Below the pieces are notes generated by a model. The model ran no database searches and was not told where the DNA came from. It was given only the letters and a program-made list of their open reading frames with translations. Shown one piece after another: positions 1 to 64,000 of a DNA stretch of 64,000 nucleotides; positions within the stretch are counted from its first letter, which is position 1; each line of letters opens with the position of its first letter. The translations under genes and the position numbers were made by a program. The DNA comes from Methanobacteriota archaeon (GTDB lineage: Archaea; Thermoplasmatota; Thermoplasmata; SG8-5; JACRNV01). The stretch covers positions 67,445 through 131,444 of the forward strand of contig JACRNV010000028.1 of the NCBI GenBank assembly GCA_016214785.1, given 5' to 3'.

Positions 1-26
1 CATTCAATATCAGGGGGGAGTACGGC

Positions 27-407
27 ATGGCCATGATCGCAGGGATCACATTCTTCGTGTGGACGGGCTTCCTTATGGCGACCCTCGTCGGTTGGCGCCT
101 TAAAAAGAGATACGCATTCCGGATTGGCAACCTGGGGATGGTCACGGGGGCCGGGGTCCTTACGACCCTCATCTTCGACCTCTGGACAGACATCGGCGTC
201 TGGTGGTTCTCGTATCCGGCGCACACCCTGGACGATGCCATCAGGGTTCTCCAGCTACAGACCACCTTCACCCTGATACACATAGCCAGCTCTTTGATAT
301 TCATCCCCCTCTTCGGCAGCGGCTACATGCTCCTGACGGAGCACAAGACGGGAATCACGTCCCCCAAACCGGTCGACGAGGCCGGTCGGCACTCAGGCCG
401 GGCATGA
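27..407 (+). CDS. small integral membrane protein (hypothetical)
   Basis: 126-aa ORF with 3-4 hydrophobic helices (FFVWTGFLMATLVGW, VLTTLIFDLW, IASSLIFIPLFG); no recognisable catalytic motif. Confidence 0.4.
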   Translation: MAMIAGITFFVWTGFLMATLVGWRLKKRYAFRIGNLGMVTGAGVLTTLIFDLWTDIGVWWFSYPAHTLDDAIRVLQLQTTFTLIHIASSLIFIPLFGSGYMLLTEHKTGITSPKPVDEAGRHSGRA

Positions 408-494
408 TATCCATTCCGCCGCCTGCGGTTCAGGCGCATCCCCTCCCAGAAAACAATATTAGAGTAGAAGCCTATGCACGGGCGGTGCGCGGCA

Positions 495-1598
495 ATGGCT
501 GACCCACGGATTGAACGACTGGCAAGGCTCGCGGTGAGATACTCGGTGAACACGAAGAAAGGGGACGAGGTCATGATCGTCACCGGAATCGAGGGCGCGC
601 CCCTCGTGCGCGAGCTGTACCGCGAGGCGCTCGATGTGGGGGCATACCCGATGGTGATGGCCGGTTTCGACTTCACGAACGACCTCTTCTTCAAGCACGC
701 GAGCGACGACCAGCTCCAGCACGTCTCCCCGTTCCGCAAGTTCATGTACGAGAAGGTCGACGCGCTAATCTCGGTCGCAATGGACACAAATACCAGGAGC
801 ATGTCCAATGTGGCGCCCGAGCGAATGAGGCAGATGTCCGTCTCCAGGACGGAGATAATGAAGATATTCAACGAGCGCACCGAGAAGCGCGAGCTGAACT
901 GGGTCGCCGTCCCGTTCCCGTGCAACGCCTACGCCCAGGAGGGGAACATGTCCCTCATCGACTACGAGGACTTCGTATACTCCTCCTGCCTGGCCGACAA
1001 GCCCGACCCGATCAAGGAATGGCAGAAGGTGGCCAAGCTCCAGGAGAAGATAATCGCGAGCCTCAAGGGGGTCTCGGAATTGCGCTTCCTCGGGCAGGAC
1101 ACGGACATCGCCATGCGCATCGAGGGCCGAAGGTGGGAGAACTGCAAGGGGGAGAAGAACCTGCCCGACGGCGAGGTATTCACCGCGCCCATCGAGGACT
1201 CGGTCAACGGCGAGATACGCTTCACCTACCCGGGCATATTCATGGGGCGCGAGATAGAGGACATCAGGCTCACGTTCCGCAAGGGGAAAGTCGTGAAGGC
1301 CCAGGCCGCCAAGGGCGAGGAGCTGCTGCGGGAGCTGCTCAAGGCCGACCCGGGCGCGTGCAGGCTCGGCGAGGTCGCCATAGGCACGAACCCGGGCATC
1401 ACGCGCTTCACCAAGAACATGCTCTTCGACGAGAAGATGGGCGGCACCATCCACATGGCGCTGGGCAACGGATATCCGGAGACGGGCGCGAAGAACTTCT
1501 CGGTCATCCACTGGGACATCCTCAAGGACATGAAGAGGAACGGGCGCATCTATGCTGACGGGGATTTGATATACGAGAACGGCAAATTCACCGGTTGA
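495..1598 (+). CDS. ampS: M29 family aminopeptidase (AmpS / aminopeptidase T-like thermophilic metalloprotease)
   Basis: Full-length 367-aa ORF; family-typical blocks LGEVAIGTNPG and TIHMALGNG, overall M29 architecture; alternative start at 474. Confidence 0.8.
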   Translation: MADPRIERLARLAVRYSVNTKKGDEVMIVTGIEGAPLVRELYREALDVGAYPMVMAGFDFTNDLFFKHASDDQLQHVSPFRKFMYEKVDALISVAMDTNTRSMSNVAPERMRQMSVSRTEIMKIFNERTEKRELNWVAVPFPCNAYAQEGNMSLIDYEDFVYSSCLADKPDPIKEWQKVAKLQEKIIASLKGVSELRFLGQDTDIAMRIEGRRWENCKGEKNLPDGEVFTAPIEDSVNGEIRFTYPGIFMGREIEDIRLTFRKGKVVKAQAAKGEELLRELLKADPGACRLGEVAIGTNPGITRFTKNMLFDEKMGGTIHMALGNGYPETGAKNFSVIHWDILKDMKRNGRIYADGDLIYENGKFTG

Positions 1599-1602
1599 GC
1601 AA

Positions 1603-2061
1603 ATGCGCCGCAAGGATAAGGAAATCACCGATCGTTCCGAGATGGAGGCCATCCTGCGCAAGGCCCAGGTCTGCCGAATCGCGCTCTCCGACGGCGGCGA
1701 GCCCTACATCGTTCCCGTGAACTTTGGCTTCGAGGGCGACGCCATCTTCTTCCACTGCGCCACCGAGGGCCGGAAGCTCGACATCATCCGCAAGAACCCG
1801 AAGGTATGCTTCGAGGTTGACGCGGACGTCGAGCTGGACAGCGCCGGCAAGGCGTGCGACTGGACGTTCAGGTACAGGAGCGTCATCGGCGTCGGGAGGG
1901 CTAGCATCATCGAAGATGATGAGGCGAAACGGAAGGCGCTGAAGGTCATCCTCAACCACTATCGCGAAGGCGAGTACGAAATCCCGGACGCGAAGCTGAA
2001 GAGCGTCCTCGTCGTCCGAATAGGCATAGGATCGATGACCGGCAAGAAATCGGGATACTGA
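1603..2061 (+). CDS. pyridoxamine 5'-phosphate oxidase-like FMN-binding split-barrel protein (NimA-like)
   Basis: 152 aa; pattern RIALSDGGEPYIVPVNFGFEGDAIFFHCA typical of PNPOx/Nim split-barrel family. Confidence 0.6.
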   Translation: MRRKDKEITDRSEMEAILRKAQVCRIALSDGGEPYIVPVNFGFEGDAIFFHCATEGRKLDIIRKNPKVCFEVDADVELDSAGKACDWTFRYRSVIGVGRASIIEDDEAKRKALKVILNHYREGEYEIPDAKLKSVLVVRIGIGSMTGKKSGY

Positions 2062-2168
2062 CCGAAAGCGCCTGAAATGCATCCATTATGTTCTTGTCAG
2101 AGTATTCGCCCCTCGACATACCGTAATGCAAACTATAATTATTGTGTTTCCAATAAGGCTCCGAGCGC

Positions 2169-3035
2169 ATGAACCAATACGACATCCAGGCAAGGCTTTC
2201 CAGGATAAAGTACAGCATCGCCATTTGGATAGCCATAGTCTTCGCCGTCGACCTCCTGCTCGGCATGTGGGCCATAGTCTGGGCCAGCGACAACGAGTGG
2301 CTCATGTACGGCGCGACCGTGGCCGCGGGCATAATCACGCTGATAGTCCCCTACCTCTTCGGCGAGAAGCGCATCAAGGTCTACGTCCTCGCGGGGCTCG
2401 TCGTCTTCATGGTCATCGGCATGATAGTCGGCGCCGCCCTGCTCGCTCGTATCTACTCAGGGGACGTCGCCAACATCGAGGATGAGACGGGCCACCTCTT
2501 CAACGGTATCGTCACGCCTTATTATGGCGATTCTGATTACAACTTCACATTCATAGTGTTCTACAACGGAACTAACCCGCCTCCATCCATCAATCTCACA
2601 CTCGCGGACCAATCGGGCTTCGCCACAAATGCTTTCATCCTGGAAGTGCCATTCGAGCCGAGCAGGATGCGTTACGAGCTATCTTATAGTCCGCCACCGG
2701 GCATCTACAAGCACTATTTCTGGTACAATGAGTCTGGCAACGGCAGCCAGCACCTCTTCTTCACCGGGGGCTGGGGGCCGATAAACTCGCCGTACAACAA
2801 CAACCTAGGCACTTACATGGCCAAGGGCATAGTGCAGTTCATCACGTCGGACCTGATGCTCTTCCTCATCGGCGTGCTGCTCTACTGGTGGCTGCGGAAG
2901 GGAAAGCAGATGCGCTCCGAGTGGGCCGCCTCCGCTTCCGTGGGGAGCTTCAAGTGCAGCTCGTGCGGCGCGACCGTTTCCCAGGACTCCCATTTCTGCC
3001 CCAAGTGCGGGGAGAAGTTCGAGGGCGGGGGATGA
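2169..3035 (+). CDS. polytopic membrane protein with extracytoplasmic domain and C-terminal zinc ribbon
   Basis: 4 hydrophobic helices, sequon-rich loop (NGTNPPPSINLT, NESGNGS), C-terminal CSSCG...CPKCG ribbon; stop overlaps start of the next gene (ATGA). Confidence 0.5.
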   Translation: MNQYDIQARLSRIKYSIAIWIAIVFAVDLLLGMWAIVWASDNEWLMYGATVAAGIITLIVPYLFGEKRIKVYVLAGLVVFMVIGMIVGAALLARIYSGDVANIEDETGHLFNGIVTPYYGDSDYNFTFIVFYNGTNPPPSINLTLADQSGFATNAFILEVPFEPSRMRYELSYSPPPGIYKHYFWYNESGNGSQHLFFTGGWGPINSPYNNNLGTYMAKGIVQFITSDLMLFLIGVLLYWWLRKGKQMRSEWAASASVGSFKCSSCGATVSQDSHFCPKCGEKFEGGG

Positions 3036-3952
3036 GCGGCGAGAAGGTCCTCAGGGCCTACAACGTCTGGCCATCGTTTCCATCGGTCTCGATCAGCGGG
3101 ACTGCCTGCGCCCTCGCCTGCAAGCACTGCGTGGCCAGGTACCTCGAGCTCATGATCCCGGCGACGACGCCGGAGAACCTCCGCATGCTCGGGGAGAAGT
3201 TCGCGAGGGAGGGGAAGCCCGGCCTCCTGGTATCCGGCGGCTGCGACAAGGCCGGCAGGATGCTGAACATGGAGAAATTCCTCCCTGCGCTCAAGCGCCT
3301 CCACGGCCTCGGGCTCATCATCAAGCTGCACACCGGCCTCGTGGACGAGGGGCTCGCCAGGGGGATTGCTGACGCCGGAGTGGACATAGCATCCATGGAA
3401 TTCGTCGGCGACGCGGGCACTGTGTCCGAGATATTCGGCATCCCGGCCACGCCCGAGGACTACACAGAGACATTTCTCCTGCTCAAGGCCGCCGGCGTCC
3501 CGTTCATCGCCCCGCACGTGGCGGTCGGCCTGCACCACGGCGCTCTGAATGGCGAGAGGCGCGCCCTCTCCATGCTGAGAAAGGTCGTCGAGCCGTCGAC
3601 CATAGCCATCATCGCCTTCCGCCCGACGACGGGCACGGCCATGGAGCGCGACCCTGCGCCCAGGGCCGAAGATGTGAAAGAGGTCGTCGCGCACGCGCGC
3701 TCGCTTTTCCCGGAGACGAAGATAGTGCTCGGCGCGCTCAGGCCGCGCGGCCCGGAACGGTGCGAGAACGCCAGGGCTTACAGGCTGTCGCTGGAGCTGG
3801 CGGCGCTGGACGGCGGGGCGGACGGCATCGAGGTGCCATCGCCAGGCCTGCTGGAGGAGGCCCGGGCGCGCGGCTATCGCATCAAGTGGCTCGAGGCATA
3901 CGGCGTCCTGCCCGTCGAGTACGAGGGCAGGGTGGCGGCGCGCTGGGCGTGA
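3032..3952 (+). CDS. radical SAM domain protein
   Basis: CxxxCxxC motif (CALACKHC) near N-terminus, glycine-rich SAM-binding stretch (GLLVSGGC); translationally coupled to the upstream membrane/zinc-ribbon gene. Confidence 0.6.
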   Translation: MSGEKVLRAYNVWPSFPSVSISGTACALACKHCVARYLELMIPATTPENLRMLGEKFAREGKPGLLVSGGCDKAGRMLNMEKFLPALKRLHGLGLIIKLHTGLVDEGLARGIADAGVDIASMEFVGDAGTVSEIFGIPATPEDYTETFLLLKAAGVPFIAPHVAVGLHHGALNGERRALSMLRKVVEPSTIAIIAFRPTTGTAMERDPAPRAEDVKEVVAHARSLFPETKIVLGALRPRGPERCENARAYRLSLELAALDGGADGIEVPSPGLLEEARARGYRIKWLEAYGVLPVEYEGRVAARWA

Positions 3953-4009
3953 TGAAATGAGAAGGCATATATATCGAATGCCCACTACCCGATTGTCAAG
4001 GGTGGCGCG

Positions 4010-6430
4010 ATGAAAATCCCGGGTGGAAAGATTGTGGGCACGGCGTTTGGCGGGAGCGGCGCTCTCGAGGAGATGCTAGGGCAGGGCTCGGGCGAGCGCA
4101 TCGACGGCTTCGTGAGGACGTCGCTCGCGAGCGGTAAGGGCTATTCCGTCGGCATCGTTGTTCTGCGCGAGGGCGCGCCATCGCTCGCGTCCTACGTGGC
4201 GGAGGGCGTCGAAGTTCTTGGAGAGAAAGCCCTTGGCCGCATCCTTTACGACGCCATGGACGAGAACTGCGTCCTCGAGATCCACACATACGGCTACAAA
4301 TCGTCGAGCACGAGCGTGCAGCACATCGTAGAGTCGTTCCCCGACGCGGCGCTGCCGCGCGAGCTGGACATGGACGCCCTCGCAAAGAATGCCATCACCG
4401 AGAGGAGGACTACAGTCGAGCAGACCCGCAGGAGGCGCGACGCCGAGCGCACGAGCCTCTCTTTCCTGTCGTCCAAGGAGCGCGAGCTCGGCGAGGAACG
4501 CGCGCTGCTGGACGAGGAGCGCAGGGCGTCGGCTGAGACCGAGGACGCGATATCGAGGCTCAGGAAGGAGCTCGAGACCGTGCGCACCGGGAGCATGACA
4601 TTGCTGAAGCACCTGACGGAGAAGGGGAGCGGCCTCACCGAGTCGGACGTGCTGTCGCTGGCCGACCGCAGGGTGGAGGAGATGCGCCTCGACGCAAAGC
4701 GCGAGGAGGCCGAGCGCAGGGAGCGCGTCCTGAAGGCCCAGGAGGAGACCATCCGCGCCCTCGAGGAGAAGCTGCGCGAGAAGGAAGCGGCGCTCAAGGG
4801 CTACGAGGCCGACGTCAGGCACGAGATGGATGCCCTGTCGAAGGAGCGCGGCGACCTGGAGGAGCTCTGGCGCGAGATGTCGTCCGAGACTGAGAAGCGC
4901 AAGGGCGCGGAGCAGGACCTGAAGAAGCGCCTGGACGACTACCTTGGCAAGGAGCGCGCCCTCCTGAAGCGCGAGGAGGAGCTTACAGCCTACGAGTCAA
5001 AATTGGAAAACGAGAAGGCGAAAATTAGGGAGCGCGAGAAGGAGCTGGACGCGCTCGGCAAGAAGCTCGCCGAAGACCAGAGGCAGCTCTCGGCGCGCAC
5101 CGATTCCATCGCCGCGTCGGAGAAGGAGGCAAAGGCCCGCTCGACGCAGCTCACGACGTTCGAGAACCAGCTCGAGCGCGAGGCCGAGAAGGTCGAGAAG
5201 GCCCAAAAGGACCTGGAGGCCAAGACCTCGCGCATGAAGGCCGCCGAGGCAAAGCTCGCCGAGGAGCGCGAGGCGCTAGAGGCCGAGAGCGCGACGCTGG
5301 ACGAGTGCGCGGAGGAGATTGGGAAGCGCGAGGAAGCCCTTGCCAAACAGGAGAGTTCGTTATCCGAGTTGAAAGATGCTATTAGCGCCGAGAAGGAAGC
5401 CATGAAGGCGATGAAGAAGAAGGCCGAGAAGCAGTCCGGGGAGCTCGATGCCGAGCGCAAGCGCTTCAACGCCGAGTCCTCGAAGCTCGAGAAGGACGAG
5501 GCGGCGCTCAACGACCTCCGGGCGGAATTCCGCAGGACCGAGCGCGAGCTGAAGCAGGCGGAGCGGGCGCTAGGCAGCAAGGAGGCGCAGCTCGCAAGCG
5601 AGATGTCCGAGCTGGCGAAGCTCAGGGACGATATGAAGCTCAAGTCCGATTTACTTGCCGAGCGCGAGTCAGAGGCGGACGCGCGCGCCGAGAAGCTCGC
5701 CGCGGAAGAAAAGAAATTTGAAGCCGAGTCCGCGAGGGCGCGCGCGGCGCTCGATAAGGCTAACGACAAGGCAGAGGCCGAGCGCAAGGCCATCGCCGAG
5801 AAGGAGGACGAGCTAACGGAGCGCGGGGAAGAGATGGACGCCTGGCACACCGCGCTGTCGGAGCAGGCCAAGGCTCTTGCGGCGCGTGAGAAGGAAGTTG
5901 TGGCCAGGGAAGCAGCGGCGAAGGAGCGCGAGGAGGCGCTCGACGAGCAGGAGGAGAAGCTGAAGGCCGCCATCGTTCAGGCCGAGGAGATGCGCGCGAA
6001 GATGGAGGGCGACCTCGCAGAGACCGAGGAGGAATTGGCCAGGCGCGAGAAGGCCCTGCGCGAGCAGGAGAAGAAGGCCAAGGCCGAGGCAAAGAAGCTC
6101 GGCGCACAAGGCGAAAAATTAAGCGAGCGCGAGACCGAGCTGAAGAAGGCCATCGCCGGCATGATGGCCGAGCGCGAGGAGATCGACGAGCGCCAGCAGG
6201 ACCTGGAGGAGCGCGAGGAGAAGGCCGGAAAGCGCGAGAAGGCCTTAGAGTCGCGCGAGGCGCACCTCGACCGAAAGGAGAAGGAGATCCGGAAGGAGAT
6301 CGAGGAGGGGCTGAAGGAGCGCGCGGCGGAGATCGACGAGCGCGAGGCCGCCGTGAAGGCCAAGGAAGACGCCTACAAGCGCAGGGAGGACACGCTGGCC
6401 AGGCTGCGCGAGGGATTGAAGGGGATGTAA
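4010..6430 (+). CDS. giant coiled-coil protein (about 120-aa N-terminal globular domain plus about 680 aa of E/K/R/A-rich heptad repeats)
   Basis: 806-aa ORF; N-terminal domain MKIPGGKIVGTAFGGSG...; remainder is uninterrupted charged heptad-like repeats (KERALLKREEEL..., REKELDALGKKL...); paralog at 49909-51105. Confidence 0.7.
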   Translation: MKIPGGKIVGTAFGGSGALEEMLGQGSGERIDGFVRTSLASGKGYSVGIVVLREGAPSLASYVAEGVEVLGEKALGRILYDAMDENCVLEIHTYGYKSSSTSVQHIVESFPDAALPRELDMDALAKNAITERRTTVEQTRRRRDAERTSLSFLSSKERELGEERALLDEERRASAETEDAISRLRKELETVRTGSMTLLKHLTEKGSGLTESDVLSLADRRVEEMRLDAKREEAERRERVLKAQEETIRALEEKLREKEAALKGYEADVRHEMDALSKERGDLEELWREMSSETEKRKGAEQDLKKRLDDYLGKERALLKREEELTAYESKLENEKAKIREREKELDALGKKLAEDQRQLSARTDSIAASEKEAKARSTQLTTFENQLEREAEKVEKAQKDLEAKTSRMKAAEAKLAEEREALEAESATLDECAEEIGKREEALAKQESSLSELKDAISAEKEAMKAMKKKAEKQSGELDAERKRFNAESSKLEKDEAALNDLRAEFRRTERELKQAERALGSKEAQLASEMSELAKLRDDMKLKSDLLAERESEADARAEKLAAEEKKFEAESARARAALDKANDKAEAERKAIAEKEDELTERGEEMDAWHTALSEQAKALAAREKEVVAREAAAKEREEALDEQEEKLKAAIVQAEEMRAKMEGDLAETEEELARREKALREQEKKAKAEAKKLGAQGEKLSERETELKKAIAGMMAEREEIDERQQDLEEREEKAGKREKALESREAHLDRKEKEIRKEIEEGLKERAAEIDEREAAVKAKEDAYKRREDTLARLREGLKGM

Positions 6431-6437
6431 GCGCGGA

Positions 6438-6446
6438 TTTTTTTTT
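6438..6446 (+). terminator. oligo-T tract (archaeal-type terminator) after the coiled-coil gene
   Basis: Run of 9 T directly after the stop at 6430. Confidence 0.4.
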
Positions 6447-6484
6447 AGTAATGTCTAATTGAGGCAAATGATAATGAATTCGCC

Positions 6485-6530
6485 TTAATATATATCGGAT
6501 TGGTAAACTATAGATAGGTTTTTAAGGTGA
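6485..6530 (+). promoter_or_regulatory. AT-rich putative TATA/BRE region upstream of the surface-protein gene
   Basis: TTAATATATAT and TTTTTAAGG elements in an AT-rich spacer 30-70 nt upstream of the ATG at 6558. Confidence 0.3.
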
Positions 6531-6557
6531 TAATTTGTATCTGTTGATAGGGAAAAC

Positions 6558-7994
6558 ATGTCGCAATACTGTGGGCGGGTTGCGAAGCTGTGTCTCTCGA
6601 TATCGATCGTAGCGATGCTGGCCGTCCCTCTGGGCATTGCCAGCACAGTCCCGGACCAGACAATCCCTCTGGCAGACGAAACGAATCCGGGGATTGACGC
6701 CAGGATCCAGCCATGGACGATATGGGGCTACTCGTACCTTGATGGTGTGCTGGTTACGCCGGGCTGGTCCATCCTCACCGTTGTCAACGATACCATTTGG
6801 GGGAGTAGCAATGTCTTGGCCGGCGGTCTCTACTCCAGCGAAACCTTAGGCGATGATACATCGACATGGTGGGTCAGGGACGGTGCGTTCAACGGCGACA
6901 CGGTCTATTACCTCCTCAAGGTAGACAACGAGACATGGTACTGCGCGAACGAAACATGCGTATACAGCGCCGGCGGCATATCAAACATAAACCTTCACTT
7001 CATAACGCCGAGGGCGCCGCGCGAGCTGAAGATATCGAGCCTCACTCCCAACCCAACGTCCGGTAATGACACGATAACCCTCTTCAACCCATCTAATGAT
7101 ACGATATCGCTCGATAACTGGTTTCTCAGGGACCGCGACAATTGGACAATACCCTTGACGGGAATGACCATCGGCGCGTGGTCGGAAAGACCCGTCGACC
7201 TGGGCGGCGACGTACTAAGCAACGCCACGGAAGGCGGCCCGACCTCCGGCGACGAGATGGCGCTCTGCTGGAAGGACCCTCTCGGAACCATAAGCGGAGG
7301 CAACTGGGTCGCGATGGACCAGGTCGAATACGGCAACCAGTACAATTTCTACGACAACACGACGCTATGGGACTATGCGACCACTCCGCAGGTCGGATTC
7401 AAGCTGATCCGCTCGCCCGACCTTTACACAGATAGCGAAAACTGCACGAACGACTTCGTGATGGCGGCGGACAGCGCGCCGCTGTCGTCTTGTTTGATAC
7501 CATTGAGTCCGGGATGGAACCTTGTTTCCATCCCACTGGTCCAGCAGAACACGAGCATTGGCAGCGCCCTGTCCAGTGTCTCGGGGAAGTGGGACCGGGC
7601 GCAACGGTACGACGAAAACGATGCAGCGAACCAATGGAAGCAATATTACTCTGGCTGGTCTGCTTCATTGAACGACCTTACGACCCTGGACCACACCGTG
7701 GGCTTTTGGTTGAACGCGACCGAGGCTTGCGTCCTCAACGTTACTGGGGCTGAGCCGTCATCGACCCAGATATCCCTCTGCGCGGGATGGAACCTCATCG
7801 GTTACCCGGCAAGGGACGATAGCGCTTATTCAGTCGCCAATTTGAGGACGGAGACAGGGGCGACGATCGTCGAGGGGTTCGACGCTGGGACGACCTACCG
7901 GACATCCCCAAAGGCCGATTCCTATACATTGAAGAAGGGCGAGGGATACTGGGTGTACGTGCCCTCGGCCACGACGTGGACGGTCAATTGGTGA
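6558..7994 (+). CDS. secreted/cell-surface glycoprotein (signal peptide, many N-x-S/T sequons)
   Basis: N-terminal signal/anchor (CLSISIVAMLAVPLGIAS), more than 15 N-x-S/T sequons, no cytoplasmic motifs. Confidence 0.6.
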   Translation: MSQYCGRVAKLCLSISIVAMLAVPLGIASTVPDQTIPLADETNPGIDARIQPWTIWGYSYLDGVLVTPGWSILTVVNDTIWGSSNVLAGGLYSSETLGDDTSTWWVRDGAFNGDTVYYLLKVDNETWYCANETCVYSAGGISNINLHFITPRAPRELKISSLTPNPTSGNDTITLFNPSNDTISLDNWFLRDRDNWTIPLTGMTIGAWSERPVDLGGDVLSNATEGGPTSGDEMALCWKDPLGTISGGNWVAMDQVEYGNQYNFYDNTTLWDYATTPQVGFKLIRSPDLYTDSENCTNDFVMAADSAPLSSCLIPLSPGWNLVSIPLVQQNTSIGSALSSVSGKWDRAQRYDENDAANQWKQYYSGWSASLNDLTTLDHTVGFWLNATEACVLNVTGAEPSSTQISLCAGWNLIGYPARDDSAYSVANLRTETGATIVEGFDAGTTYRTSPKADSYTLKKGEGYWVYVPSATTWTVNW

Positions 7995-8040
7995 GTGGGG
8001 CTGTCCCATCTCCCTCTGCATATAACTAAAGCGCTTCCAT

Positions 8041-8079
8041 CTCGACGAGTGTGTGCTGAGAAAATGATTGCTCGTCGAG
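8041..8079 (+). terminator. perfect 9-bp inverted repeat hairpin (CTCGACGAG-N21-CTCGTCGAG)
   Basis: Stem arms are exact reverse complements; located 46 nt after the stop of the 6558-7994 gene. Confidence 0.4.
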
Positions 8080-8389
8080 GATACGCACCACTTTGATAAC
8101 CTTGCGATTGGTTAGCTGTGTGGTGGTGCTTTCCCTTCTCCCTTAGTTGGGATGCATACTTGCATTATCATAGGAAATGTCCCATCAATAAAGACCGAGC
8201 GAGCCAGGGGCGCCGAGCCTTTTTCCGATACGCTGGACGAGTAAGCTCGTCCGCGCCTTGGTGGCTTTGCCACCTTCGGATACCGCTTTTTCTGCGAGGC
8301 ACTCCCGAAGGCGATGGAATCGCCAAGGCGCAGCCTTTACCTAAAACATAGAGGGCTAGTGCGGCGCAGCGAGGTTAGAAAAAGGGGTA

Positions 8390-8567
8390 TGCGGGAGAAG
8401 GGATTTGAACCCTTGGACCACTAAGGACTAGACCCTCAATCTAGCGCCGTTAGCCTGCGCCCGCAATTGCCTGTAGTCGGCTAACGGCTAAGTCGCGGAC
8501 ATCCGTCCGCTCCTAGCGCCGTTGACCGGCGATGCAGGCGCATTTGACCAGGCTTAGCTACCCCCGC
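8390..8567 (-). tRNA. class II tRNA (probably tRNA-Leu, anticodon GAG) interrupted by about 95-100 nt of intron sequence
   Basis: On the minus strand: acceptor stem GCGGGGG/CTCCCGC with discriminator A, T-arm AAGGG-TTCAAAT-CCCTT, long variable arm, candidate anticodon arm CTAGA-TTGAGGG-TCTAG; the two exon halves are about 100 nt apart; a T5 tract follows the 3' end. Confidence 0.6.
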
Positions 8568-8608
8568 ATGGGCTTGCCATATAACCGCTTCTCATTTATA
8601 AAATCGAC

Positions 8609-9445
8609 CTACTCCATCATCTCGCCGATGGAGTCGTGGAGCGCCGAGAACTCGCTCTCCAGGTGCCCGAGCGCGTACAGGAGCGCGTCCTTGGCCGCGA
8701 GCGAGCCGTCGGTCTCGAACTGGAATATGAACTTCGTCTCGTCCCCCTCGATCGTGATGGCCCCCTTCTCGCAGGCCTCGACGCAGGCCATGCAGAGGTT
8801 GCACGCCTCGAGGTTGACGACCTGAGCCTTCCCTTCTTTCACAGCAATGACCTTCTTCGGGCACGCGCTCGCGCAGTCCTTGGCCCCCTCGCATTTCGCC
8901 TTGCTCACTTTTATCGTCGGGTAGAGCCTGTACCCCGAGCCATGGGTGACCTGCCACTTGGCATGGTCGCGCCCCCTGCCGAGCTGGGCCGTGGCATAGA
9001 TGAGTATGGCCTCGTCCTCGGTGAGCTTGGTGAGCGGTATCAGCTTGTCCACTGGGGAGAGCTTCGAGTCCCCGAGCGGCTCCAGGTCGCCGGAGTATAC
9101 GACGCACGGCCCCTTCTTGTTGAGCGAGAACATGATGGTGCACGTCGGGCAGCCCTCGCCGCCGCAGGCGCATTCCTTCCTGAACTTGTAGAGGCTCAGG
9201 TCCGTCGGTATCGGCACGAGCCCGAGCCTGTGCGCGAGCATCTCGTCGAAGAGCGGCCCGGTGCTCTCGAACGACTTGCCGTTCTCGTCGCTGATGGATC
9301 CCATGTGGAACTCGACGGTCTCGATGGCCATCTTCGGTATCTCGGCCATGAGCACCCTGCGCAGGGCGTTCATGAACGTGACGCTCGCGCCCGACATCAC
9401 GAAGCGCGCGTTGTTGCCCTCGACCTTCATATCCTCTATCTTCAT
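8609..9445 (-). CDS. rpoD: DNA-directed RNA polymerase subunit D (Rpo3) with 4Fe-4S ferredoxin-like insertion
   Basis: 278 aa; RpoD dimerisation-domain pattern plus cysteine clusters (CACGGEGCPTC; CEGAKDCASACP; CNLCMACVEAC); conserved position after rps11. Confidence 0.9.
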   Translation of the reverse strand: MKIEDMKVEGNNARFVMSGASVTFMNALRRVLMAEIPKMAIETVEFHMGSISDENGKSFESTGPLFDEMLAHRLGLVPIPTDLSLYKFRKECACGGEGCPTCTIMFSLNKKGPCVVYSGDLEPLGDSKLSPVDKLIPLTKLTEDEAILIYATAQLGRGRDHAKWQVTHGSGYRLYPTIKVSKAKCEGAKDCASACPKKVIAVKEGKAQVVNLEACNLCMACVEACEKGAITIEGDETKFIFQFETDGSLAAKDALLYALGHLESEFSALHDSIGEMME

Positions 9446-9454
9446 GCAGTACCC

Positions 9455-9838
9455 CTACACTCGGCGCCCGCGCCTTCCGCCCTTCTTCTTCGTCCCGTCA
9501 TGCGGCGTCGGCGTCACGTCCTCGATCCTGCCGATCCTCATGCCGGCCCTGGCCAGCGCCCTGATGGCGGCCTGCGCTCCCGGTCCCGGCGAGGATTCCT
9601 TGTTGCCTCCGGGCGCGCGTACCTTGACTATGACCATGTCGAAGCCCTTCTCCTTCGCGGAGTCGGCGACCCTCTCGGCCGCCTTCATCGCCGCGTAGGG
9701 CGAGCCCTGGTCTTTCTGGGCCTTGACGACCATCCCGCCCGAGCATTTCGTGATGGTCTCGGCCCCGGTCTGGTCCGTGAGAGTGATTATAATATTGTTG
9801 TACGACGAAAAAATGTGGGCGACGCCTTGCTTTCCCAT
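9455..9838 (-). CDS. rps11: 30S ribosomal protein S11 (uS11)
   Basis: 127 aa; [18 protein letters not shown]...[22 protein letters not shown] pattern is classic uS11. Confidence 0.9.
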
Positions 9839-9840
9839 GG

Positions 9841-10467
9841 TCAGGCCCCGCCTTCAGTCTTTTCCGCGGGGGCGGGTTCTGCCTTCGCCTCCGGCTTCGG
9901 TGCCGGCGGCAATGGAGCCTCGCCCTCGGGGGTCAACGACTCTTCTCTCGGCCTCGCAGGGTGCAGCTCGTTCGCTATCGGCGACCTCGCGTTGTAGGAT
10001 ATCTGGTCTTCCTCTTCCTTTTTCACGAGGTAGCTCGGGATAGTCACCTTCCTGCTCCCTACCGAGATGTGACCGTGAACGATGAATTGACGGGCCTGGT
10101 TCGGCGTGTAGCTGAGCCCCTTTATGTACGCAAGGGTCTGCAGCCTTCGGGACAGGACTCCCTCGATATTCAGCGCGAGGACGTCGTCCAGTGTCGACTG
10201 CTCCGGCGTCAGCAGGCCGGCCCTTGTCAGCCTGTCTATGAGTTCCTTCATCTCCTTCGTGGCCTGGGGGTCGCCTATGCGCACGCGCGCCTGCAGCGTC
10301 CTGGCCCTCTCCCTGAAGTGCCTCAAAAGGGACTGGGCCTTCCAAATCTCCTTCTTGTTCTTCAGGCCGTACGTGGCGACGAGCTCGTTCTCCTGCTTGA
10401 TCCTCTCGCCCTCCCAGGGGTGGGAGGGCGTGTCATACTTCCTTCTGCAAAATTTAGGGTCTCCCAT
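9841..10467 (-). CDS. rps4: 30S ribosomal protein S4 (uS4) with P/A/E/K-rich C-terminal tail
   Basis: N-terminal [12 protein letters not shown] motif, S4 RNA-binding domain; low-complexity C-terminal extension. Confidence 0.9.
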
Positions 10468-10479
10468 TTATCAACCGTC

Positions 10480-11088
10480 CTAAGTCTTTTCACCGCCTTC
10501 CCCTTCGGCCGGCTTCTTCAGCTGGGTGCGTATGACCCCTAGGGTCAGGCCCGTCCTTCCGTTCGAGCGGGTGCGCTGCCCGCGGACCTTCTGGCCCTGC
10601 TCGTGCCTGATGCCCTTGTAGCAGCGTATCATCTTCATCCTGTTGATGTCGTCCCTGCGCGTTATCTCGACCTGCGGGCCGAGGATGTGGAAGGAGTCGC
10701 CGGTCTCGAAGTCGTCCTGCCTGTTGACCATCCACTCCGGCAGGGTCTCGGAGAGCCCGCCCAGGACCTTCTCGGCCTGCTCTATCTGGGCGTCGGTGAT
10801 CTTCCCTATCTTCTCGTGCCTCGGGAAGTTGATGTCCCTGATAATGACGTCGGCGATCCTGTTCCCCACGCCCTTGATCCCGGTGAGCGCGACGATGGCG
10901 GGCTTGTTCCCGTCCAGGTCCGCGCCCGCGAGCCTCACGATGTACTTGAAGTCCGCGTCCATCTTCTTGACCGGCTTGGGGGCTGCGCTCTTCTCGGGCG
11001 CCTTGCCCTTCTCGCCCTTGTCCTTCTTCTCGTGCTTTTCGGGCTTGTCGGACTTCTCGGGTTTCTGTGTTTTTTCGGGTTCTGCCAT
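10480..11088 (-). CDS. rps13: 30S ribosomal protein S13 (uS13) with K/E-rich N-terminal extension
   Basis: FKYIVRLAGADLDGNKPAIVALTGIKGVGNRIA matches uS13; start set at the ATG 11088-11086 (MAEPEK...), upstream in-frame residues are unlikely to be coding. Confidence 0.85.
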   Translation of the reverse strand: MAEPEKTQKPEKSDKPEKHEKKDKGEKGKAPEKSAAPKPVKKMDADFKYIVRLAGADLDGNKPAIVALTGIKGVGNRIADVIIRDINFPRHEKIGKITDAQIEQAEKVLGGLSETLPEWMVNRQDDFETGDSFHILGPQVEITRRDDINRMKMIRCYKGIRHEQGQKVRGQRTRSNGRTGLTLGVIRTQLKKPAEGEGGEKT

Positions 11089-11279
11089 CGTAATCCTCCA
11101 GGCTCTGCCGTGGGGGAAGTCCCAAAAGGGATGCCCATATATAAAGAATACTACAACTGGTACTGTTGCGTTGAAGGGTGTTGCGTTGCATCTGGCAGGG
11201 AGGTGTTGCAACGCGGGTGATAATTATTAATATTACGCCGAACTTCGCATAAGGTTTATATCTACAATGACCATTAGGT

Positions 11280-11804
11280 ATGAGTGTTGATAATTTGGAC
11301 GGCGATATAAATACTATACTTACAATATTCAGTCTGGCTCTAAGTATCATCGCACTGACAATCATTTTACACGAGAAATGGGCCTGGAAGCATCGATTTA
11401 CGGTTCAATATAGACCCGACCCACAAGAAGTAGTACGTTGGCCCCAATCATCAGATTACTGTATCGATGTAGAATTTAGGTGTGTGAAAAGTAATGCCGT
11501 TGTTTATCGTATTTGGCAACAGAGGGGATGGTTTATTGGAGGAGCCCAACTAAGCGTTTTAGAATCGAAAACGAAAGAGCCTATTCAAATTGGAGAAAAT
11601 GATTATCATTTTTTCCTTGTGCAAGAAAATGTACCCAAGATAATTACACTCGTTTTTAGAAAGAGTGACACTCGCACCGAAGGAACGGTGGGATTCCAAA
11701 TTGAAACTTCAGATGGAATATTTAAAAAGGAATTCAACCTTATTTGGGTGCCCGATAAGGTTGAACCTAATGAAAAAAGAATTCAAAAATGTCAATTTAA
11801 CTAA
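11280..11804 (+). CDS. hypothetical protein in low-GC patch (N-terminal TM helix)
   Basis: 174-aa ORF inside a clearly AT-richer segment (about 11220-11880) between the ribosomal/RNAP operon and rfcL; no recognisable motifs. Confidence 0.4.
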   Translation: MSVDNLDGDINTILTIFSLALSIIALTIILHEKWAWKHRFTVQYRPDPQEVVRWPQSSDYCIDVEFRCVKSNAVVYRIWQQRGWFIGGAQLSVLESKTKEPIQIGENDYHFFLVQENVPKIITLVFRKSDTRTEGTVGFQIETSDGIFKKEFNLIWVPDKVEPNEKRIQKCQFN

Positions 11805-11921
11805 GCGCCCCCGAACTGCCTTTGGTTCGCTATCAATTCAACCATTCCAGCCCAGCGGTTCTATGACAGTGTGGTAGCGCCATGATCCCGGCAAAATCGG
11901 CAGTGCAAATCCTTTTACCCA

Positions 11922-13310
11922 TTGAGTCAGATACGAGCGCCGATGGACGCAGACTGGACGGAGAAGTACAGGCCGCGCGCCCTGAAGGACATCGTCGGCA
12001 ACGCCTCCGCGCTCGAGAGGCTGAGGCGCTGGGGCGAGAGCTGGTCCAACGGCGCCCCGGAAAAGCGCGGCGTCATTCTAGCGGGCCCACCTGGCGTCGG
12101 AAAGACATCGGCCGCGCATGCTCTCGCCTTCGAGTTCGGGTGGGAGGTCATAGAGCTCAACGCCTCAGACCAGCGCAACGCCGGGGCGATCAAGTCTATC
12201 GCCCACAGGGGCGCCATCTTCGAGGGCTTCTCGCACACTGGGGAGTTCAGGCGTGCCAGGGACGGCGGCCGGAAGCTCATCATCCTCGACGAGGCTGACA
12301 ACATCTTCGGCAGGGAGGACGCCGGGGGGGCGCGGGCCATCGTGCAGATGCTCAGGGAGACGATGCAGCCCGTGATCCTGATCGCCAACGACTACCAGAA
12401 GCTGAAGCAGAAGTCCGGCGAGATTGTGTCCTCGTGCATCACGCTGTACTTCGATTTGCCAAGCGAGTTCCAGGTTTCAAGGCTGCTCTCCGACATCGCT
12501 GGCAAGGAGGGGATGAAGGCCACGGAGGGCTTCTTCGGCATGCTCGCCTCGCAGTGCGGCGGCGACGTGCGCTCGGCGGTCAACGACCTGCAATCATTCA
12601 GCAAGGGCGGTAAGAACGTATTGGAAGAGAAGGACATTGCCTCCATCGGTTACAGGGACGTGCAGATTGAGCCCGAGATTTTCGTGCGCAACCTCTTCGC
12701 CGCAAGGAACATGGGCGAGGCCAGGAGGGCGTACCGCGAGTTCGACGGCACGCCGGACGAGGCGATGCTGTGGCTCGACGGCAACATGACGGCTGGGATG
12801 TCGGGCGCCGAAGACCTCTCGAAGGGATACGCGATGCTCTCCTCCGCTGACCTTTTCCTGGGGAGGGCGAACCGCGCCAAGATTTACTCGCTCTGGCCGT
12901 ACGCCATAGACATGATGACCTGCGGCATAGCCGTCTCGAGGAAGAGCCGGGCTGTAGGCGCGGAGTTCAAGCTGCCCTTCTGGCTCATCATGATGTCGCG
13001 GTCCAAGGCCTCGCGCGGGGTGCGAAACGGGCTATGCATGAAGCTCGCAAGGTACACCCACACGTCCTCGTCGGCCATCGCCTCGCAGGACCTCGCATAC
13101 TATTCCAGGATGCTCGAGGACGACCAGGAGCTCAGGGGCCACATGGCTGCGGCGCTCTACCTCACAGAGGCCGAGGTCGGCTACCTCCTGCGCGAGCGCA
13201 CCGACTCGGAGCGCGTGGCGCAGGTCATGGCCGAGGTGCGGGCGCTCGAGGAGAAGGGGCGCAAGGGCACAGGCGCGCTCCAGGTACAGGGCGGTCCGGG
13301 CGCAGGGTGA
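11922..13310 (+). CDS. rfcL: replication factor C large subunit
   Basis: AAA+ Walker A GPPGVGKTS, Walker B ILDEAD, sensor motifs; archaeal RfcL length; may start at the ATG at 11943. Confidence 0.85.
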   Translation: MSQIRAPMDADWTEKYRPRALKDIVGNASALERLRRWGESWSNGAPEKRGVILAGPPGVGKTSAAHALAFEFGWEVIELNASDQRNAGAIKSIAHRGAIFEGFSHTGEFRRARDGGRKLIILDEADNIFGREDAGGARAIVQMLRETMQPVILIANDYQKLKQKSGEIVSSCITLYFDLPSEFQVSRLLSDIAGKEGMKATEGFFGMLASQCGGDVRSAVNDLQSFSKGGKNVLEEKDIASIGYRDVQIEPEIFVRNLFAARNMGEARRAYREFDGTPDEAMLWLDGNMTAGMSGAEDLSKGYAMLSSADLFLGRANRAKIYSLWPYAIDMMTCGIAVSRKSRAVGAEFKLPFWLIMMSRSKASRGVRNGLCMKLARYTHTSSSAIASQDLAYYSRMLEDDQELRGHMAAALYLTEAEVGYLLRERTDSERVAQVMAEVRALEEKGRKGTGALQVQGGPGAG

Positions 13311-14254
13311 TGGCAATGCCTGTCAACGACGAGCTCAGGGCCATCCTCGAGAAGCAGCAGTACCGCGTCGTGGGCGGCCATTCAGGCGTGAAGCTGTGCC
13401 ACTGGCTCGGGCAGAAGATGCTCCACGGGCGCGCGTGCTACAAGGAGCAGTTCTACGGCATCAGATCGCACAGGTGCCTGCAGATGACGCCCGCGCTGAA
13501 CAACTGCACGCAATCATGTCTGTTCTGCTGGAGGTTCCAGGGCTTCTCGGAGCGCGACCTGGCCGAGTGCGACGAGCCCGCAGATATCCTAGACGGCGCG
13601 ATTAAAGCGCAAAAAAAGCTCATCACCGGGTACAAAGGGGACCCGCGCTGCCCGAGGGAGATGTGGAAGGAAGCGAACGAGCCGAACCAGGTCGCGATCT
13701 CCCTTGCGGGAGAGCCGACGCTGTACGAGAAGCTCGGCGGTTTCATTGCAGAGTGCCACGATCGCGGGATGACGACCTTCGTCGTCACGAACGGGACATG
13801 CCCGGAAGCGCTCGAGAGGCTCGACCCGCTGCCGACGCAGCTCTATGTGACCGTGGCCGCGCCTGACGAAGCAACCTTCAAGAAGCTCTGCGTTCCGGTC
13901 GTCCCGAAGGCCTGGGCGCGCCTGCAGAAGTCGATAGATTTGTTCCCGTCCCTGGACACCAGGCGCGTGGTACGCCACACCCTTGTGAAAGGCTGGAACC
14001 TCGGGCGCGAGGGGGAGTACGCGGCCATCGACAGGCGCGCCGAGCCGCACTTCATCGAACCCAAGGGTTACGTCTTCGTGGGATACTCGCGCGAGCGCAT
14101 GGCCATCGCCAACATGCCGTCGCAGGACGAGGTGATGGCCTTTTCCGGCAAGCTCGCGGAGACGCTCGGCTTCCAGGTCGCTGGCGAGAAGCGCGACAGC
14201 AGGGTGTGCGTGCTGGCTTCGGGCAGCGCCCCCCTGAAGATTGGGGAGGCCTGA
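13310..14254 (+). CDS. taw1: tRNA wybutosine-synthesizing radical SAM enzyme TYW1/Taw1
   Basis: MAMPVNDELRAILEKQQYRVVGGHSGVKLCHW... matches the archaeal Taw1 N-terminus; radical SAM cysteine cluster (CTQSCLFC); ATG overlaps the rfcL stop (GTGATGG). Confidence 0.85.
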   Translation: MAMPVNDELRAILEKQQYRVVGGHSGVKLCHWLGQKMLHGRACYKEQFYGIRSHRCLQMTPALNNCTQSCLFCWRFQGFSERDLAECDEPADILDGAIKAQKKLITGYKGDPRCPREMWKEANEPNQVAISLAGEPTLYEKLGGFIAECHDRGMTTFVVTNGTCPEALERLDPLPTQLYVTVAAPDEATFKKLCVPVVPKAWARLQKSIDLFPSLDTRRVVRHTLVKGWNLGREGEYAAIDRRAEPHFIEPKGYVFVGYSRERMAIANMPSQDEVMAFSGKLAETLGFQVAGEKRDSRVCVLASGSAPLKIGEA

Positions 14255-14255
14255 G

Positions 14256-14804
14256 ATGTTCGAGGGCTGGATGGACTGGCTATGGGGCATGATATCCAAT
14301 CCGTGGGCGTTCCTTTTGGTGTTCTTCGTATTCTGCTTCCTCGCGGCCATCATCCTCCCGATACCGGTGGAGATCGGGCTGCTCGGGCTGGCGGCATACA
14401 AGTACTCTCTCTTTGGTCTGAGCTTGTTCCCAAGCTTCTTCGTGCTCGCCCTGGTCCTCGCGCTCGGCAAGGGCCTGGGCGCGTGGGCGGTCTTCTACAT
14501 CGGCGTCAAGATCGAGGAGGACATCCGCTACTGGCTCAAGTGGCGCGCGTTCCAGTGGCTCTTCGAGAAGTGCACGTGGCTCGTGTCGAAGCTCGGCTAC
14601 CTCGGTTTGTATATCATTCTAATAATACCGTTGATGACCGACACGGTCCCGCTCTACCTCTTCTCCCTCATGAACCGGGACGGCAAGGTCTTCAACATGA
14701 AGTTCTTCGTGGCCACGAACCTCCTTGCGGGGTTCGCGCGTGCAATCAACGTCGGCATACTATTCATGGCCGGTTATGGCTACATGCTGGGCGGGACGTT
14801 TTAA
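14256..14804 (+). CDS. integral membrane protein (4-5 TM, hypothetical)
   Basis: 182 aa, strongly hydrophobic; ATG 2 nt after the taw1 stop. Confidence 0.5.
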   Translation: MFEGWMDWLWGMISNPWAFLLVFFVFCFLAAIILPIPVEIGLLGLAAYKYSLFGLSLFPSFFVLALVLALGKGLGAWAVFYIGVKIEEDIRYWLKWRAFQWLFEKCTWLVSKLGYLGLYIILIIPLMTDTVPLYLFSLMNRDGKVFNMKFFVATNLLAGFARAINVGILFMAGYGYMLGGTF

Positions 14805-14891
14805 AAAAATATATATTTCTCCTTTACATCTAATACATGTGATTCACATGTGAAAGAGGGGTTTAAATCCGCGGAAGGCCATTTTCGTGGC

Positions 14892-17800
14892 ATGACTCGA
14901 AAAAGCAGCCGCAGGGTGGGCCCGTTCACGAAAACATTCGCAGTCCTGGCGGTCATCGGCGCGATCATGGCCTCGGGGATTATCGCCTACAACGCCGACG
15001 AGCTTTACCTCGCCGGCAAGGGGAACGCGCTCGCCTACCTATCTTCAAGGATTGTCGCGGGCTCGAGGGCCACGGTCCTTGTGGCCACGAGCGACACGTC
15101 TGGCCGTCCGATATCTACCGACTTCAGGGTCGATGTCGTATCATCGGACGGCGCTAGGATAGTGGTCAATGGGAAGACCGGCGCGGACGGATGGGGCGAA
15201 GCGGCTTTCGATTCGCCCAGCGCGCCTGGCGACGCCAATGTATATATCAACAGCTCGATGGGCACCGTCGAGAAGTGCGTGACCATCGACGATACAATCA
15301 GGGTCCTCCTCGCCACCGACAAGCCGATATACCAGCCGGGACAGGTCGTGCGCATCCGCGTGGCGGCGTTCGAAGGGGACTCTCCGCACCCCTCGGGGCG
15401 CAACTGCACGTTCGAGGTGCGCTCCCCCTACGGCGACGCGATCTTCAGGAAGACCGTGGCGCTGGACGAGTTCGGAATCGGCTCCCTGGACTACCCGCTC
15501 GGCTACGTGCTGCCCTTCGGGAGCTACAAGATCAACGTCACGATAGGCTCGAGGGTGGAGTCCTCCGTGTTCGTCGTCAAGAACTACGTCCTCCCCATGT
15601 TCGCAATCCAGCTCCTTGGGATCAAGGACTGGTACACGGTCGGCGATTCGATATCCGGCGCCGTCTCCGCCGCGTACACGTTCGGGAAGCAGGTTCCCGG
15701 GTACGCCGAGGTGACGGCCAAGGCCTACGTGGGCATATGGTCCGAGGTGGGACGGGCGAGCGGCAGCCTCGTCAACGGCTCGTACTCGTTTCACCTGCCG
15801 AGCGTCCAGTATGCCGCTGGGGTATTGCTGAACGGCGGGAACGGCTACATCGAGATCAACAGCACCGTCACGGACACGAGCGGGCATTCCGAGAAGCGCA
15901 GCACGATTGTTCCGCTGGCTAGCGGGGCACTCTCGGTCAACGTTCTGGCCGAGAGCAATATGGTGGGCGAGCGCTCGAGCTACCTCTTCCTCGTGAGGAC
16001 GCCGGACGGGAAGCCGGTCGGCGGGGCGAACGTCAGCGTCACCATCGGCCATCTCGGCCCGGAGGCGTACAAGACGGACGGGCGCGGCGTTGCCAAGATC
16101 GAGTTCACATATCACGGCGAGGCCGCGATGTACTACTCAGTCAACAACGGCGGCACGAGCGCCTCGGGGACGATTGCCCTTGGCGCCAGGTCGTACGGCC
16201 TGAAGGTCATCCCCGACAAGAGGGGGTACCGGCTGGGCGAGCAGATGAAGTTCGACGTCGTTTACAGCGGGTCATCCTACACTTCCACCCTCTATTACGA
16301 GGTGATCGCGCGCGATTTCGTGCTCAGCTCGGGGAGGGTCGCGCTGTCCAGCGGGCGCGGCCAGATTGCCATCGCCGCGAGCCAGTCGATGTCCCCCGCG
16401 GCAGAGGTGCGCGTGTACAAGATTCAGACGAACCTCAGCGTGATATCCGATTCGACGATCGTCGCGGTCGGCGGCGCCGAGTGCCTCGACGTGCGGATAT
16501 CCGCCGACAAGGGTGAGTACAAGCCGCGCGACGCCGTCCGCCTGACTTTCAACGTCTCGAAGGACGGCAGCCCGGAGATCGCCGCCGTAGGCGTCTCGGG
16601 GGTCGATTCAGCCGTTTATGAACTCGCCGGGCGCATGACCGGTTTCGAGTCGCTCTTCTACGACCTCGAGTCCGACTTCCTCCAGCCGAGGTGGCAGATA
16701 TGCAACTACGCGTACGGCGAGGGCGCGGACCCGGGAATCGACCCGGGCAACCGGACCGTCGTCAACGTCTCCTCCAGCAAGGGGCTGTCGCTCACAGGTA
16801 TGTCGGTCGACCACCTCGCGAAGGCCGCCCAGGCCAGGAACGGCGCGGTCGAGATGTTCAACAACGCCATCCTCGTCCTCGCGCTGGTAGGCGCGTTCAT
16901 AGGGATAGTCGCCCTTGCGAGGTACAAGGGGCCCAAGGCCATAATCGCCGTCGTTCTAATCGTGGGGATTGGTACCTCGGGGCTCTCCATCCTTTACGTG
17001 ATGACGAGCGGCTACATGAGCGGCGGAGGGGGCTCGCAGATGATGGGCATCGATTCGAGCCAGTCCGGCGGCGGGAACGATGGTTCGAACTCTATGCCCG
17101 CCCCGGCAACGGGCATTGGGTTGCCTACATTTTCGTTGGAAGATACATCAACAGGCAGGATGGATGTCGGGACACAACTGCAAATCGCCCCGCCGCCCGT
17201 CACGCGCCAGTACTTCCCCGAGACGTGGATTTGGGTCCCCTCCCTTGTCACTGGCCGGGACGGGTCGGCCCACCTGGACGTCGAGGCGCCCGACTCCATC
17301 ACGAAGTGGGAGATCTCCGCCATCGCGACGACGAAGGACGGCTCCGTCGGGACGGCGCAGGGCAACCTAACCGTATTCCAGGAGTTCTTCGTCGAGCCAG
17401 ACATCCCGGTCAGCGCCGTGCGCGGGGACGAGTTCCCGCTGCGGGTCATGATATACAACTACCTCAGGACGCCCATGAACGTCTCCGTCGTCCTGCAGGG
17501 GGACAGCTGGTTCGACTCGCTCGACGGGGCTTCGCGCATGGTCGGCGTCTCCGGCGAGAGCGTCACGGGTGTCACGTTCCGCATAAGGCCGCAGCTAGTG
17601 GGTAGGCACAATGTCACCATCCTCGCGGGCAACATGCAGACGAGCGACATGGTGGTGCGCGAGATGAGGGTGGAGCCGAACGGGAAGCTCAGGACCGTAA
17701 CGCAGAACGCCGTGCTGGACGACAACGCCAGCGCGGCGCTCAGGGCCGACGCCTTCCAGAGCCTCGTGCCGGGGAGCCAGGGCGCGGTGCTGAGGATCGA

Positions 17801-19304
17801 GGCGGGCCTCCTCGCGCTCACGCTCGACGGCGCGGGGGACTTCATCCAGTTCGTCTCCGGCTGCGGCGAGCAGTCCACGTCGCGCCTCTCGGTGGACGTC
17901 GCGGCCTACAAGAACCTGCTCATGTCGGACGTCTCGGACGAGCAGATGGCCAAGTACGAAACCATCCTGACGCAGGGCATCCAGCACGAGCTCATCTACC
18001 TGATGGCCCCCGCGGACGCCCCCGGCAGGGCGATATGCTGGCACAACGGCGAGCCCGCCGACCTCTGGCTGACCGCGTGGGCGCTCTTCGCCTTCCAGGA
18101 CCTCCGGGACGCGGGGTTCGAGGTCGACACGGCGATAGTATCCGACATGCAGAGGTTCATCCTGAGCCAGCAGTCCTCGGACGGCCATTTCGGGTTCCCG
18201 AACGTCGGGCACTGGTCCATCAACGATGAATTGCAGGGCAAGGACCTTGCGGCCACGGCCTATATAGTCAGGGGTTTGCTTTACTCCGGCATGGTCGCCT
18301 CCAGCGAGGGCATATCGAGGGCCGTGTCCTACATGGCCTCGCACGCCTCGGAGGCTGGAAATTCGGCGTACACGACAGCACTCCTCCTCCTCTCCCTGAG
18401 GAGCGCGAACGCCGAGCCAGCGCTGCAGGAATCGCTCGCCGACAAGCTCTCCGCTATGAAGACCGTCGGCGCGAACGACTCCGCCTCTTGGACATCGACC
18501 TCGCGGTACACGGACACGACGACAGAGACCACGGCCTACGTCGCAATGGCCCTCAGCCGCTTCCCGGGCCACAGCGCAGAGTCGCAGCAGGCGCTCAAGC
18601 ACCTCCTCAAGAGCCGCAACCACGGCTATTTCGGCTCGACTCATGACACGGCCGTCGCCTTCCAGGCTCTCAACGTTTGCGGCTCCTTCGGTGACGTGCA
18701 GATGACTGTAGCGGTGACAGCGCCGGGCGGCTTTATTGCCAACGAGTCCTTCACGCAGGCCACGAGCGACATGCCGAGGGTCATCGACCTCGCCCCTTGG
18801 ATATCCGCGAGCGGCGTGGCCGTCGACCTGAAGAGCACGGGCGTGGGCAGGATAATGGCCCAGCTCATCTACGAGGAATACGTCCCGTGGTCGGAGATCG
18901 TGGCTGTCGAGGAAGCCATTGCCCTGACAGTCTCCTATGACGCCACAAACATACGAGTGGACGATATGGTCAGGTGCACCGTCAGCCTTGCCTACACCGG
19001 CCCGGCGCCGATGTTGAAGATGGTGCTCGTCGACCTGCGCGCGCCCGTCGGCTTCTCCTTCGTCGTCGAGGATTTCGACGGGCTGCTGGCCAACGGGACT
19101 ATAAACCAGTACGAGGTCTCGGACAGGCAGGCAGTCGTCTACATCGACGGCGTGCAGAGGGGCGTCCCCATGGGGTTCGTGTACAGGATAAGGGCCGACA
19201 TGCCCATCAGGGCCACGGTCCAGGGCGTCCGCGCCTACGACATGTATAACCCCGGCACAATCGCGACCCTACCGCCGGTGGAGTTCGTCTCCACCTCCCC
19301 CTAG
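14892..19304 (+). CDS. alpha-2-macroglobulin family thioester-containing protein with N-terminal membrane anchor and an internal hydrophobic hairpin at the bait-region position
   Basis: Thioester motif GCGEQ (FVSGCGEQSTS) about residue 1000; A2M/C3-family motif FPETWIW just after the putative bait region; N-terminal signal anchor; about 1470 aa, matching the size of bacterial A2M; GTG start at 14850 is an alternative. Confidence 0.7.
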   Translation: MTRKSSRRVGPFTKTFAVLAVIGAIMASGIIAYNADELYLAGKGNALAYLSSRIVAGSRATVLVATSDTSGRPISTDFRVDVVSSDGARIVVNGKTGADGWGEAAFDSPSAPGDANVYINSSMGTVEKCVTIDDTIRVLLATDKPIYQPGQVVRIRVAAFEGDSPHPSGRNCTFEVRSPYGDAIFRKTVALDEFGIGSLDYPLGYVLPFGSYKINVTIGSRVESSVFVVKNYVLPMFAIQLLGIKDWYTVGDSISGAVSAAYTFGKQVPGYAEVTAKAYVGIWSEVGRASGSLVNGSYSFHLPSVQYAAGVLLNGGNGYIEINSTVTDTSGHSEKRSTIVPLASGALSVNVLAESNMVGERSSYLFLVRTPDGKPVGGANVSVTIGHLGPEAYKTDGRGVAKIEFTYHGEAAMYYSVNNGGTSASGTIALGARSYGLKVIPDKRGYRLGEQMKFDVVYSGSSYTSTLYYEVIARDFVLSSGRVALSSGRGQIAIAASQSMSPAAEVRVYKIQTNLSVISDSTIVAVGGAECLDVRISADKGEYKPRDAVRLTFNVSKDGSPEIAAVGVSGVDSAVYELAGRMTGFESLFYDLESDFLQPRWQICNYAYGEGADPGIDPGNRTVVNVSSSKGLSLTGMSVDHLAKAAQARNGAVEMFNNAILVLALVGAFIGIVALARYKGPKAIIAVVLIVGIGTSGLSILYVMTSGYMSGGGGSQMMGIDSSQSGGGNDGSNSMPAPATGIGLPTFSLEDTSTGRMDVGTQLQIAPPPVTRQYFPETWIWVPSLVTGRDGSAHLDVEAPDSITKWEISAIATTKDGSVGTAQGNLTVFQEFFVEPDIPVSAVRGDEFPLRVMIYNYLRTPMNVSVVLQGDSWFDSLDGASRMVGVSGESVTGVTFRIRPQLVGRHNVTILAGNMQTSDMVVREMRVEPNGKLRTVTQNAVLDDNASAALRADAFQSLVPGSQGAVLRIEAGLLALTLDGAGDFIQFVSGCGEQSTSRLSVDVAAYKNLLMSDVSDEQMAKYETILTQGIQHELIYLMAPADAPGRAICWHNGEPADLWLTAWALFAFQDLRDAGFEVDTAIVSDMQRFILSQQSSDGHFGFPNVGHWSINDELQGKDLAATAYIVRGLLYSGMVASSEGISRAVSYMASHASEAGNSAYTTALLLLSLRSANAEPALQESLADKLSAMKTVGANDSASWTSTSRYTDTTTETTAYVAMALSRFPGHSAESQQALKHLLKSRNHGYFGSTHDTAVAFQALNVCGSFGDVQMTVAVTAPGGFIANESFTQATSDMPRVIDLAPWISASGVAVDLKSTGVGRIMAQLIYEEYVPWSEIVAVEEAIALTVSYDATNIRVDDMVRCTVSLAYTGPAPMLKMVLVDLRAPVGFSFVVEDFDGLLANGTINQYEVSDRQAVVYIDGVQRGVPMGFVYRIRADMPIRATVQGVRAYDMYNPGTIATLPPVEFVSTSP

Positions 19305-19341
19305 AAAGGTATTAAAGAGATGAAGGCAATGAGATGACAGG

Positions 19342-21036
19342 ATGACAAGGAAGAGAAGCGCCGCGACATTGAAGGAGCGCATCCTGCTTCATCTCTCGGA
19401 AAACATGCGCTATGCGGAATCGGCGGAAATCCCCGAGCGCCTCGCGCAGCACGGCATCTCGCGCTCGCTCGACTCCCCCAGGAGCCACATCGCCATCGCC
19501 CTGGGCGGGCTCGTCGAATCGGGCCTCGTGGACTACAGGCTCGCGAGGGTGCGCGGCCAGAAGCGCAAGATGAAGGCCTACCTGCTCACGCCCGAGGGCG
19601 TCGCCGAGGCGAACGGCCTGCGCGAGCACTTCCTCTGCAAGCATGTCAGCACGGGCGAGCGGACCGCCACTGTCGCGGAGCTGGCCGAGAGGGAGCGCGG
19701 AGTCCCACTCGCAATCCTGCTCGGGTGCGTCGATCCAGACTTCAGGATGCACAGGGACTGGATGCCCGCGCAGCTTGCGGCGGCGGGCGAGGCGCCCGCC
19801 CCTCCGGTCGCCCAGGAGACACCACCCGCGCCCGCAGCAATCGAAGTCGTTGCGAAGCCAGCCCCTGTCAAAGCTGAGATCTCTCCGATTGGCGAGTCCG
19901 TCCAGGCAGCATCCGCCGGGATTCCGACAGCGTGCCCTCGCTGCGGCGACGCCGAGCCCCCCGTCCGGAACACATACTACGGTCCGGTCTTCAGGCTCGA
20001 TACGTTGGCGTGCGCGCGCTGCGGCTTCGAGTACGCCGTGTCGAAGGAGGAGTACAAAGCGCCAGCGATGCCGCAGATTTACGCACCCGGAGACTGGAAG
20101 TGGGTGGTCGGGATCCCCCTGTCGATAGGCGCTTTCCTGTTCTTCGCGCCCTTCTACCTCCTACTCTTCGAGTTCGGCGGGTTCAGCCTCTTCGGCGGCC
20201 TGCTGTGCGCCCTGATACCCCTCGGGATGCTCATCGGGGGCGGGTTCACGGTCCTGGCGTTCCTGAGGGCGCGGCATTTCCCCGGGCTGAGCGCCTGGTG
20301 CGCCCTCCTCTACGCATCCATAGGCCTGCCTTTCATCGCCCTGTTCTTCGGCATCTCCGGGCGCGAGATCGGGCGCGAGCACCTGCTGACTGCGGGCGCG
20401 GCCGTCGCGGCTTTTTTCATCGTTCTGCTCATGACGTGCAAGGACCGGCGGTTCTTCGGCCGCCTCCTGGCCTTCGCGTCGGGGGCGACGGTGTCGGCGG
20501 CCTGCGCCCTCGCCACGTTCGGGGGCGCGGCGGTGCGCATGCCCTCCGCCGTGGGGCTCCTGATGGTCTCGCTATCGATGTCATTCCTGGCCGCGGCCTT
20601 CTTCAGGGCGGGCATGGCCCGCGAGGACGCGAAGGAGCTGCTGCTCTTCATGCTCGGGACGGGGATAATCGCCTCCTCGATATCCCTGTGGCTTCGCGAT
20701 TCGGCCAGCGCAGCGTCGTTCGTCGCCATGGCCGCGTGGGCGGCCCTCGGCCTCCTCCTGTGCGCGACGTCTCTCTCGCGTACGCGGGCCAGGGTCTTGC
20801 GCGACGCGCTGTGGCGCGCCCTCCCCCTCGCCGTCGGGGCGATATTCGTCGGGGCCGGCGCAATCATGCTGTACTCGGGGCTCTACGCCGAGAGCGCCAT
20901 AGAGTTCCTGGTCGGCGTGCCTCTCTCGGCCTACGGGCTGAGGGAGAGCCTGCCGAACCTGATGCCGGTGAGCCTCGGCATCTCCGCCTACGCCCTCGTC
21001 CTGGAGTTCGTTACGTACGCCGCGATATTCTGGTAA
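19342..21036 (+). CDS. membrane-embedded transcriptional regulator: N-terminal winged-helix domain, zinc ribbon, 8-10 TM helices
   Basis: N-terminal 110 aa resemble a MarR/ArsR-type wHTH; P/A-rich linker; CPRCG...CARCG ribbon; C-terminal 330 aa polytopic hydrophobic. Confidence 0.6.
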   Translation: MTRKRSAATLKERILLHLSENMRYAESAEIPERLAQHGISRSLDSPRSHIAIALGGLVESGLVDYRLARVRGQKRKMKAYLLTPEGVAEANGLREHFLCKHVSTGERTATVAELAERERGVPLAILLGCVDPDFRMHRDWMPAQLAAAGEAPAPPVAQETPPAPAAIEVVAKPAPVKAEISPIGESVQAASAGIPTACPRCGDAEPPVRNTYYGPVFRLDTLACARCGFEYAVSKEEYKAPAMPQIYAPGDWKWVVGIPLSIGAFLFFAPFYLLLFEFGGFSLFGGLLCALIPLGMLIGGGFTVLAFLRARHFPGLSAWCALLYASIGLPFIALFFGISGREIGREHLLTAGAAVAAFFIVLLMTCKDRRFFGRLLAFASGATVSAACALATFGGAAVRMPSAVGLLMVSLSMSFLAAAFFRAGMAREDAKELLLFMLGTGIIASSISLWLRDSASAASFVAMAAWAALGLLLCATSLSRTRARVLRDALWRALPLAVGAIFVGAGAIMLYSGLYAESAIEFLVGVPLSAYGLRESLPNLMPVSLGISAYALVLEFVTYAAIFW

Positions 21037-21067
21037 TAGACGGGCGAACTGCTAATTTATCGAAGGG

Positions 21068-21565
21068 CTAGCCCGTCACATATGCGAAGGTGGCGATCGA
21101 TGGGGCCCCTGACGCCGTGATGTCCTTCCTCTGGAACACCACAATATCCCCCTGGACGATCTCCCCCGTCCAGGGGTGCGAAGCGTCGAGGCTCTGGAAT
21201 TCCGAGGCGTTGTAGGAACCCTTTTCCGGGAGCCACAGGTGGACGTTCGCCAGGTACCCCGCGCTCGCCCTCCTCGAACCGCACGTGATTTGCACCAATC
21301 CCATGCTGATGTTGAGGTGGACGGGCTTGCCGCCAATCTGCTCGGGCACGGCGTAGTTGCCACCTGCCCCGACCGTCAGGTTCGCTTTCGTCTCGCCTCC
21401 CAGCGACGAGAACGAGTCTATCCAGTTCGCCAGCGAGTCGGCGGCCTGCTCGGCCTCCCGGTCGAGCGCGGCCTCGCGCTGCACGTAGAAGAACCCGGAT
21501 ATGGACGAGACGATGACCAGCACTGCAATGCTTATGGCGACTTTGGACGCGAGCCAGTCGATCAC
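21068..21565 (-). CDS. hypothetical exported protein (N-terminal TM/signal anchor)
   Basis: 165 aa; hydrophobic N-terminus VAISIAVLVIVSSISGFFYV; sequons; no family assignment. Confidence 0.4.
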   Translation of the reverse strand: MIDWLASKVAISIAVLVIVSSISGFFYVQREAALDREAEQAADSLANWIDSFSSLGGETKANLTVGAGGNYAVPEQIGGKPVHLNISMGLVQITCGSRRASAGYLANVHLWLPEKGSYNASEFQSLDASHPWTGEIVQGDIVVFQRKDITASGAPSIATFAYVTG

Positions 21566-22026
21566 TGCCTCTTCACCTCGAGGAGCCGCTCCTCGGGCAT
21601 GTTCAAAATCTCCATAGCCAGGGAGCGCTCGGTCGCCCTGGACATCGTCTGCGCGATGTGGTCTGCGACCTCATTCCTCAGCGCCACCCAGACCGCGCCA
21701 CTCTCGGACGTGAACTCGGCCTCGGGCTTCTTGGCGTTGATGACCCAGATGTTCCCCTTGCCGAGCGTGCAGGATGTGGAAACTTGTACTCCGTCGACGA
21801 TGCAGGATATCGGGGGCGCCGGACCTGCGAAGACGCGCGCCCTCAGCTTCCCCGCGCCGAGCGCCGTGCGCGCGGCCTGGCCCATGCGCCAGCCGACAGC
21901 CGCGAACGGGCCGAGGTGGCCGTGGAACTCCTCGAGCTTCCTCGCGATGTCATCGGGGGTCATGAACCCGAGAAAGTGGAGGAAAGATAAAACCGTTGGC
22001 ATTCGGTAATGGAGCGTCCCGAGCAT
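21562..22026 (-). CDS. FmdE (formylmethanofuran dehydrogenase subunit E)-like domain protein
   Basis: FHGHLGPFAAVGWRMG matches the FmdE-family FHGHxCPG-type motif; start may be the internal ATG at 21963. Confidence 0.65.
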   Translation of the reverse strand: MLGTLHYRMPTVLSFLHFLGFMTPDDIARKLEEFHGHLGPFAAVGWRMGQAARTALGAGKLRARVFAGPAPPISCIVDGVQVSTSCTLGKGNIWVINAKKPEAEFTSESGAVWVALRNEVADHIAQTMSRATERSLAMEILNMPEERLLEVKRQ

Positions 22027-22111
22027 GCCGTTGCTGACAATCCCCCCGGTGATTTTCTGGCGTCGCGCTAATTGCCGCCGGCATTTTCCATGATAGTTCT
22101 CTCCCGCTCAG

Positions 22112-22909
22112 TTACCTTATTGCAGTCTCTTTGGAGCGTGCGTCCCATTCCGCGGCCGCCAGTTTCACTTCCCTTAGCAATCCGTCGAACTTCGGAACCC
22201 TGGTCATCAACGGCGACAGGTCGCGCTTCCAGACCGCCTCGCCCACGGGGTAATCCTCGACTATTCCGGCCAGGGAACCGGCATCGGCGGCTCCGACCTC
22301 TGCCAGCTTCTTGTTGACGGCGGCGAGGTCGGTGGACGCCCCCTTCTTCGCGAGCCACCATATGTCGTAGAGGTCGCGCGGCTTCTTCCTCTGCCTGACC
22401 GCCCTGAACTTCTCGGCCAGCATCTCGGACAGGCTGACGCTCTGGAGCGAGAAGGTCCCCGCGTCCGGGTAGTCCGTGACGACCGTCAGCCATTCCAGCG
22501 GGGCGGCGGGCCGGAGCTTCGATATCTCCACGTCCATCGTGCCGCGGGAAGCCCGCTCGCCGGTGAACAGCGGCCCCTCGTAGGACAGCCGGCACATGTA
22601 CGCGAAGGGGCGCTCCTTCCATTCCACGACCTCTGCCGGAATGCCCGTGCGCTCCAGCCCGGAGACGGCCTGTTCCACGGCCCCCCGCACGTCCCCGGCA
22701 GTCGCCTTCCCGACGGCCGCGAAGTCCAGGTCCTCGGAGTATCTATTGAGGCCGTGCGCCTTCCTGAGGCATGTGCCGCCCTTGAAGGCCAGCAGGTCCG
22801 TCCTCGCGAATATCCACTTCAGCGCCAGGCTCTCGATGTAATCGAGCTCGAGTACGTGGAGAGGGAGCCCCTCGCCGTGAATGTCCCTCAGCTGCCTCCT
22901 CGTTATCAT
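22112..22909 (-). CDS. AbiEii/AbiGii-family nucleotidyltransferase toxin (type IV TA system)
   Basis: LAFKGGTCL...SEDLDF nucleotidyltransferase core typical of DUF1814/AbiEii; ATG overlaps the stop of the upstream AbiEi gene (ATGA). Confidence 0.75.
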   Translation of the reverse strand: MITRRQLRDIHGEGLPLHVLELDYIESLALKWIFARTDLLAFKGGTCLRKAHGLNRYSEDLDFAAVGKATAGDVRGAVEQAVSGLERTGIPAEVVEWKERPFAYMCRLSYEGPLFTGERASRGTMDVEISKLRPAAPLEWLTVVTDYPDAGTFSLQSVSLSEMLAEKFRAVRQRKKPRDLYDIWWLAKKGASTDLAAVNKKLAEVGAADAGSLAGIVEDYPVGEAVWKRDLSPLMTRVPKFDGLLREVKLAAAEWDARSKETAIR

Positions 22910-23652
22910 TCTCTCACCACGTTCGCGTAGACCTTCCACTTCCTCACGGTCTCGAAACTCTCAGATGGGGCCGACGGGTCGAGCCAGACGTAGCTGCGCG
23001 AGGCGTGCCTCTGCAGCCTCCGCTCGTCGAAGCTTATGCCCGCGTCGTCCAAGAGATGGCCCAGCCTGCTGCAGACCGTCGGGCTGCCGGCTCGCAGGGC
23101 GTAATCGACCAGCTTTCCCGCGCCCAGCTCCGCCTTCTCGACCGCGTCCCTTAGCTCGCCGTAGCCGCCCGAGTACGATGGGAAGGCGAGGCAATCCAGC
23201 ACCAGCTTCTCCGGCTCGGCCACCACCACGCGCCCGTCCGCCCTGTACCCGAAGAACATCCGCGGCCTAACACGGACGTACCTGACCCTCCGGTCCTGGA
23301 GATCGAGCCCTCTCCGCGCCCTCGCCGTCACCAGGTAGACCTCCGCCGGGACCTGGGTGGTGTAGCCGTAGTGGTGCAGGCCGGACCATAGGCTGAGGTA
23401 CGACGGCTCGTGCACGCGCGGCGCGAGCTCGTAGACGTCCATCTCCGAATAGAACCGCGCGATGACGTACTTGCCGCGCTCAATCCGCTTGATGGCACCC
23501 TTCGACGCCAACCTGCTGAGCGCCTTGCGAGCGACGAGCCGCTCCACGCGCAGGACCTTCGAAGCCTCGAGGAGGCCGAAGACGGCTATGCCCCGGCGCC
23601 CCATCTCCTCGACCAGCTCCGTCTCCCGCGCCGACATCGATGGATAATTCAT
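22906..23652 (-). CDS. AbiEi-like antitoxin/transcriptional regulator (type IV TA system)
   Basis: N-terminal wHTH region plus C-terminal AbiEi_4-like domain; genetic linkage and 4-nt overlap with the AbiEii gene. Confidence 0.7.
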   Translation of the reverse strand: MNYPSMSARETELVEEMGRRGIAVFGLLEASKVLRVERLVARKALSRLASKGAIKRIERGKYVIARFYSEMDVYELAPRVHEPSYLSLWSGLHHYGYTTQVPAEVYLVTARARRGLDLQDRRVRYVRVRPRMFFGYRADGRVVVAEPEKLVLDCLAFPSYSGGYGELRDAVEKAELGAGKLVDYALRAGSPTVCSRLGHLLDDAGISFDERRLQRHASRSYVWLDPSAPSESFETVRKWKVYANVVRE

Positions 23653-23901
23653 GCGCTCATCATCCCATTATTTGGCACTATAAGCACTAGAATTATTTAA
23701 AGGTTGCGTTGCGGGCGCCCTGCCGCCCCGAACGGGCCGAGGAGGCAATGGACGTTCTCGAGTTTCTTGGCGATGTCATCGGGCGTCATAGGGGCTGAAA
23801 ATGTGTTTGATGTAACATAGATAACACTCTGATTTGGTTTACGCGGCCTTTATTCCATCCCAAACGGTTTTATCCCCTTTCCCCATTGCGGTGTAAATCT
23901 G

Positions 23902-26421
23902 GTGAGCGCTATGGACAAGTCCGCGAAGTTCACGCTGTGGTTCAGCGAGATAGGCATCCAGGACGTCGGAATGGTCGGCGGCAAGAACGCCTCCTTAGGT
24001 GAGATGTACTCGCGCCTTAAAGACAAGGGCGTTTCCGTTCCCAACGGCTTCGCCATCACCGCGCACGCCTACAGGCACTTCCTGAAGGCCGCTGGCATCG
24101 AGCAGAAGGTCCAGGACGCGCTCTCCGGGCTGAACACCCACGACATGCAGAACCTCCAGGAGCGCGGCGAGAAGGTCCGCGCGGTTATCAAGGGCGCCGA
24201 GCTGCCCGAGGACCTGAAGGCCGCAATCATCGAGGCATACGGCAAGCTCTGCGGCAGGAAGAAGGAGATAGACGTCGCCGTGCGCTCGTCCGCAACCGCC
24301 GAGGATTTGCCGGACGCTTCGTTCGCCGGCCAGCAGGAGACGTATCTCAACGTCAGGGGCGCGGACGCGCTCCTGCTCGCGTGCAAGAAGTGCTTCGCCA
24401 GCCTGTTCACGGACCGCGCAATCTCCTACCGCCAGGACAAGAACTTCGGCCACTTCAACGTCTATCTCTCCATAGTCGTGCAGAAGATGGTGCGCTCGGA
24501 CAAGGCGTCGTCCGGCATCATATTCACCCTCGACACCGAGTCGGGGTTCAAGAACCTCGTCGTCGTCAACTCCTCCTGGGGCCTGGGCGAGAACGTCGTC
24601 GGCGGGAAGGTCGTCCCCGATGAATTCCAGGTCTTCAAGCCCGTGCTCGCGCACGGCAAGAGGCCCATAGTCGGGCGCAGGATGGGCTCGAAGGACACGA
24701 AGATTATCTACAGCAACGACCCGCAGCACCCGATTAAGAGCGTTCCCACGTCCCCGAAGGACAAGGCAAAGTGGTCGATAACGGACGAGGAGGCGCTGAA
24801 GCTCGCAGACTGGGCAGTCATCATCGAGGACCATTACACGCACGAGGCAAAGGCCCTCGCACAGAAGGAAGGCAAGACGCTCCCGCACGACTACGTCAAG
24901 CACATGGATATCGAGTGGGCCAAGGACGGCAAGAGCGGCGAGCTGTACATCGTGCAGGCGCGCCCCGAGACGGTCATGAGCATCAAGCAGAGGCGCAAGA
25001 CCGAGAACGGAAAGGAGTACTTCCTCGTCGAGAGCTACGAGTACAGGGTTCCGGTCCCGGAGATACACGCCAAGTTCCAGAAGCTGTGCGAGGGCATCGC
25101 CGTCGGCAGGAAGATATCGAGCGCCGCAGCCAACGTCATCGAGAGCCCCAAGGACATCGGCAAGTTCCGGAAAGGGGAGATACTGGTCACGCGCATGACC
25201 GACCCGGACTGGGAGCCGATGATGAAGATAGCCGGCGGCATCATCACCGAGCAGGGCGGCAGGACGTGCCACACGGCCATCATCTCCAGGGAGCTGGGCA
25301 TACCGTGCATCGTCGGCACGCAGGTCGCGACCTCGAAGGTCAGGACCGGCCAGAGGATCACCCTCTCCTGCGGCGAGGGGGAGAGGGGCATGGTCTACGA
25401 CGGCGAGGTGCCCTACGACTCCAAGAAGGACTGGATAGAGGTCCCACGGACGAGGACGAAGATCATGATGAACGCCGGGATACCCGAGACGGCCTTCTTT
25501 CAGGGGACTCTGCCCAACGACGGCGTGGGGCTGGCCCGCGAGGAGTTCATCATCGCGTCGCACATAGGCATGCATCCTATGTTCCTCCTCGACTTCGAGA
25601 AGCATAAGGCCTCCCAGGACAAGAAAATCAGGAAGATAGTAAAGGAGGTCGAGAAGAACACGAAGGGCTGGGACAGCAAGGTCGATTACTTCGTGGAGAC
25701 GCTGGCCATGGGCATAGCCAAGATAGGCGCGGCCTTCTGGCCCAACGACGTCATCGTGCGCATGTCCGATTTCAAGACGAACGAGTACGCCAACCTGCTC
25801 GGCGGGGACATGTACGAGCCGCACGAGCACAACCCGATGATTGGCTGGCGCGGCGCGTCCCGCTACTACGACCCCAAGTTCCGCCCGGCGTTCGCGCTCG
25901 AGTGCAAGGCTCTCAAGAGGGTGCGCGACGACATGGGCATAACCAACGTCAAGGCGATGATACCCTTCTGCCGCACTCCGGACGAGGGGCGCAAGGTCGT
26001 CAAGGCCATGGAGGAGGAGGGGCTGAAGCGCGGAGTGAACGGCTTCGAGATATACGTCATGGCCGAGATACCGTCCAACTGCGTCGACGCAGAGACATTC
26101 GCCGACATCTTCGACGGCTTCAGCATAGGCTCCAACGACCTCACGCAACTCTCCCTCGGCCTGGACCGCGACTCGGAGCTGGTGGCGCACATCTACAACG
26201 AGCGCGAGAGCACGGTCAAGAGGCTCATCAAGCAGCTCATCGACGTCGGCAAGGCCAAGCACAAGAAGGTCGGCATCTGCGGCCAGGCGCCCTCGGACTT
26301 CCCGGAGTTCGCCGAGTTCCTGGTCCAGTGCGGCATAGACAGCATGAGCCTCAACCCAGACACGGTGGTCAAGACGCGGCTCCTCGTGGCCGAGAAGGAA
26401 AGGTCCCTTGGCGTCCACTGA
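23902..26421 (+). CDS. ppsA: phosphoenolpyruvate synthase (pyruvate, water dikinase)
   Basis: 839 aa; N-terminal ATP-grasp, central phospho-histidine domain (GGRTCHTAIISRELGIPCIVG), C-terminal PEP-utilising domain. Confidence 0.9.
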   Translation: MSAMDKSAKFTLWFSEIGIQDVGMVGGKNASLGEMYSRLKDKGVSVPNGFAITAHAYRHFLKAAGIEQKVQDALSGLNTHDMQNLQERGEKVRAVIKGAELPEDLKAAIIEAYGKLCGRKKEIDVAVRSSATAEDLPDASFAGQQETYLNVRGADALLLACKKCFASLFTDRAISYRQDKNFGHFNVYLSIVVQKMVRSDKASSGIIFTLDTESGFKNLVVVNSSWGLGENVVGGKVVPDEFQVFKPVLAHGKRPIVGRRMGSKDTKIIYSNDPQHPIKSVPTSPKDKAKWSITDEEALKLADWAVIIEDHYTHEAKALAQKEGKTLPHDYVKHMDIEWAKDGKSGELYIVQARPETVMSIKQRRKTENGKEYFLVESYEYRVPVPEIHAKFQKLCEGIAVGRKISSAAANVIESPKDIGKFRKGEILVTRMTDPDWEPMMKIAGGIITEQGGRTCHTAIISRELGIPCIVGTQVATSKVRTGQRITLSCGEGERGMVYDGEVPYDSKKDWIEVPRTRTKIMMNAGIPETAFFQGTLPNDGVGLAREEFIIASHIGMHPMFLLDFEKHKASQDKKIRKIVKEVEKNTKGWDSKVDYFVETLAMGIAKIGAAFWPNDVIVRMSDFKTNEYANLLGGDMYEPHEHNPMIGWRGASRYYDPKFRPAFALECKALKRVRDDMGITNVKAMIPFCRTPDEGRKVVKAMEEEGLKRGVNGFEIYVMAEIPSNCVDAETFADIFDGFSIGSNDLTQLSLGLDRDSELVAHIYNERESTVKRLIKQLIDVGKAKHKKVGICGQAPSDFPEFAEFLVQCGIDSMSLNPDTVVKTRLLVAEKERSLGVH

Positions 26422-26794
26422 CCGCGAAGAAGGTATGGGCTCCAACTCCAATACTCTACGTCAAGCGGACGGCTTCGTCCTCCTCATCACGACAACGAGC
26501 AGCAGGCGCGAGGCCGACCTCATCGCCGACGGGCTTGTGGGGGGCGGCCTTGCCGCCTGCGTCAACGTCGTGCAGGTGGATTCCACATACAAGTGGAAGG
26601 GGCAGGTCGAGCGCGCGGGGGAGTTCATGCTTTTCTGCAAGACGCGCGCCGACCTCACCGACCGGGCAGCAGAGAAAATCAGAGGCATCCATTCGTACGA
26701 GGTGCCGGAAATCATCGTCATCCCCATCCAGAAGGGGAGCGCGCCCTACCTGGAATGGCTGGGCGAAACGCTGGCCAAAACGAAATTAGCTTAG
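26408..26794 (+). CDS. cutA: divalent-cation tolerance protein CutA
   Basis: CutA1 pattern (FVLLITTTSSRREADLIADGLV...HSYEVPEIIVIPI); true start may be the ATG at 26435. Confidence 0.7.
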   Translation: MASTDREEGMGSNSNTLRQADGFVLLITTTSSRREADLIADGLVGGGLAACVNVVQVDSTYKWKGQVERAGEFMLFCKTRADLTDRAAEKIRGIHSYEVPEIIVIPIQKGSAPYLEWLGETLAKTKLA

Positions 26795-26869
26795 AAGGCC
26801 TAGTAAAGGCATCTTCATTAGTATTATATATATCATTGCTTATCTTTCGTTTAACAGGGAAGTGTAATC

Positions 26870-29800
26870 ATGGCATATGATTCGCTAAGCAGGACAGGCA
26901 AGGGGAACGCGCGCGCGTCGAGCATCCTCGTCGCGGTCGTCATGGGCGCACTGATGCTCGTGCCGACGGGGCTCGCATGGGGCGGGAAGAATGTCGCGGA
27001 GCCCGCGCCGCTGTCGCAGCCGGTCGGGCCGGCGACGGAGGGTGTGCCGTCGGATGGCCCGGGAGTGCAGACGGTGGTCATACAGCCGAACGCGACGGAC
27101 GGGAAGGACTCAGAGATTGTAGATGATGGGCAATCGTACAACAATTATGGAAACCAAGATGTTTTACAGGTCGGTACGACCGTAGCCTTAAATGCAGTCG
27201 ATTTTATCCGATTCAGCCTACCTACTCAACCCATTCGACTGCTAAGCGCCACCTTAAGCTTATTTTGTGATAACGTCAATAGCCCACCATATGGCGTTAA
27301 TGTCTCACTTAATATGGTGAACAGTTCTTGGACGGAGGGAACCGGAACATTCGCGACTCCCTCAGTTGACGATGTGAATTGGATAAATTACACGACGGGA
27401 ACGGCGTGGGCAACCCCCGGGGGAGATTACAATAGGACCGTGGTCTCATACATCAATGTATCGCAGGCGAACACTTGGTATCATTGGAACATCACACAAA
27501 TTGTCAGCCTATGGATGGCCGGCACTGTCCCGAACAATGGATTGGCAATCAATGGCACTCCGCTTGGCACAGCAAATAATTGGGTGGAGTTCTGGAGCAG
27601 CGATTACATCGTAAACACCAATCTCACCCCCAAGCTCACAGTGATTTACAGTGCTGAAATCAAGACGCCACTCGCCGACCAGACGATGCAGGAGGACGAG
27701 GCCACGAGGAACATCGCACTCAACGGGATGGGGAACGGGACAATAGAGCACGTCTCCGGGCCCGACGACATCTCGAACGTCCAGCCTTTCTGGGGCTCAG
27801 CCTGCGCTTGGATGCATTTCATGGCCGTCTATACTGCAGATCAGGTCGGCGCTGAAGGCACCATCAGGAGGATGTCTCTCAACAGGACACAGTTGTCGGA
27901 CACGGGAGTATTCAATAACTTCAGAATCGCATTTACACACACGAACAGGACGATCCTCGATGCCACGTCATTCGCAACCAATTACTATGGGAAGTTGATT
28001 CAGGTCTACAACGTAACAAACCTGGATGCGAACTCGTCTAATTTGGACAGTTGGATAAATTTCGACTTGAGTGACAACTTCACTTATGACTCAACGCAGA
28101 ACCTTCTCGTTGACATTATTTGGATTGGGGACAATGGTGGCAATCTCAACCTAGACAGCACGAACATGGGCTCTGATAGGATTGTATGGGAATCGGATAT
28201 ACAACCAATAACCGGGACACCCCGCACACTGATGACGAAGTTCTTGATCGACGTCGTGGACAACAGTGCTATATCGAATGGCACGAGCAACAATTTCTGG
28301 CCGTTTGCTATGACGTCCGAGACACAGATGCACCACCAGTCGCTGTACAATTTCACACTCATGAACGGTTCTGGTGTAATTGATAAAATTATGTTCCAGT
28401 CGAACAACGCGGCGGTTCAGAATGCAGCTGTCCAGCAGCTCAGCATCCGCCTCGCTCACTCCACGAACACCTCGCTGGGCACTGTCTACGAGGCGAACCG
28501 CGTTGACGCATGGGTTGAGGTATTAAACAGGTCCTTCTATAATTTCACTACTGGAGGACTGGGCGCCTGGATACCGTTCGACGTCGCCAACACGTTCACA
28601 TACAATGGAGTCCAGAACCTCCTTGTCGACATCAGATGGTTCGGGGGCTCGGGAAACGATATTGACCTTTGCCAGAACCAAAGCGCCGTCTATACCGGTC
28701 AGATGTCGCAGAATAACTACGATGCCACTGTTGGATTACTCGGTAACAACCGAGTGTATAACTTCCAGGTGATATATGCCGACTCCGCCAACCTCTCCTG
28801 GTCCTCCGCAAGCTCCAACCCTGCTCTGTTCACCACCGGCACGAACGGCGCGAACGGCAGGAACTTATGGATAACGCCGACCGCCAACGCCAACGGCGTC
28901 GGCACGCTGACGCTCACGCTGACGAACAGCAACGGGTTCAGCGTGACGCAGAACGTGCAGGTGACGATAAACGCCGTGAACGACGCGCCAGTTCTGACCG
29001 GCGTGCCAGCGACGATTCCATGCGTCGAGGATATCGACTACGTGCTCAACATGAGCGCATACGCAACTGACATTGACGATGTTTTGGCGAACCTGACATT
29101 CTTAACGAATTCGAGCCACGCGACCGTGAACCATACGCTGATAACGTTCAACTATGGGGAAGGTCAGAACGGCGAATCTGTCCTGATAACCGTGAGAGAC
29201 CAGAACGGCCTGACAGATACAGCGGTGACGGTGACGACGGTCACTTACGTGAACGACCAGCCGTACTTCACGAGCGTGGTGGCGAATCTGACGTGCGATG
29301 CGACCGTGCTGACGCAGTACATCGTGACCACAGGCGACGAGGAGACTCCGCTGAACGTCTCGATAACCACCTCATCGCCCTACGCGACCGTCGACAACCA
29401 CCTCGTCTGGTTCCTCTACCCGAAGGGAGTGGGCGCCGAGAACGTGAACATCACGATATGGGACATCACGACCTACGGGGTTATGCGGAGCGCGTCGAGC
29501 ACACTGCTCGTGACAGTCATCGACCATCCGGATGTGACAGCGAGCTCGCCGACAGGCTCAGGGGTCTCTGTAACGACAGCCCTGACCGCGACCTTCGACG
29601 TCGCCATGGACACGGCGGTGACGGGGGGCGCGTTCAAGCTATCGCTCGGGGGCGCCAACGTGCCCGGGAACGTGACGTGGAGCGCGGACAACAAGACGCT
29701 GACGTTCGCGCCGTCCACGCACCTCACGAACGGGGAATATAACGCCTCAATCGGAACCGGCGCGAAGGACGCGAACGGAACCGCGATGCTGCAGCCGTTC

Positions 29801-30289
29801 AGGTGGAACTTCACGGCCGCGCTCGGCACCTTCGACGGCGACGGGGACACGATCCCAGACCAATACGAGATGGACCACGGGCTGAACCCGAACGCCGACG
29901 ACGCGCAGAGCGACCTGGACGGCGACGGCATGCCGAACCTGTACGAGTATCAGCACAGCCTGAACCCGCAGACCAACGACGCGAGCGCAGATGCGGACGG
30001 CGACGGCTCGACGAACTACCAGGAGTACGTGGCAGGCACCGACCCGCAGGACGCGGCCTCGAAGCCGACGAAGCCGCTCCTCGGCGGCGACTACATGTGG
30101 ATAATCCTGATAATCGTCATCGTGGCGATAGTCGCGGTCGTAGCGCTCGTCTTTGTCATGAAGAAGAAGGGCAAGCCCGCGCAGGCGCCGGAGCAGCCGT
30201 CAGGCGCCCCGCCGCTGCAGGAGCAGACGCCGCAGCAGGAAGCCCCGCCAGCGCCGCAGGGAGAGCAGCCGCCGCAGCAGCAACAGTAG
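26870..30289 (+). CDS. large cell-surface glycoprotein: DNRLRE-like beta-sandwich repeats, Ig-like (SbsA/Big-type) domain, thrombospondin-type-3-like Ca-binding repeats, C-terminal TM anchor and P/Q-rich tail
   Basis: Signal peptide; dozens of N-x-S/T sequons; three repeats with W..E/TxN.P DNRLRE-like signatures; DxDGDG repeats (DGDGDTIPD, DLDGDGMPN, DADGDGSTN); terminal hydrophobic helix WIILIIVIVAIVAVVALVFV then PQ-rich tail. Confidence 0.65.
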   Translation: MAYDSLSRTGKGNARASSILVAVVMGALMLVPTGLAWGGKNVAEPAPLSQPVGPATEGVPSDGPGVQTVVIQPNATDGKDSEIVDDGQSYNNYGNQDVLQVGTTVALNAVDFIRFSLPTQPIRLLSATLSLFCDNVNSPPYGVNVSLNMVNSSWTEGTGTFATPSVDDVNWINYTTGTAWATPGGDYNRTVVSYINVSQANTWYHWNITQIVSLWMAGTVPNNGLAINGTPLGTANNWVEFWSSDYIVNTNLTPKLTVIYSAEIKTPLADQTMQEDEATRNIALNGMGNGTIEHVSGPDDISNVQPFWGSACAWMHFMAVYTADQVGAEGTIRRMSLNRTQLSDTGVFNNFRIAFTHTNRTILDATSFATNYYGKLIQVYNVTNLDANSSNLDSWINFDLSDNFTYDSTQNLLVDIIWIGDNGGNLNLDSTNMGSDRIVWESDIQPITGTPRTLMTKFLIDVVDNSAISNGTSNNFWPFAMTSETQMHHQSLYNFTLMNGSGVIDKIMFQSNNAAVQNAAVQQLSIRLAHSTNTSLGTVYEANRVDAWVEVLNRSFYNFTTGGLGAWIPFDVANTFTYNGVQNLLVDIRWFGGSGNDIDLCQNQSAVYTGQMSQNNYDATVGLLGNNRVYNFQVIYADSANLSWSSASSNPALFTTGTNGANGRNLWITPTANANGVGTLTLTLTNSNGFSVTQNVQVTINAVNDAPVLTGVPATIPCVEDIDYVLNMSAYATDIDDVLANLTFLTNSSHATVNHTLITFNYGEGQNGESVLITVRDQNGLTDTAVTVTTVTYVNDQPYFTSVVANLTCDATVLTQYIVTTGDEETPLNVSITTSSPYATVDNHLVWFLYPKGVGAENVNITIWDITTYGVMRSASSTLLVTVIDHPDVTASSPTGSGVSVTTALTATFDVAMDTAVTGGAFKLSLGGANVPGNVTWSADNKTLTFAPSTHLTNGEYNASIGTGAKDANGTAMLQPFRWNFTAALGTFDGDGDTIPDQYEMDHGLNPNADDAQSDLDGDGMPNLYEYQHSLNPQTNDASADADGDGSTNYQEYVAGTDPQDAASKPTKPLLGGDYMWIILIIVIVAIVAVVALVFVMKKKGKPAQAPEQPSGAPPLQEQTPQQEAPPAPQGEQPPQQQQ

Positions 30290-30431
30290 GCGCGCGGGAT
30301 TCGCAGCTTACAGGATGCTGCCATCGAGCGTGTCGGGTAGAGGCAGCGCGCGCGGTCGTCCAGGCCGGGGGCTTCAGGCGATAGCCCGGCTTCCTACGGC
30401 ATGAAATGCCCTGCACCACCAAGGCGCGCAC

Positions 30432-33416
30432 TTACTCGTTCGTCCGCAGCGCCTCCGACGGCGGTATCATCGACGCCCTGAACGCGGGCCCGATCGTGCA
30501 GCCCAGCGACGCGACGTACGTTATGCCCATTATCCAGGCGAGCTGCGTCCACGGGATGACGAACGACAGGTTCGCGTCGGAGACCATGATGGTGAATATC
30601 TCGTAGGCAACGGTCAGCCCGACCGATATCCCGATGGCGACCGAGAGCGTGGTTATGAAGAGTATCTCGGTAATGAACGACGAGAGTATGTCCCCCCGGG
30701 TGAAGCCGATGGCGCGCATGATGCCTATCTCCCTGCGCCGCTCAACCACGCTCCTGATGGTGATGATGCCCAGCCCGGCGATGCCCACGACGAGCCCGAG
30801 GCCGAGGAATATCTCGAAGAGCATGAATATCGAGTTGATCATCTCGAACATGGTTGCGACAGTCTCGCGCAGGTTGATGGTGTTCATGCCGAACGCGCGG
30901 AAGTCGCGCTCGATTCCATAGGTAACGGCCTGAACGTCCTCCCCGGGCTTGACGTCGAAGAGGAAGATGACGTTGCCTATGAACGTCGTCGGAGATGCGA
31001 AGAGCGCCTGCGCGTGGTCCTTGGTGGTTATCAGCCCGGAGATGACCATCTCGTCCAGGATGCCGATGACGGTGAACCTCGCCGTCCCGTTGGGGGCTCT
31101 CATCTCGATGACGCTGCCCAGCTTCACGCTGCCCGAGCTCTCGACGCCGAAGCCCGCGCCACCGCCGAAGCTGCCGCCGCCGTACACTATCTTGGAGCTG
31201 TCGTTCCTGACCGCGCTCCAGACGGCCTGCCCGTCGGCGTAGCCGTCCGAGATGTTGCTGAACTCGAAGTGGTTGTTATCGATGAAGTGGTCGTCTATGG
31301 CCCACAGGCCGATGCTGCCCGAGCCCATGCCGCCAAACGGGCCGCCCCCTCCGCCGCCCGGGCGGACGCCGTCCACGGTGAGCGACGGAGTGGGCGAGAC
31401 GATTGATATCTGTTCGTACTCGAGCACGCTGTTCGAAAGGGTGTCGGAGGTGACAGGCGTGAAGTTGCCGGTAGACACGTCGAATATCGAGGCGTTCCCA
31501 ATGTCCTGGAGCGGCATCTGCGTCGTGCCTATGACCTGGTAGCCGCCGCCCTGCTTCTCGACCTGCGCCTCCATGTTCATCGAGAATATGGCCGTGAACG
31601 CCGAGACCATGACGATGGTGAAGATGACGAGCGTGAACATCGCGACCGTCATGCCGGTCCTGAACCTCTTGTTGAGCGGGTGCGAGACGGCAGTCTTAAC
31701 GATGGGGCGCATGGCCTTTATCCTGCCGACGGTCCCGGAGACGAAGCCCACGACCACGGGCGAATTGAACATGACGGTGATGACCGCCGCCAGCGTCAGG
31801 AAGACGCCCGCGGTTATCATCAGGTACTGGACATTGGTATCGTTCCCCTCGAAGAAGGTGGCTATGGCGTAGAGCGTCCAGACGACGATGCCGAGCCCGC
31901 TCACCGAGAACGCCACGCGGGCGCTCACTGCCCAGCGGAGCGCGAGAGCCAGCCCCATCAACGCCATGCATGGCGCCACGTACCTGATGATGAGGTTATC
32001 GTAATTCAGTATCAAAACCAGCACGACGAGGCACGTGAAGATGCCGCCGAGCGCGGCCGATACGCTCGACGTCCGCCGCTGGACGGGCTCCTCTATGTCC
32101 CGGATGGCACGGACGATGTTGATGTTCGTGACCCTCCACGAGGCCACTATAATCGTGAGGAAGGTGATTGCCGCGCCGGCGCAGAACGCGTTGACGAGGC
32201 TCGACCACTCGAAGTAGAACGGTATCTCGATATCGCCGAACATGGTGAATATGTTGTTGACGCCGTAGATGAGGCTGTAGGCAATCACCAGGCCCACAAG
32301 CGTCCCGATGGCCGCGGCGGCGATGGTGTACGTGGACCCCTCGAAGAGGAACATCTGCATCAGGTCCTTGCGCGTCATGCCGACCGCCCTGGCCATCCCG
32401 AGCTCGGACTTGCGCTCCTCCGCCAGCATGGTGAAGATGTTGATGATGAGTATGATGCCGGCGATGATGCTGAAGGAGCCGAATATCGTGATGAACATCG
32501 TGATCATCTCGCTCGCGTTCTTGCTCTGCTCGAGCTGGTCCGCCTTCACGGCAGTGGGCTTGAGCTTCAGCGCGACCGGGTCAGCGGAGGCGACGAACGT
32601 GGCGTTGAGCGTAGCGTTCACGGCCTCGGTTATGGCAACGCTCTCCGCCACGCCTGTCTTCACGTCCCCGATGCCGGAGATCCTTATCTGGTTGAGCTGG
32701 CCGGAGACGTTGAGCATGGACTGCGCGACGTCGTACCTGATGAATATCCCGGGCGTGGCGTAGGCGCCCTTCCCCTCGTCCCTTACGACGCTGCTCACGG
32801 TAAACGTGGATTCGACGCCGTATGGCGAGCCCTGCGGCCTGTAGCGGATTTTCAGCGTGTCTCCGGCGGAGGCGTCGAGCAGGTCTGCGGCGTTTGCGTT
32901 GATTAGGACGGATGCATCGGGCAATTCATCGCCGTAGGTCGTCGTTCCATCCAGCAGTGTGAACGCCCCGAAGTCCCTGTCCAGGACGGGGTCGAAGCCC
33001 ATGAGGGAGACGGAGGACTCGTACTGGCCCGAATTGTTGTCTTCGACCGAAACAACAGTCTTAATCATCGGGGCGATGCCGTCCGAGTGCTCCTGTACGG
33101 CCGTATCGTTCCTTATGCTCCAGAAGAAGGACTCGTTGAAGTACGCGTTCTTCTCAGCTGCCACGGTCACATCGACGAGATGGAGCGTGTCGTACGTGCT
33201 CTTGACTATGAAATTGTCTATGGAGTCGCCGGTCACCATCGCCCCCGAGATGATGGCGGTCCCCATCAGCAGGCCGCACACGACCAGCGCGGAGTGCGTG
33301 CGGTGGCGCACGAAGTTCCGCGCCCCCATCTTGAAGAGCACGCTCCTGCGCGCGGCTAAAGCCAGTATTACTCCGAGGATTATCGCGAAGAGGGCCACGT
33401 ACAGCAGGTTCAGCAT
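30432..33416 (-). CDS. ABC transporter permease, duplicated FtsX/MacB-like (DUF214) with two large extracytoplasmic domains
   Basis: 994 aa; two FtsX-type 4-TM bundles each preceded by a large extracellular domain; C-terminal SEALR motif region typical of the family. Confidence 0.8.
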   Translation of the reverse strand: MLNLLYVALFAIILGVILALAARRSVLFKMGARNFVRHRTHSALVVCGLLMGTAIISGAMVTGDSIDNFIVKSTYDTLHLVDVTVAAEKNAYFNESFFWSIRNDTAVQEHSDGIAPMIKTVVSVEDNNSGQYESSVSLMGFDPVLDRDFGAFTLLDGTTTYGDELPDASVLINANAADLLDASAGDTLKIRYRPQGSPYGVESTFTVSSVVRDEGKGAYATPGIFIRYDVAQSMLNVSGQLNQIRISGIGDVKTGVAESVAITEAVNATLNATFVASADPVALKLKPTAVKADQLEQSKNASEMITMFITIFGSFSIIAGIILIINIFTMLAEERKSELGMARAVGMTRKDLMQMFLFEGSTYTIAAAAIGTLVGLVIAYSLIYGVNNIFTMFGDIEIPFYFEWSSLVNAFCAGAAITFLTIIVASWRVTNINIVRAIRDIEEPVQRRTSSVSAALGGIFTCLVVLVLILNYDNLIIRYVAPCMALMGLALALRWAVSARVAFSVSGLGIVVWTLYAIATFFEGNDTNVQYLMITAGVFLTLAAVITVMFNSPVVVGFVSGTVGRIKAMRPIVKTAVSHPLNKRFRTGMTVAMFTLVIFTIVMVSAFTAIFSMNMEAQVEKQGGGYQVIGTTQMPLQDIGNASIFDVSTGNFTPVTSDTLSNSVLEYEQISIVSPTPSLTVDGVRPGGGGGGPFGGMGSGSIGLWAIDDHFIDNNHFEFSNISDGYADGQAVWSAVRNDSSKIVYGGGSFGGGAGFGVESSGSVKLGSVIEMRAPNGTARFTVIGILDEMVISGLITTKDHAQALFASPTTFIGNVIFLFDVKPGEDVQAVTYGIERDFRAFGMNTINLRETVATMFEMINSIFMLFEIFLGLGLVVGIAGLGIITIRSVVERRREIGIMRAIGFTRGDILSSFITEILFITTLSVAIGISVGLTVAYEIFTIMVSDANLSFVIPWTQLAWIMGITYVASLGCTIGPAFRASMIPPSEALRTNE

Positions 33417-33435
33417 CGCATCGCCTCGCGCTAAC

Positions 33436-34221
33436 CTACTTCTCGCACTTCAGCGGGACGTACTCCCTCTCTATCCTGCCGTCGCGCATCTTGATGACGC
33501 GGTTCGCGCGCTCGCCTACGGTGTTGTCGTGGGAGACTACCACGAACGTCTGCCCGTTCTCCCTGTTGAGCCTGGTGAGGAGGTCCATTATCTGGCGCGA
33601 GGTCTCCGCGTCCAGATTGCCAGTGGGCTCGTCGGCCCAGACAATGGCGGGGTCGTTCACGAGGGAGCGGGCGATGGTCACGCGCTGCTGCTCGCCCCCC
33701 GACAGTTCCGAGGGCTTGAACTTCGTCCTCTTCTCCAGCCCGACCAGGCGGAGCATCTCCTCGGCCTTCTCGCGGGCGACCTTGGGCTTCACGCCCGTGA
33801 CCAGCAAAGGCAGCTCGACGTTCTCCACCGCCGTGAGCACGGGCAGCAGGTTGTAGTTCTGGAAGATGAACCCCATGCGCTTGGCCCTGTGCCTGCTCTT
33901 CTCGTTGTCGCTCATCTTCGAGAGGTCCTTCCCTTCTATGAATATCGTGCCGCTCGTGGCGTCGTCTATCCCGGAAAAGCAGTTCAGCATCGTCGTCTTG
34001 CCGCAGCCGCTCGGCCCCATGATGGAGACCATCTCGCCCTTCCGGACAGTTATATCTATGCCGTTCAGCGCCCGTACCTTTATCTTCCCGGTGTCGTAGA
34101 CCTTCACCACGCCCTTGCCATGGATTATCGTCTCGCCAAGGGCGGAATTGCACGGGGGGTCTGCCGGCGCCGTCGGGGCGCGGTTCCCTGCTGTTTTCGC
34201 ATCGCTTGCCATGTCTTTCAC
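33436..34221 (-). CDS. ABC transporter ATP-binding protein (MacB/LolD-type)
   Basis: Walker A GPSGCGKTT, signature LSGGEQQRV, Walker B IVWADEPTGNLD, H-loop SHD. Confidence 0.9.
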   Translation of the reverse strand: MKDMASDAKTAGNRAPTAPADPPCNSALGETIIHGKGVVKVYDTGKIKVRALNGIDITVRKGEMVSIMGPSGCGKTTMLNCFSGIDDATSGTIFIEGKDLSKMSDNEKSRHRAKRMGFIFQNYNLLPVLTAVENVELPLLVTGVKPKVAREKAEEMLRLVGLEKRTKFKPSELSGGEQQRVTIARSLVNDPAIVWADEPTGNLDAETSRQIMDLLTRLNRENGQTFVVVSHDNTVGERANRVIKMRDGRIEREYVPLKCEK

Positions 34222-34225
34222 CCGC

Positions 34226-35446
34226 CTACCTGCTCATCGCCTTCTTGAACATCGGCACCGCTATCGCCAGGAAGACGACCCCGAACGCGAACAGCACCGT
34301 CGCCTCGATCCATATCGACGAGATGCCCGCGCCCAGCACCATGACCTTCCTCAGCGCGGTCGTGGCATATGTGAGGGGGAGGGCGTGCGCGACGTCCTGC
34401 ATGTACCACGGCATCTGCTGTATCGGGAAGAACACCCCGCTGAGGAACATCATCGGGAACATCAGCGTCATCATGACCATCGTCGCGGTCTCCTCCTTCT
34501 CCGTAAACGATGTTATCAGGATGCCGAGCCCGACGAAACTGAACACGGACAGGAGTATGATGCCGACGACGAGCAGTATGTTCCCCTGGATTGTGACGCC
34601 GAAGAGCAGTATCGCCAGGGTGATGACTATCGCAGCCTGTATGAGGCCGCGCGCGGTCTGCGCCAGCACCTTCCCGAGTATTATGGAGAGCCTGTTGATG
34701 GGGGCCACGAGCATCCCGTCCAGCGTGCCTATGTCCTTCTCGTACGAGATGGCGTGCGGCAGGCCGGTCATCAGGGACATCATGACGGTCATCCCGATGA
34801 TGCCCGGCGCCACGAACTGGAAGTAGTTGGGTTCCCCTGGCATTATTCCCTGGAACTGGACGCTGTAGGGCTGGATGACCGCCACCGTGCTGTTGAAATC
34901 GACGCCGTATGTCCTGTTGACGTTCATCCTGGCGAAGTAGGTGCCCATCGCCTCAATGGTCTTTGAAAGGACGGCCTGCATCATCTGCGATACCTGCGGG
35001 TTCGACTGGTCTGTTATTACCGTAATGGCACCCTGCCGCCCCGCCAGGATGTCAGATGTGAAATTGCCCGGGATTATGATGCCACCGCTCAGCTTGCCGT
35101 CCTGAATCTGGGCCTTTATATCGTCGAAGCCCGGCGACGTGCTGAGGGTCATCATGCCCGTCTCATTATTGATAGCTTCGAGTTGAGTGACGAATGTGTC
35201 CCCCATCCAATAAGTGGTCGTATTTCCAGTCAACGGATTCGTGACCGACTGCTCGACATCCTGCATCGAGATTGCGACGGGCTGGTCGCTTATCGAGCCG
35301 CCGGACGGGAATATGAAACCGACCATGACCATCATGAAGAGCGGCATGAGTATCAGCATCACTAGCCTGAGCTTGCTCCTGCTGAACTCCGTCAGGTCCT
35401 TCCAGCATATCCACGCGCTGTGTCTGATTATGCTTGAGGCTCCCAT
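34226..35446 (-). CDS. ABC-2 type transporter permease
   Basis: N-terminal TM, large extracytoplasmic loop, C-terminal 5-TM ABC-2 membrane domain; start set at the ATG 35446. Confidence 0.7.
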   Translation of the reverse strand: MGASSIIRHSAWICWKDLTEFSRSKLRLVMLILMPLFMMVMVGFIFPSGGSISDQPVAISMQDVEQSVTNPLTGNTTTYWMGDTFVTQLEAINNETGMMTLSTSPGFDDIKAQIQDGKLSGGIIIPGNFTSDILAGRQGAITVITDQSNPQVSQMMQAVLSKTIEAMGTYFARMNVNRTYGVDFNSTVAVIQPYSVQFQGIMPGEPNYFQFVAPGIIGMTVMMSLMTGLPHAISYEKDIGTLDGMLVAPINRLSIILGKVLAQTARGLIQAAIVITLAILLFGVTIQGNILLVVGIILLSVFSFVGLGILITSFTEKEETATMVMMTLMFPMMFLSGVFFPIQQMPWYMQDVAHALPLTYATTALRKVMVLGAGISSIWIEATVLFAFGVVFLAIAVPMFKKAMSR

Positions 35447-35451
35447 CTTCC

Positions 35452-36486
35452 TCACCTCCCCCTCTTGCTGCCGCCGCCCCCGCCCATGGGGCCGTGCCTC
35501 GGCCCTCCTTGGTGGTTGATTTTGACAGTGTCGGAGACGCTGTCCCTCACCTCGCGGCCGGTTATCCTCAGGAAGACGTCCTCCAGGGTGGGTTCGAGGC
35601 TCTTGACCTCCTTGACCTTCCCGCCACATTTCCTGACCGTATCGAGGATGGAATCAAAGGAATCGCCGCCGCTCCTGACTTTGATGCGCGTTTCGCTCTC
35701 CTGGACAATGGAGCTCACTCCGCCGACGGCCTTTATGGCCGATATCATGGCATTATTGAGATTGGGTATGTCGAACTCATGGATGGCGACGTCGGTTCCG
35801 GAGGCCATCTTCTTCAAATTGGCTGGGGTGTCCAGCGCGACTATCTTCCCGTGGTCGATGATGCCTATCCTGTTGCATAGCAGGTCGGCCTCGACCATCA
35901 TGTGGGTTGTGAGTATCATCGTCGTGCGGTTCTCGACGTTTATCTTTCGGATCACCTCGCGTATCTCGGAAGTGGACTGCGGGTCGAGGCCGAGCGTCGG
36001 CTCGTCGAGAAAGAGGATGTTGGGCTTGTTGACCATCGCGCGTATGACGTTTATCCTCTGCTTCATGCCGGTGGAATAGGTCCCTATCTGCTTGTCGGCC
36101 CACTTCTCCATGTGCACGAGGGACAGGATCTCGTCTATCCTCCTGTTCAGCTCGTCTTTGGGGATGTCGTAGAGCCTGCCGAAGAGCTTCAGGTTCTCGC
36201 GCGCCGTCAGCTCGTTGTACATTATCATCTTCTCCGAGACGAGGCCGATGTGCTTCCTGACCTCGGAGTCCTGCCTCACTATGTCGAAGCCGGCAATCGT
36301 CGCCGAGCCGCCCGAGGGCCTGCTCAGGGTGCAGAGCATCCTGATCGTCGTGGACTTTCCCGCACCGTTCGGACCGAGGAAGCCGAATATCTCCCCTTCC
36401 TTGACATCGAAGGATATCTGGTCGACGGCTGTGAAATTGCCGAACTTCTTTGACAGGCTGTTTGTGACAATCGCGCTCTTTGACAT
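35452..36486 (-). CDS. ABC transporter ATP-binding protein (ABC-2/DrrA-type) with Gly-rich C-terminal tail
   Basis: Walker A GPNGAGKST, signature YSTGMKQR, Walker B LFLDEPTLGLD; unusual tail GGPRHGPMGGGGGSKRGR. Confidence 0.9.
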   Translation of the reverse strand: MSKSAIVTNSLSKKFGNFTAVDQISFDVKEGEIFGFLGPNGAGKSTTIRMLCTLSRPSGGSATIAGFDIVRQDSEVRKHIGLVSEKMIMYNELTARENLKLFGRLYDIPKDELNRRIDEILSLVHMEKWADKQIGTYSTGMKQRINVIRAMVNKPNILFLDEPTLGLDPQSTSEIREVIRKINVENRTTMILTTHMMVEADLLCNRIGIIDHGKIVALDTPANLKKMASGTDVAIHEFDIPNLNNAMISAIKAVGGVSSIVQESETRIKVRSGGDSFDSILDTVRKCGGKVKEVKSLEPTLEDVFLRITGREVRDSVSDTVKINHQGGPRHGPMGGGGGSKRGR

Positions 36487-36510
36487 GCACTCACTTCCTG
36501 CACGGCTGGC

Positions 36511-36762
36511 CTAGCCCTTGCGGCCCGGCTTCCCGTTGACCTGCTCCTTGAAGAATTCGATGTGCTTTCCCATCGTCGTAAGCATCTCGTTCAGCGCCTC
36601 CGCCTTCAGGAGCATGATGCCATGCATCGGGCCGGGCATGCTGAGCACGAGGAGCTTGTCTCCCGAGCCTATACTGTGCTTCTTCCTGAGCTTGGCTGGC
36701 AGGACTATCTGCCCGCGCTCGCCGACCGTCGTGCTCCCGAAGAACTCAAGGTCTCCGAACAT
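36511..36762 (-). CDS. AbrB/SpoVT-family DNA-binding protein (swapped-hairpin beta-barrel regulator)
   Basis: VGERGQIVLPAKLRKKHSIGSGDKLLV matches the AbrB/MazE looped-hinge motif; first gene of the ABC operon. Confidence 0.7.
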   Translation of the reverse strand: MFGDLEFFGSTTVGERGQIVLPAKLRKKHSIGSGDKLLVLSMPGPMHGIMLLKAEALNEMLTTMGKHIEFFKEQVNGKPGRKG

Positions 36763-36899
36763 GAACTCACCTTGAGGGTGGGAGAAGGCGTATGATATAT
36801 TAAACCTTTCACTAAAATCATACTATTCATATTTGTATGATGAACGTGTCGTAGCTACCTTATTGATGTACTGGCCAGGTAAAATCATTGGGGGTATAT

Positions 36900-37928
36900 C
36901 TATGTGTTCCCGTTCCCCGCCATGTACCTCGTCCTTCGCCCGTCCGTCTCCATCCGGACGGCCCCGCTGCGCTCCAGGACCTTCAGGTTGTAGCTCGCCG
37001 TCTGCTGGCTGATGCCCAGGATGTCGGCTATGAACTTCTGGGTCGCGCCGTCCACGCCCGTCTGGCGTATGAGGTCGAGTATCTCGAGCTGCATCTCGCT
37101 GAGCTTGATGCCCCCTTCCTGCGGTATCATCACGTTGACGGGGTAGAAGCGCTTGAACGTGCCGTCCCTCCTGGACTTCACGAACCCCTGCATCTCCAGG
37201 GTGCGGAGGTGGTGCGCCAGAGTGCCGTTGTTCAGGCTGAGCGCGAGCCTGATGGCGTTGTAGTGGTTGCCGGGGTTGGCGACGATGAAACCGTATATCT
37301 GGCCGCGAACGAAGTGGTCCAGCACCTCTTCCTTCCTCACCCGCGTATAAAGCGGGAATAGGAGGCGCATGAGGCCGTATTTGCCGACCTCCGTGCCGGC
37401 GATGCCCGAGCCAACGACGGCTGCGGCGACGCCGGCGAGCCACAGGCTGTCGGCCGGTATCTCGGCCGCGGGGGGGAGCACTGTCAGCGAGATGGTCGCC
37501 TGACCGGACGTGTAGTCGGCCTTGGCGGCGTTGACGACGAGCCAGACCTTCCCCTCGCGGTCGACATTGTCCGCGGCGTAGACGAAGCTCGTCTTGCCGT
37601 CGGCGTCCGTGGGCGCCGTAGCCTGGACGTTGCCCGCGCCGAGCAGGTTGACGGTGACCGTCGCCCCCTCGATCGGGATGTTGCGCATGTCCCTGACGAC
37701 GACCTCGACATAGGACGTGGAACCGGAGCCAATGACCTTGAAGTCAGTGTCCGCCCACACGCAGAGGACGGTGTCGTTGCTCGCCGCCATGTCGTAGCGC
37801 ACGTCGCGGAAAGGCGGCCGGGCGGCAGCGGGGCGCACCGACAACGAGAGGAAGATGGCAAAACCGAGGATTGCAAGGGCTAGGATTATGCCGAACCGGC
37901 GAGTGCGATTCGACTCCCGCCATGACAT
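36900..37928 (-). CDS. membrane-anchored winged-helix transcriptional regulator (TM - extracytoplasmic beta-rich domain - TM - C-terminal wHTH)
   Basis: N-terminal TM helix, about 130-aa exported domain with sequons, second hydrophobic segment, C-terminal ArsR-like HTH (QLEILDLIRQTGVDGATQKFIADILGISQQTASYNLKVLERSGAV). Confidence 0.6.
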   Translation of the reverse strand: MSWRESNRTRRFGIILALAILGFAIFLSLSVRPAAARPPFRDVRYDMAASNDTVLCVWADTDFKVIGSGSTSYVEVVVRDMRNIPIEGATVTVNLLGAGNVQATAPTDADGKTSFVYAADNVDREGKVWLVVNAAKADYTSGQATISLTVLPPAAEIPADSLWLAGVAAAVVGSGIAGTEVGKYGLMRLLFPLYTRVRKEEVLDHFVRGQIYGFIVANPGNHYNAIRLALSLNNGTLAHHLRTLEMQGFVKSRRDGTFKRFYPVNVMIPQEGGIKLSEMQLEILDLIRQTGVDGATQKFIADILGISQQTASYNLKVLERSGAVRMETDGRRTRYMAGNGNT

Positions 37929-38086
37929 GGTTTAGCATATGTCCTTTCCCATATATAAATACATCTGTACAGCGTTTTGTAAGTGGCTATTTTGCATATT
38001 TTATTCTTTCCATTGCCCGGCCTCGGCCTTTTTTTACTAGTTGTGTGGATGGCTTCTTTCAACTATCGCCATCCCTGAGGCATTCT

Positions 38087-38869
38087 TCAGAAAATTTGTG
38101 ACCATGCCCGGAGAGCCATTGACGCAAGTCCTGCTGGCAATGCAGGGACGTTCTTCATCACAACCGCGCCCAAGCCTATGAACGCATTGTTGCCTACGAC
38201 GACGTAGTCCCTTATCGAGCTGTTCGGGGAAATCCAGACGCCATCACCTATCTTCGCACTCCCGGCGATTATGGTTCCCGCAGTGATGATGCAGTTCTTT
38301 CCGATTGTGACATTGTGCCCGATGTGGCAGTAGTGGTCTATCTTCGTGCACCGCCCGACCCTTGTGTTCCCGAGTGTCCCCCTGTCTATGTTCGTGAACG
38401 GAAAGACCTCCACGTAGTCACCGAGAACCACGCCCCCGTAGTGCGGGAAATTCTCTAACATCCCCTTCTCGTTTTCAATATGCCCGAGTCCCTCATATCC
38501 GATCAGGCAATATGGATAGACAATCACATTCCTCCCTATAGTCACATTGTCGTTTATCAATACGTTCGAATGAATTATCGTGTTGGCCTTTATTTTACAT
38601 TTCCCAATCGAGCAGTTGGGCCCGATATATACGCTCGGGTGTATGTCCGCTCCGTCACTGACCACCGAGGTGGGATGAATACCTCCCCTCTTCACCTCCC
38701 GCGGGAAGCATCTCTTTAATATTCTTAAAAAGGCCAACTGGGGGTTCTCCACGACTACGAATGCCTTTTTAGTAGCGTTTGGGCTTTTAACGCCCGTCTT
38801 TTTATTAACCAGTATCACCGAAGCCTTTGAATTGTTGACGATTTTTGTCGAGTTTTGTATCCTTTCCAT
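38087..38869 (-). CDS. left-handed beta-helix (hexapeptide-repeat) sugar N-acyltransferase, LpxD/PglD-like
   Basis: Tandem hexapeptide repeats (IGPNCSIG, VTIGRNVIV, VTIGKNCIITAGTIIAG, IGDGVWISPNSSI) after an N-terminal nucleotide-sugar-binding-like region. Confidence 0.7.
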   Translation of the reverse strand: MERIQNSTKIVNNSKASVILVNKKTGVKSPNATKKAFVVVENPQLAFLRILKRCFPREVKRGGIHPTSVVSDGADIHPSVYIGPNCSIGKCKIKANTIIHSNVLINDNVTIGRNVIVYPYCLIGYEGLGHIENEKGMLENFPHYGGVVLGDYVEVFPFTNIDRGTLGNTRVGRCTKIDHYCHIGHNVTIGKNCIITAGTIIAGSAKIGDGVWISPNSSIRDYVVVGNNAFIGLGAVVMKNVPALPAGLASMALRAWSQIF

Positions 38870-39000
38870 AGCGCAGAAAGAGATGGCCCCGCTCTTTCCC
38901 TCCCATATCGTAGAAGGGAACGAAAAGGTTGTGTCAGGGCTGCCTATTATCTCGTATCCCTTAATCTTCAGCTCCGCCAGGACTTTTCCTATCCGGTATT

Positions 39001-39783
39001 TTATAACCCATCCCTCCTGATGATGCTTAGCGTCTCGAAGTAGTCGTGCAGCAGTGTCTCCGACATTCGCGACGTATATGCAACGATGGTGTCCACGTAA
39101 TCTCCCCCCCCCTCCAGGAATTGCTCGGGGTGAAGCGATATCTGGACCGGGAATTTTTTTATGCCCTTGATGAATTCATAAGGTTCTTTGCCCCTATACG
39201 GATGCAGGAAGGGATCTATGCGCATTGAATCGCTGAGGTAACGCTCGTCTGAGAAAATCTCCTTCGCGTATGCGTTGAGGTATCCATCAAACATCGGGTA
39301 GTCCCCATGGACGGAGGGATTGTGCAATGCGATAGAGGTTATCGGCGCACCTATGACTCTCTCTAGGATCGCGCATTCGTCCCGGACGGCTTGATCGAGT
39401 CTGGCTTTGGACACATTTCCGTATATCGAGGGATCGAAATGCAGCCCTATCTCGAATCCGTCGCCGGACATCTCCCTCAGCATCCGTCTCAGCCGTGCGG
39501 ACTGCGGATTGTATGTATGGGACGTGGTGAGCACGAAGAATGTCGAGCGGATGCCTAGCTTTTTCTGTATCTTTGTGAATTTATCTGACGGGTAAAGGTC
39601 GAGGTCCACATCCTGCCTGAGGAGGATACACCTTCCATTGTGCTTTTTGCAGTCCCTCAGGGGCACGACTGGCGCGACATCCATGGTGCACCGGAGGAAT
39701 CTTTCGAGTTCGTCGAACGAAAATTTTACCCCCCATGCATCCTTTTGCGGCGTCTTTCTCATCGTTGCACGACCATCCTGCAT
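39001..39783 (-). CDS. putative carbohydrate esterase / polysaccharide deacetylase-like protein
   Basis: Weak NodB-like features (DVDLD, HTY, LHNPSVHGD); sits between the N-acyltransferase and glycosyltransferase genes; assignment uncertain. Confidence 0.35.
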   Translation of the reverse strand: MQDGRATMRKTPQKDAWGVKFSFDELERFLRCTMDVAPVVPLRDCKKHNGRCILLRQDVDLDLYPSDKFTKIQKKLGIRSTFFVLTTSHTYNPQSARLRRMLREMSGDGFEIGLHFDPSIYGNVSKARLDQAVRDECAILERVIGAPITSIALHNPSVHGDYPMFDGYLNAYAKEIFSDERYLSDSMRIDPFLHPYRGKEPYEFIKGIKKFPVQISLHPEQFLEGGGDYVDTIVAYTSRMSETLLHDYFETLSIIRRDGL

Positions 39784-39812
39784 TTCTACAGCCTCCTATG
39801 GACTCAGGATAT

Positions 39813-40931
39813 TTATGGCTTTCTGCATATGGCCATTTTCCCGTAAATCCGCTCGAACTCGCCCATGTTCTTCTCCCAATCGCCTATCCTGAGAGCGAGC
39901 TCCCTGCTCGCCTTTCCGAAACGCTGTCTCGCCTCGGCATCTGCGGCCAGTCCCAGCATCTTCACAGCAAGGTCCCTCGGTTTGTCAGCATCGAATATAT
40001 ACCCATTGACGCCGTTTTGGACAGCCTCCTCTATACCGTGCCTGCTAGCCAAGAGGACTGGTAGGCCAGTGCTCAATGCCTCCATAACACTGGCGCCTAT
40101 CCCTATTCCGGCTTTATCGATGTGCACAGTGTCTAAATATATGTCCGAGCTTGAAAGGTATTTTGGCACCTCGTCGTGAGGAATCTTCCCAGTGAACATC
40201 AGCATGTCTTCTACCCCGGTTTCGGTAGCTAGCGCGTCCAGCCTCTCCTTTTCTGGACCTCCGCCGATTATTACGATCTTCATATCATTTCTCGCAGCCT
40301 TTATATGCGGAATCGATTCGATGAGAGCTGGAATGCCCCATGTGGGGACGAGCGATGCCACCATCGTGACGATGACCCCGTCTTCCCTGCCCAGCAGCTT
40401 GCGCCTAAGGTCATCGGAGCGCGCCGAAGGCGAGAAGCGTCGGGTGTCGACGCCCCATGGCTGGACAAAGGTCTTCTCGGGGGGGCAGCCGAGCTCGATC
40501 AGCCTGGCCTTTCCAGCACAGTCGCCGGTGTGGACGAGGTCTGATCCCCGTATGACATCTTTCGTGATCCCCCCCACGATCGAATCGTCCTTTACCCACG
40601 CAATATCGCTGCCCCAAGCGCTGACGATGAAAGGGCGGGCCCCGGACTTCAATCCCCAGTACCCGTACGAGAAGATGAAATGCGCATGCAAGATATCGGG
40701 CGTCATTTCCCGGATCAGCTTCTTAGATTGCCTTATTCTGATATAGAGATTGACTGCTCTCGCCAGGATATTCGGCTTTCCGATGTTCTCCTTGACAGGG
40801 TGTAAGGCGACCCCCTCGATCTTCGCGGGCTTGTCGGTGATGACGTGCACCTCGTGCCCCCTCTGGGCGAATGACCGGGCCCACCTCTGCAGGTGGATCG
40901 ACTGTGCGTCCCCTATATAGCAGATTCTCAT
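39813..40931 (-). CDS. GT4-family glycosyltransferase (GT-B fold)
   Basis: N-terminal sugar-acceptor domain, C-terminal Glycos_transf_1-like block with E-x7-E-like region (GIEEAVQNGVNGYIFD); start at the ATG 40931. Confidence 0.8.
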   Translation of the reverse strand: MRICYIGDAQSIHLQRWARSFAQRGHEVHVITDKPAKIEGVALHPVKENIGKPNILARAVNLYIRIRQSKKLIREMTPDILHAHFIFSYGYWGLKSGARPFIVSAWGSDIAWVKDDSIVGGITKDVIRGSDLVHTGDCAGKARLIELGCPPEKTFVQPWGVDTRRFSPSARSDDLRRKLLGREDGVIVTMVASLVPTWGIPALIESIPHIKAARNDMKIVIIGGGPEKERLDALATETGVEDMLMFTGKIPHDEVPKYLSSSDIYLDTVHIDKAGIGIGASVMEALSTGLPVLLASRHGIEEAVQNGVNGYIFDADKPRDLAVKMLGLAADAEARQRFGKASRELALRIGDWEKNMGEFERIYGKMAICRKP

Positions 40932-41050
40932 CGTGCGCTCTCCGGCGGTTACGAGTATGCGGGCATGGTATATAAACATCCCCGCCCCACGCTTGACGCA
41001 CCCCCACCTTTCAAATACTAGCTTTCAGATACGCGCACGAGGCGTTCACA

Positions 41051-42160
41051 ATGCCAAAGACCACAGTGTCAGTCATCAAGGCGGACGTCGGCGGATGGGC
41101 CGGCCACTCGACCGTGCACCCCGCGCTCATAGAGGCGGGCAACAAGGTACTCGGCAAGGGGGCGGAGAAGGGCATAATCACCGACTACTACGTCACGCAC
41201 GTCGGCGACGACCTCGAGCTCATCATGTCCCACACTAAAGGCACGGACAACAAAAAGGTCCACGAGCTCGCGTGGAGCGTCTTCGAGGAAGGCACCCGCG
41301 TCGCCAAGGAACTGAAGCTCTACGGCGCGGGGCAGGACATGCTCGCAGACGCCTTCTCCGGCAACGTCAAGGGCCTCGGGCCCGGTGTCGCGGAGATGGA
41401 GTTCACCGAGCGCAAGGGGGAGCCCGTAGTCGTAATAATGATGGACAAGACGGAGCCGGGCGCGTTCAACCTGCCCGTCTTCAGGATGTTCGCCGACCCG
41501 TTCAACACCGCCGGGCTCGTCATCGACCCGACGATGCACGACGGCTTCGTGTTCGAGGTATGGGACATAGAGGAGCACAGGAAGGTCTTCCTCAGGACGC
41601 CCGAGGAAGTCTACGACCTTCTGGCGCTCATAGGCGCGAAGTCGCGGTTCGTCATCAAGAGGGTATTCCCGAAGAAGGGGAAGCTCCCCGAGGACGAGCC
41701 CGCCGCCGTGGTGTCCACCGAGAAGCTCTACCAGATCGCCGGCGAGTACGTGGGCAAGGACGACCCCGTCGGCATAGTCAGGGCGCAGTCCGGCCTCCCG
41801 GCGCTGGGAGAGGTCATCGAGCCGTTCGCGTTCCCGTACCTGGTCTCGGGCTGGATGCGCGGCAGCCACAACGGCCCGCTGATGCCAGTAGGCCTGTGCA
41901 ACGCCAAGTGCTCGCGCTTCGACGGCCCGCCGCGCGCCGTCGCCCTCGGCTTCCAGGTGGCCAATGCGAACCTGGGCCAGCCGCTCGACCTCTTCGACGA
42001 CCCGGCGTACGACGGGGCGCGCAAGCAGGCAACCAAGATCGCGGACTACATGCGCAGGCACGGCCCGTTCGAGCCCCACAGGCTTCCGCTCGCGGACATG
42101 GAGTACACCACCCTCCCGAAGGTCATGGTCAAGCTCAGGGACAGGTTCAAAAAGGTGTAG
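41051..42160 (+). CDS. fbp: fructose-1,6-bisphosphate aldolase/phosphatase (class V FBPase)
   Basis: N-terminus MPKTTVSVIKADVGGWAGHSTVHP is diagnostic of the archaeal bifunctional FBP aldolase/phosphatase family; 369 aa. Confidence 0.9.
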   Translation: MPKTTVSVIKADVGGWAGHSTVHPALIEAGNKVLGKGAEKGIITDYYVTHVGDDLELIMSHTKGTDNKKVHELAWSVFEEGTRVAKELKLYGAGQDMLADAFSGNVKGLGPGVAEMEFTERKGEPVVVIMMDKTEPGAFNLPVFRMFADPFNTAGLVIDPTMHDGFVFEVWDIEEHRKVFLRTPEEVYDLLALIGAKSRFVIKRVFPKKGKLPEDEPAAVVSTEKLYQIAGEYVGKDDPVGIVRAQSGLPALGEVIEPFAFPYLVSGWMRGSHNGPLMPVGLCNAKCSRFDGPPRAVALGFQVANANLGQPLDLFDDPAYDGARKQATKIADYMRRHGPFEPHRLPLADMEYTTLPKVMVKLRDRFKKV

Positions 42161-42161
42161 G

Positions 42162-42830
42162 ATGCGCAGCCCGATTGTGGTCGTGAATTTCAAGACCTAC
42201 CCGGAGGTCTGCGGCGCCAGGGGCTTGGAGATCGCCAGGAAGATAGACGAGGCGATGCGCGAGACCAAAGGCTCCGCGGTCATCGCTCCCCAGCAGACGG
42301 ACCTCGCGCTCATCGCAAGGGAGGCCAAGGTCCCCGTCTTCGCCCAGCACCTGGACAATGCCGTGCAGGGCTCCACCACCGGGTACGTTACACCTGAGGG
42401 AGTGAAGGCCGCCGGCTGCGTCGGGACGCTGCTCAACCATTCCGAGCACAGGATACGCGGCGACGAGCTCGAGCTGATAGTCGAGCGCTGCAGGAAGGCG
42501 GGGCTGAAGACCATCGTCTGCTCGAATACCGTCGCCGTCTGCAAGGCGTGCACGCACTTCGCCCCCGACTTCATTGCCATCGAGCCCCCGGAGCTCATCG
42601 GCGGCGACCTCTCGGTCACGAGCGCGGACCCGAAGATAGTGGAGAGCGCCGTGGAGGCCGTGAAGGGCATAGATCCGAAGGTCAAAGTCCTGTGCGGCGC
42701 CGGGGTGAAGACCGGGACGGACGTGAAGAAGGCCATAGAACTGGGCGCAGACGGCGTGCTGCTGGCGTCGGGCATCGTTAAGGCCAAGGACCCGAAGGCG
42801 GTCATGATCGAGATGCTGAGGGCGCTGTAA
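42162..42830 (+). CDS. tpiA: triosephosphate isomerase (archaeal short type)
   Basis: VVVNFKTY...NHSEHR...AIEPPELIGG catalytic motifs; 222 aa; ATG 2 nt after the fbp stop. Confidence 0.9.
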   Translation: MRSPIVVVNFKTYPEVCGARGLEIARKIDEAMRETKGSAVIAPQQTDLALIAREAKVPVFAQHLDNAVQGSTTGYVTPEGVKAAGCVGTLLNHSEHRIRGDELELIVERCRKAGLKTIVCSNTVAVCKACTHFAPDFIAIEPPELIGGDLSVTSADPKIVESAVEAVKGIDPKVKVLCGAGVKTGTDVKKAIELGADGVLLASGIVKAKDPKAVMIEMLRAL

Positions 42831-43086
42831 CAAGGGGGATTCCTTCGGAAACCCCTCTTGCTCCCCTGAAGGGATTTAACCGCAATCGTTTCAATATCCA
42901 TTTCTCGTGATGAGATATTTGAGACGATTGAGCGCCATCTCCTTTCGCGCGTTCTGGACGAATCCGTTTTATATTGCCGTCGAACAGCCATTCGCGCGCA
43001 TCCGTCCTGCGCTCTTTACCAATCTGGCCATGTCATCAAGACCGCGGTCGGGTGTTTGCCAGCTTTCCGCTCTCGTTTGAGGTGGG

Positions 43087-43344
43087 TTATTTCATCTTTC
43101 TCTCAATTATAGATGCGAGGCCGGAGATCGTTAAGAAATCCGTTTTCCTGAAGTCTCCATCGGAGAAGCGGATGCGGAACTCCTGCTCGACGTCGGAGAT
43201 GAGCGCGATGAACGCGAACGAGTCGAGCAAGCCGCGCTCTATGTAGTTTGTGTCGGGTTTGATATTATCCTGGTCGATCTTGGCATGTCCGGCGAACCAG
43301 GCCAGCAGCCAGCTCCTTGGGTCAGCTTTCATGTTCGGTCTCAT
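43087..43344 (-). CDS. acyl/peptidyl carrier protein (phosphopantetheine-attachment domain)
   Basis: About 80 aa with GLLDSFAFIALISDVEQEF, i.e. (D/G)xDS phosphopantetheinylation site plus helix; overlaps the 3' end of the ligase gene. Confidence 0.6.
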   Translation of the reverse strand: MRPNMKADPRSWLLAWFAGHAKIDQDNIKPDTNYIERGLLDSFAFIALISDVEQEFRIRFSDGDFRKTDFLTISGLASIIERKMK

Positions 43345-44929
43345 CCTCCTTCGACCTCGCTGGGAGTTCCGGAAGCGCCCCTTCCAGCAACAGGCGCCTC
43401 AGCTCCTTCTTGTTGATTTTCCCGGTGACGCTCCGGGGCAGCTCGTCCGATGAGAAAATGCTTTCCGGTATCTTGAACGGCGCAAGGTGAGACTTGCAGT
43501 GCTTTAACAGCTCTTCCTTGTCGAGGCCAGCGCCGCCGTTGACGACCGCCACCACCTGCTCGCCCGCATGCCTGTCCGGCATGCCGACGACGGCTACCGC
43601 ACTGATGCCGGGGTGCCTCGCTATGACATCCTCGATCTCCTTCGGGCTGATGTTTATCCCTCCCCTGATGATCAAATCCTTCTTCCGGTCGGTGACGAAG
43701 AGGTAGCCGTCCCGATCGAGGTACCCCATGTCCCCGGTCCTGAACCATCCGTCCCGAGTGAACGCCCCCTTTTCGTCCATTTTGTAATACCCTTTCATCA
43801 AATACGACGAGCGCACCACGATCTCCCCGGTCTCGCATGCCCCGCGCTCGTGGCCCGCGTCGTCCAGGATTCGGACGGAGCAGCCGGGCACGACCTTTCC
43901 GACCCCCCTGGGCTCTCCGATGCCAGGATGGTTCGTGGAGATGAAGAAGGTCTCGGATAGCCCGTAGTTCTCGTAGAGCTCGACATGGTATCGCTCCTCG
44001 AACGACTTCTTCAATTGCTCGGGAAGAGGCGCGGTGCCTATGAGGACCTTTTCAACATGCTCCCTCGAATATTCGCTGCCGACCTTGGAACGGTCTATCG
44101 ACAGCAGTATCGAGGCGATGGAGGGGACCAGCCAAATGGCGTTGATTCCGTGCTTGATTGCCATGTCCCAGAAACTGATGGCCACGCGCGGGCTGAAGGT
44201 CTCCTGCAGGACTATGCTCCCCTCGGCGATGAAGGGGATTAGCATCAGGTTGTAGAAGCCGCCGAGGTATGCGAGGTCGAGGTAGGCGAAGAAGCGGTGC
44301 CGGGACTCCAGCTGGAGAAGGCCGGCGAACATCTTGCCGTTGCCGATGATCTCCTTGTACCTTATCTGCACCCCCTTGGGCCGGTTGGTCGTGCCGGACG
44401 TGAACACTATTATTATCGTGTCGCCGTCTTCGACGATGCCGAGCGGGCCATCCGGCAGCGGGGCGTGTGCGGAGACAGCCCTCAGCCAATCACCGGCCTT
44501 CGGGCTCTCCGCCTCACTGCCAGGGATGATGGTGACGATGCCGAGGCCCAAAGACCGTAGCTGGCGCGCGGCCTCTTCGAATCTCGAGGAGATGAAGAGG
44601 CATTTCGCCTCCGCGTTTGATATGATGTACTTCATCTCGTCCGTATGCAGCCGCTGGTTGACAGGCACCGGGATCACGCCCGTGTGCATGCATGCGAAGT
44701 AGATGACGATGTACTCGATGCAGTTCGGCATGATGATGGAGATTCTGTCCCCCTTCCGGAGGCCCAGTTCGCGCAGCATCCCGGCGGCCCGAAGCGAGAG
44801 GTCCTCCAGCTCGCCGTACGTGAATTCCCTCCTCCCGAGCGTATCCACTATGAAGACCCGGCTCCTGTTCCTTTCGAAGACACTCTTTATGGCCAGTACC
44901 ATCTCGCGGGACGCATCATGGGGGTTCAC
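43322..44929 (-). CDS. AMP-dependent synthetase/ligase (acyl-CoA or acyl-carrier-protein ligase, ANL superfamily)
   Basis: AMP-binding motif FTSGTTNRPKGV, YGLSET, hinge DRKKDLIIRGGINISPKEIE, C-terminal catalytic K (VTGKINK). Confidence 0.85.
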   Translation of the reverse strand: MNPHDASREMVLAIKSVFERNRSRVFIVDTLGRREFTYGELEDLSLRAAGMLRELGLRKGDRISIIMPNCIEYIVIYFACMHTGVIPVPVNQRLHTDEMKYIISNAEAKCLFISSRFEEAARQLRSLGLGIVTIIPGSEAESPKAGDWLRAVSAHAPLPDGPLGIVEDGDTIIIVFTSGTTNRPKGVQIRYKEIIGNGKMFAGLLQLESRHRFFAYLDLAYLGGFYNLMLIPFIAEGSIVLQETFSPRVAISFWDMAIKHGINAIWLVPSIASILLSIDRSKVGSEYSREHVEKVLIGTAPLPEQLKKSFEERYHVELYENYGLSETFFISTNHPGIGEPRGVGKVVPGCSVRILDDAGHERGACETGEIVVRSSYLMKGYYKMDEKGAFTRDGWFRTGDMGYLDRDGYLFVTDRKKDLIIRGGINISPKEIEDVIARHPGISAVAVVGMPDRHAGEQVVAVVNGGAGLDKEELLKHCKSHLAPFKIPESIFSSDELPRSVTGKINKKELRRLLLEGALPELPARSKEDETEHES

Positions 44930-45908
44930 AAAGCCTCCCCTCCTCCATGACCGTCAGGCCGTCCACCACGACGGTGGGGTTTCTGATGACCAGGTCCAGG
45001 TGGAAGGCGACATCGTTCTCCCCCCCTATAGTCGCATTGGAGCCGAAGCCGAAATGGACCGTGCCCATGCATCCCTCGTCCTCCAGCATGCGGCCGCACA
45101 GCTTGGCCTGCGGATTGAGGCCGATGCCGAACTCCGCGAGGATCAGCCTTCTCTCGTCGCCTCCGGCCCGGAGAAGCGTGTCGAGGGCCCGTCCCTGCTC
45201 CGTCCCCGTGTCCACTGTGCGGATATTCCCCGCTTTCACTTCCACCCTTATGGCCTCGCTCACGAGCCCGATCTCCCTGCAGGGAATGCTTCCATCCACG
45301 ACGATGGTGCCGCGGCTCTTCTCCTCCAGCGGGGCGATGTTGGTCTCGATGTCGGGCGGCGAGCCAAGCATCCCCGGCTCGGAAGTGTATCCAGGGCAGA
45401 AATTCGCCGTGCGGCCCGCTATGTTCAATTCGAGGTCTGTGCCCATCAAGGTGCGCACCCGCACGGTCTTCCCATTGTCCAGGATATCCCTGAGCTTGCC
45501 AGCGACGCCGGAGAAAGAGGCGTAGTCCACCGTCAGGGCCGGGCTCGCGAGCTGCTCTAGGCTGTAATCGGGGAGGCTGAGGTACCGGGCGCCACGGTCG
45601 GTGGCCCGCTTCCGGGCCTTTGTGTGCGCCATCGAGAACGCTGTCAAACAGAATATTACATCCGCCTTTAGCATGGCGTCGGCGACCTCCCTGGGGGGCT
45701 CCTGGCCATGCATCTTCGCGCCCCCCACTGCTTTGAACTGCACTTTGGAGCTCGTGGCCTTCGCGGCCTCTATGACATATCGGGCTACGTCTTCCGTGGA
45801 GGCGTCGGATATGACAAGAAGCGTCTCGCCATCCCTGGCCCGCCCGCACTCCCTCACGAGGACTGCAGCCCCTTTCTTAAACGCCTTTGTGTCGATGCCC
45901 ATGTCCAA
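44916..45908 (-). CDS. M29 aminopeptidase-like protein (short paralog of AmpS)
   Basis: Blocks LAEFGIGLNPQAK and MGTVHFGFGSNA parallel LGEVAIGTNPG / TIHMALGNG of the 495-1598 aminopeptidase; 330 aa. Confidence 0.55.
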   Translation of the reverse strand: MDMGIDTKAFKKGAAVLVRECGRARDGETLLVISDASTEDVARYVIEAAKATSSKVQFKAVGGAKMHGQEPPREVADAMLKADVIFCLTAFSMAHTKARKRATDRGARYLSLPDYSLEQLASPALTVDYASFSGVAGKLRDILDNGKTVRVRTLMGTDLELNIAGRTANFCPGYTSEPGMLGSPPDIETNIAPLEEKSRGTIVVDGSIPCREIGLVSEAIRVEVKAGNIRTVDTGTEQGRALDTLLRAGGDERRLILAEFGIGLNPQAKLCGRMLEDEGCMGTVHFGFGSNATIGGENDVAFHLDLVIRNPTVVVDGLTVMEEGRLCEPP

Positions 45909-45935
45909 CCCTCGCGACGATAATTGATAGGATAG

Positions 45936-46670
45936 TTAAACCTTGCGCCCGCCGCGCTCGATCTCCTTCAAAAACGCTCTGAACTTGTCGCGGAGCTCCA
46001 CCGGCAGAAGCTCGGTGTCGAAGTACTTCTTCAGGCAGACCGTGTCGTAAGTGCTCCACTTCTTCGTGTCGACGCAGTGGTGCCAGATGTCCTCCTGGAG
46101 CTCGATGAAGTCTAGCTTCCTGAGGAACTCCCTGTTGATGTTCTCGGAGGAGATGATGACAACACCACCGTCATCGCAGATGGCGATGGCGTTTTCGTAC
46201 TTCTTCTTCCATTCACTGACTATCTTAGTGGCGAGGGGCTTTTCGTGCTGCTCGTTGAAGTAGCCGATGGGTGATACCCCCTTGCACCAGACGGGGAAGT
46301 TCTCCTTTATCAGCCGGTGGGCGTCCCTCATGTACCCGTTCACTACCACGGCGCTGACGTCCTTGTATAGGATAAGGTATTTCGTAACCAGCTCACCGAA
46401 GGCCGCGCGCTTGCCGCAATTGTACGACTCCACGACGACGATGTCCCCCTCTTTCACGCCCTCTATCTGCTCGTGGATGGCCCAGTTGCTGGCATCGTAT
46501 CCATATGCGAGGAAGACGCGCCCCACCCTGAAATGCCCCTTGTTTATCGGTGCGATGTCGGGGATCGCGCCGGTCTTCCCGAGGCAGTCCGCCACCTCGG
46601 TCGTCGATATCTTGTTCTTGCTTACCTTCTTGATTATCTCCCTCATTACCGCATTGCGCTTTTTATCCAT
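45936..46670 (-). CDS. RraA-family protein (RraA / 4-hydroxy-4-methyl-2-oxoglutarate aldolase-like fold)
   Basis: Pattern GDIVVVESYNCGKRAAFGELVTKY...AVVVNGYMRDAHRL resembles the RraA/MenG-like swivelling beta/beta/alpha fold. Confidence 0.55.
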   Translation of the reverse strand: MDKKRNAVMREIIKKVSKNKISTTEVADCLGKTGAIPDIAPINKGHFRVGRVFLAYGYDASNWAIHEQIEGVKEGDIVVVESYNCGKRAAFGELVTKYLILYKDVSAVVVNGYMRDAHRLIKENFPVWCKGVSPIGYFNEQHEKPLATKIVSEWKKKYENAIAICDDGGVVIISSENINREFLRKLDFIELQEDIWHHCVDTKKWSTYDTVCLKKYFDTELLPVELRDKFRAFLKEIERGGRKV

Positions 46671-46674
46671 GGAT

Positions 46675-47058
46675 TCACCCGACCCTTTGGGCTATCGCCA
46701 GAGCGACCGCGTAGTTAAATGTATGGGAAAGGCTCACCTTCACGACCAGGTCTTTCCCCGCACCCTTTGCGAGCTGGACTCTCGGGGCGCCCCTCTCGCT
46801 CAGTATCTCTATCACTCCATGGGCGAGCGCTTGGCCCGTGAGATCGCCCACGGCCTTTATAACGGCCTCCTTCCCGGCGAACCTGGCGGCGAGGTGCTCC
46901 GCCCGGCGCTCCTTCGAGTAACAGTAGTCGAGCTCCTTGCTCGTGAAGACCTTGGCCAGGAATGCATCGTCGCGCTCCCGGTCCAGGCAGTAGAATCTGC
47001 TCACTTCTTCAATATCGATGCCTATCCCCAAGCTCCCCAGATTCGCTGGTGTGTGCAT
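46675..47058 (-). CDS. acpS: holo-[acyl-carrier-protein] synthase (4'-phosphopantetheinyl transferase, AcpS type)
   Basis: GIGIDIEEVSRF ... HLAARFAGKEAVIKA are the AcpS Mg-binding and catalytic motifs; 127 aa. Confidence 0.75.
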   Translation of the reverse strand: MHTPANLGSLGIGIDIEEVSRFYCLDRERDDAFLAKVFTSKELDYCYSKERRAEHLAARFAGKEAVIKAVGDLTGQALAHGVIEILSERGAPRVQLAKGAGKDLVVKVSLSHTFNYAVALAIAQRVG

Positions 47059-47437
47059 ACATGCCCCCTTATCGCTTGAGGGGATTTATCCCTTTCCATC
47101 CCGGGACGTTGAAAAGGGTCGAATTGGCGGCCCGGGAATCCAATTGGGCGATTCAGGCAAACGCCCCCACCAGATCGCCCTGGACGGGACGTTTATCAGC
47201 ACGTTTTCGGACGACCAAAAGGCAGGCCGCAACACCGACGCACCCGAGCGTGCGCCCTGGGTTGGGCCGCCTCTCCTTCCCGGCCAATATACCATCTCTT
47301 TCTTCATCCCATAGGGCAGATCGCATCGGTTTCTCAGCGTTACCATCGCCTCCCATTGTTGTACCATGGTCCCGGCAGAGATGCACCTTCCCCGGCCACT
47401 TCGATACAATTTAATATTCGTTGTATTATCTGCCGAC

Positions 47438-48508
47438 ATGGTACCCAAGTCGCAGGTTCTGAAGCACCTTTCCGAGTACGACGCGAAGTCGCTGACCATC
47501 GCGACGGTCTGCTCCCATTCCAGCCTCCAGATATTCGACGGCGCGCGCCGCGAGGGGTTCAAGACGCTCGGCATCTCCATCGGCAAGCCGCCCAAGTTCT
47601 ACGACGCCTTCCCGCGCGCCAAGCCCGACGAGTTCTTCCAGGTCGATAAGTATTCTGACATCACAGACAGGGCGAGAGAGCTCAGAGAGCGCAATTGCAT
47701 CCTCGTGCCGCACGGCTCGTTCGTGGAGTACCTGGGCTCGAAGAGGTTCCAGGAGATAGACGTCCCGACCTTCGGGAACCGGGCGGTGCTGGACTGGGAA
47801 TCGGACCGCATGATCCAGAGGGACTGGCTCTCGTCCGCCGGAGTGCGCATGCCGCACTTCATAGACAAGCCGGAGAACATCGACCGCCCGGTGATGGTCA
47901 AGTACCACGGCGCGAAGGGAGGCAGGGGGTTCTTCATCGCCAAGGACATCCACGAGTTCAAGCTCGGCATAGACCACACGCAGAAGTACCACATCCAGGA
48001 GTACATCCTCGGGACGAGGTACTACCTGCACTACTTCTACTCGCCCATAACCGAGGGTGGCTACCGCCTCTCGAAGGGATCGCTGGAGCTCATGGGCATA
48101 GACCGCAGGGACGAGTCCAACGTCGACGAGATGTACAAGCTAGGCGCGCAGGAGGAGCTGAAGAAGCTCGACATCTACCCCACGTTCGTGGTCACCGGCA
48201 ACGTCCCGGTCGTCCTCAGGGAATCGCTCCTGCCGAAGGTACTGGAGATGGGGGAGCGCGTGGTCGAGCGCTCCCTGGAGCTCTTCGGCGGGATGCTCGG
48301 GCCCTTTTGCCTGGAGACGATAGTCACTGACAAGCTGGAGTTCGTCGTCTTCGAGATATCGGCGCGCATCGTCGCCGGAACGAACGTCCACATCGCCGGC
48401 TCGCCCTACAGCGAGCTCATCGAGCCCAACCTCTCCACTGGCCGGAGGATAGCGAAGGAAGTCAAGGCGGCGCTGGCGCTGGGCAAGCTGAATGAGATAC
48501 TGAGCTAG
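47438..48508 (+). CDS. purP: 5-formaminoimidazole-4-carboxamide ribonucleotide synthetase (PurP, ATP-grasp)
   Basis: Archaeal PurP pattern (TIATVCSHSSLQIFDGAR...KYHGAKGGRGFFIAKD...); about 356 aa. Confidence 0.85.
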   Translation: MVPKSQVLKHLSEYDAKSLTIATVCSHSSLQIFDGARREGFKTLGISIGKPPKFYDAFPRAKPDEFFQVDKYSDITDRARELRERNCILVPHGSFVEYLGSKRFQEIDVPTFGNRAVLDWESDRMIQRDWLSSAGVRMPHFIDKPENIDRPVMVKYHGAKGGRGFFIAKDIHEFKLGIDHTQKYHIQEYILGTRYYLHYFYSPITEGGYRLSKGSLELMGIDRRDESNVDEMYKLGAQEELKKLDIYPTFVVTGNVPVVLRESLLPKVLEMGERVVERSLELFGGMLGPFCLETIVTDKLEFVVFEISARIVAGTNVHIAGSPYSELIEPNLSTGRRIAKEVKAALALGKLNEILS

Positions 48509-48511
48509 GGC

Positions 48512-48922
48512 CTACTGCTGCTCCTGGTCCCTCTGCTTCCTGACCCTGCCCTCGACCTTCTTCTCGAAGGTCTTGAGCTCGTCGACCATCTTCCTCTCCC
48601 CGGCCATGAGCTTCTCCTCCGCGGCGTGGGCGAGCTGGTGGGCCTTGTCCTTGAGCTTCGAGGGCTCCTCGGGCATGCTCGGCTGGCCGACGAACTTCGG
48701 GAAGTACTTCAGCAGGATGACGTCCCCGACGCTCTCGACCCATCTAAAGGGCACCGCGACTGCGGTGGAGTTCTCCACCAGGAGCGGGTTCGGGTTAGAT
48801 ACGTAGAGGCTCGTGACGACGGAGGTGTCGGCCTCGATGATGAGGTCGTCTATCGTCCCGAGGGACGTGCCCTTGTTCGTGTACACTTCCATTCCTATCA
48901 GGTCCGTGAGTTCTACCAACAT
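48512..48922 (-). CDS. PRC-barrel domain protein
   Basis: LIGMEVYTNKGTSLGTIDDLIIEADTSVVTSLYVS matches the PRC-barrel fold; charged C-terminal tail. Confidence 0.6.
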   Translation of the reverse strand: MLVELTDLIGMEVYTNKGTSLGTIDDLIIEADTSVVTSLYVSNPNPLLVENSTAVAVPFRWVESVGDVILLKYFPKFVGQPSMPEEPSKLKDKAHQLAHAAEEKLMAGERKMVDELKTFEKKVEGRVRKQRDQEQQ

Positions 48923-49089
48923 GATATCGCCCCCGTATATCGGCCGGGTGATTTAATCCTTGTCATCGGGAACGCGCCCTCGTGAATGGCCAATCCCATG
49001 GTCATTTCAAACGAGGGAGCGATTTAAAGGCAACCCCCCCTCGGCATCAGTAGGGCTTAAATCCTACCGCTGCATTGTTGCCCGTAAGC

Positions 49090-49626
49090 ATGGACATCAA
49101 GGCCTTCGCGCACACCATCGACCCGGAGACGGGGGCGCTATCCGGGCCCTTCAGGGAGACGAGGCGCACGATCGCAGACCTTAAGGGGCACTTCGCGGCG
49201 GAGGGGGCTCCAGAGACGCTAGTATACATAGTCCTGGAGCCGGTCGAGCAGCAGAACAGGGACATGACATACGCGGTCACGGTCCTCATGCCAGGGAAGG
49301 TCGGCGCCGAGTACTTCATGACCAAGGGGCACTTCCACAAGCGCAACGACGCGGGGGAGGTCTACTACTGCCTACGGGGCAACGGCCTGGTCCTCCTGCA
49401 GTCGCGCCTGGGCATCGTCGAGACGATAGAGATGCGCCCGAACGGCGTCGTCTACGTCCCGCCGGCGACGGCGCACAGGACTGTGAACACGGGCGCGGAG
49501 AGGCTCGTCTTCGTCGCCTTCTACTCCCCGGACGCGGGCCACGACTACGACAGCATAGCGAAGAGCGGCTTCGTCAAGCGCGTGGTCGAGAATGAAGGAA
49601 GGCCGGCGTTGGTGGACGCGGGATAA
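49090..49626 (+). CDS. pgiA: cupin-type glucose-6-phosphate isomerase (archaeal cPGI)
   Basis: TKGHFH metal-binding motif and YVPPATAHRTVNTG cupin motif; about 178 aa; ORF could start at 49075. Confidence 0.8.
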   Translation: MDIKAFAHTIDPETGALSGPFRETRRTIADLKGHFAAEGAPETLVYIVLEPVEQQNRDMTYAVTVLMPGKVGAEYFMTKGHFHKRNDAGEVYYCLRGNGLVLLQSRLGIVETIEMRPNGVVYVPPATAHRTVNTGAERLVFVAFYSPDAGHDYDSIAKSGFVKRVVENEGRPALVDAG

Positions 49627-49721
49627 ATCGAATTAACACAGCCCCGTAGGCATTGGGCCTTAACTTTTAGTAGGCCCATGCACATACGTGGCTACTCCAA
49701 AGGAAACCGACTGAATCGTAT

Positions 49722-49823
49722 AGCCCCGTAGTGTAGTGGCCAATCATCCCGGCCTTTGGAGGGGGGTTCTGCGGAATCCCTTGGAGAAAGCCGGGGACGG
49801 CAGTTCGAATCTGCCCGGGGCTA
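49722..49823 (+). tRNA. tRNA-Gln (anticodon UUG) with about 29-nt intron at the canonical 37/38 position
   Basis: Acceptor AGCCCCG/CGGGGCT (A1-U72 as in archaeal tRNA-Gln), T-arm GGCAG-TTCGAAT-CTGCC, anticodon stem CCGGC/GCCGG with loop CUUUGG...A split by an insert that repeats CCCTTGGAG (BHB-like). Confidence 0.65.
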
Positions 49824-49908
49824 CATCTCTTTTTCATAGAGGTCAGATTCGAACCAAAAACTATTTGAGGGCTTTCGCTCATTCGCAAGGGAGCATACGA
49901 GGGCTTGA

Positions 49909-51105
49909 ATGGCTGACGAAGGCGAAAAGAAAAAAGGAGGCTTCTTCTCGTTCGGCAGGAAGAAGGGGGGCGCCCCCGAGAAGCTGTCGCGCGCGGAGGT
50001 CAAGAAGCGCCTGGTCGAGCGACGGGCGACGCTTGACGAGCGCGAGCAGATGCTCGCCCTATTGGAGACGCAGCTCGACGGGCAGAACCGAGCCAACGAG
50101 CGCAGGGACAGCGAGCTCAACGAGAAGAGGGAGGCGCTAGACGGCCGCGCGAAGGAGCTGGACGAGCGAGCCTCGTACCTCGACGAGAAGGAGAAGGGCA
50201 TGGCCGCCGAGCGCGCGGAGTTCGCCTCCATCCAGGAGCAGTTCAAGCAGAAGGTGCAGGCTATACGGGAGCTGAAGGCCGAGGCCGAGCGCCAGTCCGC
50301 GGAGGCCAAGGCGGCGATGGACGACCTGGAGAGCCGCAAGGCGGAGATAGACGCCAAGGCCGCGGCCCTGGACGCCAGGAGCGCGGAGCTGGAATCGCTC
50401 GCGGCGGACCTGGACAGGAAGTCCGACTTGCTCGACAAGAGGAAGGCGGCCATCGAGAGCCAGGCGGGGGACTTCGACCTGAAGATGGAAGCCCTGACCA
50501 ACCGCGAGAACGGCCTCACGGAGGAGAGGACGCGCCTGGAAGCCATCCAGAGGGAGCTGGAGGAGGCTGAAAAGGCCCTAGAGGCGCGCCGCTCGGAGGT
50601 CGGCCAGATGCAGGAGCAGCTCCAGGCCAAAGCCCAGGCCATCAGGGAGATCAAGGACGAGGTCGAGCGCAGGCGCGCGGAGAACCAGGACGAGGCCAGG
50701 GACCTCGAGAAGATGAGGTCGGATCTCGACGAGCTGAAGGATCAGCTGGACGCCCGGGACAAGGGGCTCGACGAGAAGGCCGCGAAGATGATGGAGAAGG
50801 AGGGGTTCCTCGCGGAGCTGGAGGAGAAGGTCGGGCTATGGCGGAAGCGCCTGGAGTCGAAGGAGAACGAGCTGGCGGCCAGGCAGGCCGCGCTGACGAA
50901 CAGGGAGCTGGAGATCAAGAGCAAGGAGGCCGAGATGGACGGCGTCAAGCACAACCTCGCGCAGAAGGTCGAGGGCCTCAAGGACATCGAGACCAGGGTC
51001 CTCCAGAGGAAGCGCGACGTCGACAAGATAGAGCTCAAGCTTATAGAGAAGGAGACGGAGCTCTTCGACCGCGAGCAGGTCGTGACGAGAAGGGAAGGAA
51101 AATAG
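49909..51105 (+). CDS. coiled-coil protein, paralog of the 4010-6430 repeat region; N-terminal basic amphipathic segment
   Basis: 398 aa; N-terminus KKKGGFFSFGRKKGGAPEKL then continuous charged heptad repeats with the same register and composition as 4010-6430. Confidence 0.65.
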   Translation: MADEGEKKKGGFFSFGRKKGGAPEKLSRAEVKKRLVERRATLDEREQMLALLETQLDGQNRANERRDSELNEKREALDGRAKELDERASYLDEKEKGMAAERAEFASIQEQFKQKVQAIRELKAEAERQSAEAKAAMDDLESRKAEIDAKAAALDARSAELESLAADLDRKSDLLDKRKAAIESQAGDFDLKMEALTNRENGLTEERTRLEAIQRELEEAEKALEARRSEVGQMQEQLQAKAQAIREIKDEVERRRAENQDEARDLEKMRSDLDELKDQLDARDKGLDEKAAKMMEKEGFLAELEEKVGLWRKRLESKENELAARQAALTNRELEIKSKEAEMDGVKHNLAQKVEGLKDIETRVLQRKRDVDKIELKLIEKETELFDREQVVTRREGK

Positions 51106-51152
51106 CCGGACGGGACTCAAGAGATTTATGCAGGACAAATGGAGCAAAAAGC

Positions 51153-51974
51153 ATGAATAGTCCTAATTATGTTAAGCCAAACTTTCCGGCCAATGCGTTC
51201 AAAGGTACCGCCTTATACTATAGTCGGTATCGCATCCCCTATCCTGATGCCCTTATTGAAGATCTCATCAGTAGAGTTGGGATAAAAGATGGTGATAGAC
51301 TTCTGGATCTGGCATCCGGGCCAGGACGCCTTGCAATCCCGCTCTCAGCCTCCTTCTCTGAGGTTGTGGCGAATGACCTGGAGCCAGAGATGATTGATGA
51401 GGGAATGAAAGAAGCGGACAAGCAAGGAGCCACCAATATCCGATGGGTCATTGGAAAATCTGAGGAATTGAAGGAAGAACCAGTGTCATTTAAATTGATT
51501 ACGATAGGGGAAGCGTTTCATCGGCTTGATCAATTGGTTGTGTCAAGGCAAGCACTTAGGCTGCTTGTTCCGGGTGGCTGCCTGGCCGTAATTGGCTGTT
51601 ACGGAATTACTGAAGGAACGGAACCGTGGCAACGCATAGTGGCGGAAACGGTTCAGAAATGGACAGAACAGGCCTCCCCCATACGAAAGATGGAGCCAAA
51701 GCCGGGCAGCGGTCCTAAGCACAACAGGTTAGTTCTTCAGGATGCGGGATTCGTGAATATCGAAGCCTACTCTTTTACGAAAGAACACACATGGACTGTC
51801 GAATCAATCCTTGGTTACCTATTCTCGACTTCGCAATGTTCTAAGAACGCGCTGGGCGCATACAGTGAGGATTTTGCGCTTGATTTACGAAACCAGCTTC
51901 TGAATTTCGATTCTAAGGAACAATACAGAGCAAATATGGATTGTGGCTATACAATCGGAAGGAAGCCGAAATAA
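51153..51974 (+). CDS. class I SAM-dependent methyltransferase
   Basis: SAM-binding motif I LLDLASGPGRLAIPL and acidic motif II (VVANDLEPEM); lower-GC gene. Confidence 0.65.
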   Translation: MNSPNYVKPNFPANAFKGTALYYSRYRIPYPDALIEDLISRVGIKDGDRLLDLASGPGRLAIPLSASFSEVVANDLEPEMIDEGMKEADKQGATNIRWVIGKSEELKEEPVSFKLITIGEAFHRLDQLVVSRQALRLLVPGGCLAVIGCYGITEGTEPWQRIVAETVQKWTEQASPIRKMEPKPGSGPKHNRLVLQDAGFVNIEAYSFTKEHTWTVESILGYLFSTSQCSKNALGAYSEDFALDLRNQLLNFDSKEQYRANMDCGYTIGRKPK

Positions 51975-52242
51975 TCTAATTGGTTTATTGATTCGACTAC
52001 TGTAGATGAAGCTGAAACCGAATATTGCCCAGCTCTTTTAAAGAAAAGCATGGTCAAAGCATACAGGCAGCCAACGGCCGCTATAGCCTTCGCTTCGCTC
52101 TGGTGAACTACACCCCTTCAACGGACACTTAGAATGGCCATTATGTCATTGGAGGTGGTGTATAGTAAAACGTAAGATGGTTTGCACCCTTCTGGCAATA
52201 CCTTAATCTGAATGTTTTGCATCCTGGCCAGCGAGAGACTTT

Positions 52243-53556
52243 ATGGCCGAGAAGGGAGTCAGGGACTTCACATCGTACCTGCACGCCGCGGGGAACATGC
52301 TCGACTCCTTCACGCACTTCAGGGGGCAGAAGCGCGAGGCGAAGCTGCTCGTCATGGCGCTCCTCCTCTCCGGGTTCGGGGGGACGCTGAACGGCTTCAT
52401 CCTCCTCCTATACGTCACCCAGCTCGGCCTCAGCCCGGTATTCTACGGCACGCTGATGCTCATCTCCGGGATGATGACCATCGCCACGCTCTTGTTCAGC
52501 GGCTATCTAAGCGACAAGGTTGGGCGCAAGCGCGTGCTCGCGGCCGGGCTGCTCCTCTCGACCTTGGGGAGCGCCAGCTTCTTCCTCTTCACGGACTCTC
52601 AGGCCGTCTGGGGCCTGATGCTCGCAGTGGCGCTGGGCGGCATCGCGGGCGGCCTGTCCGGCCCCGCGAGCAACGCGTTCCTCTCGGAGCTGAGCACCGA
52701 GTCGGACAGAAAGTACCTCTTCAGCTTCTCGTCCTTCGTCGGAACTGTGGGCGCGGCCATAGGCACCATCCTGGGCGGGCTCATCCCGGGCATCTTCATG
52801 GGCACCTTCGGGTACGAGCTCCTCTCGAGCTACAGGATGGTATTCTTCTTCGCGGTATTCTTCCAGCTCGCGGCGCTCCTCGTCCTCGTCGCGGTCAAGA
52901 ACGGCATGGGCCGCCCGGCCGAGAGGCCCGCCGCCAAGGCCACCCCGCGCGACGTGCGCAAGCTCATCGCGATGTTCTCGATGCCGATGGCGATGATAGG
53001 GTTCGGCGCGGGCTTCGTCATCCCCTACTTCCAGGTCTTCTTCCAGCGTCAGTTCGACGCGGATATAACGTCCATCGCAGCGGCGTTCATGCTCAACAAC
53101 GCCGTGATGGCGCTCGCCCTCCTCCTCATACCCAAGGCCGCTGAGCGCATGGGGAGCGTCAAAGCGATGCTGGCCACCCAGGGCATTGCAGTGGTCATCC
53201 TCTCCATCATCCCGTTCGTCTACCCGCCTTTCTTCTGGGTCTCGGTCGGGCTCTTCGTCGCTCGGATGGTCCTCATGAACGTCTCCGGGCCGGTCCTCAC
53301 GTCGTTCATGCTCTGCGTGGTGCCGGAGGAGAACCGCGGGGCGGCGTCGAGCGCGACGATGTTCGCCTGGATGGGCGCCAACGCCGTCGGCACGTTCCTC
53401 GGCGGGCCTTCATGGGCGCTCGGCGCGAACTACCTCGTCAATTTCGCAATATGCATCGCGCTTTACATCGGCGGCCTGTCGCTGTACGCCATCTTCTTCT
53501 TCGGCATGGACGACCGTAAGCGCAGGGAGGGGTGCGCTCAGCCGCACTCGAACTGA
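52243..53556 (+). CDS. MFS transporter (12 TM)
   Basis: Two 6-TM halves; MFS motif A-like GYLSDKVGRKRVL between TM2 and TM3. Confidence 0.8.
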   Translation: MAEKGVRDFTSYLHAAGNMLDSFTHFRGQKREAKLLVMALLLSGFGGTLNGFILLLYVTQLGLSPVFYGTLMLISGMMTIATLLFSGYLSDKVGRKRVLAAGLLLSTLGSASFFLFTDSQAVWGLMLAVALGGIAGGLSGPASNAFLSELSTESDRKYLFSFSSFVGTVGAAIGTILGGLIPGIFMGTFGYELLSSYRMVFFFAVFFQLAALLVLVAVKNGMGRPAERPAAKATPRDVRKLIAMFSMPMAMIGFGAGFVIPYFQVFFQRQFDADITSIAAAFMLNNAVMALALLLIPKAAERMGSVKAMLATQGIAVVILSIIPFVYPPFFWVSVGLFVARMVLMNVSGPVLTSFMLCVVPEENRGAASSATMFAWMGANAVGTFLGGPSWALGANYLVNFAICIALYIGGLSLYAIFFFGMDDRKRREGCAQPHSN

Positions 53557-54497
53557 ATGCTCGCATGAGTGATGTCGAACCTCTTGTCAAGGACATCGTT
53601 TATCTTCGCGAGGATGCCGCCGCAGTCGCTGAGCTTGCAATCGGGGACGACGACATGCGCAGTCATCGAGTACATCTTCGACGTTATCTCCCAGACGTGG
53701 ACGTCGTGGACTTCCCTAATCTCGCTCGCGCATCCCTTGATGGCGGCGGCGACGTCAGCTACCTTGATGTGCGCGGGGGCCGACTCTAGCAGTATCCTAA
53801 TGGAGTCCCGGAATATCCCCGCAGCCCAGACGAGAATCACTGCGCATATCACGATGCTGAGTATCGGGTCGATGATGACCCATCCGGTGTAGTGGATGGC
53901 GATCGCCCCTATCACTACGGCGACAGACGAGACGGTGTCCCCGAGCATATGGACGTAGGCGCTCCTCACGTTCAGGTCGTCCCGCTCGGCGCCCATCAAT
54001 ATTCCCGCGGTTATGAGGTTCACGGCCAGCCCAGCGGCGGCGACTATCAGCATCTCGGTCTCCGCGATCGGTGCCGGGGACAATATCCTCTGGTATGCCT
54101 CGTTGAGAAGGAATATCGTGATCATAACGAGAGTAATGGCATTGATGAAAGCCGCAAGGACCTCTACCCTGTAGAGCCCGAAGCTCTTCTCCCTCGCGGT
54201 CGCCCTGCATGCCAGCCTGATGGCCGCATAGCTCAGGGCGAGGGCGAGGAAGTGCGTGAACATGTGCCCGGCGTCGCTGAGGAGCGCGAGGCTGTTGCTC
54301 AGCCAGCCGCCAATAATCTCAGCAACCATCATGGCAGCGGTCAGCCCGATGGCCAGTGCCAGCCTCCGGCGGCTCAGCGCCCTGTGCGTGCGGGCATGGT
54401 CGTGATGGCCCTCGCCGTGATCGTGCCCGTCCGGGCACCCATTTGCATGCTTTGGCGCGTGAGCGTGCTTCATCGCGGCGCGAACCATCCGCTCCAT
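53538..54497 (-). CDS. cation diffusion facilitator family transporter (CzcD/ZitB-like)
   Basis: His-rich N-terminus (GHDHGEGHHDH), CDF signature region with HxxxD pairs (SDAGHMFTH; HMLGDTVSS), C-terminal cytoplasmic domain. Confidence 0.85.
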   Translation of the reverse strand: MERMVRAAMKHAHAPKHANGCPDGHDHGEGHHDHARTHRALSRRRLALAIGLTAAMMVAEIIGGWLSNSLALLSDAGHMFTHFLALALSYAAIRLACRATAREKSFGLYRVEVLAAFINAITLVMITIFLLNEAYQRILSPAPIAETEMLIVAAAGLAVNLITAGILMGAERDDLNVRSAYVHMLGDTVSSVAVVIGAIAIHYTGWVIIDPILSIVICAVILVWAAGIFRDSIRILLESAPAHIKVADVAAAIKGCASEIREVHDVHVWEITSKMYSMTAHVVVPDCKLSDCGGILAKINDVLDKRFDITHASIQFECG

Positions 54498-54575
54498 GCG
54501 TAAAAATCTTTCCCAGGCAATTAAGAAACATAATCGAAAAAAAGTTATAGGCAGGCGGCTTCTGGCATCCCTGCC

Positions 54576-55934
54576 ATGAAGCGCAAGATCGTTGTCGTTG
54601 GAATGGGCTATGTCGGCATCCCGGCCGCGGCTCTCTTCGCCGACGTCCCGGGGTTCGACGTCACTGGCGTGCAGCGCAGATCGAAGCGCTCCGGATGGAA
54701 GATTGACTGGCTCAACAAGGGCAAGAACCCCATAGGCGGGGACGAGCCCGGCCTCTCCGAGCTCATAGCCCGCGTCGTCAGGAAGAAGTCATTCAGGGTC
54801 TCCGAGAAAATCTCGGTCGTAAAGGACGCGGAAGCCATCCTCATAGACGTCCAGACGCCGACCGAGGCCGACAGGAAGCCGCGCTACGAGTCGCTCAAGG
54901 AGGTGAGCGCCGAGATCGGCAGGCACCTCCGCAAGGGGACGCTTGTAGTAATCGAGTCAACGGTCGCGCCGGGCACGACCGAGTACATCGTCAGGCCCAT
55001 TCTTGAGAGAGCCTCCAAGATGAAGGCCGGCAGGGACTTCTTCCTCGCGTTCTCCTACGAGCGCGTGATGGTCGGGCGCCTCATCAACAACATCGTCAAC
55101 CTGCCGAGGATAGTTGGCGGCATAAATGCAGAGAGCACGAGGCGCGCCGTCGAGCTCTACCGCCACGTCGTCAAGTCCTCGCTCCATCCTACCGACGCGC
55201 TGACCGCCGAGGTCGCCAAGGTCGTCGAGAACACGTACAGGGACGTGAACATCGCCTTCGCGAACGAGGTCGCGCTGATATGCGAGAGCCTCGGCGTGAA
55301 CGTCTACGACGTGCGCGAGTTCGTCAACACGCTCCCGAACGACCCGAGGAACCCGGTGTCCAACCCGGTCAGGAACATGCACTTCCCCGGCGCTGGCGTG
55401 GGCGGCCACTGCCTCCCCAAGGACCCGTGGCTGCTGAAGTACGGCGTGGACACCTACGGCAAGTTCAAGGTCGAGCCCGAGATAATCATCGGCAGCAGGC
55501 TCCTGAACGACATGATGCCGTCTCACGTCGCCGACCTGCTGGAAGCGGCCCTGAAAGAGCATGGCAGGGAGCTCATCAGCGCGAAGATAGCGATACTGGG
55601 CGTGGCCTTCCTGGAGAACTCCGACGACACGCGCAACACGCCTTCGGCCACGCTGTACGAGGAGCTGAAAAGGCGCGGGGCCAAGCCGGTGATGCACGAC
55701 CCGATAGTGCGCGAGTACGAGCTGCCGTTCACAAAGGACCTGGAAGGGACGCTGCGCGGCGCGGACGCTGTTATACTCTCGACCAAGCACAAGGAGTACC
55801 TCAAGCTAGACCTGAGGAAGCTGGCCAAGAAGCTCAGGACGCCAATCCTCATCGACGGCAGGAACGCCTTTAGCGCTGAGAAGGCGAAGAAGGCCGGGCT
55901 TACATACAGGGGCATAGGGAAGGGAAGGCGTTGA
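54576..55934 (+). CDS. nucleotide-sugar dehydrogenase (UDP-N-acetyl-D-mannosamine / UDP-glucose 6-dehydrogenase family)
   Basis: N-terminal Rossmann GMGYVGIP, catalytic Cys region GAGVGGHCLPKDP, UDP-binding C-terminal domain. Confidence 0.85.
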   Translation: MKRKIVVVGMGYVGIPAAALFADVPGFDVTGVQRRSKRSGWKIDWLNKGKNPIGGDEPGLSELIARVVRKKSFRVSEKISVVKDAEAILIDVQTPTEADRKPRYESLKEVSAEIGRHLRKGTLVVIESTVAPGTTEYIVRPILERASKMKAGRDFFLAFSYERVMVGRLINNIVNLPRIVGGINAESTRRAVELYRHVVKSSLHPTDALTAEVAKVVENTYRDVNIAFANEVALICESLGVNVYDVREFVNTLPNDPRNPVSNPVRNMHFPGAGVGGHCLPKDPWLLKYGVDTYGKFKVEPEIIIGSRLLNDMMPSHVADLLEAALKEHGRELISAKIAILGVAFLENSDDTRNTPSATLYEELKRRGAKPVMHDPIVREYELPFTKDLEGTLRGADAVILSTKHKEYLKLDLRKLAKKLRTPILIDGRNAFSAEKAKKAGLTYRGIGKGRR

Positions 55935-55985
55935 GTTCCCACTGGGATTCCTTGTTTTTTTGTCAGGACATTTTTCGGCAGCTCC

Positions 55986-56342
55986 CTACTTCATCACAGC
56001 GATTGCGTCGATCTCGACCAGCCCGCCCTTCGGGAGCGCCGCGACGCCGACGGTCGTGCGCGCCGGGTACGGCTCCGAGAAGAAGCTGGCGTACGTCTTG
56101 TTCATCTCGTCGAAATCATCCATGCTCTTCAGGTAGACCGTCGTCTTGGCGACGTCCTTCGTAGTCGCGCCCATCTCCCCCAGGACGGCGGCGAGGTTCT
56201 TCAGGGCCTGCCTCGTCTGCTCCGCTATCCCCCCGGCGAGCTTCCCGGTCGCGGGGTCGAGCCCGAGCTGGCCGGAGATGAAAATAATGTCCCTAAATTT
56301 GACGGCGCGCGAGTAAGGGCCGATGGCCTTTGGCGCAGGCAT
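55986..56342 (-). CDS. ridA: RidA/YjgF-family reactive-intermediate deaminase
   Basis: PAPKAIGPYSRAV...FISGQLGLDP...ARTTVGVAALPKGGLVEIDAIA is the canonical RidA pattern; 118 aa. Confidence 0.8.
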   Translation of the reverse strand: MPAPKAIGPYSRAVKFRDIIFISGQLGLDPATGKLAGGIAEQTRQALKNLAAVLGEMGATTKDVAKTTVYLKSMDDFDEMNKTYASFFSEPYPARTTVGVAALPKGGLVEIDAIAVMK

Positions 56343-56350
56343 CTCCCGCC

Positions 56351-56713
56351 TCAGAGGTACCGGTCTATGCGCTCGATGCAGGCCTGGGCGAGGTGGTCGT
56401 CGGGGTTGGCCTTCAGGACCTCGCAGAAATGGTTCCTCGCGTCCTGGATGATGTCGTCCTGCTGGGTCTTCTTTCCAATCTTGTAGAGGGAGTCCCCCTT
56501 GAATGTGAGTATGACGTTCTTCAACAGGGGGTCGTGGACAATCTCCAGCGCCGCGTTGCAGTACTGGACCGCCCTGCCGTGCCTGTGCTCGGCGCGCAGG
56601 TGCGCTATCTTCCTGAGGTACGATTCCACTTCCTTGTCCATCACCCTGTCGGTCATGCCTATCAAACTGACATATGCGCAAACCCCTAATAACCTTTTCG
56701 ACGCCTTCGCCAC
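56351..56713 (-). CDS. hypothetical helical protein (possible TPR-like)
   Basis: ORF immediately upstream of ridA on the same strand; no strong motifs; start uncertain (internal ATG at 56656). Confidence 0.35.
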   Translation of the reverse strand: MAKASKRLLGVCAYVSLIGMTDRVMDKEVESYLRKIAHLRAEHRHGRAVQYCNAALEIVHDPLLKNVILTFKGDSLYKIGKKTQQDDIIQDARNHFCEVLKANPDDHLAQACIERIDRYL

Positions 56714-57079
56714 CAGGCGGTAGGAGGCCTCGGCGGGGTCGAATCAGAGCTTGTGCTTTTAAACCACTTCCCCTGTACTGCACGGGAGAATATGGTAGGG
56801 AAAATCGGACATGTTTTCCTCCCGCTTTTGGGGGGTGAACCATGAGCGCGTTTAAGCGATTCACCCCAGCGGAGAAAGCGGAGATCATGTTGCTTGACTT
56901 AGTGTCCACTATGCGGGGTGCAGTCCAAGATGCACTCATCGCTGGATGGGAAGTTCCGGAGGCGGTACACCATGCAGAGGCGTAGAAAGAGTTTTATCAG
57001 GGAAAAGCCTCTCATGTTCTATGGAACGGCACAGTTAAAATACAAGGAAAGTAAAAGGGAAGGGTTTTCGTAGAGCTGT

Positions 57080-59134
57080 TTAGTTCACCGTTACGCTCGT
57101 CAGATAGCTGCTCGTCCCGCCATCGTCGTCCATCACTGTCAGCGTTACGGTGTAGGTTCCAGATGCATTGTAGGAGTGGGATGTCGCGTCGTCAGCCGTG
57201 AACGGGTACGTTCCCCAGGGGCTCGGGTAGGGATCCGGGCTTACTCCGTTGTTGTAATAGATGCTGGACACTGTTGGTGTGCTGTCTCCGAAGTCCCAGG
57301 TGAAGGTCAGGTCGTCGCTGCCAGGGTCAGTGGCAGTAGCCTTGAATGTCAGGGCTTTTCCGCTCGTGGTCAGAAGGCTATTCAGGTCCACAGCGTAGCT
57401 CTGATGATAGGTGGACGGGTCTTTCGGTTTGGTCACGAAGGTCGTGATCTTCGCCATCTTTCCGTCGATTATAAACCACACCGGGTTCGCACCGTGGCCG
57501 TTGGCCGATGAATCGTAGTAGAGCGTTGCAGTGTAAGGTTTGGTGAGGTCTATGTTGGCATAGAGAGTGGCTTCGTTCGGTTGGCCTGATGTTCTGGTTA
57601 CCTCTACCGAGCCTATCACAGAGTCTTCTTGCTCGATGACCAATGTCACTATGTTGCCCGGAGTGCCTGCCACCCTTAGCGTGATCTCTGCGGGGAAGTA
57701 GATGCCTTTCATCTCTGCTGTCGGCGCGACATTGTTCACTGTCACGATGCACGTGTCGGTGCCGGTGAGGCCCTCCACATCCGTTACTGTCAGCGTCACT
57801 GTGTAAACACCGTTGTCCCCATAGACATGGGTCGGCGTAGCGCCGGTTCCAGTCGCTCCGTCGCCGAAATCCCACGAATAGGTCAGCTCGTAGCCCGGAG
57901 CCGGGTGCGCATTGGTCCACTGCCAGAGGAATCTGGGCCCGCCGATTGTTGTGAACACATACAAACCGCTTTCGCTCGCCGCGGCAAAGTAATCGCCCTT
58001 GTAGTCCATTGAGACTTCCCATATACCGCCTCCAGTGGTATATGTGTACAATGGCGTGCCACTGCTCGTGTCGAACAGGTATACATTGTGGTCCCAGCAT
58101 CCGCCAACTATGTAGCGCGCATCAAGTGCCATGTCTATGGTTTCGCCATAGGTGGATAAGGTGTAGCTCCACACAAACGAAGGAGTATCTGTCCTGAGCA
58201 AGCGGAAGGCATTTACGCTTCCAAATGGATAATATTGTGCTTCTGCGATATATATTCCATCGTCTGACATTGCAATCTCGGCGACTGTTCCACTTACAGG
58301 GTATGTTCTGATTAAATTGCCATTGCGGTTATAGAGACTAACTGTATTTTGTGCTCCCTGGCCACTTGCGACATAGGAAGCGTTGTAAGACAAGGCGGTC
58401 GCATAGTGAGGATCGCCGATGGTTGACGTCCAATAAAGGGTCCCGGTAGAAACGTCATACAACCTTAGCTGCCACATCCATGAGCCGGCAACGACATAGT
58501 TTCCATCGCCTGAGAAACGCACTGACCTGACATCTGCGGGATATGAATAGGTCCACATAAGACTCCCGTTTTTATTAAACATATAAATGTCTCCGGTAGT
58601 TGTATATGGAGTTCCGGTTCCTACAGCAATATGCTCGCCGTCCCTGCTGATGTCCAATGATTCCCTTGGTGTGGTGGCAATCGGATAGGTCGTGGTATGT
58701 GTCCACAACGGCGTTGAACTGCTTGTATCGAACAATGCAACATGATTGGTATATCCCACGGCCAGATATTGTCCGCTATCAGACAGCGCCGCAGCCTCAA
58801 CCTCAGACCCGGTGTCATATGTCCATTGCGGGACTGGGGAGTTTGTCTTGAAAAGCGTCACGTTTGTGCCCCAACCAATCGCAATATATTGCCCATTGCC
58901 AGACACATCAACAATCCTTATCGGCTCAACGATTATAGGCGCATCCGGATCGTAAGACCCAGTGCCGTCGAAGTGTACGGTATCGCCTTCGTTTACAGTC
59001 TGGTCTGGACCTGCATTTGCCACGGGCGGAACTCCCAACGCATTTGCGCTCATAGGTACTAGCATGCCCAGCAGCATGACCATTGCCACAGCGCATGCAA
59101 GTCCGCTCACACTTTTTCTATTTTCTTTATTCAT
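57080..59134 (-). CDS. secreted PKD-domain / beta-propeller repeat surface protein
   Basis: Signal peptide (VAMVMLLGMLVPMSANA); two PKD-like modules (WDFGDGATGTGATPTHVYGDNGVYTVTLTVTD; WDFGDSTP...YNASGTYTVTLTVMDDDGG); multiple YVTN/PQQ-like propeller repeats (LWTHTT, LYWTSTI, LYTYTTGG). Confidence 0.7.
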   Translation of the reverse strand: MNKENRKSVSGLACAVAMVMLLGMLVPMSANALGVPPVANAGPDQTVNEGDTVHFDGTGSYDPDAPIIVEPIRIVDVSGNGQYIAIGWGTNVTLFKTNSPVPQWTYDTGSEVEAAALSDSGQYLAVGYTNHVALFDTSSSTPLWTHTTTYPIATTPRESLDISRDGEHIAVGTGTPYTTTGDIYMFNKNGSLMWTYSYPADVRSVRFSGDGNYVVAGSWMWQLRLYDVSTGTLYWTSTIGDPHYATALSYNASYVASGQGAQNTVSLYNRNGNLIRTYPVSGTVAEIAMSDDGIYIAEAQYYPFGSVNAFRLLRTDTPSFVWSYTLSTYGETIDMALDARYIVGGCWDHNVYLFDTSSGTPLYTYTTGGGIWEVSMDYKGDYFAAASESGLYVFTTIGGPRFLWQWTNAHPAPGYELTYSWDFGDGATGTGATPTHVYGDNGVYTVTLTVTDVEGLTGTDTCIVTVNNVAPTAEMKGIYFPAEITLRVAGTPGNIVTLVIEQEDSVIGSVEVTRTSGQPNEATLYANIDLTKPYTATLYYDSSANGHGANPVWFIIDGKMAKITTFVTKPKDPSTYHQSYAVDLNSLLTTSGKALTFKATATDPGSDDLTFTWDFGDSTPTVSSIYYNNGVSPDPYPSPWGTYPFTADDATSHSYNASGTYTVTLTVMDDDGGTSSYLTSVTVN

Positions 59135-59630
59135 CCTCTTTACCCCCTTACCCTCCTCCGCATTAGTATTCTTTACTTGAGAGGGTATAGATAAATAGTG
59201 ATGCGAGTAGAAATAAATTCCTAACAATTTGTAGCATGTTGAAAAATGAGTGCTCCCCACCATAAATGGTGGGGAGCACTCATTAACGAGAAAATACTTG
59301 AAAAGGGTCATTTGTTGGTTATGTGAAATCAATTATTTTTTAACATTATCTATCCTCTGAATGAGTAAATTTTGCTTCTATTTGAGGATTCAGAATTCAA
59401 TTCCAAATTTTTTGTTTATTTATCAATCTTTTCGGAGGTGGCAAGTAGAGCCTCAGTCGTAAGGTTTCTTGGGCTATAGGGAAAAGCCGTAATAGTCGAC
59501 ATATAAAAGGTAAGAATATCGGAATAATACTTGCAATTGGGGTCCCTCCCATAAAAATTTCCGCGAGTGCGATTGGCATTGCGCAAGCATCAGCCTGGCT
59601 TCAAGGAAACATGCGTCTGATAGCAGTAAC

Positions 59631-59870
59631 ATGGTGATGTTGAGGTGCCCTATAATGTCAAAAAAAGATTGGTTATGGACAATAATACTTGCATTATGCT
59701 TGGTCGGGGTTGGAGGATTCCTACCACTTGCCATTGGAGGTGGATATAACCTACTTTTTTCTACAAGTAACAACATATCTTTTGATATTATTGTTTTTCT
59801 AATAGTTGTGGTAGTATGCATAATATTAACGATTGTTTCATTGTACTGCTTGCGAAAAAATTGGAGATGA
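59631..59870 (+). CDS. small membrane protein (2 TM) in low-GC island
   Basis: 79-aa hydrophobic ORF upstream of the Rhs-CT gene; codon usage AT-rich relative to the host. Confidence 0.35.
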   Translation: MVMLRCPIMSKKDWLWTIILALCLVGVGGFLPLAIGGGYNLLFSTSNNISFDIIVFLIVVVVCIILTIVSLYCLRKNWR

Positions 59871-59915
59871 TGACCGAAAGAATTAAACAAACAAAATCGC
59901 ATATGCGATAGGAAG

Positions 59916-60872
59916 GTGGCAAACCGAATGCACGCAGGAGGTGAGTACTGGGTCGAAGCGGACAACGGAAACGTATCGGTCAGCGTGAGCCTGTTTTTCG
60001 AATGCAAATCAGAGGTTCAGTATTTTAGACTGCCGCCGAACGGCGACAGAATAGAGAGAGCCAACGACACCGGAACCACATACTACCTCTACGACCGGGA
60101 GGATGTCATCGCCATCCTGAACGAAACAGGTGCACCGGTCAAGGAGTTCCTGCACGGAATTGGAATCGATGAGCCGGTGGCGATGAAGATTGGAGCGAAC
60201 ATCTACTATTACGCTCAGGACGGCCTGGGCAGTACTGTCGCACTGATAAACGCGGCAGATGGTAACGTAGTTGCTGCCTACAGATATGATGCGTGGGGCA
60301 CACTCCAGAACTATACTGGAACCATCGCAACCAAGAACCCATACCTATTCACCGGCAGAGAGTACGACTGGCAGACTGGGATATACTATTACAGAGCACG
60401 AAGTTATGATGCGAACCTTGGGCGATTCCTCCAACGCGACCCCAATGGGATGGTCGATGGGACGAATATGTATGTGTATGTTGGGAATGATCCTATGAAC
60501 AGGGTTGACCCAAGTGGGAAAGGATGCGGTTGGAACTGGGGATGTATAAACTGTATGTTCTGGTGTGGATTAGCTAGTGTCGTTGGCATTGGCATTATTG
60601 GGGGGATACTTGCGGCGGCCGTGGGTGGAGGCGTACTTGGCGCCATTACAGCAGGCATTGTTGCTCTAATGTTGGCTCCGACTTTGTACCTAGCGTGTTG
60701 TAATAAATGTGGAGCAATTCCATCAATCCCAGGAGGAGTTCTACCTATTATATCAGCAGCTTTAGCCTTAACATGCGCAGTAGTAGGGACAATATCTATT
60801 ATTGCCCGGTTAGTATGTATTGTATCTGTCGGTGTCTTTTTCTCACTGATAAGAATACTGCTAGGAATATAG
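59916..60872 (+). CDS. orphan Rhs/YD-repeat C-terminal core fused to a glycine-zipper hydrophobic toxin-like domain
   Basis: YD repeats (TYYLYD, AAYRYDAWG) and the Rhs core terminus KNPYLFTGREYDWQTGIYYYRARSYDANLGRFLQRDPNGMVDGTNMYVYVGNDPMNRVDPSG (YDxxTGLYYxRxRxYDPxxGRFxxxDP...DPxG); then a 125-aa Cys/Gly-rich membrane segment with GxxxG arrays (GIGIIGGILAAAVGGGVLGAITAGIVALM). Confidence 0.75.
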   Translation: MANRMHAGGEYWVEADNGNVSVSVSLFFECKSEVQYFRLPPNGDRIERANDTGTTYYLYDREDVIAILNETGAPVKEFLHGIGIDEPVAMKIGANIYYYAQDGLGSTVALINAADGNVVAAYRYDAWGTLQNYTGTIATKNPYLFTGREYDWQTGIYYYRARSYDANLGRFLQRDPNGMVDGTNMYVYVGNDPMNRVDPSGKGCGWNWGCINCMFWCGLASVVGIGIIGGILAAAVGGGVLGAITAGIVALMLAPTLYLACCNKCGAIPSIPGGVLPIISAALALTCAVVGTISIIARLVCIVSVGVFFSLIRILLGI

Positions 60873-60884
60873 GGAGGAACAAAT

Positions 60885-61136
60885 TTGTTTTATTTTTTTT
60901 ATGTATTTCTTATAATTTTAAATACCATTGCTTTAATATCATTATGCTATGATAAGGACCGATTAAACAATAAGAAAAAATGGCTTTGTGGATTTGTTTT
61001 CATCCTGATATGTCTGTTAATCGCCTGGATACTTTTACCTTCTGATTACATTGAGGTGACTTCTGTGGCCTTTATAATTATGGCAACAACTTCATTTTAC
61101 ACACTTCACAGATTTGGTTTATTATCTAAACCATGA
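60885..61136 (+). CDS. putative immunity protein (small 2-TM membrane protein) for the Rhs-CT toxin
   Basis: 83-aa hydrophobic ORF starting 13 nt after the Rhs-CT stop, same strand, very low GC; position and size typical of polymorphic-toxin immunity genes. Confidence 0.4.
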   Translation: MFYFFYVFLIILNTIALISLCYDKDRLNNKKKWLCGFVFILICLLIAWILLPSDYIEVTSVAFIIMATTSFYTLHRFGLLSKP

Positions 61137-61172
61137 GGTTGTATTGCACAGGAAAATATGGAAGGGAATCCC

Positions 61173-61445
61173 TCACAGGCAATACTCTTTTTTCAACGCA
61201 TCTATATGGAGCGAATAATTCTTATCTTTCGAAGCAACCATCTCTTCCAGCAATCTTTTAGCCTTGTCTCGATGGCGCTCACTAACAGGATACTGGCTTA
61301 CCAAACTCTGCATCTCCTCGACAGCTACTTCTTTGTATTTCCAACCGTCTGGTAAATACGATTGATAATGCGCATACCAATTCTGCTGCATTGAGTAAAA
61401 TGTCTTCGAGTCGAGACCAAGAACACTGTTGTATGGTTTTAACAA
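61173..61445 (-). CDS. hypothetical small protein (low-GC island)
   Basis: 90-aa ORF, AT-rich, no motifs. Confidence 0.3.
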   Translation of the reverse strand: MLKPYNSVLGLDSKTFYSMQQNWYAHYQSYLPDGWKYKEVAVEEMQSLVSQYPVSERHRDKAKRLLEEMVASKDKNYSLHIDALKKEYCL

Positions 61446-62031
61446 TCCTTTTACTCACGTTTATTATCACCAGTTATATTTTAAATGTAATTTTTTTTAG
61501 AATATATCCCATTAAATCATGTTAAGTATATTGCATTATTGTTTTTTTACCATCCGACGGCAGCCCTAATCGCCTGAGCCAGGGTACGCAATTCCCATTT
61601 ATCGTATTTTGCCCCTCCAGGTGTCCGCGCTCTCCATTACAAAATATCGTAAATGGTCGGGCTGCATCCAGCCAGATGACCTGGCTCCCCATTCGTAGAG
61701 TCGGCTGCATTTTTTCTCTCATTTCTCTTTTTTCCTTCTTTCACACTGACAATACACCGTTAAACACGGTGTAGTCAATGGCTATCATAATCGACGCCTC
61801 CAGGATCGGGCTGGGGGAGCGGCAGGCATCCCGACGCAACAGGAACAAGTACGCCGACGAAAAGGACTAGCAGGTCATTGACAGCCTCGATGAAGAAATC
61901 GAGGCCGGGCTGTGGTCGTACAGGGTCAAGCGTCCGTTACTCCAGTTTCAATCTTATAATTGCCTACTACAGCCTCGTAGAACCCGGCGCCGAAACCTTT
62001 ATTCCCTGAAGGGCATCCACCCCTTGATAAC

Positions 62032-62529
62032 ATGGGCAGCGCTGACGAGGACATACGCGAGGGCGAGCGGTTGCTGAACGAGTTCGATTACAAGGGCGCG
62101 CTCGCGCGGTTCGACAAGGCCGTCAAGAACGCCCCTAACGACCCGCGCGGGTACTTCGGCAAGGCCGAGGCCGCCATGGGGGAGCAGAAGGCCTCCGTCG
62201 ACCAGATCCTCGAATGGTACAGGAAGGCCGTCGACCTTGACAAGAAGAACGTCTTCTACCTCACGACCCTCGGGAGCTTCTGCGTCGAGGTCGGCAAGTT
62301 CAACGAGGCCGAGGAGTTCTACAACAGGGCCACGGAGATTGACGAGGAGAGCGCGCCGCTTTACTACTCGGAGTTCGCCATAGGATACTACATGCGCGCC
62401 CCGATAATCTACGAGAAGTTCCTTGACGACAAGACGATGACCATGATAAAGAAGAAGACGCTCGAGTACCTGCTGAAGGCCATGGACACCACGCCCGCGC
62501 AGGCCAAGCAGCTCATTGACGCGAAATAA
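62032..62529 (+). CDS. tetratricopeptide-repeat protein
   Basis: 3-4 TPR-like helical hairpins (YKGALARFDKAVKNAPNDPRGYFGKAEA; FYLTTLGSFCVEVGKFNEAEEFYNRATEID). Confidence 0.65.
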   Translation: MGSADEDIREGERLLNEFDYKGALARFDKAVKNAPNDPRGYFGKAEAAMGEQKASVDQILEWYRKAVDLDKKNVFYLTTLGSFCVEVGKFNEAEEFYNRATEIDEESAPLYYSEFAIGYYMRAPIIYEKFLDDKTMTMIKKKTLEYLLKAMDTTPAQAKQLIDAK

Positions 62530-62558
62530 GGATAAGGTAAGGGTTTTGGCGCGCCATC

Positions 62559-63494
62559 TTATGGGCTAGTATTGTTCGCGTTGAGGTTAATCAGAGGCGT
62601 GATGCCGCTCTCCGGGAGGATGACGAACTGGATGTTGCTGTTCGGGTCGGTGAGCGCCCGGATGTAGAGCCACCGGAGGTATATCTGCGAGGCCTCCGTC
62701 TCGTTCGTAATGTTGAACTGGTGCATAATGATCTGGATGGCCTCTGCCTTCGCCGTCGCGTCGATGATGGTGACGTTGGCCGCCGCGCTCGCGTTGACGA
62801 TCGTCTGGGTCGCCACGAACGACTGCGCCTGCAGGTTGTAGCCCTGGGTGATGACGTTTTGCTCCGCGACCTTCTTGGCGGTTATGGCGTCCTCGTATTG
62901 CTGCGGGAGCGATATCTCCTGCAGGGCGAACTCCTCCATGACTATGTGCTTCTGCAGGAACTTCGTCGAGATGTTGCTCTGTATGGCCAGCGCCACCGCC
63001 GACCTGTTGTCCCCGCGGATGTCCAGCGCCTCGAAGTTCGCGCAGACGTCCCTGGGCACCGAGCGGCATATCGGGACTACGACCGTCTCCCTGAAATTGC
63101 CGTTCTCGACCCTTATCTGGCCGACCTTCGTCGGGTCGAGATGGTAGACGACCTGAAAGTCTATGGTTATCGCGACGTTGTCCTTGCTGTTCACGACCAG
63201 GTTCCCGACGTTGTCGTCGGCGTACGTCTCGCCTATGAACTTCTCGGACTGCGTGTTGTACCTTAACAGCTCGACGCCCTGCAGGGGGTTCTTCCACTGC
63301 CAGCCCTCGTCGTACACCTTTCCCACGTCGAACCCGTTCACGACCACGGCCTTGTGGCCGGCGGGCACGTTTATCAGCGACATCGCCAGGAGCGCGACTG
63401 GCACGATGACGATCGCTATTATCAGCACCACGATTATCAGCGGCCTCGCCCCGCTCATCAGGCTCAGTTCCCCGTCTTTCTTCATCGCGGTCAT
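62559..63494 (-). CDS. SPFH/band-7 (stomatin/prohibitin-like) membrane protein
   Basis: N-terminal TM helix followed by an SPFH domain (AVVVNGFDVGKVYDEGWQWKNP...) and a C-terminal coiled/Q-rich region. Confidence 0.8.
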   Translation of the reverse strand: MTAMKKDGELSLMSGARPLIIVVLIIAIVIVPVALLAMSLINVPAGHKAVVVNGFDVGKVYDEGWQWKNPLQGVELLRYNTQSEKFIGETYADDNVGNLVVNSKDNVAITIDFQVVYHLDPTKVGQIRVENGNFRETVVVPICRSVPRDVCANFEALDIRGDNRSAVALAIQSNISTKFLQKHIVMEEFALQEISLPQQYEDAITAKKVAEQNVITQGYNLQAQSFVATQTIVNASAAANVTIIDATAKAEAIQIIMHQFNITNETEASQIYLRWLYIRALTDPNSNIQFVILPESGITPLINLNANNTSP

Positions 63495-63561
63495 TTGACC
63501 ACCCGGGAGATGATTGCGCCCCGCTCTCTTAAACGTATGCAGGGACTGCCCAGGGAACACC

Positions 63562-64000
63562 CTAGCGAAGGCGGGCGACGAGCGCTGGGTCTACGTTCCC
63601 GCCTGATAAGACTACCCCGATTCTCTTTCCCCGGAAGCTGGACTCCCTTTCAATAAGGGCGCCTAGCGGCACCGCGCCCGACGGCTCGACGACGAGCTTC
63701 ATCCTTTGGAATAGGTGCCTCATTGCCTCGATAATCCCTCCTTCCGAAACAATGGCGATTCCGGCAACGTTGCTCCGTATGATCTCAAAGGTGAGAGGGC
63801 TCAGCGAAGTGAGGAGGCCGTCGGCGATGGTCTTCGGGTTCGTCTGCGGTATAAGCATCCCCTCCTTCAGCGAGCGGAAGGCGTCGTCGGCGCCTTCCGG
63901 CTCCGCGCCCCAGGATTTAACTCCATTTGAGAAGTATTTCGCGCTCAGGGACGTGCCGCTGAGTAATCCACCACCGCCAACCGGGGCTATGACCATGTCC
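63562..64000 (-). CDS. PLP-dependent fold-type II enzyme, threonine/serine dehydratase-like (3' part; gene continues beyond window)
   Basis: Gly-loop VIAPVGGGGLLSG and C-terminal region typical of threonine ammonia-lyase/serine dehydratase family; N-terminus outside the window. Confidence 0.6.
   Translation of the reverse strand, partial: DMVIAPVGGGGLLSGTSLSAKYFSNGVKSWGAEPEGADDAFRSLKEGMLIPQTNPKTIADGLLTSLSPLTFEIIRSNVAGIAIVSEGGIIEAMRHLFQRMKLVVEPSGAVPLGALIERESSFRGKRIGVVLSGGNVDPALVARLR

Follow-up and report, generated by a model that had tools for sequence, protein, structure and literature searches.

Bacterial alpha-2-macroglobulins (A2Ms) are monomeric and are thought to protect the cell from proteases (PMC4498604). 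In the sections of a 2021 survey by Makarova et al. that deal with archaeal A2M homologs, these proteins are described from Halobacteria and Methanomicrobia as having a signal peptide, MG/Ig domains in variable organizations and a thioester domain (TED) with CxEQ; their links are with arCOG14565 and with a soluble ∼270-aa HTH regulator (arCOG02808), and they may belong to immunity or conflict systems (PMC8416519). Those sections make no mention of the Thermoplasmatota clade or of a transmembrane (TM) hairpin occupying the bait slot. The window analyzed here, the whole 64 kb stretch of archaeal DNA, contains an A2M gene, a regulator gene and a conserved control site that together suggest a protease trap on the cell surface with a connection to gene regulation.

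The thioester protein and its bait slot

The long open reading frame at 14850-19304 opens with GTG and spans 1484 aa in the ORF scan. Translation almost certainly begins instead at the ATG at position 14892, which agrees with the NCBI model of the A2M gene (P0001) and gives a product of 1470 aa with its stop at 19304; it is favored over the GTG at 14850 because a TATA-like box (14862-14868) falls downstream of the latter. The gene and its parts are as follows.

14892-19304, + strand: A2M/TEP-family thioester protein gene, 1470 aa, stop codon included (ORF, Pfam, homology).
14934-14990, + strand: N-terminal signal anchor, residues 15-33, after the basic MTRKSSRR (Kyte-Doolittle scan; conserved in the clade).
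15303-16625, + strand: MG2, MG3 and further MG domains up to A2M_BRD, the bait-region domain scaffold (Pfam; beta-sandwich domains in the AF2 model).
16863-17003, + strand: predicted TM hairpin in the bait slot, TM1 658-677, loop RYKGPK, TM2 683-704 (hydrophobicity, AF2, conservation).
17004-17195, + strand: disordered, hypervariable Gly/Ser/Pro-rich linker, residues 705-768, the candidate bait proper (AF2 pLDDT <50).
17214-17234, + strand: FPETWIW motif, residues 775-781, opening the A2M (PF00207) domain (aligns to FPETWIW of CD109 and human A2M).
17829-18671, + strand: TED (Pfam TED_complement, 1.1e-23).
19017-19265, + strand: C-terminal A2M receptor-binding (MG8) domain (Pfam A2M_recep, 8.6e-07, over the cut-off).

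The product is a complete A2M/TEP-family thioester protein. Six Pfam domains (MG2, MG3, A2M_BRD, A2M, TED_complement and A2M_recep) each exceed the gathering score and, with FPETWIW and the GCGEQ in the TED (residues 990-994, nt 17859-17873), bear out the family assignment of the initial annotation; the family hits around the two motifs, whose lack had been named as the case against that assignment, were found by the Pfam search. Of the proteins with solved structures, CD109 (7e-58) and human A2M (4e-50) are the most similar in sequence. The AF2 model, which covers residues 271-1470 with a mean pLDDT of 80, has A2ML1, CD109, A2M, C5 and TEP1 as its best Foldseek matches. Neither a lipobox nor, in a Kyte-Doolittle scan, a hydrophobic signal at the C terminus was found in the protein, and the neighboring ORFs scanned include no PBP gene, as had been noted initially.

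Two hydrophobic stretches, AILVLALVGAFIGIVALA and AIIAVVLIVGIGTSGLSILYVM, with Kyte-Doolittle 19-residue means of 2.57 and 2.45, are followed by the Gly/Ser-rich segment, exactly the arrangement described in the initial annotation. Its placement of hairpin and linker at the bait position also holds: query residues 578-763 form the slot between the segments aligned to CD109 502-619 and 700 onward, and thus correspond to residues 620-699 of CD109 and to the bait of human A2M. The AF2 model has helices at residues 635-677 and 681-705, a helical hairpin free of beta strands rather than the buried MG-domain strands raised as the counter-case, with only moderate confidence in this part (pLDDT 54-71).

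The hairpin is present in every assessable homolog of the Thermoplasmatota clade (∼45 species genomes) and absent from the 20 homologs with FPETW/GCGEQ, in bacteria and other archaea, whose slot is readable on the contig. Because it recurs in dozens of genomes, the arrangement is not due to chance. As the window belongs to a metagenome-assembled genome, a frameshift, misassembly or gene fusion in the bin might be suspected of having produced a chimeric ORF. This reading, of negligible probability, is refuted by the same uninterrupted architecture in ∼45 independent species-level assemblies from different studies, closed chromosomes among them.

In every clade member, two runs of 18-25 uncharged residues flank a short Lys/Arg-rich loop, and the hydrophobicity of the hairpin is kept among the members but its sequence is not. 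The inter-helix loop (3-16 residues) is K/R-rich in 12/12 clade members; because it is short and basic in all of them, the positive-inside rule would place it in the cytoplasm, and the basic N terminus ahead of TM0 provides a further topology cue. At least two TM segments, mostly two or six, occupy the same slot in 30 of 105 more distant, mostly bacterial matches. As these inserted segments come mostly in even numbers, the parts of the protein on either side of them would both remain outside.

The initial annotation had offered two options, a protein threaded through the membrane or an exposed trap. The basic loop and the even TM counts point to the former, and we infer that the A2M protein threads the membrane at its bait slot. 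Helices lying outside the membrane, where they would catch proteases or enter a target membrane, would accord with the hydrophobicity itself and only with that. Such a trap is very improbable: the uncharged runs and the Lys/Arg-rich loop are typical of a hairpin that crosses the membrane and turns in the cytoplasm, it is hydrophobicity and not sequence that is conserved, and the six such helices found in the slot of some relatives are not plausibly solvent-exposed. The description of the arrangement as unprecedented for A2Ms stands for the literature searched, in which no published bait-slot TM hairpin A2M system was found, but not for the sequence databases, which hold the 30 distant matches with TM segments in the slot.

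The linker is kept at 57-76 aa across the clade, with G/S/T/P/A/Q/N making up 44%–66% of its residues and a sequence conservation of 0.27, compared with 0.5-0.64 for the folded domains. It may act as the bait, and the protein as a protease trap. The thioester and the full TEP/C3-like architecture would also suit an adhesin or opsonin that links the cell by a covalent bond to a second surface, be it that of a host, a partner cell, a virus or mineral-bound organic matter, or, in a variant, tags invaders like insect TEPs and complement, the hairpin retaining the bonded complex at the membrane; immune-like or conflict roles are indeed proposed in the sections of Makarova et al. cited above (PMC8416519). 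We consider this role unlikely, as the solved structures nearest in sequence belong to protease inhibitors (CD109, A2M and A2ML1) rather than to TEP1 or C3. Furthermore, clade members seem, in a tentative alignment, to have Asn, Thr or Ser at the site that matches the C3 hydroxyl-directing His, and the inhibitor branch is marked by just such a long, disordered and hypervariable stretch where the bait sits.

The neighboring regulator and its candidate operator

The features outside the A2M gene are the following.

14823-14854, + strand: candidate operator, ACATGT cores at 14835 and 14846, 11 bp apart (conserved upstream motif).
14862-14868, + strand: TATA-like box TTTAAAT, ∼27 nt upstream of the ATG.
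19342-21036, + strand: gene for a 564-aa membrane-bound regulator, 37 nt after the A2M stop codon, same strand.
19369-19635, + strand: winged helix-turn-helix (wHTH) domain, residues 10-98.
19933-20022, + strand: CPRC...CARC zinc ribbon, residues 198-227 (three-stranded sheet at 208-237 in AF2).
20095-21030, + strand: polytopic membrane domain, 11 predicted helices, residues 252-563.

The wHTH fold of the regulator resembles DNA-bound MarR and PadR structures; for the window's own protein, every Pfam HTH family scored below threshold. The zinc ribbon is found in 4/6 aligned orthologs, and no known family matched the 11-helix membrane domain. The co-occurrence with A2M homologs that had been put forward as a check was indeed observed: of the 48 assessable hairpin loci, 36 have a gene for a wHTH/zinc-ribbon/polytopic membrane protein as the next one downstream in the same orientation, compared with 0 of ∼24 non-hairpin loci. 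The genes flanking the pair are unrelated across five contexts, and adjacency persists to ∼31% A2M identity, with all flanking genes changed. Because the joint presence of hairpin and partner falls within a single monophyletic clade, the 36 linked loci correspond to roughly one evolutionary event.

No partner lies downstream in the other 12 of the 48 hairpin loci, and many bacterial TM-insert relatives, such as P0045, have no regulator nearby, so the regulator is not required for the hairpin. Members of the regulator family are also found without an A2M neighbor and next to unrelated large surface proteins, and the family may regulate surface-protein genes in general. It is not tied exclusively to A2M, which corrects the coupling pictured initially.

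The operator cores lie inside the palindromes ACATGTGATTCACATGT and TTCACATGTGAA, with a third, degenerate copy, TTTACATCTAA; TCACATGTGA, within the candidate operator, is its sole exact occurrence in the window. The consensus palindrome upstream of the A2M gene is TT(G/T)ACATGT(C/A)AA. ACATGT precedes the gene in 23/28 related loci, with 34 copies in 4464 nt of upstream sequence against a background of 0.22 per kb (34-fold enrichment, Poisson P ∼1e-39), and the upstream regions of non-hairpin homologs are essentially without it (a single copy in 5400 nt). The operator stands upstream of the TATA box at a fixed distance of 9-12 nt, a spacing held in at least 20 of 24 loci. A ATTTACATGTAAAT version of the motif also precedes a partner-family gene without an A2M neighbor. 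From this pattern of sites, the palindrome is probably the operator of the neighboring regulator. The candidate operator abuts the BRE on the upstream side, a position compatible with either an activator or a repressor. The ∼27 nt between the TATA-like box and the ATG imply a leaderless or near-leaderless transcript.

A proposed surface module

Our working model, held at about even confidence, is a self-regulated two-gene surface module of Thermoplasmatota, in which a membrane-pinned A2M trap is combined with a dedicated membrane-bound wHTH autoregulator. The A2M/CD109-like protein would sit on the outside of the cytoplasmic membrane, held twice, by the N-terminal anchor and by the TM hairpin in the bait slot, whose short basic loop in the cytoplasm would leave both halves outside. 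The disordered segment of 57-76 residues between TM2 and FPETW would replace the bait. A protease reaching the membrane would cut this linker, the family's usual conformational change would follow, and the GCGEQ thioester would then capture the protease covalently at the cell surface. Most likely, the winged-helix regulator binds the palindromes abutting BRE/TATA and controls expression of the module, and its 11-helix membrane domain may sense the state of the A2M hairpin. Such signal coupling is plausible, given how the genes are ordered, the operator they share and the anti-sigma analogues in bacteria. Indeed, some bacterial relatives with TM inserts in the slot carry zf-HC2 anti-sigma N termini, an ECF sigma gene lies directly upstream in 3/3 such loci checked, and a long cytoplasmic N-terminal extension occurs in 7/30 TM-insert relatives versus 0/75 without the insert.

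Alternatively, the hairpin may be a second tether or a bait-positioning device for a surface A2M in organisms without an outer membrane and often without a wall. The neighbor would then be an ordinary operon-specific transcription factor answering another cue (e.g., membrane or envelope stress), with no physical or signaling link to the hairpin. This is possible, if doubtful. Membrane-tethered family members are known (CD109 by GPI, PMC12927315; ECAM by lipid, PMC4498604), and the 12 hairpin loci lacking the partner, the bacterial six-TM-insert relatives without an adjacent regulator and the partner-family members without an A2M neighbor all accord with it. However, adjacency of A2M and partner survives great sequence divergence despite changed flanks, and the N-terminal anchor already tethers the protein, which leaves a further anchor in the bait slot to be accounted for. 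The restriction of anti-sigma N termini to the TM-insert class suggests that the insert matters for signaling.

Comparison with known systems

CD109, the human GPI-anchored protease inhibitor (PDB 8s3o, 9fx2), is the best solved match by sequence (E 7e-58), although identity is only ∼19%. It has the same MG/BRD/TED/RBD order, FPETWIW and GCGEQ and, like the archaeal protein, is cell-surface tethered and monomeric in type. CD109 is anchored by GPI at its C terminus and its bait loop, of ∼80 residues, is soluble, whereas the archaeal protein has an N-terminal anchor and a hairpin in a 186-residue slot. Human A2M and A2ML1 share the architecture, the thioester and a hypervariable flexible segment just N-terminal of FPETWIW, but are soluble plasma or epithelial proteins (A2M is tetrameric) without membrane segments such as the archaeal hairpin. 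We know of no regulator gene linked to either.

The bacterial A2Ms (E. coli ECAM/YfaS and Salmonella SaA2M; PDB 5a42, 4u48) are likewise prokaryotic, membrane-tethered and facing the extracytoplasmic space. They are diderm lipoproteins encoded next to pbpC, in contrast to the archaeal protein with neither lipobox nor PBP gene. They rank 25-40 in Foldseek, below eukaryote-type proteins, and ECAM and SaA2M are not among the solved-structure sequence matches at E ≤ 1e-5. Complement C3/C4/C5 share the fold and have an all-helical module, the anaphylatoxin domain, at the same point of the chain (MG6-beta/LNK to FPE(S/T)W). That module is a disulfide-rich soluble bundle, unlike the predicted transmembrane helices of the archaeal protein, which has no C345C domain.

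Bacterial ToxR and CadC are membrane-tethered regulators with a cytoplasmic DNA-binding HTH. In Sulfolobus, a membrane-tethered cytoplasmic HTH (ArnR/ArnR1) controls surface-structure genes (PMC6396743), as proposed here for the partner. ArnR/ToxR-type factors have one or two TM segments with HAMP or periplasmic sensor domains, whereas the partner has 11 and often a zinc ribbon; homology between them is undetectable beyond the generic wHTH. No paper describing A2M-type anti-sigma factors was found in the literature searched. Those bacterial TM-insert relatives that form ECF sigma/anti-sigma pairs follow the same principle, in which an A2M body outside the cytoplasm is connected to a transcription factor, through a fused anti-sigma domain in the bacteria and a separate polytopic wHTH protein in the archaeal system.

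The A2M-family protein and its bait slot

The plus-strand reading frame from 14850 to 19304 encodes a protein carrying both the GCGEQ and FPETWIW motifs. An identical protein from a 196-kb contig of 'Euryarchaeota archaeon' (P0001) has a public gene model of 1470 aa, starting at the ATG at 14892. The alternative GTG start at 14850 lies inside the candidate operator described below and was rejected; because it is upstream of a TATA-like box, the ATG was taken as the start. The elements of the module are:

14823–14854, ACATGT palindromes 5′ of the A2M gene (candidate operator)
14862–14868, TATA-like box
14892–19304, plus strand, A2M-family thioester protein
19342–21036, plus strand, membrane-bound winged helix-turn-helix (wHTH) protein of 564 aa, beginning 37 nt past the A2M stop codon

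Six Pfam domains exceed their gathering scores, which places membership of the A2M family beyond doubt: MG2 (2.7e-14), MG3 (4e-06), A2M_BRD (6.9e-16), A2M (PF00207; 9.7e-26, across the full profile 1–92), TED_complement (1.1e-23) and, at the C terminus, the MG8/receptor-binding domain A2M_recep (8.6e-07; 29.9 bits versus a cut-off of 21.7). These matches span the GCGEQ/FPETWIW region and uphold the A2M/complement assignment of the initial annotation. The MG β-sandwich series is present, the MG2 and MG3 regions being all-β in the AlphaFold2 model. FPETWIW occupies residues 775–781, and the FPE(T/S)W motif opens the PF00207 domain; GCGEQ in the thioester domain is intact and invariant in the Thermoplasmatota clade of homologs. 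Among PDB sequences, the closest solved relatives by phmmer were CD109 (7e-58) and human A2M (4e-50). Foldseek gave a probability of 1.00 against A2ML1, CD109, A2M and C5; these and TEP1 headed the matches to the PDB, with the bacterial ECAM and SaA2M further down, and by this order the modeled protein is of the eukaryote-like type.

In residue-level alignments, positions 452–577 correspond to CD109 502–619, positions from 764 onward correspond to CD109 from 700 onward, and residue 770 aligns with residue 730 of human A2M, at TVRKYFPETWIW. The intervening residues 578–763 therefore constitute the bait-region slot, which contains, in order:

pre-hairpin segment
658–677, first hydrophobic helix (TM1)
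loop
683–704, second hydrophobic helix (TM2)
linker of ∼64 residues

As the initial annotation had described, the translation shows two strongly hydrophobic stretches, with RYKGPK between them and SGGGGSQMMGIDSSQSGGGNDGSNS after the second. An AlphaFold2 model of residues 271–1470 (53-sequence alignment, mean pLDDT 80.2) places two long antiparallel helices at 635–677 and 681–705 (pLDDT 54–71), flanked by disorder at ∼595–642 and 701–761 (pLDDT <50); outside the hairpin and these flanks, the β-sandwich and TED domains are confident. The hydrophobic segments are thus modeled as helices and not as buried MG-domain β strands. Across the clade, the TM2–FPETW linker is conserved in length (57–76 aa) but not in sequence: the majority-residue fraction is 0.27, versus 0.50–0.64 in the folded domains, and G, S, T, P, A, Q and N make up 44%–66% of residues. 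At the level of sequence, this pattern is the behavior of bait regions. A disordered, bait-like linker adjoining the membrane is well supported, and this hypervariable segment beside the hairpin could serve as the bait.

Each hydrophobic run comprises 18–25 residues with no charged or strongly polar side chain (Kyte-Doolittle means of ∼2.5). The inter-helix loop, 3–16 residues long, is rich in Lys and Arg in all 12 clade members compared (RYKGPK, RYKAAR, RYR, RRGR, RNRK, KYK and others), in agreement with the positive-inside rule. The N terminus of the protein is basic and leads into a hydrophobic anchor. In distant relatives the slot most often holds two or about six hydrophobic helices, an even number that preserves an outside-outside topology. 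These features argue for a genuine transmembrane hairpin, for which we infer from the sequence that both halves of the protein lie outside. The initial annotation had weighed a membrane-threading hairpin against an exposed trap module; run length, the basic loop and the even helix counts favor the membrane and speak against the exposed trap. Its interpretation was largely right and can be sharpened to that extent. An A2M/CD109-type thioester protein threaded through the membrane and displayed at the surface is well supported.

The hairpin was found in all 12 full-length homologs (31%–57% identity). A scan of one genome per GTDB species yielded 79 A2M loci, some of them in complete genomes such as OY970070.1, CP070732.1 and CP070739.1. 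In every Thermoplasmatota-clade protein with its pre-FPETW region on the contig, the slot contains above-threshold hydrophobic segments, two in almost every case and otherwise one; the clade covers Thermoplasmata, Methanomassiliicoccales and one bin labeled Hydrothermarchaeota. Such segments were seen in none of 20 FPETW/GCGEQ homologs of other lineages with the slot on the contig (Methanosarcinales, namely Methanolobus, Methanococcoides and ANME-2; Altiarchaeota; Hadarchaeota; Halobacteriota; Sedimentisphaerales; Acidobacteriota). In a 1783-aa protein from a JGI metagenome (P0007), the similarity (41% identity) is confined to the C-terminal half. The region ahead of FPETW lacks the hairpin, in place of which the protein carries hydrophobic segments at 516–557 and a Pro-rich stretch; its sequence would fit either a different architecture or a chimeric gene model.

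The membrane-bound regulator and its candidate operator

The downstream gene has no Pfam or NCBIfam family above threshold, the sole match being a weak, sub-threshold hit to MarR_EPS. Its product contains a CPRC...CARC ribbon and ten or eleven hydrophobic helices, and an AlphaFold2 model (38-sequence alignment, pLDDT 82.5) shows the following:

residues 10–98, winged helix, with a small α/β extension
residues 143–181, disordered Pro/Ala-rich tether
residues 208–237, three-stranded ribbon
eleven transmembrane helices

The wHTH fold required of MarR/PadR/ArsR-like factors is therefore present. In an alignment of homologs the N-terminal domain is well conserved and the polytopic domain weakly so, and the zinc ribbon occurs in four of six. 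A homolog lies directly downstream of the A2M gene, on the same strand, in five otherwise unrelated genomic contexts. When HMMs built from the alignment were searched against the species-level A2M loci, the regulator was immediately downstream in 36 of the 48 hairpin-clade loci whose flanking DNA was long enough to assess, and adjacent to A2M in 0 of ∼24 non-hairpin loci. The arrangement noted in the initial annotation is real and non-random, and a conserved two-gene operon of A2M and a membrane-bound wHTH factor is well supported.

The wHTH domain alone is widespread; a single-sequence phmmer search returned 798 cluster representatives of many architectures, ∼30 of them full-length. Two full-length relatives (7001–8752 in locus L011 and 7001–8689 in L012) have no A2M gene beside them and adjoin genes for unrelated large surface proteins; they are divergent from large proteins without a Pfam family and from PKD-repeat proteins. 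The large neighbors were considered as A2M candidates and rejected as not A2M-like, and the regulator family is therefore not exclusive to A2M. The halobacterial arCOG02808 regulator (Makarova et al.), being a short HTH protein that is soluble, was discarded as an equivalent of the partner.

Upstream of the A2M start in the window lies CTTTACATCTAATACATGTGATTCACATGTGAAAG, followed by TTTAAAT. The core ACATGT, within TT(G/T)ACATGT(C/A)AA, is seen almost everywhere upstream of the clade's A2M genes, often in 2–4 copies at spacings of 8–30 bp, among which 11 and 19 bp are common. The upstream regions of 28 loci, 4464 nt in total, contain 34 copies, where 1.0 would be expected from the background of 0.22 per kb in the remainder of the same loci (Poisson P ∼1e-39); at least one copy is present in 23 of the 28. 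The proximal palindrome ends a fixed 9–12 nt 5′ of the TATA-like box and therefore abuts the BRE. Upstream of non-hairpin homologs the motif is absent, with one copy in 5400 nt. Four of the five motif-less loci (L019, L046, L048 and L052) also lack the partner, while partner-less L025 and L027 still have the motif. In L012, a perfect ATTTACATGTAAAT lies ∼70 nt 5′ of the partner-family gene that has no A2M neighbor. Conservation of the promoter-proximal palindrome is well supported, and the wHTH partner is probably the protein that binds it. Read most simply, the wHTH protein encoded in the operon would bind the palindrome and autoregulate the module. The palindrome is likely the operator of an uncharacterized family of archaeal membrane-bound wHTH regulators, for which it would provide a handle.

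A further ACATGT at 19240, in the 3′ end of the A2M gene, codes for a conserved YDMY motif and was set aside as a site. A relaxed operator search of the 64-kb window found the motif less often than expected by chance and thus gives no sign of a regulon there. The hairpin-bearing locus L019 encodes, shortly downstream and on the other strand (8452–9009, minus), a 186-aa ArsR-like HTH protein with two TM helices, and it has a different palindrome, GTTTGGTGGTCACCAAAC, 5′ of position 3980; this may represent a regulator swap.

Other features of the window are as follows:

11922–13310, AAA/RFC-like reading frame
13034–14254, radical-SAM wyosine-formation (Taw1-like) reading frame
21068–22023, minus strand, 164-aa reading frame without a family and FmdE-domain gene, downstream of the regulator
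22112–23649, minus strand, AbiEii toxin (4.9e-32) and AbiEi antitoxin pair near the module

The first two overlap by ∼280 nt in different frames, and the true start of the Taw1-like frame is probably further downstream than 13034. The 164-aa/FmdE pair is also present behind the operon of the closest relative, L001 (14040–14944), and not in more distant relatives. An AbiEii gene adjoins the L001 operon as well, on its other side (6249–7010). Stretches of low G+C (58001–62000, 0.445; 38001–40000, 0.51; 10001–12000, 0.53; window average ∼0.60) may be islands of foreign DNA.

Bacterial relatives and a possible role in signaling

Of 105 matches outside the archaeal clade, 30 have two or more TM segments, usually two or about six, in the interval from the end of the BRD (VDEAVF) to FPET. 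These 30 proteins retain a thioester motif, GCFEQ. At least 7 of the 30 carry a cytoplasmic N-terminal extension of 75–110 residues, versus 0 of 75 insert-free proteins (Fisher P ∼9e-5, kinship ignored). Four of nine extended N termini match the anti-sigma family zf-HC2 (E < 0.001), and three of these matches exceed the Pfam cut-off. An ECF sigma factor gene was directly upstream in all three loci examined. The ECF-linked A2M-family loci are:

L010, 4256–9905
L092, 2435–7917
L093, 1093–6847

The bait slots of the proteins P0091, P0096 and P0021 contain 2–6 TM helices, and the gene for each protein directly follows an ECF sigma gene; P0096 and P0021 have the zf-HC2 N terminus. Judged by domain content, an anti-sigma factor in these bacteria has the A2M body, with the membrane insert in its bait slot, as its actual sensor domain, which independently supports the wiring of this class to transcription. 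The arrangement belongs to the bacterial relatives only: by Pfam, the window proteins include no zf-HC2 or anti-sigma N terminus and no cognate ECF sigma factor.

By analogy with its closest relatives, the A2M protein probably traps proteases. That its hairpin also passes the cleavage event to the membrane domain of the regulator is a tentative proposal. Cleavage of an extracellular bait would cause a conformational snap, and the signal would travel through the membrane hairpin or six-TM bundle to the receiver: in Thermoplasmatota, the polytopic wHTH transcription factor on its ACATGT operators; in bacteria, the fused anti-sigma domain, with release of the ECF sigma factor. The main rival holds that the hairpin merely anchors and positions the A2M protein, with the regulator answering to a different cue. 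It is supported by the twelve hairpin loci that have no partner and by other insert-bearing bacterial proteins near which no regulator was found, so the insert also has a regulator-independent role. The anti-sigma counterparts in bacteria point to a signaling function. The generalization that thioester proteins of the A2M fold whose bait slot carries an intramembrane insert act as transmembrane proteolysis sensors in both archaea and bacteria is somewhat doubtful at present. If true, it would constitute a previously unrecognized signaling principle common to both domains, built from the fold that serves animals as A2M and complement, and, were the coupling real, it would offer a testable model of how wall-less or monoderm prokaryotes detect and neutralize external proteases. 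Bait-slot transmembrane helices extend across a whole archaeal clade (at least 45 species-level genomes) and many bacterial relatives, with two independent genetic links to transcription, the archaeal one through a membrane-bound wHTH protein and a conserved operator, the bacterial one through ECF sigma/anti-sigma fusions.

Comparison with known thioester proteins

Alpha-macroglobulins and complement proteins are soluble or lipid-tethered. To our knowledge, every description of their key regulatory element, the bait or anaphylatoxin insert, presents it as an extracellular module that is exposed. The bacterial type (ECAM/YfaS) has a lipobox Cys, whereas the N terminus of the window protein, MTRKSSRRVGPFTKTFAVLAVIGAIMASGIIAYN, has none and is therefore a signal anchor. 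The bacterial type also has an adjacent pbpC gene (PBP1c); in contrast, and in keeping with the initial annotation, no PBP occurs among the scanned window neighbors (AAA/RFC-like, radical-SAM wyosine, FmdE, AbiE and PEP synthase) or in five related genomic contexts. CD109 carries a C-terminal GPI-anchor signal, whereas the window protein ends in ...PPVEFVSTSP with no C-terminal hydrophobic segment. Complement C3, C4 and C5 have an anaphylatoxin domain in the slot and a C345C domain; the window protein has no Pfam match to ANATO or NTR/C345C, and the model places TM helices where the anaphylatoxin would be. Where C3 has its catalytic His, the clade seems to have Asn, Thr or Ser, a tentative reading as the alignment is ambiguous by one residue.

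Archaeal A2M homologs have been described from Halobacteria and Methanomicrobia, with signal peptides and different neighbors (Makarova et al., 2021, PMC8416519); the available part of that article makes no mention of transmembrane inserts or of a Thermoplasmatota clade. A full-text search, covering few subscription-journal papers, returned no account of TM helices in the bait region of an A2M protein and none of A2M-type anti-sigma factors, and bacterial anti-sigma factors with an A2M ectodomain are apparently an undescribed class. The eukaryote-type (CD109/A2M-like) character of the Thermoplasmatota proteins bears on the origin of the animal TEP/complement scaffold. The superfamily is a known one; its membrane-embedded bait slot, dedicated membrane-bound regulator and conserved operator are previously undescribed.

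Follow-up and report, generated by a model that had tools for sequence, protein, structure and literature searches.

Five adjacent genes of an archaeon appear to make up an acyl-carrier cassette that primes itself and provides the unusual acyl group with which an amino sugar of a surface glycan is modified; the set probably came from bacteria. We hold this reading with moderate confidence. The genes lie on the minus strand of a 64-kb stretch of DNA, referred to here as the window. They start with an AcpS-type 4'-phosphopantetheinyl transferase (127 aa, 46675–47058), followed by an RraA-like protein with an aldolase/oxaloacetate-decarboxylase fold (244 aa, 45936–46670), a short metalloenzyme with the M29/NicX fold (328–330 aa, 44916–45908), an ANL-superfamily adenylating ligase (535 aa, 43322–44929), and a carrier protein (81 or 85 aa, 43087–43344).

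Gene layout and domain identity

Translation showed all five ORFs to be intact and co-directional, and their coordinates and spacing agree with the tightly packed or overlapping minus-strand genes of the preliminary description. Starts and stops are coupled: the start of the carrier gene overlaps the ligase stop, as had been reported, by 11 or 23 bp, the ligase and M29-like genes overlap by 14 bp, and gaps of 27–33 bp and 4 bp separate the M29-like gene from the RraA-like gene and the latter from the AcpS gene. The carrier ORF encodes 85 aa, or 81 aa from the ATG at 43332, the start point that agrees with its homologs. The M29-like ORF encodes 330 aa, or 328 aa from the ATG at 45902, which is the probable start and the one used in NCBI record P0001.

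Profile searches placed four of the five proteins above curated cut-offs, and the invariant catalytic residues are kept. The AcpS scores 58.5 bits with Pfam ACPS (cut-off 25) and 65.6 bits with TIGR00516 acpS (cut-off 59.8), the RraA-like protein 77.2 bits with Pfam RraA-like (cut-off 24.5), the ligase 238.5 bits with AMP-binding and 57 bits with AMP-binding_C, and the carrier 30.1 bits with PP-binding (cut-off 20.8). The preliminary description had left room for a carrier ORF without a PP-binding fold and for an AcpS-like ORF outside the ACPS/4'-PPTase models; neither is the case, and its five domain calls were borne out by Pfam and NCBIfam profiles, hhalign, and AlphaFold. The M29-like protein is the exception to the profile result (Peptidase_M29 only 20.6 bits, below the cut-off of 27), and its fold assignment is confirmed by profile–profile comparison and a predicted structure.

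The motif GLLDSF holds the attachment serine of the carrier, which does not vary among 11 cassette carriers. The ligase has the ANL core motifs, including the P-loop motif FTSGTTNRPKG and a C-terminal GK motif; its nearest solved relatives are FadD13 (the best), oxalate-CoA ligases, and malonyl-CoA synthetase. Cues to the identity of the acid are weak, with FadD13 also among the ligase relatives and the best NCBIfam model of the carrier, AmcB, far under its cut-off (36 vs. 80 bits).

The M29-like and RraA-like enzymes

The M29-like protein, previously called a truncated M29 paralog, was correctly placed: it matches the full-length M29 aminopeptidase that the window itself encodes (474–1598) with an hhalign probability of 98.3. 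Its AlphaFold model (pLDDT 94) was compared with solved structures in Foldseek and is closest in fold and size to NicX, the 2,5-dihydroxypyridine 5,6-dioxygenase of Pseudomonas putida (PDB: 7cn3, 7cup), with a TM score of 0.83 for 7cn3 at about 20% identity; the match to the M29 aminopeptidases PepS, AmpS, and AmpT is looser (TM ~0.65). E188, E259, H285, H303, and D305 are invariant in the family; of these, E188, E259, H303, and D305 correspond in the alignment to metal ligands of M29 aminopeptidases and H285 to a conserved histidine of the window's own M29. His265 and Ser302 of NicX, which we take to be iron ligands, are replaced by Glu259 and Gly287. The family thus keeps the Glu/Glu/His/His/Asp pattern of the aminopeptidases, unlike NicX, and resembles a two-metal hydrolase more than a dioxygenase of the NicX type. 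Its partners differ as well, being a ligase and a carrier instead of nicotinate-degradation genes.

The best solved relatives of the RraA-like protein are 5x15 and the HMG/CHA aldolase-oxaloacetate decarboxylase LigK (PDB: 3noj), whose fold it shares; its Arg-Asp pair and an acidic residue align with R123, D124, and D102 of 3noj. However, LigK and aldolase equivalog models score just 52–59 bits against cut-offs of 179–304, a conserved C-terminal extension of ~55 aa sets the window protein apart, and its context is glycan synthesis, whereas that of LigK is aromatic degradation. Homologs are 58–70% identical and, in metagenomes, adjoin genes for ATP-grasp ligases, Amidohydro_2 proteins, and NeuB. 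Across 54 metagenome loci 5 kb or longer, the subfamily is accompanied by an ATP-grasp ligase in 44, NeuB in 23, and DegT in 21; Methanosarcina siciliae is among its carriers. This occurrence in amino-sugar and nonulosonic-acid clusters together with an ATP-grasp ligase suggests that the enzyme would feed an acid into a ligation step of glycan synthesis. Where the RraA-like gene belongs to the alternative ATP-grasp module, an Amidohydro_2 gene accompanies it; LigI and LigJ, the enzymes that act next to LigK, belong to this family. No characterized close homolog was found for either the M29-like or the RraA-like subfamily.

Related loci

The five-gene arrangement is not due to chance, because the identical order AcpS–RraA–M29-like–ANL–ACP recurs on another, probably archaeal, contig (L091) and partial order in L001, L103, and L114. 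The AcpS gene lies directly upstream of the RraA-like gene in L091, L103, and L114, and the window ligase is 50–52% identical to those of L001, L090, and L091.

Judged by sequence comparison, the window set is a member of a widespread bacterial module with a core of M29-like enzyme, ANL ligase, and carrier, often extended by an aminotransferase, a methyltransferase, and an N-acyltransferase. Among 40 bacterial loci with an M29-like protein at least 43% identical to that of the window, the M29-like gene adjoins a ligase gene in 34, and a carrier is present in 29, a class-I aminotransferase in 28, and an N-acyltransferase (AAC(3)-like or LpxD-like) in 20; a ligase is found in just 6 of 42 more distant M29-like loci. 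The module is located in glycan clusters (nonulosonic acid, flagellin glycosylation, glycosyltransferases), with NeuB, flagellins, and PMT and GT2 glycosyltransferases as neighbors. For the best 80 of 130 confirmed matches in reference genomes, all 80 loci are bacterial.

Neighborhood analysis had earlier linked ACP, AAC(3)-like "aminosugar N-acetyltransferases," DUF4910, and NeuB, the CA_C2195 region of Clostridium acetobutylicum being an ACP/AAC(3)-like N-acyltransferase/DUF4910 neighborhood (PMC4000134), and the flagellin glycosylation islands of Aeromonas contain an ACP and an AMP-dependent synthetase (PMC7874193). Bacterial relatives of the window's M29-like enzyme, ligase, and carrier sit in neighborhoods of this type with Antibiotic_NAT, DUF4910, methyltransferase, and NeuB genes, and the logic suggested by the genes would be common to both: an acyl group is made on a carrier and handed to an amino sugar. 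In the 64-kb window there is no NeuB, aminotransferase, methyltransferase, AAC(3)-like, or DUF4910 gene similar to the bacterial module genes; an LpxD-like transferase takes their place. The M29-like and RraA-like members are absent from the descriptions in both papers (PMC4000134; PMC7874193).

A nearby glycosyltransferase, deacetylase-like, and LpxD-like trio

The functional unit probably reaches to three further minus-strand genes at 38087–40979, ~4 kb from the cassette, which encode a GT4 glycosyltransferase (388 aa, 39813–40979), a divergent CE4 (NodB)-like putative de-N-acetylase (260 aa, 39001–39783), and an LpxD-like left-handed beta-helix (LbH) N-acyltransferase (38087–39004), the probable acceptor-side enzyme. 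The LbH protein is annotated as 260 aa from the ATG at 38869, but its homology continues upstream, and in its extended form it reaches 34.9 bits with the LpxD N-terminal domain (cut-off 30.8). Translation therefore probably begins at a non-canonical ATA at 39004, which gives a full length of 305 aa; no canonical start codon was found for this form. The best solved relatives are LpxD (1e-26) and then LpxA, and its motif HIGHNV aligns with MIAHNV of LpxD. LbH homologs occur in operons with the ligase, M29-like enzyme, and ACP in five loci (L015, L018, L022, L035, L037). LbH homologs also head operons of the order LbH–ligase/aminotransferase fusion–M29-like–ACP, and one homolog, whose gene is flanked by genes for a PIG-L deacetylase and an ANL ligase, ends in a PP-binding domain (25.3 bits, cut-off 20.8).

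The deacetylase-like protein scores 19.9 bits with Polysacc_deac_1, below the cut-off of 23.1, and its family profile retrieves from the PDB only CE4 polysaccharide, chitin, and peptidoglycan deacetylases (best E 1.8e-4); RxDxD, GxH, H, SDS, and HP are invariant in the family. In L018, L022, L037, and L093 a homolog immediately precedes the LbH gene, and L093 also repeats the order GT4 ... deacetylase-like–LbH. The GT4 protein (Glycos_transf_1, 108.5 bits; Glyco_trans_4_2, 84.6 bits) lies upstream of both genes, and we infer from this position that it belongs to the system. Two oppositely oriented housekeeping genes, for FBPase and TIM (41051–42830), separate cassette and trio; because these intervene and GC3 values differ, the two may have arrived separately and need not cooperate.

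Proposed route and its alternatives

Judging by the domains present, AcpS would convert the 81-aa apo-carrier to its holo form. The RraA-like enzyme, with its metal-dependent pyruvate-aldolase/oxaloacetate-decarboxylase fold, and the M29-like enzyme, with its predicted two-metal site, would probably make or trim a short polar acid rather than tailor the product; for this acid we would guess at a 2-oxo- or hydroxy-dicarboxylic acid (2-oxoglutarate or 4-hydroxy-4-methyl-2-oxoglutarate type) or one derived from a pyruvate aldol. The ANL ligase would then adenylate the acid and load it onto the carrier, as its domains, the overlapping genes, and the conserved pairing suggest. Finally, going by the bacterial operons and the one fusion protein, the LpxD-like enzyme would take the acyl group over from the carrier and attach it to a UDP-amino sugar at a free amine, which the CE4-like deacetylase would provide, and GT4 would install the sugar.

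A similar deacetylate-then-reacylate logic is known from the LpxC/LpxD step of lipid A synthesis, in which a UDP-GlcNAc derivative is deacetylated and then N-acylated in an acyl-ACP-dependent reaction. The window's LbH protein shares with LpxD the N-terminal domain, the hexapeptide helix, and the HIGHNV/MIAHNV motif, a putative deacetylase gene directly precedes its gene, and the homolog fused to a PP-binding domain supports dependence on a carrier protein. Unlike that system, the deacetylase is CE4-like and not LpxC, the host is archaeal, and an ANL ligase charging a dedicated carrier, instead of fatty-acid synthesis, would supply the acyl donor; further lipid A genes were not seen, and the LbH protein falls just below the cut-off of the NCBIfam LpxD subfamily model (197 vs. 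207 bits).

The general reading of the preliminary description, a self-contained AcpS, ligase, and carrier cassette that loads an acid for an unnamed product, holds. Of its three options for that product (D-alanylation-like surface modification, lipid or glycan decoration, small metabolite), glycan decoration is favored because glycan gene clusters are where relatives of the M29-like, ligase, carrier, and RraA-like genes are found.

It is unlikely that the cassette instead makes a free or non-glycan metabolite by on-carrier chemistry followed by release or transfer to a non-sugar acceptor, with the GT4, deacetylase-like, and LbH genes as unrelated neighbors. The cassette is self-contained, intervening genes and dissimilar GC3 set it apart from the trio, and an ANL ligase with a standalone carrier can also open metabolite pathways: the pairs AmcH/AmcB and Cfa5/Cfa1, each a 2-oxoglutarate:ACP ligase and a carrier, start cispentacin and coronafacic acid synthesis (PMC10698177). 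AmcH, a standalone ANL ligase, loads a small oxo-dicarboxylic acid straight onto a small standalone carrier, much as proposed here, and AmcB is the NCBIfam model that fits the window carrier best. However, the window carrier is not an AmcB, given its score, and KS/CLF partners were not found; nor were ketosynthase, condensation, or thioesterase domains among the Pfam-annotated ORFs flanking it. Glycan-cluster genes dominate the examined loci of close M29-like/ligase/ACP relatives, and in the five bacterial loci named above the core shares its operon with LpxD-like homologs.

Rather improbable is a ligase acting as a fatty acyl-ACP synthetase, with the LpxD-like enzyme N-acylating a UDP-glucosamine derivative to yield a lipid-A-like N-acyl amino-sugar glycolipid or lipid anchor. 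LpxD and LpxA, the nearest relatives of the LbH protein, use 3-hydroxyacyl-ACP, the deacetylase precedes LbH as LpxC precedes LpxD, and the ligase has FadD13 as best solved relative and the long-chain-fatty-acid-CoA ligase PRK06187 as top NCBIfam model (392 bits, cut-off 476). Yet the scores of oxalate- and malonate-CoA ligases come close to that of FadD13, it is not obvious what an RraA-like aldolase and an M29-like hydrolase would contribute to activating a fatty acid, and LpxA, LpxB, and LpxK were not seen among annotated neighbors. In bacteria, aminotransferases and methyltransferases accompany the core, and this speaks for a small polar acid.

The D-alanylation-like option, in which the ligase would charge the carrier with D-alanine or another amino acid that is then joined to a cell-surface polymer as an ester or amide, found no support and is very unlikely. 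A standalone ligase, a carrier of ~80 aa, and cell-surface modification are shared with DltA/DltC of teichoic-acid D-alanylation, and DltC models are the second and fourth NCBIfam matches of the carrier, but with 26 and 22 bits they remain far under their cut-offs (68 and 52). For the ligase, the top 25 NCBIfam models all represent acyl- or dicarboxylate-CoA ligases, none of them DltA, and MBOAT (DltB) and DltD were not seen among annotated neighbors or annotated related loci. Least probable of all is a decaying, non-functional remnant of a transferred bacterial island: the composition looks foreign, the usual bacterial partners (aminotransferase, methyltransferase, AAC(3)-like) are missing from the window, and the LbH gene has lost its canonical start codon, but the cassette ORFs are intact and coupled with their catalytic residues kept, and L091 retains this minimal set of five genes.

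Origin of the cassette

The cassette had been described as chromosomal, and its location between FBPase/TIM and purP agrees with this; composition and relatives nevertheless point to horizontal acquisition. GC3 is 0.73–0.82 in the cassette and 0.63–0.68 in the GT4, deacetylase-like, and LbH genes, compared with 0.87–0.92 in housekeeping neighbors. Since cassette GC3 is below that of these neighbors and its relatives are almost all bacterial, the cassette was probably acquired horizontally from bacteria. To our knowledge, acyl carrier proteins are almost never found in archaea, which makes such a cassette in an archaeon unusual.

Organization of the cassette

Five minus-strand ORFs of 127, 244, 330, 535, and 85 aa lie at 43087–47058 and encode, in that order, AcpS (46675–47058), an RraA-like protein (45936–46670), an M29-like protein (44916–45908), an ANL ligase (43322–44929), and a carrier protein (43087–43344). 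The tight packing noted in the preliminary description was confirmed: the RraA-like and AcpS genes are separated by 4 bp, the ligase and M29-like genes overlap by 14 bp, and the carrier start does overlap the ligase stop, by 11 or 23 bp. Homolog alignments favour ATG 43332 as the carrier start (81 aa) and ATG 45902 as that of the M29-like gene. Four of the five proteins scored above the cut-offs of curated profiles, in agreement with the families first proposed for them: AcpS (Pfam ACPS 58.5 bits, cut-off 25; TIGR00516 65.6, cut-off 59.8; TIGR00556 79.8, cut-off 45.35), whose 127 aa fall within the single-domain size of ~120–130 aa; the RraA-like protein (77.2 bits, cut-off 24.5); the ligase (AMP-binding 238.5 bits, AMP-binding_C 57 bits); and the carrier, by profile search (PP-binding 30.1 bits, cut-off 20.8). 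The cassette is real, and its first interpretation was essentially right. It is surrounded by genes for an FBP aldolase/phosphatase (FBPase_3), TIM, PurP (DUF1246/DUF1297), a cupin-type PGI, and a PRC-barrel protein, neighbours that fit an archaeal host. No RNA genes turned up when the window was scanned against Rfam and for tRNAs.

The carrier and its ligase

The attachment Ser of the carrier, in the motif GLLDSF, is invariant in 11 cassette carriers. AmcB scored best among the NCBIfam models for this protein, with only 36 bits where 80 are required, so that an AmcB equivalog was rejected; AmcB is a carrier loaded with 2-oxoglutarate by the ANL ligase AmcH (PMC10698177).

The translated ligase displays the P-loop motif FTSGTTNRPKG and a C-terminal SVTGKINKK. 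No NCBIfam model reached its cut-off with this sequence, and its assignment as the long-chain fatty-acid-CoA ligase PRK06187 (392 bits vs. 476), malonyl-CoA synthase (275 vs. 558), or the o-succinylbenzoate-CoA ligase MenE (243 vs. 330) was discarded. Among solved structures it comes closest to FadD13, at 217 bits, followed by two oxalate-CoA ligases, at 212 and 204 bits, and by malonyl-CoA synthetase, at 198 bits. An ANL ligase and a class-I aminotransferase apparently form one ORF in four bacterial loci (L015 7253–9985, L018 7239–9965, L022 6199–8844, and L035 7069–9972; L numbers denote loci in other genomes or metagenomes), where the fused ORF of 880–970 aa lies between the LpxD-like and M29-like genes; this hints that both enzymes act on the same intermediate. 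Together, the ligase relatives, the AmcB score, and the fused ORF would lean, weakly, towards a short oxo- or amino-dicarboxylic acid.

The M29-like enzyme

The description of the third protein as a truncated M29 paralog held for the fold, and failed at the Pfam Peptidase_M29 cut-off (20.6 vs. 27 bits), with only profile positions 196–392 covered. A full M29 enzyme is a two-domain protein of ~400 aa; the M29-like protein has 330 aa, compared with 374 aa and a Pfam score of 311 bits for the full-length M29 aminopeptidase encoded at 474–1598 on the plus strand of the window, which served as the comparison paralog. The fold can be regarded as settled by three further comparisons: hhalign matched the two window proteins with a probability of 98.3, a profile search of solved structures returned NicX at E 3e-16, and the AlphaFold model (pLDDT 94) superposed in Foldseek on the NicX structures 7cn3 and 7cup with TM 0.81–0.83 (E 1e-24) and on PepS, AmpS, and AmpT with TM ~0.65. 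The precomputed Pfam label of the protein is likewise PF26233 NicX.

Five residues, E188, E259, H285, H303, and D305, are invariant in 18 M29-like homologs, and all five have conserved counterparts in the full-length M29 of the window. E188, E259, H303, and D305 also align with PepS E253, E319, H381, and D383, which are, with H348, the Glu/Glu/His/His/Asp metal ligands of PepS/AmpS; the equivalence of H285 and H348 comes from the hhalign alignment and this ligand list. The iron site of NicX is mononuclear (His265/Ser302/His318/Asp320), whereas M29-like Glu259 lies opposite His265 and Gly287 opposite Ser302, leaving only the H-x-D pair in common. As M29-type ligands are kept and two of those of NicX are replaced, we expect a two-metal hydrolase-type site and not a NicX-type dioxygenase. 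The dioxygenase was rejected on these ligand differences and on the presence of the M29-like, ANL ligase, and carrier module in MAGs labelled Omnitrophota, Thermodesulfobacteriota, and Maridesulfovibrio, which are largely anaerobic lineages.

The RraA-like enzyme and a sister module

The RraA-like protein falls short of the LigK/PcmE equivalog level (TIGR02798 52.6 bits vs. 304.5; NF006731 59 vs. 179). When it is aligned with the HMG/CHA aldolase 3noj, its Arg-Asp pair falls on R123 and D124 and an acidic residue on D102; the subfamily is very conserved (58–70% identity). Beyond the Pfam domain, a C-terminal extension of ~55 residues (45936–46130) is strongly conserved with many invariant residues, among them EDIW and KKW; no alignment of it to solved RraA/aldolase structures was found.

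In 54 metagenome loci with a length of 5 kb or more, the RraA-like gene is accompanied by an ATP-grasp ligase within 8 kb in 44, an Amidohydro_2 protein in 28, NeuB in 23, and a DegT aminotransferase in 21; the M29-like/ANL form is confined to a few. The ATP-grasp arrangement also adjoins flippase and DegT/epimerase genes in Methanosarcina siciliae. There, in a cultured methanogen (C2J, L086, and CP009506, L087; 7514–10847), Amidohydro_2, methyltransferase, RraA-like, and ATP-grasp ligase genes make up a sister module, which recurs in L088, L089, and many of L096–L175 and is common in NeuB/DegT glycan clusters; no publication on it came to light. LigI and LigJ, the enzymes that work beside the RraA-like aldolase LigK in protocatechuate degradation, belong to the Amidohydro_2 family. 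From these contexts we infer that the RraA-like enzyme would make an acid later ligated in glycan synthesis, either directly by an ATP-grasp ligase or by way of an ANL ligase and carrier.

A bacterial module in glycan clusters

Homologs of the M29-like protein with 50–57% identity are numerous, and those named are bacterial (Omnitrophota, Kaiserbacteria, Babeliales, Elarobacter, and Alphaproteobacteria). When one genome per species was scanned, 130 relatives were confirmed; the best 80 of these are all bacterial and spread over many phyla. Partner genes were identified by tblastn and HMM, with the ANL ligase scored within 8 kb. Among 40 loci whose M29-like protein has at least 43% identity to that of the window, an ANL ligase occurs in 34, a carrier-like ORF in 29, a class-I aminotransferase in 28, an N-acyltransferase (AAC(3)-like/LpxD-like) in 20, a methyltransferase in 17, and DUF4910 in 14. 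The corresponding counts for 42 loci below 43% identity are 6, 6, 18, 5, 3, and 5. The ligase mostly follows directly downstream of the M29-like gene in the closer group (in two of the six exceptions a contig end truncates the locus), whereas the more distant proteins have other PLP enzymes and a GntR regulator as partners. The association with ligase and carrier is therefore specific to the close subfamily.

The module lies in glycan clusters, with NeuB/CTP-transferase fusions, PMT_2, and GT2 in L001, L002, and L090, flagellin genes in L004, and rmlD and PIG-L in L091. Neighbourhood analysis of CA_C2195 (DUF4910) has already linked ACP, AAC(3)-like “aminosugar N-acetyltransferases”, and NeuB (PMC4000134), and ACP and AMP-dependent synthetase genes have been noted in Aeromonas flagellin glycosylation islands (PMC7874193). 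We found no characterised homolog of the M29-like or RraA-like member in the literature, and tblastn against a plasmid collection returned only distant matches, at best ≤35% identity for the M29-like protein (haloarchaeal “aminopeptidase” genes) and ≤27% for the RraA-like protein (LigK-type aldolases). A conserved protein of ~258 aa that matches no Pfam family is encoded between the ligase and the next module gene in L002 (10575–11354, before a methyltransferase) and L090 (12549–13322, before an aminotransferase); its N-terminus is glyoxalase/VOC-like by eye only.

The order AcpS, RraA-like, M29-like, ANL, ACP is reproduced in L091, with identities to the window of 38, 63, 55, 52, and 43%, respectively; genes for a methyltransferase, a weakly GNAT-like protein, and a PIG-L deacetylase come next. 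Archaeal RqcH, a Nop2p-type methylase, a TrpRS model, and HerA are the best matches of the genes that flank L091, and on this ground the locus is probably a second archaeal instance. L001 has the order RraA, M29-like, ANL, ACP, and its AcpS domain is fused to DUF4910. The fusion protein (3620–5290) joins a DUF4910/DUF2172/HTH_47 protein of the CA_C2195 family to an ACPS phosphopantetheinyl-transferase domain, and as a predicted domain fusion it ties this family to carrier-protein chemistry. AcpS lies directly upstream of the RraA-like gene in L103 and L114 as well.

Putative acceptor-side genes

Three more genes of the minus strand are found at distances from the carrier gene that range from 2.1 kb (GT4) to ~4 kb (LbH). 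The first, at 39813–40979, is a clear GT4 glycosyltransferase by Pfam. The second, CE4-like (39001–39783), scored 19.9 bits with Polysacc_deac_1 (cut-off 23.1); its single-sequence AlphaFold model was unusable (pLDDT 40), and a family profile searched against the PDB matched only CE4 enzymes, weakly (best E 1.8e-4). RxDxD and two His residues are invariant. The third encodes a left-handed beta-helix protein (LbH), annotated at 38087–38869 with 260 aa and below the NF002060 (197.3 bits vs. 207) and TIGR01853 (180.6 vs. 242.5) cut-offs; LpxD (1e-26) and then LpxA are its best solved relatives. With its upstream extension (305 aa) LbH scores 34.9 bits with PF04613, the N-terminal uridine-binding domain of LpxD (cut-off 30.8), and 98.7 bits with Hexapep, and its motif HIGHNV aligns with MIAHNV of LpxD. 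The LbH frame within 38869–39034 (minus strand) is open and homologous upstream to ~39004 and contains no ATG, GTG, or TTG; an ATA at 39004–39002 overlaps the TAA stop of the upstream gene (39003–39001). This suggests either that the start codon has mutated or that translation begins at a non-canonical start coupled to the upstream gene.

LbH homologs head operons with a ligase/aminotransferase, M29-like, and ACP gene in L015, L018, L022, and L035, and L037 has the order deacetylase-like, LbH, M29-like, ANL, ACP, aminotransferase. As an AAC(3)-like gene is absent from all five, the AAC(3)-like and LpxD-like transferases look like alternatives. P0293, an LbH homolog in L095 (9001–10218), is LpxD-like and ends in a PP-binding domain (25.3 bits, cut-off 20.8); it has a PIG-L deacetylase on one side and an ANL ligase on the other, so that L095 amounts to a compact unit to deacetylate, load, and re-acylate. 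The closest LbH homolog (62% identity) is in L093, where a CE4-like homolog (E 3e-11) precedes it and GT4 lies ~0.7 kb upstream, with two small opposite-strand ORFs in between; this is the GT4, CE4-like, LbH order of the window.

Directly downstream of LbH (34226–37928, minus strand) are genes for a regulator-like protein that has several HTH domains and Ig-like domains (36900–37928) and for an ABC-2 type transporter pair (ATPase, 35452–36486; permease, 34226–35629); the GC3 of these genes, 0.80–0.83, resembles that of the cassette. The transporter could export the cassette product or be unrelated. On the plus strand, 8–12 kb from the cassette, a UDP-glucose/GDP-mannose dehydrogenase gene (54576–55934) and a SAM methyltransferase gene (50838–51974) could belong to the same glycan pathway, with nothing that links them to the cassette.

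Origin of the genes

GC3 is 0.87–0.92 in the genes for FBPase, TIM, PurP, the PRC-barrel protein, PGI, the true M29, and the UDP-sugar dehydrogenase, 0.73–0.82 in the five cassette genes, and 0.63–0.68 in GT4, CE4-like, and LbH. The low GC3 and the bacterial relatives suggest that the genes were acquired horizontally, perhaps on two occasions. According to the literature, nearly all archaea lack ACP and ACP synthase, and the few that have them obtained them from bacteria (PMC3533463; bioRxiv 10.1101/2024.07.05.601840). A separate region, 58001–62000, has a GC of ~0.445 (0.59 for the window) and may be a foreign island; its ORFs 59474–60007 and 59916–60872 match no Pfam family, and it is flanked by a PKD/beta-propeller protein (57080–59332) and a TPR protein (62032–62529).

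Proposed function and alternatives

That a carrier-borne acid is passed to an amino sugar of a glycan is, in outline, the reading we consider probable. AcpS would prime the carrier, the RraA-like and M29-like enzymes would provide a short polar acid, and the ligase would load it on the carrier; the LpxD-like protein would then transfer the acyl group to the amine of a UDP-amino sugar, an amine freed by the CE4-like enzyme, and GT4 would install the sugar. Domains, conserved residues, and gene associations are what the data show; from them we infer each activity in this scheme, a connection of the cassette to the second gene group of the window, and the acceptor itself. The complete chemistry, a dedicated archaeal ACP in glycan synthesis with a pyruvate-aldol-derived acid built by an RraA-like aldolase and an M29-fold two-metal enzyme, ANL loading, and LpxD-like transfer to a de-N-acetylated UDP-amino sugar, is put forward tentatively, and an acid of 2-oxoglutarate or HMG type is doubtful at best.

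A non-glycan metabolite as the product is unlikely in our view; the separation of the cassette from the acceptor-side genes in the window speaks for it, and the operons elsewhere that hold relatives of both speak against it. Fatty-acyl loading for a lipid-A-like glycolipid is distinctly improbable. LbH is LpxD-like, and no other lipid A genes were seen among its annotated neighbours; the carrier was rejected as a fatty-acid-synthase ACP because it scores far under the AcpP cut-offs (TIGR00517 acyl_carrier 17 bits vs. 70) and the annotated neighbours include no Fab gene. Dlt-like aminoacylation, the D-alanylation-like option of the preliminary description, also joins a carrier to an adenylating ligase and has very little to commend it: DltC models stay under cut-off (26 bits vs. 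68 as an equivalog), the ligase is of a different type, with DltA absent from its 25 best NCBIfam models, and neither MBOAT (DltB) nor DltD was seen among the annotated neighbours. A dead remnant, for genes that encode an invariant attachment serine, is scarcely credible.

The locus offers a clean case of an imported carrier system that is unrelated to fatty-acid synthesis and appears to serve surface-glycan decoration. It also points to a large bacterial module of M29-like protein, ANL ligase, and carrier, for which we found no characterisation in the literature; this core module and the sister RraA-like/ATP-grasp/Amidohydro_2 module occur in nonulosonic-acid/flagellin-glycosylation clusters of many phyla. 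Branched hydroxy/methyl pyroglutamoyl- or glutamyl-type N-acyl groups occur in O-antigens and flagellin glycans (PMC10609480), Leg5(N-methyl-glutam-4-yl)7Ac being cited as such a group (bioRxiv 10.1101/2020.06.03.131540), and for the synthesis of the many odd N-acyl groups of bacterial glycans our literature search found no account. Compact and equipped with its own AcpS, the five-gene set lends itself well to reconstitution in vitro, which could identify the acid and its acceptor directly.

What is proposed is that amino sugars are acylated from a carrier protein in an unusual host, with two uncharacterised enzymes to form the acid, and interest in it would rise if the chemistry proves new. 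If true, the proposal would describe for the first time an ACP-dependent modification of glycans in Archaea, would give a first function to two widespread, uncharacterised enzyme subfamilies of bacterial nonulosonic-acid/flagellin-glycan clusters, and could be the missing route to these branched N-acyl groups.

Follow-up and report, generated by a model that had tools for sequence, protein, structure and literature searches.

An Rhs core with a hydrophobic tip in an AT-rich archaeal island: a probable displaced toxin-tip cassette

Can the 3′ end of an rhs gene that stands alone in an archaeal genome be read as a displaced toxin module, and would such a module be new? The question is raised by a low-GC island near the end of a 64-kb window (the whole stretch of DNA that was analysed) of a 196.6-kb Thermoplasmatota contig. 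Its genes run in the order small transmembrane (TM) ORF, then last YD repeats with Rhs core and a new hydrophobic tip, then a second small TM ORF (Table 1). A preliminary description had proposed this arrangement as a new antagonism module with a glycine-zipper membrane toxin and candidate immunity genes.

Results

The Rhs ORF is an intact 3′ fragment of an rhs gene, comprising the last three to four YD repeats, the Rhs-associated core and a variable tip. Its reading frame is uninterrupted to 60872, and an alternative GTG start at 59916 would give a 318-aa form; a Shine–Dalgarno (SD)-like AAGGTGG lies 8 nt 5′ of the ATG. The 314-aa product is identical to NCBI MBI5000832.1, named 'RHS repeat-associated core domain-containing protein [Euryarchaeota archaeon]'. 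The profile TIGR03696 (Rhs_assc_core) matched residues 120–197 (124–201 in the 318-aa numbering) at E = 7.6e-23 and 80.8 bits, against a curated cutoff of 32.5. A phmmer search of the PDB returned 25 Rhs/Tc/teneurin-type chains (best 8h8b, E = 1.6e-16), with alignments that lie at the C-terminal end of the Rhs cores and stop at, or a few residues from, DPSG. Residues 37–198 are 80% identical at the amino acid level, and 74% at the nucleotide level, to residues 1828–1989, the C-terminal end of the 2,102-aa full-length Rhs protein of a Thermoplasmatota MAG (locus L001). This homology begins at residue 37 and stops at DPSG; residues 1–36 form a degenerate YD repeat. An ORF leading from YD repeats through the terminus of the Rhs core, as first described, is what these searches recovered. 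The accompanying expectation of a Pfam RHS_repeat match was not borne out, there being none in the ORF at E ≤ 0.1 in a local Pfam copy, although precomputed database annotation assigns PF25023 (TEN_YD-shell) to the identical protein.

Table 1 Features of the cassette and its surroundings (window positions)
Feature	Positions	Strand	Description
Compositional island with cassette	59272–61837		GC/GC3 scan; ends of Logan contigs
ORF79, candidate orphan immunity gene	59631–59870	+	79 aa, 2 TM segments, GC 0.35
Orphan Rhs C-terminal ORF	59928–60872	+	314 aa from ATG; without signal peptide or shell
Block homologous to last YD repeats and core of full-length archaeal Rhs	60036–60521	+	tblastn, residues 37–198
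Rhs-associated core (TIGR03696)	60285–60518	+	Profile match and aspartyl-protease motif
Variable tip	60519–60869	+	117 aa (residues 198–314), Cys/Gly-rich, directly after DPSG
ORF83, candidate cognate immunity gene	60885–61136	+	83 aa, TTG start, 2–3 TM segments, GC 0.29
Hydrophilic ORF	61173–61445	−	90 aa, inside island, convergent with ORF83; coding status uncertain

Structure prediction agreed with this assignment. In the AF2 model, the block homologous to full-length Rhs forms beta-hairpins (pLDDT 76–97), with lower confidence in core segment 174–206 (pLDDT <50), and the top 37 Foldseek matches of the modelled ORF were all Rhs, teneurin or Tc proteins. The ORF also carries the predicted autoprotease motif by which Rhs membership is judged, namely DPNG (60438–60449) and DPSG (60507–60518) with 19 residues between them; the motif of the Rhs core aspartyl protease is defined as DPXGX18DPXG (PMC10684867). 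D171 and D194 are 23 residues apart, compared with 22 in RhsP (8h8a) and 23 in the L001 protein. At the position aligned with the second motif Asp, the pre-autoproteolysis RhsP structure 8h8b has Ala, and the cleaved RhsP chain 8h8a terminates one residue past the aligned Gly. The two predicted catalytic Asp residues are kept, as are all 11 positions that are invariant in the family.

We then asked how much of an Rhs shell accompanies this core. The ORF contributes only ~160 aa of beta-hairpins, whereas a complete shell has ~700–1000 aa or more, and the Foldseek alignment spans ~15% of Rhs shells (TMt 0.15). A tblastn search with the 2,102-aa Rhs gave no Rhs-like sequence in the 64-kb window other than 60036–60521; neither the 59 kb upstream nor the 3 kb downstream of the cassette contain a main rhs gene. 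Because no Rhs shell is encoded anywhere in these 64 kb, the cassette is an orphan within the window, which upholds the earlier view that a large upstream shell is missing. N-terminal of the core, there was no Pfam or NCBIfam match to an N-terminal plug (DUF6531) or to a secretion or trafficking domain, and a hydrophobic signal segment is missing from the N-terminal sequence, MHAGGEYWVEADNG.

The tip contains no Asp or Glu, 9 Cys and 19 Gly, and about four hydrophobic segments, in keeping with the strongly hydrophobic, Cys/Gly-rich tail first described. It is in frame with the core, and its open length exceeds that of composition-matched shuffles (p ~0.009), so that the frame of the hydrophobic region also stands. 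T-rich, AT-rich DNA easily encodes hydrophobic peptides by chance, a point against the orphan-cassette reading. The tip was modelled as four hydrophobic helices (60546–60623, 60633–60707, 60738–60788 and 60798–60863) at medium confidence (pLDDT 56–70). No homologue was detected among 1.84 billion representatives or among 240 relatives, the search for relatives having returned nothing longer than ~1.75 times the query. Against Pfam and NCBIfam models, nothing appeared at E ≤ 1 except one meaningless Pfam line (E = 0.56), and TIGR04449 (halocin_C8_dom, 24-bit cutoff) likewise gave no match at E ≤ 1. The tip showed no similarity to the C-terminal domain (CT) of Tse5, the PDB match to Tse5 (8cp6_B, E = 1.5e-6) being confined to core residues 137–197. 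Because the tip is without a homologue, its proposed membrane toxicity rests on its composition and on the medium-confidence model.

Stacked GxxxG motifs had been read in the tip as a glycine zipper. There are three GxxxG motifs and one strict zipper motif (AAVGGGVLG), compared with a mean of 1.5 in same-composition shuffles, 66% of which reach the observed count; zipper motifs are no commoner than in shuffles, and the glycine-zipper label is not supported. Small-xxx-small pairs were mildly enriched (19 versus 13 ± 2.5 in shuffles).

The small ORFs on either side of the Rhs ORF lie where related arrays have immunity-like genes. As previously described, a short TM ORF directly follows the toxin ORF: ORF83 starts 12 nt past the stop codon, with GGGAGGA 6 nt upstream, and its frame stays open for longer than its composition predicts (p = 0.009). 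Neither a homologue nor its own sequence is present in a 5.8-billion-protein database, and the absence of the latter suggests that it has not been called as a gene. By analogy of position with loci L001, L002 and L004, it is a candidate cognate immunity gene. Its dependence on a TTG start speaks against the orphan-cassette reading. ORF79, which may alternatively begin at ATG 59655 (71 aa, GAGGTG 6 nt upstream), is also longer than expected (p = 0.002); its place would be that of the immunity gene of a preceding toxin, absent here, as in arrays such as L004. SD-like motifs precede all three genes (Rhs ORF, ORF83 and ORF79). Two further hydrophobic ORFs had been proposed nearby. ORF79, with its two TM segments, is one of them, but the other, on the minus strand, is hydrophilic (GRAVY −0.75; open length p ~0.03).

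The cassette is compositionally foreign to its flanks, and its marked AT-richness was correctly noted at the outset: GC is 0.34–0.51 in this segment versus 0.59–0.65 in the flanks. GC3 is 0.87–0.92 in the flanking housekeeping genes, 0.61 in the core, 0.33 in the tip and 0.28 in ORF83 (0.28–0.33 across the tip and small ORFs). The 314-codon Rhs frame stays intact through 45%-GC DNA and that of ORF83 through 29%-GC DNA. Hill et al. reportedly described Rhs elements in 1994 as a core plus an AT-rich extension, and the GC3 mosaic seen here is that classic pattern; L001 and L002 show the same pattern in total GC. In an independent Logan assembly of SRR12113407, contigs 100% identical to the window end at 59271 and restart at 61838, and the left break sits within a perfect 40-bp palindrome.

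The core has its nearest relatives in Thermoplasmatota, in which intact Rhs-CT genes of 250–350 aa are numerous. Relatives 43–78% identical in the core carry unrelated tips of 76–160 aa, many of them Cys-rich and hydrophobic; since the core is shared and the tips are unrelated, the tip position is polymorphic. The full-length L001 protein (MAG244 contig JBFMEL010000054.1) begins with a signal-peptide-like N-terminus and contains a DUF6531 plug and 14 RHS repeats, and its gene is followed by those for a 221-aa TM protein and a 267-aa orphan Rhs-CT. In L004, a Rhs-CT, a 107-aa TM ORF, a Rhs-CT, a 64-aa 2-TM ORF and a core remnant of 46 codons succeed one another with 4-nt gene overlaps, and the array lies next to a TPR gene whose orthologue (54% identity) adjoins the window's cassette. 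Of the five related loci with downstream sequence, four have a small, very AT-rich membrane-protein ORF 3′ of the toxin gene; the exception, L006, has a 414-aa beta-propeller protein there. Short Rhs genes also occur singly next to housekeeping genes, behind serS (L002/L007, L006) or behind an aminotransferase gene (L005). In L002/L007, the short Rhs gene is followed by a 117-aa TM ORF, and its product (P0028; 53% identical to the window's ORF in the N-terminal part and core) ends in a halocin C8 domain (TIGR04449, 46.5 bits, E = 5.4e-12). Nucleotide identity at the serS locus is 89% across the N-terminal part and core of the Rhs gene, compared with 80% in the flanks, and the tip and downstream gene are swapped. 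Diversification thus extends to a locus without a shell.

Discussion

The locus, we consider, is probably a dissociated ('orphan') cassette for an Rhs toxin tip, of the type that C-terminal displacement or lateral transfer generates among polymorphic-toxin loci. When productive, such a tip would be joined to a full-length, Sec-exported Rhs such as the 2,102-aa L001 protein. There the tip would be held unfolded in the YD cocoon, and the D171/D194 aspartyl protease would cut it off after DPSG(K). On delivery, the four hydrophobic helices would enter the cytoplasmic membrane of a competitor and dissipate its membrane potential, as Tse5-CT does, and ORF83, a predicted integral membrane protein, would neutralise the tip inside the bilayer. 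Within this genome, the most likely role of the fragment is that of a reservoir, silent or expressed at a low level, which could be re-attached through the ~490-bp conserved core block, the presumed recombination handle. The partner for such recombination is hypothetical because no full-length rhs gene lies within the 64-kb window. The cassette most likely also carries candidate immunity genes (ORF83 and ORF79) that would protect against neighbours with matching toxins.

The closest characterised counterpart is Tse5 (RhsP1, PA2684) with Tsi5 of Pseudomonas aeruginosa. Tse5-CT is an Rhs-encapsulated, membrane-depolarising pore-former that requires cutting by the core protease, and Tsi5 is its 2-TM membrane immunity protein (PMC9637101, PMC10684867). 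Both systems have an Rhs core with a DPxG...DPxG protease ahead of the C-terminal domain. In Tse5, that domain is ~120–150 aa, non-enzymatic, helical and membrane-inserting, to which the tip, with its modelled helices, can be likened; the small 2-TM protein encoded beside the toxin has its candidate counterpart in ORF83. Tse5 is, however, full length (PAAR-like N-terminus, DUF6531 plug and complete shell) and delivered by a type VI secretion system (T6SS), whereas the cassette has none of these and an archaeal host, and pore formation is demonstrated for Tse5 but inferred for the cassette tip.

Orphan rhs-CT/rhsI modules occur in Salmonella and E. coli. They are also known in bee-gut Snodgrassella and Gilliamella, as a reservoir or a defence (PMC8125069). 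As here, a 5′-truncated rhs gene keeps a stretch of core and is followed by an immunity gene (a candidate in our case), with AT-rich tip and immunity DNA. The bacterial arrays lie directly 3′ of a full-length rhs gene, whereas the cassette is isolated, with no rhs gene in 64 kb, a departure from textbook orphan arrays that counts against the orphan-cassette reading; its host is, moreover, an archaeon without known T6SS context. The L001 locus resembles the cassette in the high identity of the core, in the same DPxG-x19-DPSG motif and in an AT-rich membrane-protein ORF followed by an orphan Rhs-CT, but its Rhs is full length and ends in a soluble-looking, Cys/Trp-rich tip unrelated to the window's. 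Halocin C8 (ProC8) shares with the tip a Cys-framed, Gly-rich hydrophobic peptide at the C-terminus of a larger precursor. The window's tip is longer, with four predicted TM-length helices and no match to the halocin profile, and halocin C8 precursors are Tat-exported with the immunity domain at the N-terminus.

The concept is consequently not new, contrary to the preliminary description: an Rhs pore-former with 2-TM immunity (Tse5/Tsi5; PMC9637101, PMC10684867), orphan rhs-CT modules (PMC8125069) and archaeal polymorphic toxins were already known, the last catalogued by Makarova et al. 2019 with YD/RHS–halocin C8 fusions among them (as cited in bioRxiv 10.64898/2026.07.27.741052), and NCBI had already named the ORF. 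As an orphan cassette, the locus is an ordinary toxin/immunity spare part, of a sort that bacteria are known to have and that had been predicted for archaea, and reveals no new principle. Should the tip prove toxic, the polymorphic toxins would gain a new membrane-active domain without sequence relatives and a membrane immunity protein to match, and archaea would have a counterpart of Tse5/Tsi5. Of wider use is the comparison set, an uncultured Thermoplasmatota lineage that combines full-length, apparently Sec-exported Rhs proteins with many short Rhs-CT genes. Most of their tips are small, Cys-rich and hydrophobic, one being a halocin C8 domain, and since these tips are exchanged at conserved loci, archaeal contact- or secretion-dependent antagonism becomes experimentally approachable.

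Could the 314-aa protein instead act on its own? It might be a self-processing precursor whose ~200-aa YD/core part is leader, chaperone and autoprotease and which releases a 116–117-aa hydrophobic, Cys-rich, archaeocin-like peptide in the manner of ProC8, with ORF83 as immunity. An ATG of its own, preceded by an SD-like motif, the many intact short Rhs-CT genes of Thermoplasmatota, some standing alone by housekeeping genes, the swap of tip and downstream gene at the shell-less serS locus and the translational coupling of the short Rhs in L004 to its neighbours would all suit such a precursor. So would the tip of P0028, as halocin C8 is freed from its precursor by cleavage (ProC8 to HalI and halocin C8; bioRxiv 10.64898/2026.07.27.741052). 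The start signals and the conserved stand-alone short Rhs genes, being compatible with autonomous function, also tell against the orphan-cassette reading. However, no signal peptide or other export signal is present in the sequence, the N-terminal part is homologous only to ordinary terminal YD repeats and not to a dedicated leader, and the core protease in solved Rhs/Tc structures is a plug in a closed shell, of which some 15% is present here with the segment around the second Asp poorly modelled. Like-looking bacterial orphans are regarded as lacking an N-terminal secretion domain for delivery and as a recombination reservoir (PMC8125069). We judge autonomous function unlikely. Its general form, in which Thermoplasmatota turned the last YD repeats and Rhs core into shell-less, self-cutting precursors of Cys-rich hydrophobic peptides, of halocin C8 type as well as this four-helix tip, seems to us more doubtful again; if true, it would merge the Rhs and archaeocin worlds, with neither cocoon nor dedicated secretion machine needed.

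The orphan cassette as we favour it would be held in reserve. It might instead be a functionless, still undisrupted relic of an rhs locus that was lost or never acquired, for which speak the lack of a shell, plug, secretion signal or main rhs gene nearby and the tip and ORF83 being sequence singletons. Decay does occur in these loci, as the 46-codon core remnant of L004 shows, but the 314- and 83-codon frames are intact beyond chance length, and the catalytic Asp residues, the invariant positions and the SD-like motifs are all kept, which leaves a relic slightly less credible than the precursors just discussed. Alternatively, the tail might be no toxin but a membrane anchor at the C-terminus of a small surface or membrane protein, as four TM-length helices at its extreme end and the lack of a recognised catalytic domain in it suggest. 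Yet the tail directly follows the DPxG autoproteolysis site, where every characterised Rhs protein has its toxin (PMC10684867). Close relatives differ greatly at this position, one of them having a known archaeocin domain there, and an immunity-like ORF follows the tail, so we think an anchor very improbable. Least probable of all is an assembly artefact, in which an AT-rich cassette from another population was mis-joined to a high-GC MAG contig. The Logan contigs exactly bracket the cassette, an exact look-up retrieved no cassette protein and the compositional jump is extreme; the palindrome at the left break can, however, itself break de Bruijn contigs. Furthermore, the core's nearest relatives belong to Thermoplasmatota, the orthologous TPR gene adjoins the L004 array, and low-GC tip and immunity genes are contiguous with higher-GC flanks in the related Thermoplasmatota loci.

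A 3′ rhs fragment with its protease motif

We read the locus as probably an orphan toxin-tip/immunity cassette. Its 3′ rhs fragment is intact and carries the protease motif, the tip position is hypervariable, and the base composition is foreign. Transmembrane (TM) ORFs stand at the immunity positions; the shell and an export signal are absent.

Features of the cassette and its surroundings
Feature	Position	Strand	Description
Rhs ORF	59916 (GTG) or 59928 (ATG) to 60872	+	Uninterrupted frame
Tip	60519–60869	+	117 residues past DPSG
ORF83	60885–61136	+	TTG start 12 nt past Rhs stop; GGGAGGA 6 nt upstream
ORF79	59631–59870 (or 71 aa from 59655, GAGGTG upstream)	+	Two TM segments
90-aa ORF	61173–61445	−	Hydrophilic, GRAVY −0.75; frame marginally beyond chance, P ~0.03
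66-aa ORF	61522–61722	−	Hydrophilic; frame not beyond chance, P ~0.18
PKD/beta-propeller protein, 684 aa	57080–59134	−	Secreted; signal-peptide-like N-terminus, WD40/PQQ-type beta-propeller, four PKD domains

The product of the Rhs ORF is 100% identical to MBI5000832.1 (‘MAG: RHS repeat-associated core domain-containing protein [Euryarchaeota archaeon]’, encoded on a contig of 196,588 bp), so that the gene and its family assignment were already public. An HMM search confirmed the Rhs core recognized in the preliminary description: NCBIfam TIGR03696 (Rhs_assc_core) matched residues 124–201 of the 318-aa form (E = 7.6e-23, 80.8 bits against a cutoff of 32.5). A local Pfam copy gave no match at E ≤ 0.1, and PF25023 (TEN_YD-shell) is listed for the identical protein in precomputed database annotation. 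Searching PDB sequences with phmmer, we matched 25 chains, from Rhs proteins, Tc toxins and the related mosquito SGS; the best was RhsP (8h8b, E = 1.6e-16), and the others included TcdB2-TccC3, RhsA, Tse15 and Tse5. All 25 matched at the target’s C-terminal Rhs-core end, with the alignment ending at the query DPSG or a few residues away. An AlphaFold2 model, built on an alignment of 49 relatives, placed residues 30–170 in confident beta-hairpins (pLDDT 76–97). Every significant Foldseek match of this model in the PDB (37/37) was an Rhs, teneurin or Tc protein, and the model spans only ~15% of the matched shells.

At its end the core carries DPNG-x19-DPSG (D171 and D194 in the 314-aa numbering; 60438–60449 and 60507–60518), whose spacer exceeds by one residue that of the aspartyl-protease signature given for Rhs proteins, DPXG-X18-DPXG (PMC10684867). 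Opposite D194, the RhsP alignment has Asp in 8h8a (post-autoproteolysis) and Ala in 8h8b (pre-autoproteolysis), and the 8h8a chain terminates one residue past the aligned Gly. By analogy, cleavage of the Rhs ORF product is predicted after DPSGK.

The fragment lacks a shell, and the window a main rhs gene

The preliminary description had found no Rhs shell upstream, and this was borne out within the window. With a 2102-aa full-length archaeal Rhs as tblastn query, the only significant match was 60036–60521, whose product is 80% identical to residues 1828–1989 of the query; no second rhs was found within 59 kb upstream or 3 kb downstream. Residues 1–36 of the Rhs ORF (GGEYWVEADNGNVSVSVS...) form a degenerate YD repeat, similar to the matching repeat of the full-length Rhs and to the N-terminus of P0003 and P0004, two short Rhs proteins from relatives. 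The ORF start therefore lies within shell sequence, as originally described. The product has the Rhs-associated core and the protease motif and lacks the shell, the DUF6531 plug, a signal peptide and a secretion domain, which makes it a fragment rather than a complete Rhs toxin. The definition of an orphan module fits, except for position, as no main rhs lies upstream of the cassette.

When 901 aa of the full-length protein’s shell were used as protein query, the matches listed had only 27–36% identity and lengths of 1122–1577 aa. The longest match in such listings was ~1.75 times the query length (547 aa with 318 aa as query; 1577 aa with 901 aa), and the 2102-aa Rhs itself was missing although 162 residues of it are 80% identical to the 318-aa query. 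The lack of long Rhs proteins there is therefore not evidence of their absence.

A hydrophobic, Cys-rich tip

The tip has no Asp or Glu, 9 Cys (4 within CGWNWGCINCMFWC), 19 Gly, 18 Ile and 15 Ala. AlphaFold2 modelled four helices of 17–26 residues (207–232, 236–260, 271–287 and 291–312; pLDDT 56–70). The glycine zipper proposed earlier did not hold up: the tip has one strict motif, and shuffled sequences contained 1.5 on average. Small-xxx-small pairs were modestly enriched (19 versus 13 ± 2.5). The tip is likewise neither a halocin C8 domain nor detectably similar to Tse5, the Pseudomonas aeruginosa Rhs pore-former.

A phmmer search of 1.84 billion cluster representatives found no tip homologue (E ≤ 1e-3); the self protein was not recovered either, and is therefore no representative itself in that library. 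Against 240 collected Rhs relatives (local phmmer --max, filters off), the tip matched only its own protein, and against Pfam and NCBIfam at E ≤ 1 nothing but one meaningless Pfam line (E = 0.56). Searches of JGI metagenomes and IMG/VR, tip-specific peptide patterns included, yielded no additional locus. Aligned by MAFFT with five relatives’ Cys-rich hydrophobic tips, the tip suggested a common layout (C...C / hydrophobic hairpin / CG-x-[IV]-P-x-x-P). Homology to these tips is unproven, because hhalign returned only a 16-column match with 4.5% probability.

Small ORFs at immunity positions

ORF83 has two to three hydrophobic segments, and both it and ORF79 are to be read in the light of T-rich, AT-rich DNA readily yielding hydrophobic peptides. 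The ORF83 frame is open beyond chance (P ~0.009; GC 0.29). A 5.8-billion-protein database contained no homologue of ORF83 and also lacked its own sequence, which has therefore apparently never been called as a gene. ORF79 occupies the position that the preceding toxin’s immunity gene has in arrays. The small TM ORFs of different loci showed no mutual similarity, which is expected for polymorphic immunity genes and therefore uninformative. The 90-aa ORF had been counted among the small hydrophobic ORFs, where, being minus-strand and hydrophilic, it cannot belong. Both it and the 66-aa ORF lie inside the island; neither matched a family in Pfam or PHROGs, and none of the small ORFs had a PHROG match.

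Tips are exchanged at related loci

Related loci in other Thermoplasmatota genomes show how such fragments are arranged. In Thermoplasmatota MAG244 (L001), the 2102-aa Rhs (signal-peptide-like N-terminus, DUF6531, 14 RHS repeats) is followed by a 221-aa membrane protein (GC 0.35) and a 267-aa orphan Rhs-CT, which is the canonical layout. A second locus (L004, 1–3600) carries an array of an Rhs-CT fragment, a 107-aa TM ORF, the 354-aa P0004, a 64-aa 2-TM ORF and a 46-codon core remnant, with 4-nt gene overlaps.

In distinct Thermoplasmata genomes, a short Rhs lies directly downstream of serS (L002/L007, 10013–10951; L006, 5548–6471). Nucleotide identity between these loci is 80% in the flanks and 89% in the Rhs N-terminal part and core; their tips are unrelated, as are the genes that follow. 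L002/L007 has a halocin C8 tip and a 117-aa TM ORF, and L006 a different Cys-rich tip and a 414-aa beta-propeller protein. The serS site exemplifies C-terminal displacement where a short Rhs gene stands alone without a shell. Across the 35 closest proteins, tips were 76–160 aa long, mostly with 4–16 Cys and often hydrophobic; that of P0028, the short Rhs of L002/L007, is a genuine halocin C8 domain (TIGR04449, E = 5.4e-12).

Next to the L004 array is a TPR gene whose orthologue in the window (62032–62529; 54% identity) flanks the cassette. Rhs genes beside TPR orthologues may mark a common variable region or be a coincidence. The array lies on the opposite side of the TPR orthologue from the cassette, and the rest of the synteny differs.

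Foreign composition and island borders

Windowed GC bore out the AT-richness described earlier, with 0.34–0.51 from ~59000 to 61750 and 0.59–0.65 in the flanks. GC3 was 0.87–0.92 in housekeeping genes, 0.61 in the Rhs N-terminal part and core, 0.33 in the tip, 0.28 in ORF83 and 0.33 in ORF79. Total GC showed the same mosaic of core versus tip/immunity in L001 and L002. This is the classic Rhs core/extension pattern, reportedly a GC-richer core with an AT-rich extension (Hill et al. 1994).

The divergent PKD/beta-propeller gene has a GC3 of 0.585 and is therefore also compositionally foreign. We considered it as part of the Rhs system and rejected this: its product had no blastp match at E ≤ 1e-3 among the 240 Rhs proteins, and it resembles the L006 beta-propeller only in a generic way (26% identity, E = 3.7e-4). 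The AT-rich intergenic region between this gene and ORF79 holds a perfect 19+2+19 palindrome (59245–59284); the window has just this one, against 0.01 expected. Its RNA form has a folding energy of −37 kcal/mol (z = −9.3), with a minus-strand U-run after it, and archaeal sRNA41 (Rfam) overlaps it sub-threshold (E = 0.39). Possible roles are those of a terminator, an operator or a recombination site. No mobile-element signature was found: the window has no tRNA gene, no direct repeats flank the island, and no Rfam family scored above threshold in it.

Proposed function and alternative explanations

In the cassette reading, a ~490-bp conserved block would serve to attach the tip to an exported, full-length Rhs, in whose cocoon the tip, once cut, would travel unfolded. 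The tip would then enter a competitor’s membrane and cause depolarization, and ORF83 would block it within the producer’s membrane. At present the cassette may serve as a reservoir, as acquired immunity, or both. Tse5-CT and its 2-TM immunity protein Tsi5 offer a functional precedent (PMC9637101, PMC10684867), and orphan modules in bacteria an evolutionary one (PMC8125069). The preliminary description went too far in proposing a new antagonism module: pore-forming Rhs tips paired with TM immunity proteins are an established concept, and so are orphan cassettes, archaeal polymorphic toxins and RHS–halocin C8 fusions (for the archaeal toxins and fusions, Makarova et al. 2019, as cited in bioRxiv 10.64898/2026.07.27.741052). 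Novelty is confined to the tip sequence and possibly ORF83.

An autonomous, self-processing mini-Rhs or archaeocin precursor is possible, if rather unlikely. An SD-like AAGGTGG stands 8 nt before ATG 59928, and short Rhs proteins, one with a halocin C8 tip, occupy the shell-less serS site; the Rhs ORF has no signal peptide. That the locus is a relic is more doubtful still: the tip has an open frame longer than in same-composition shuffles (P ~0.009). We give very little credence to the tip being a membrane anchor, a reading with which its modelled hydrophobic helices would agree; the tip position is hypervariable among close relatives.

An assembly artefact is the most improbable of these explanations. 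Independent Logan contigs from SRR12113407 match 54496–59271 and 61838–64000 at 100% and end exactly at the cassette edges, the left one within the palindrome. Exact-protein look-ups found neither the Rhs ORF (three start variants) nor ORF83, ORF79 or the PKD protein, and retrieved the flanking genes only, on short Logan contigs. The contigs may stop at these edges because of a break in the graph, low coverage or strain polymorphism; a chimeric join is the least likely cause. The core–tip GC mosaic recurs in L001 and L002.

Other features of the window

A 1484-aa alpha-2-macroglobulin family protein is encoded at 14850–19304 (+), with MG2, bait-region, A2M, TED and receptor-binding domains. 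There are further lower-GC patches: a hexapeptide acyltransferase/unknown/GT4 glycosyltransferase cluster (38087–40979, −; GC3 0.63–0.68), a 174-aa ORF with no Pfam match (11280–11804, +; GC3 0.31) and a methyltransferase (50838–51974, +; GC3 0.42). These patches look like variable surface-glycan or accessory genes.
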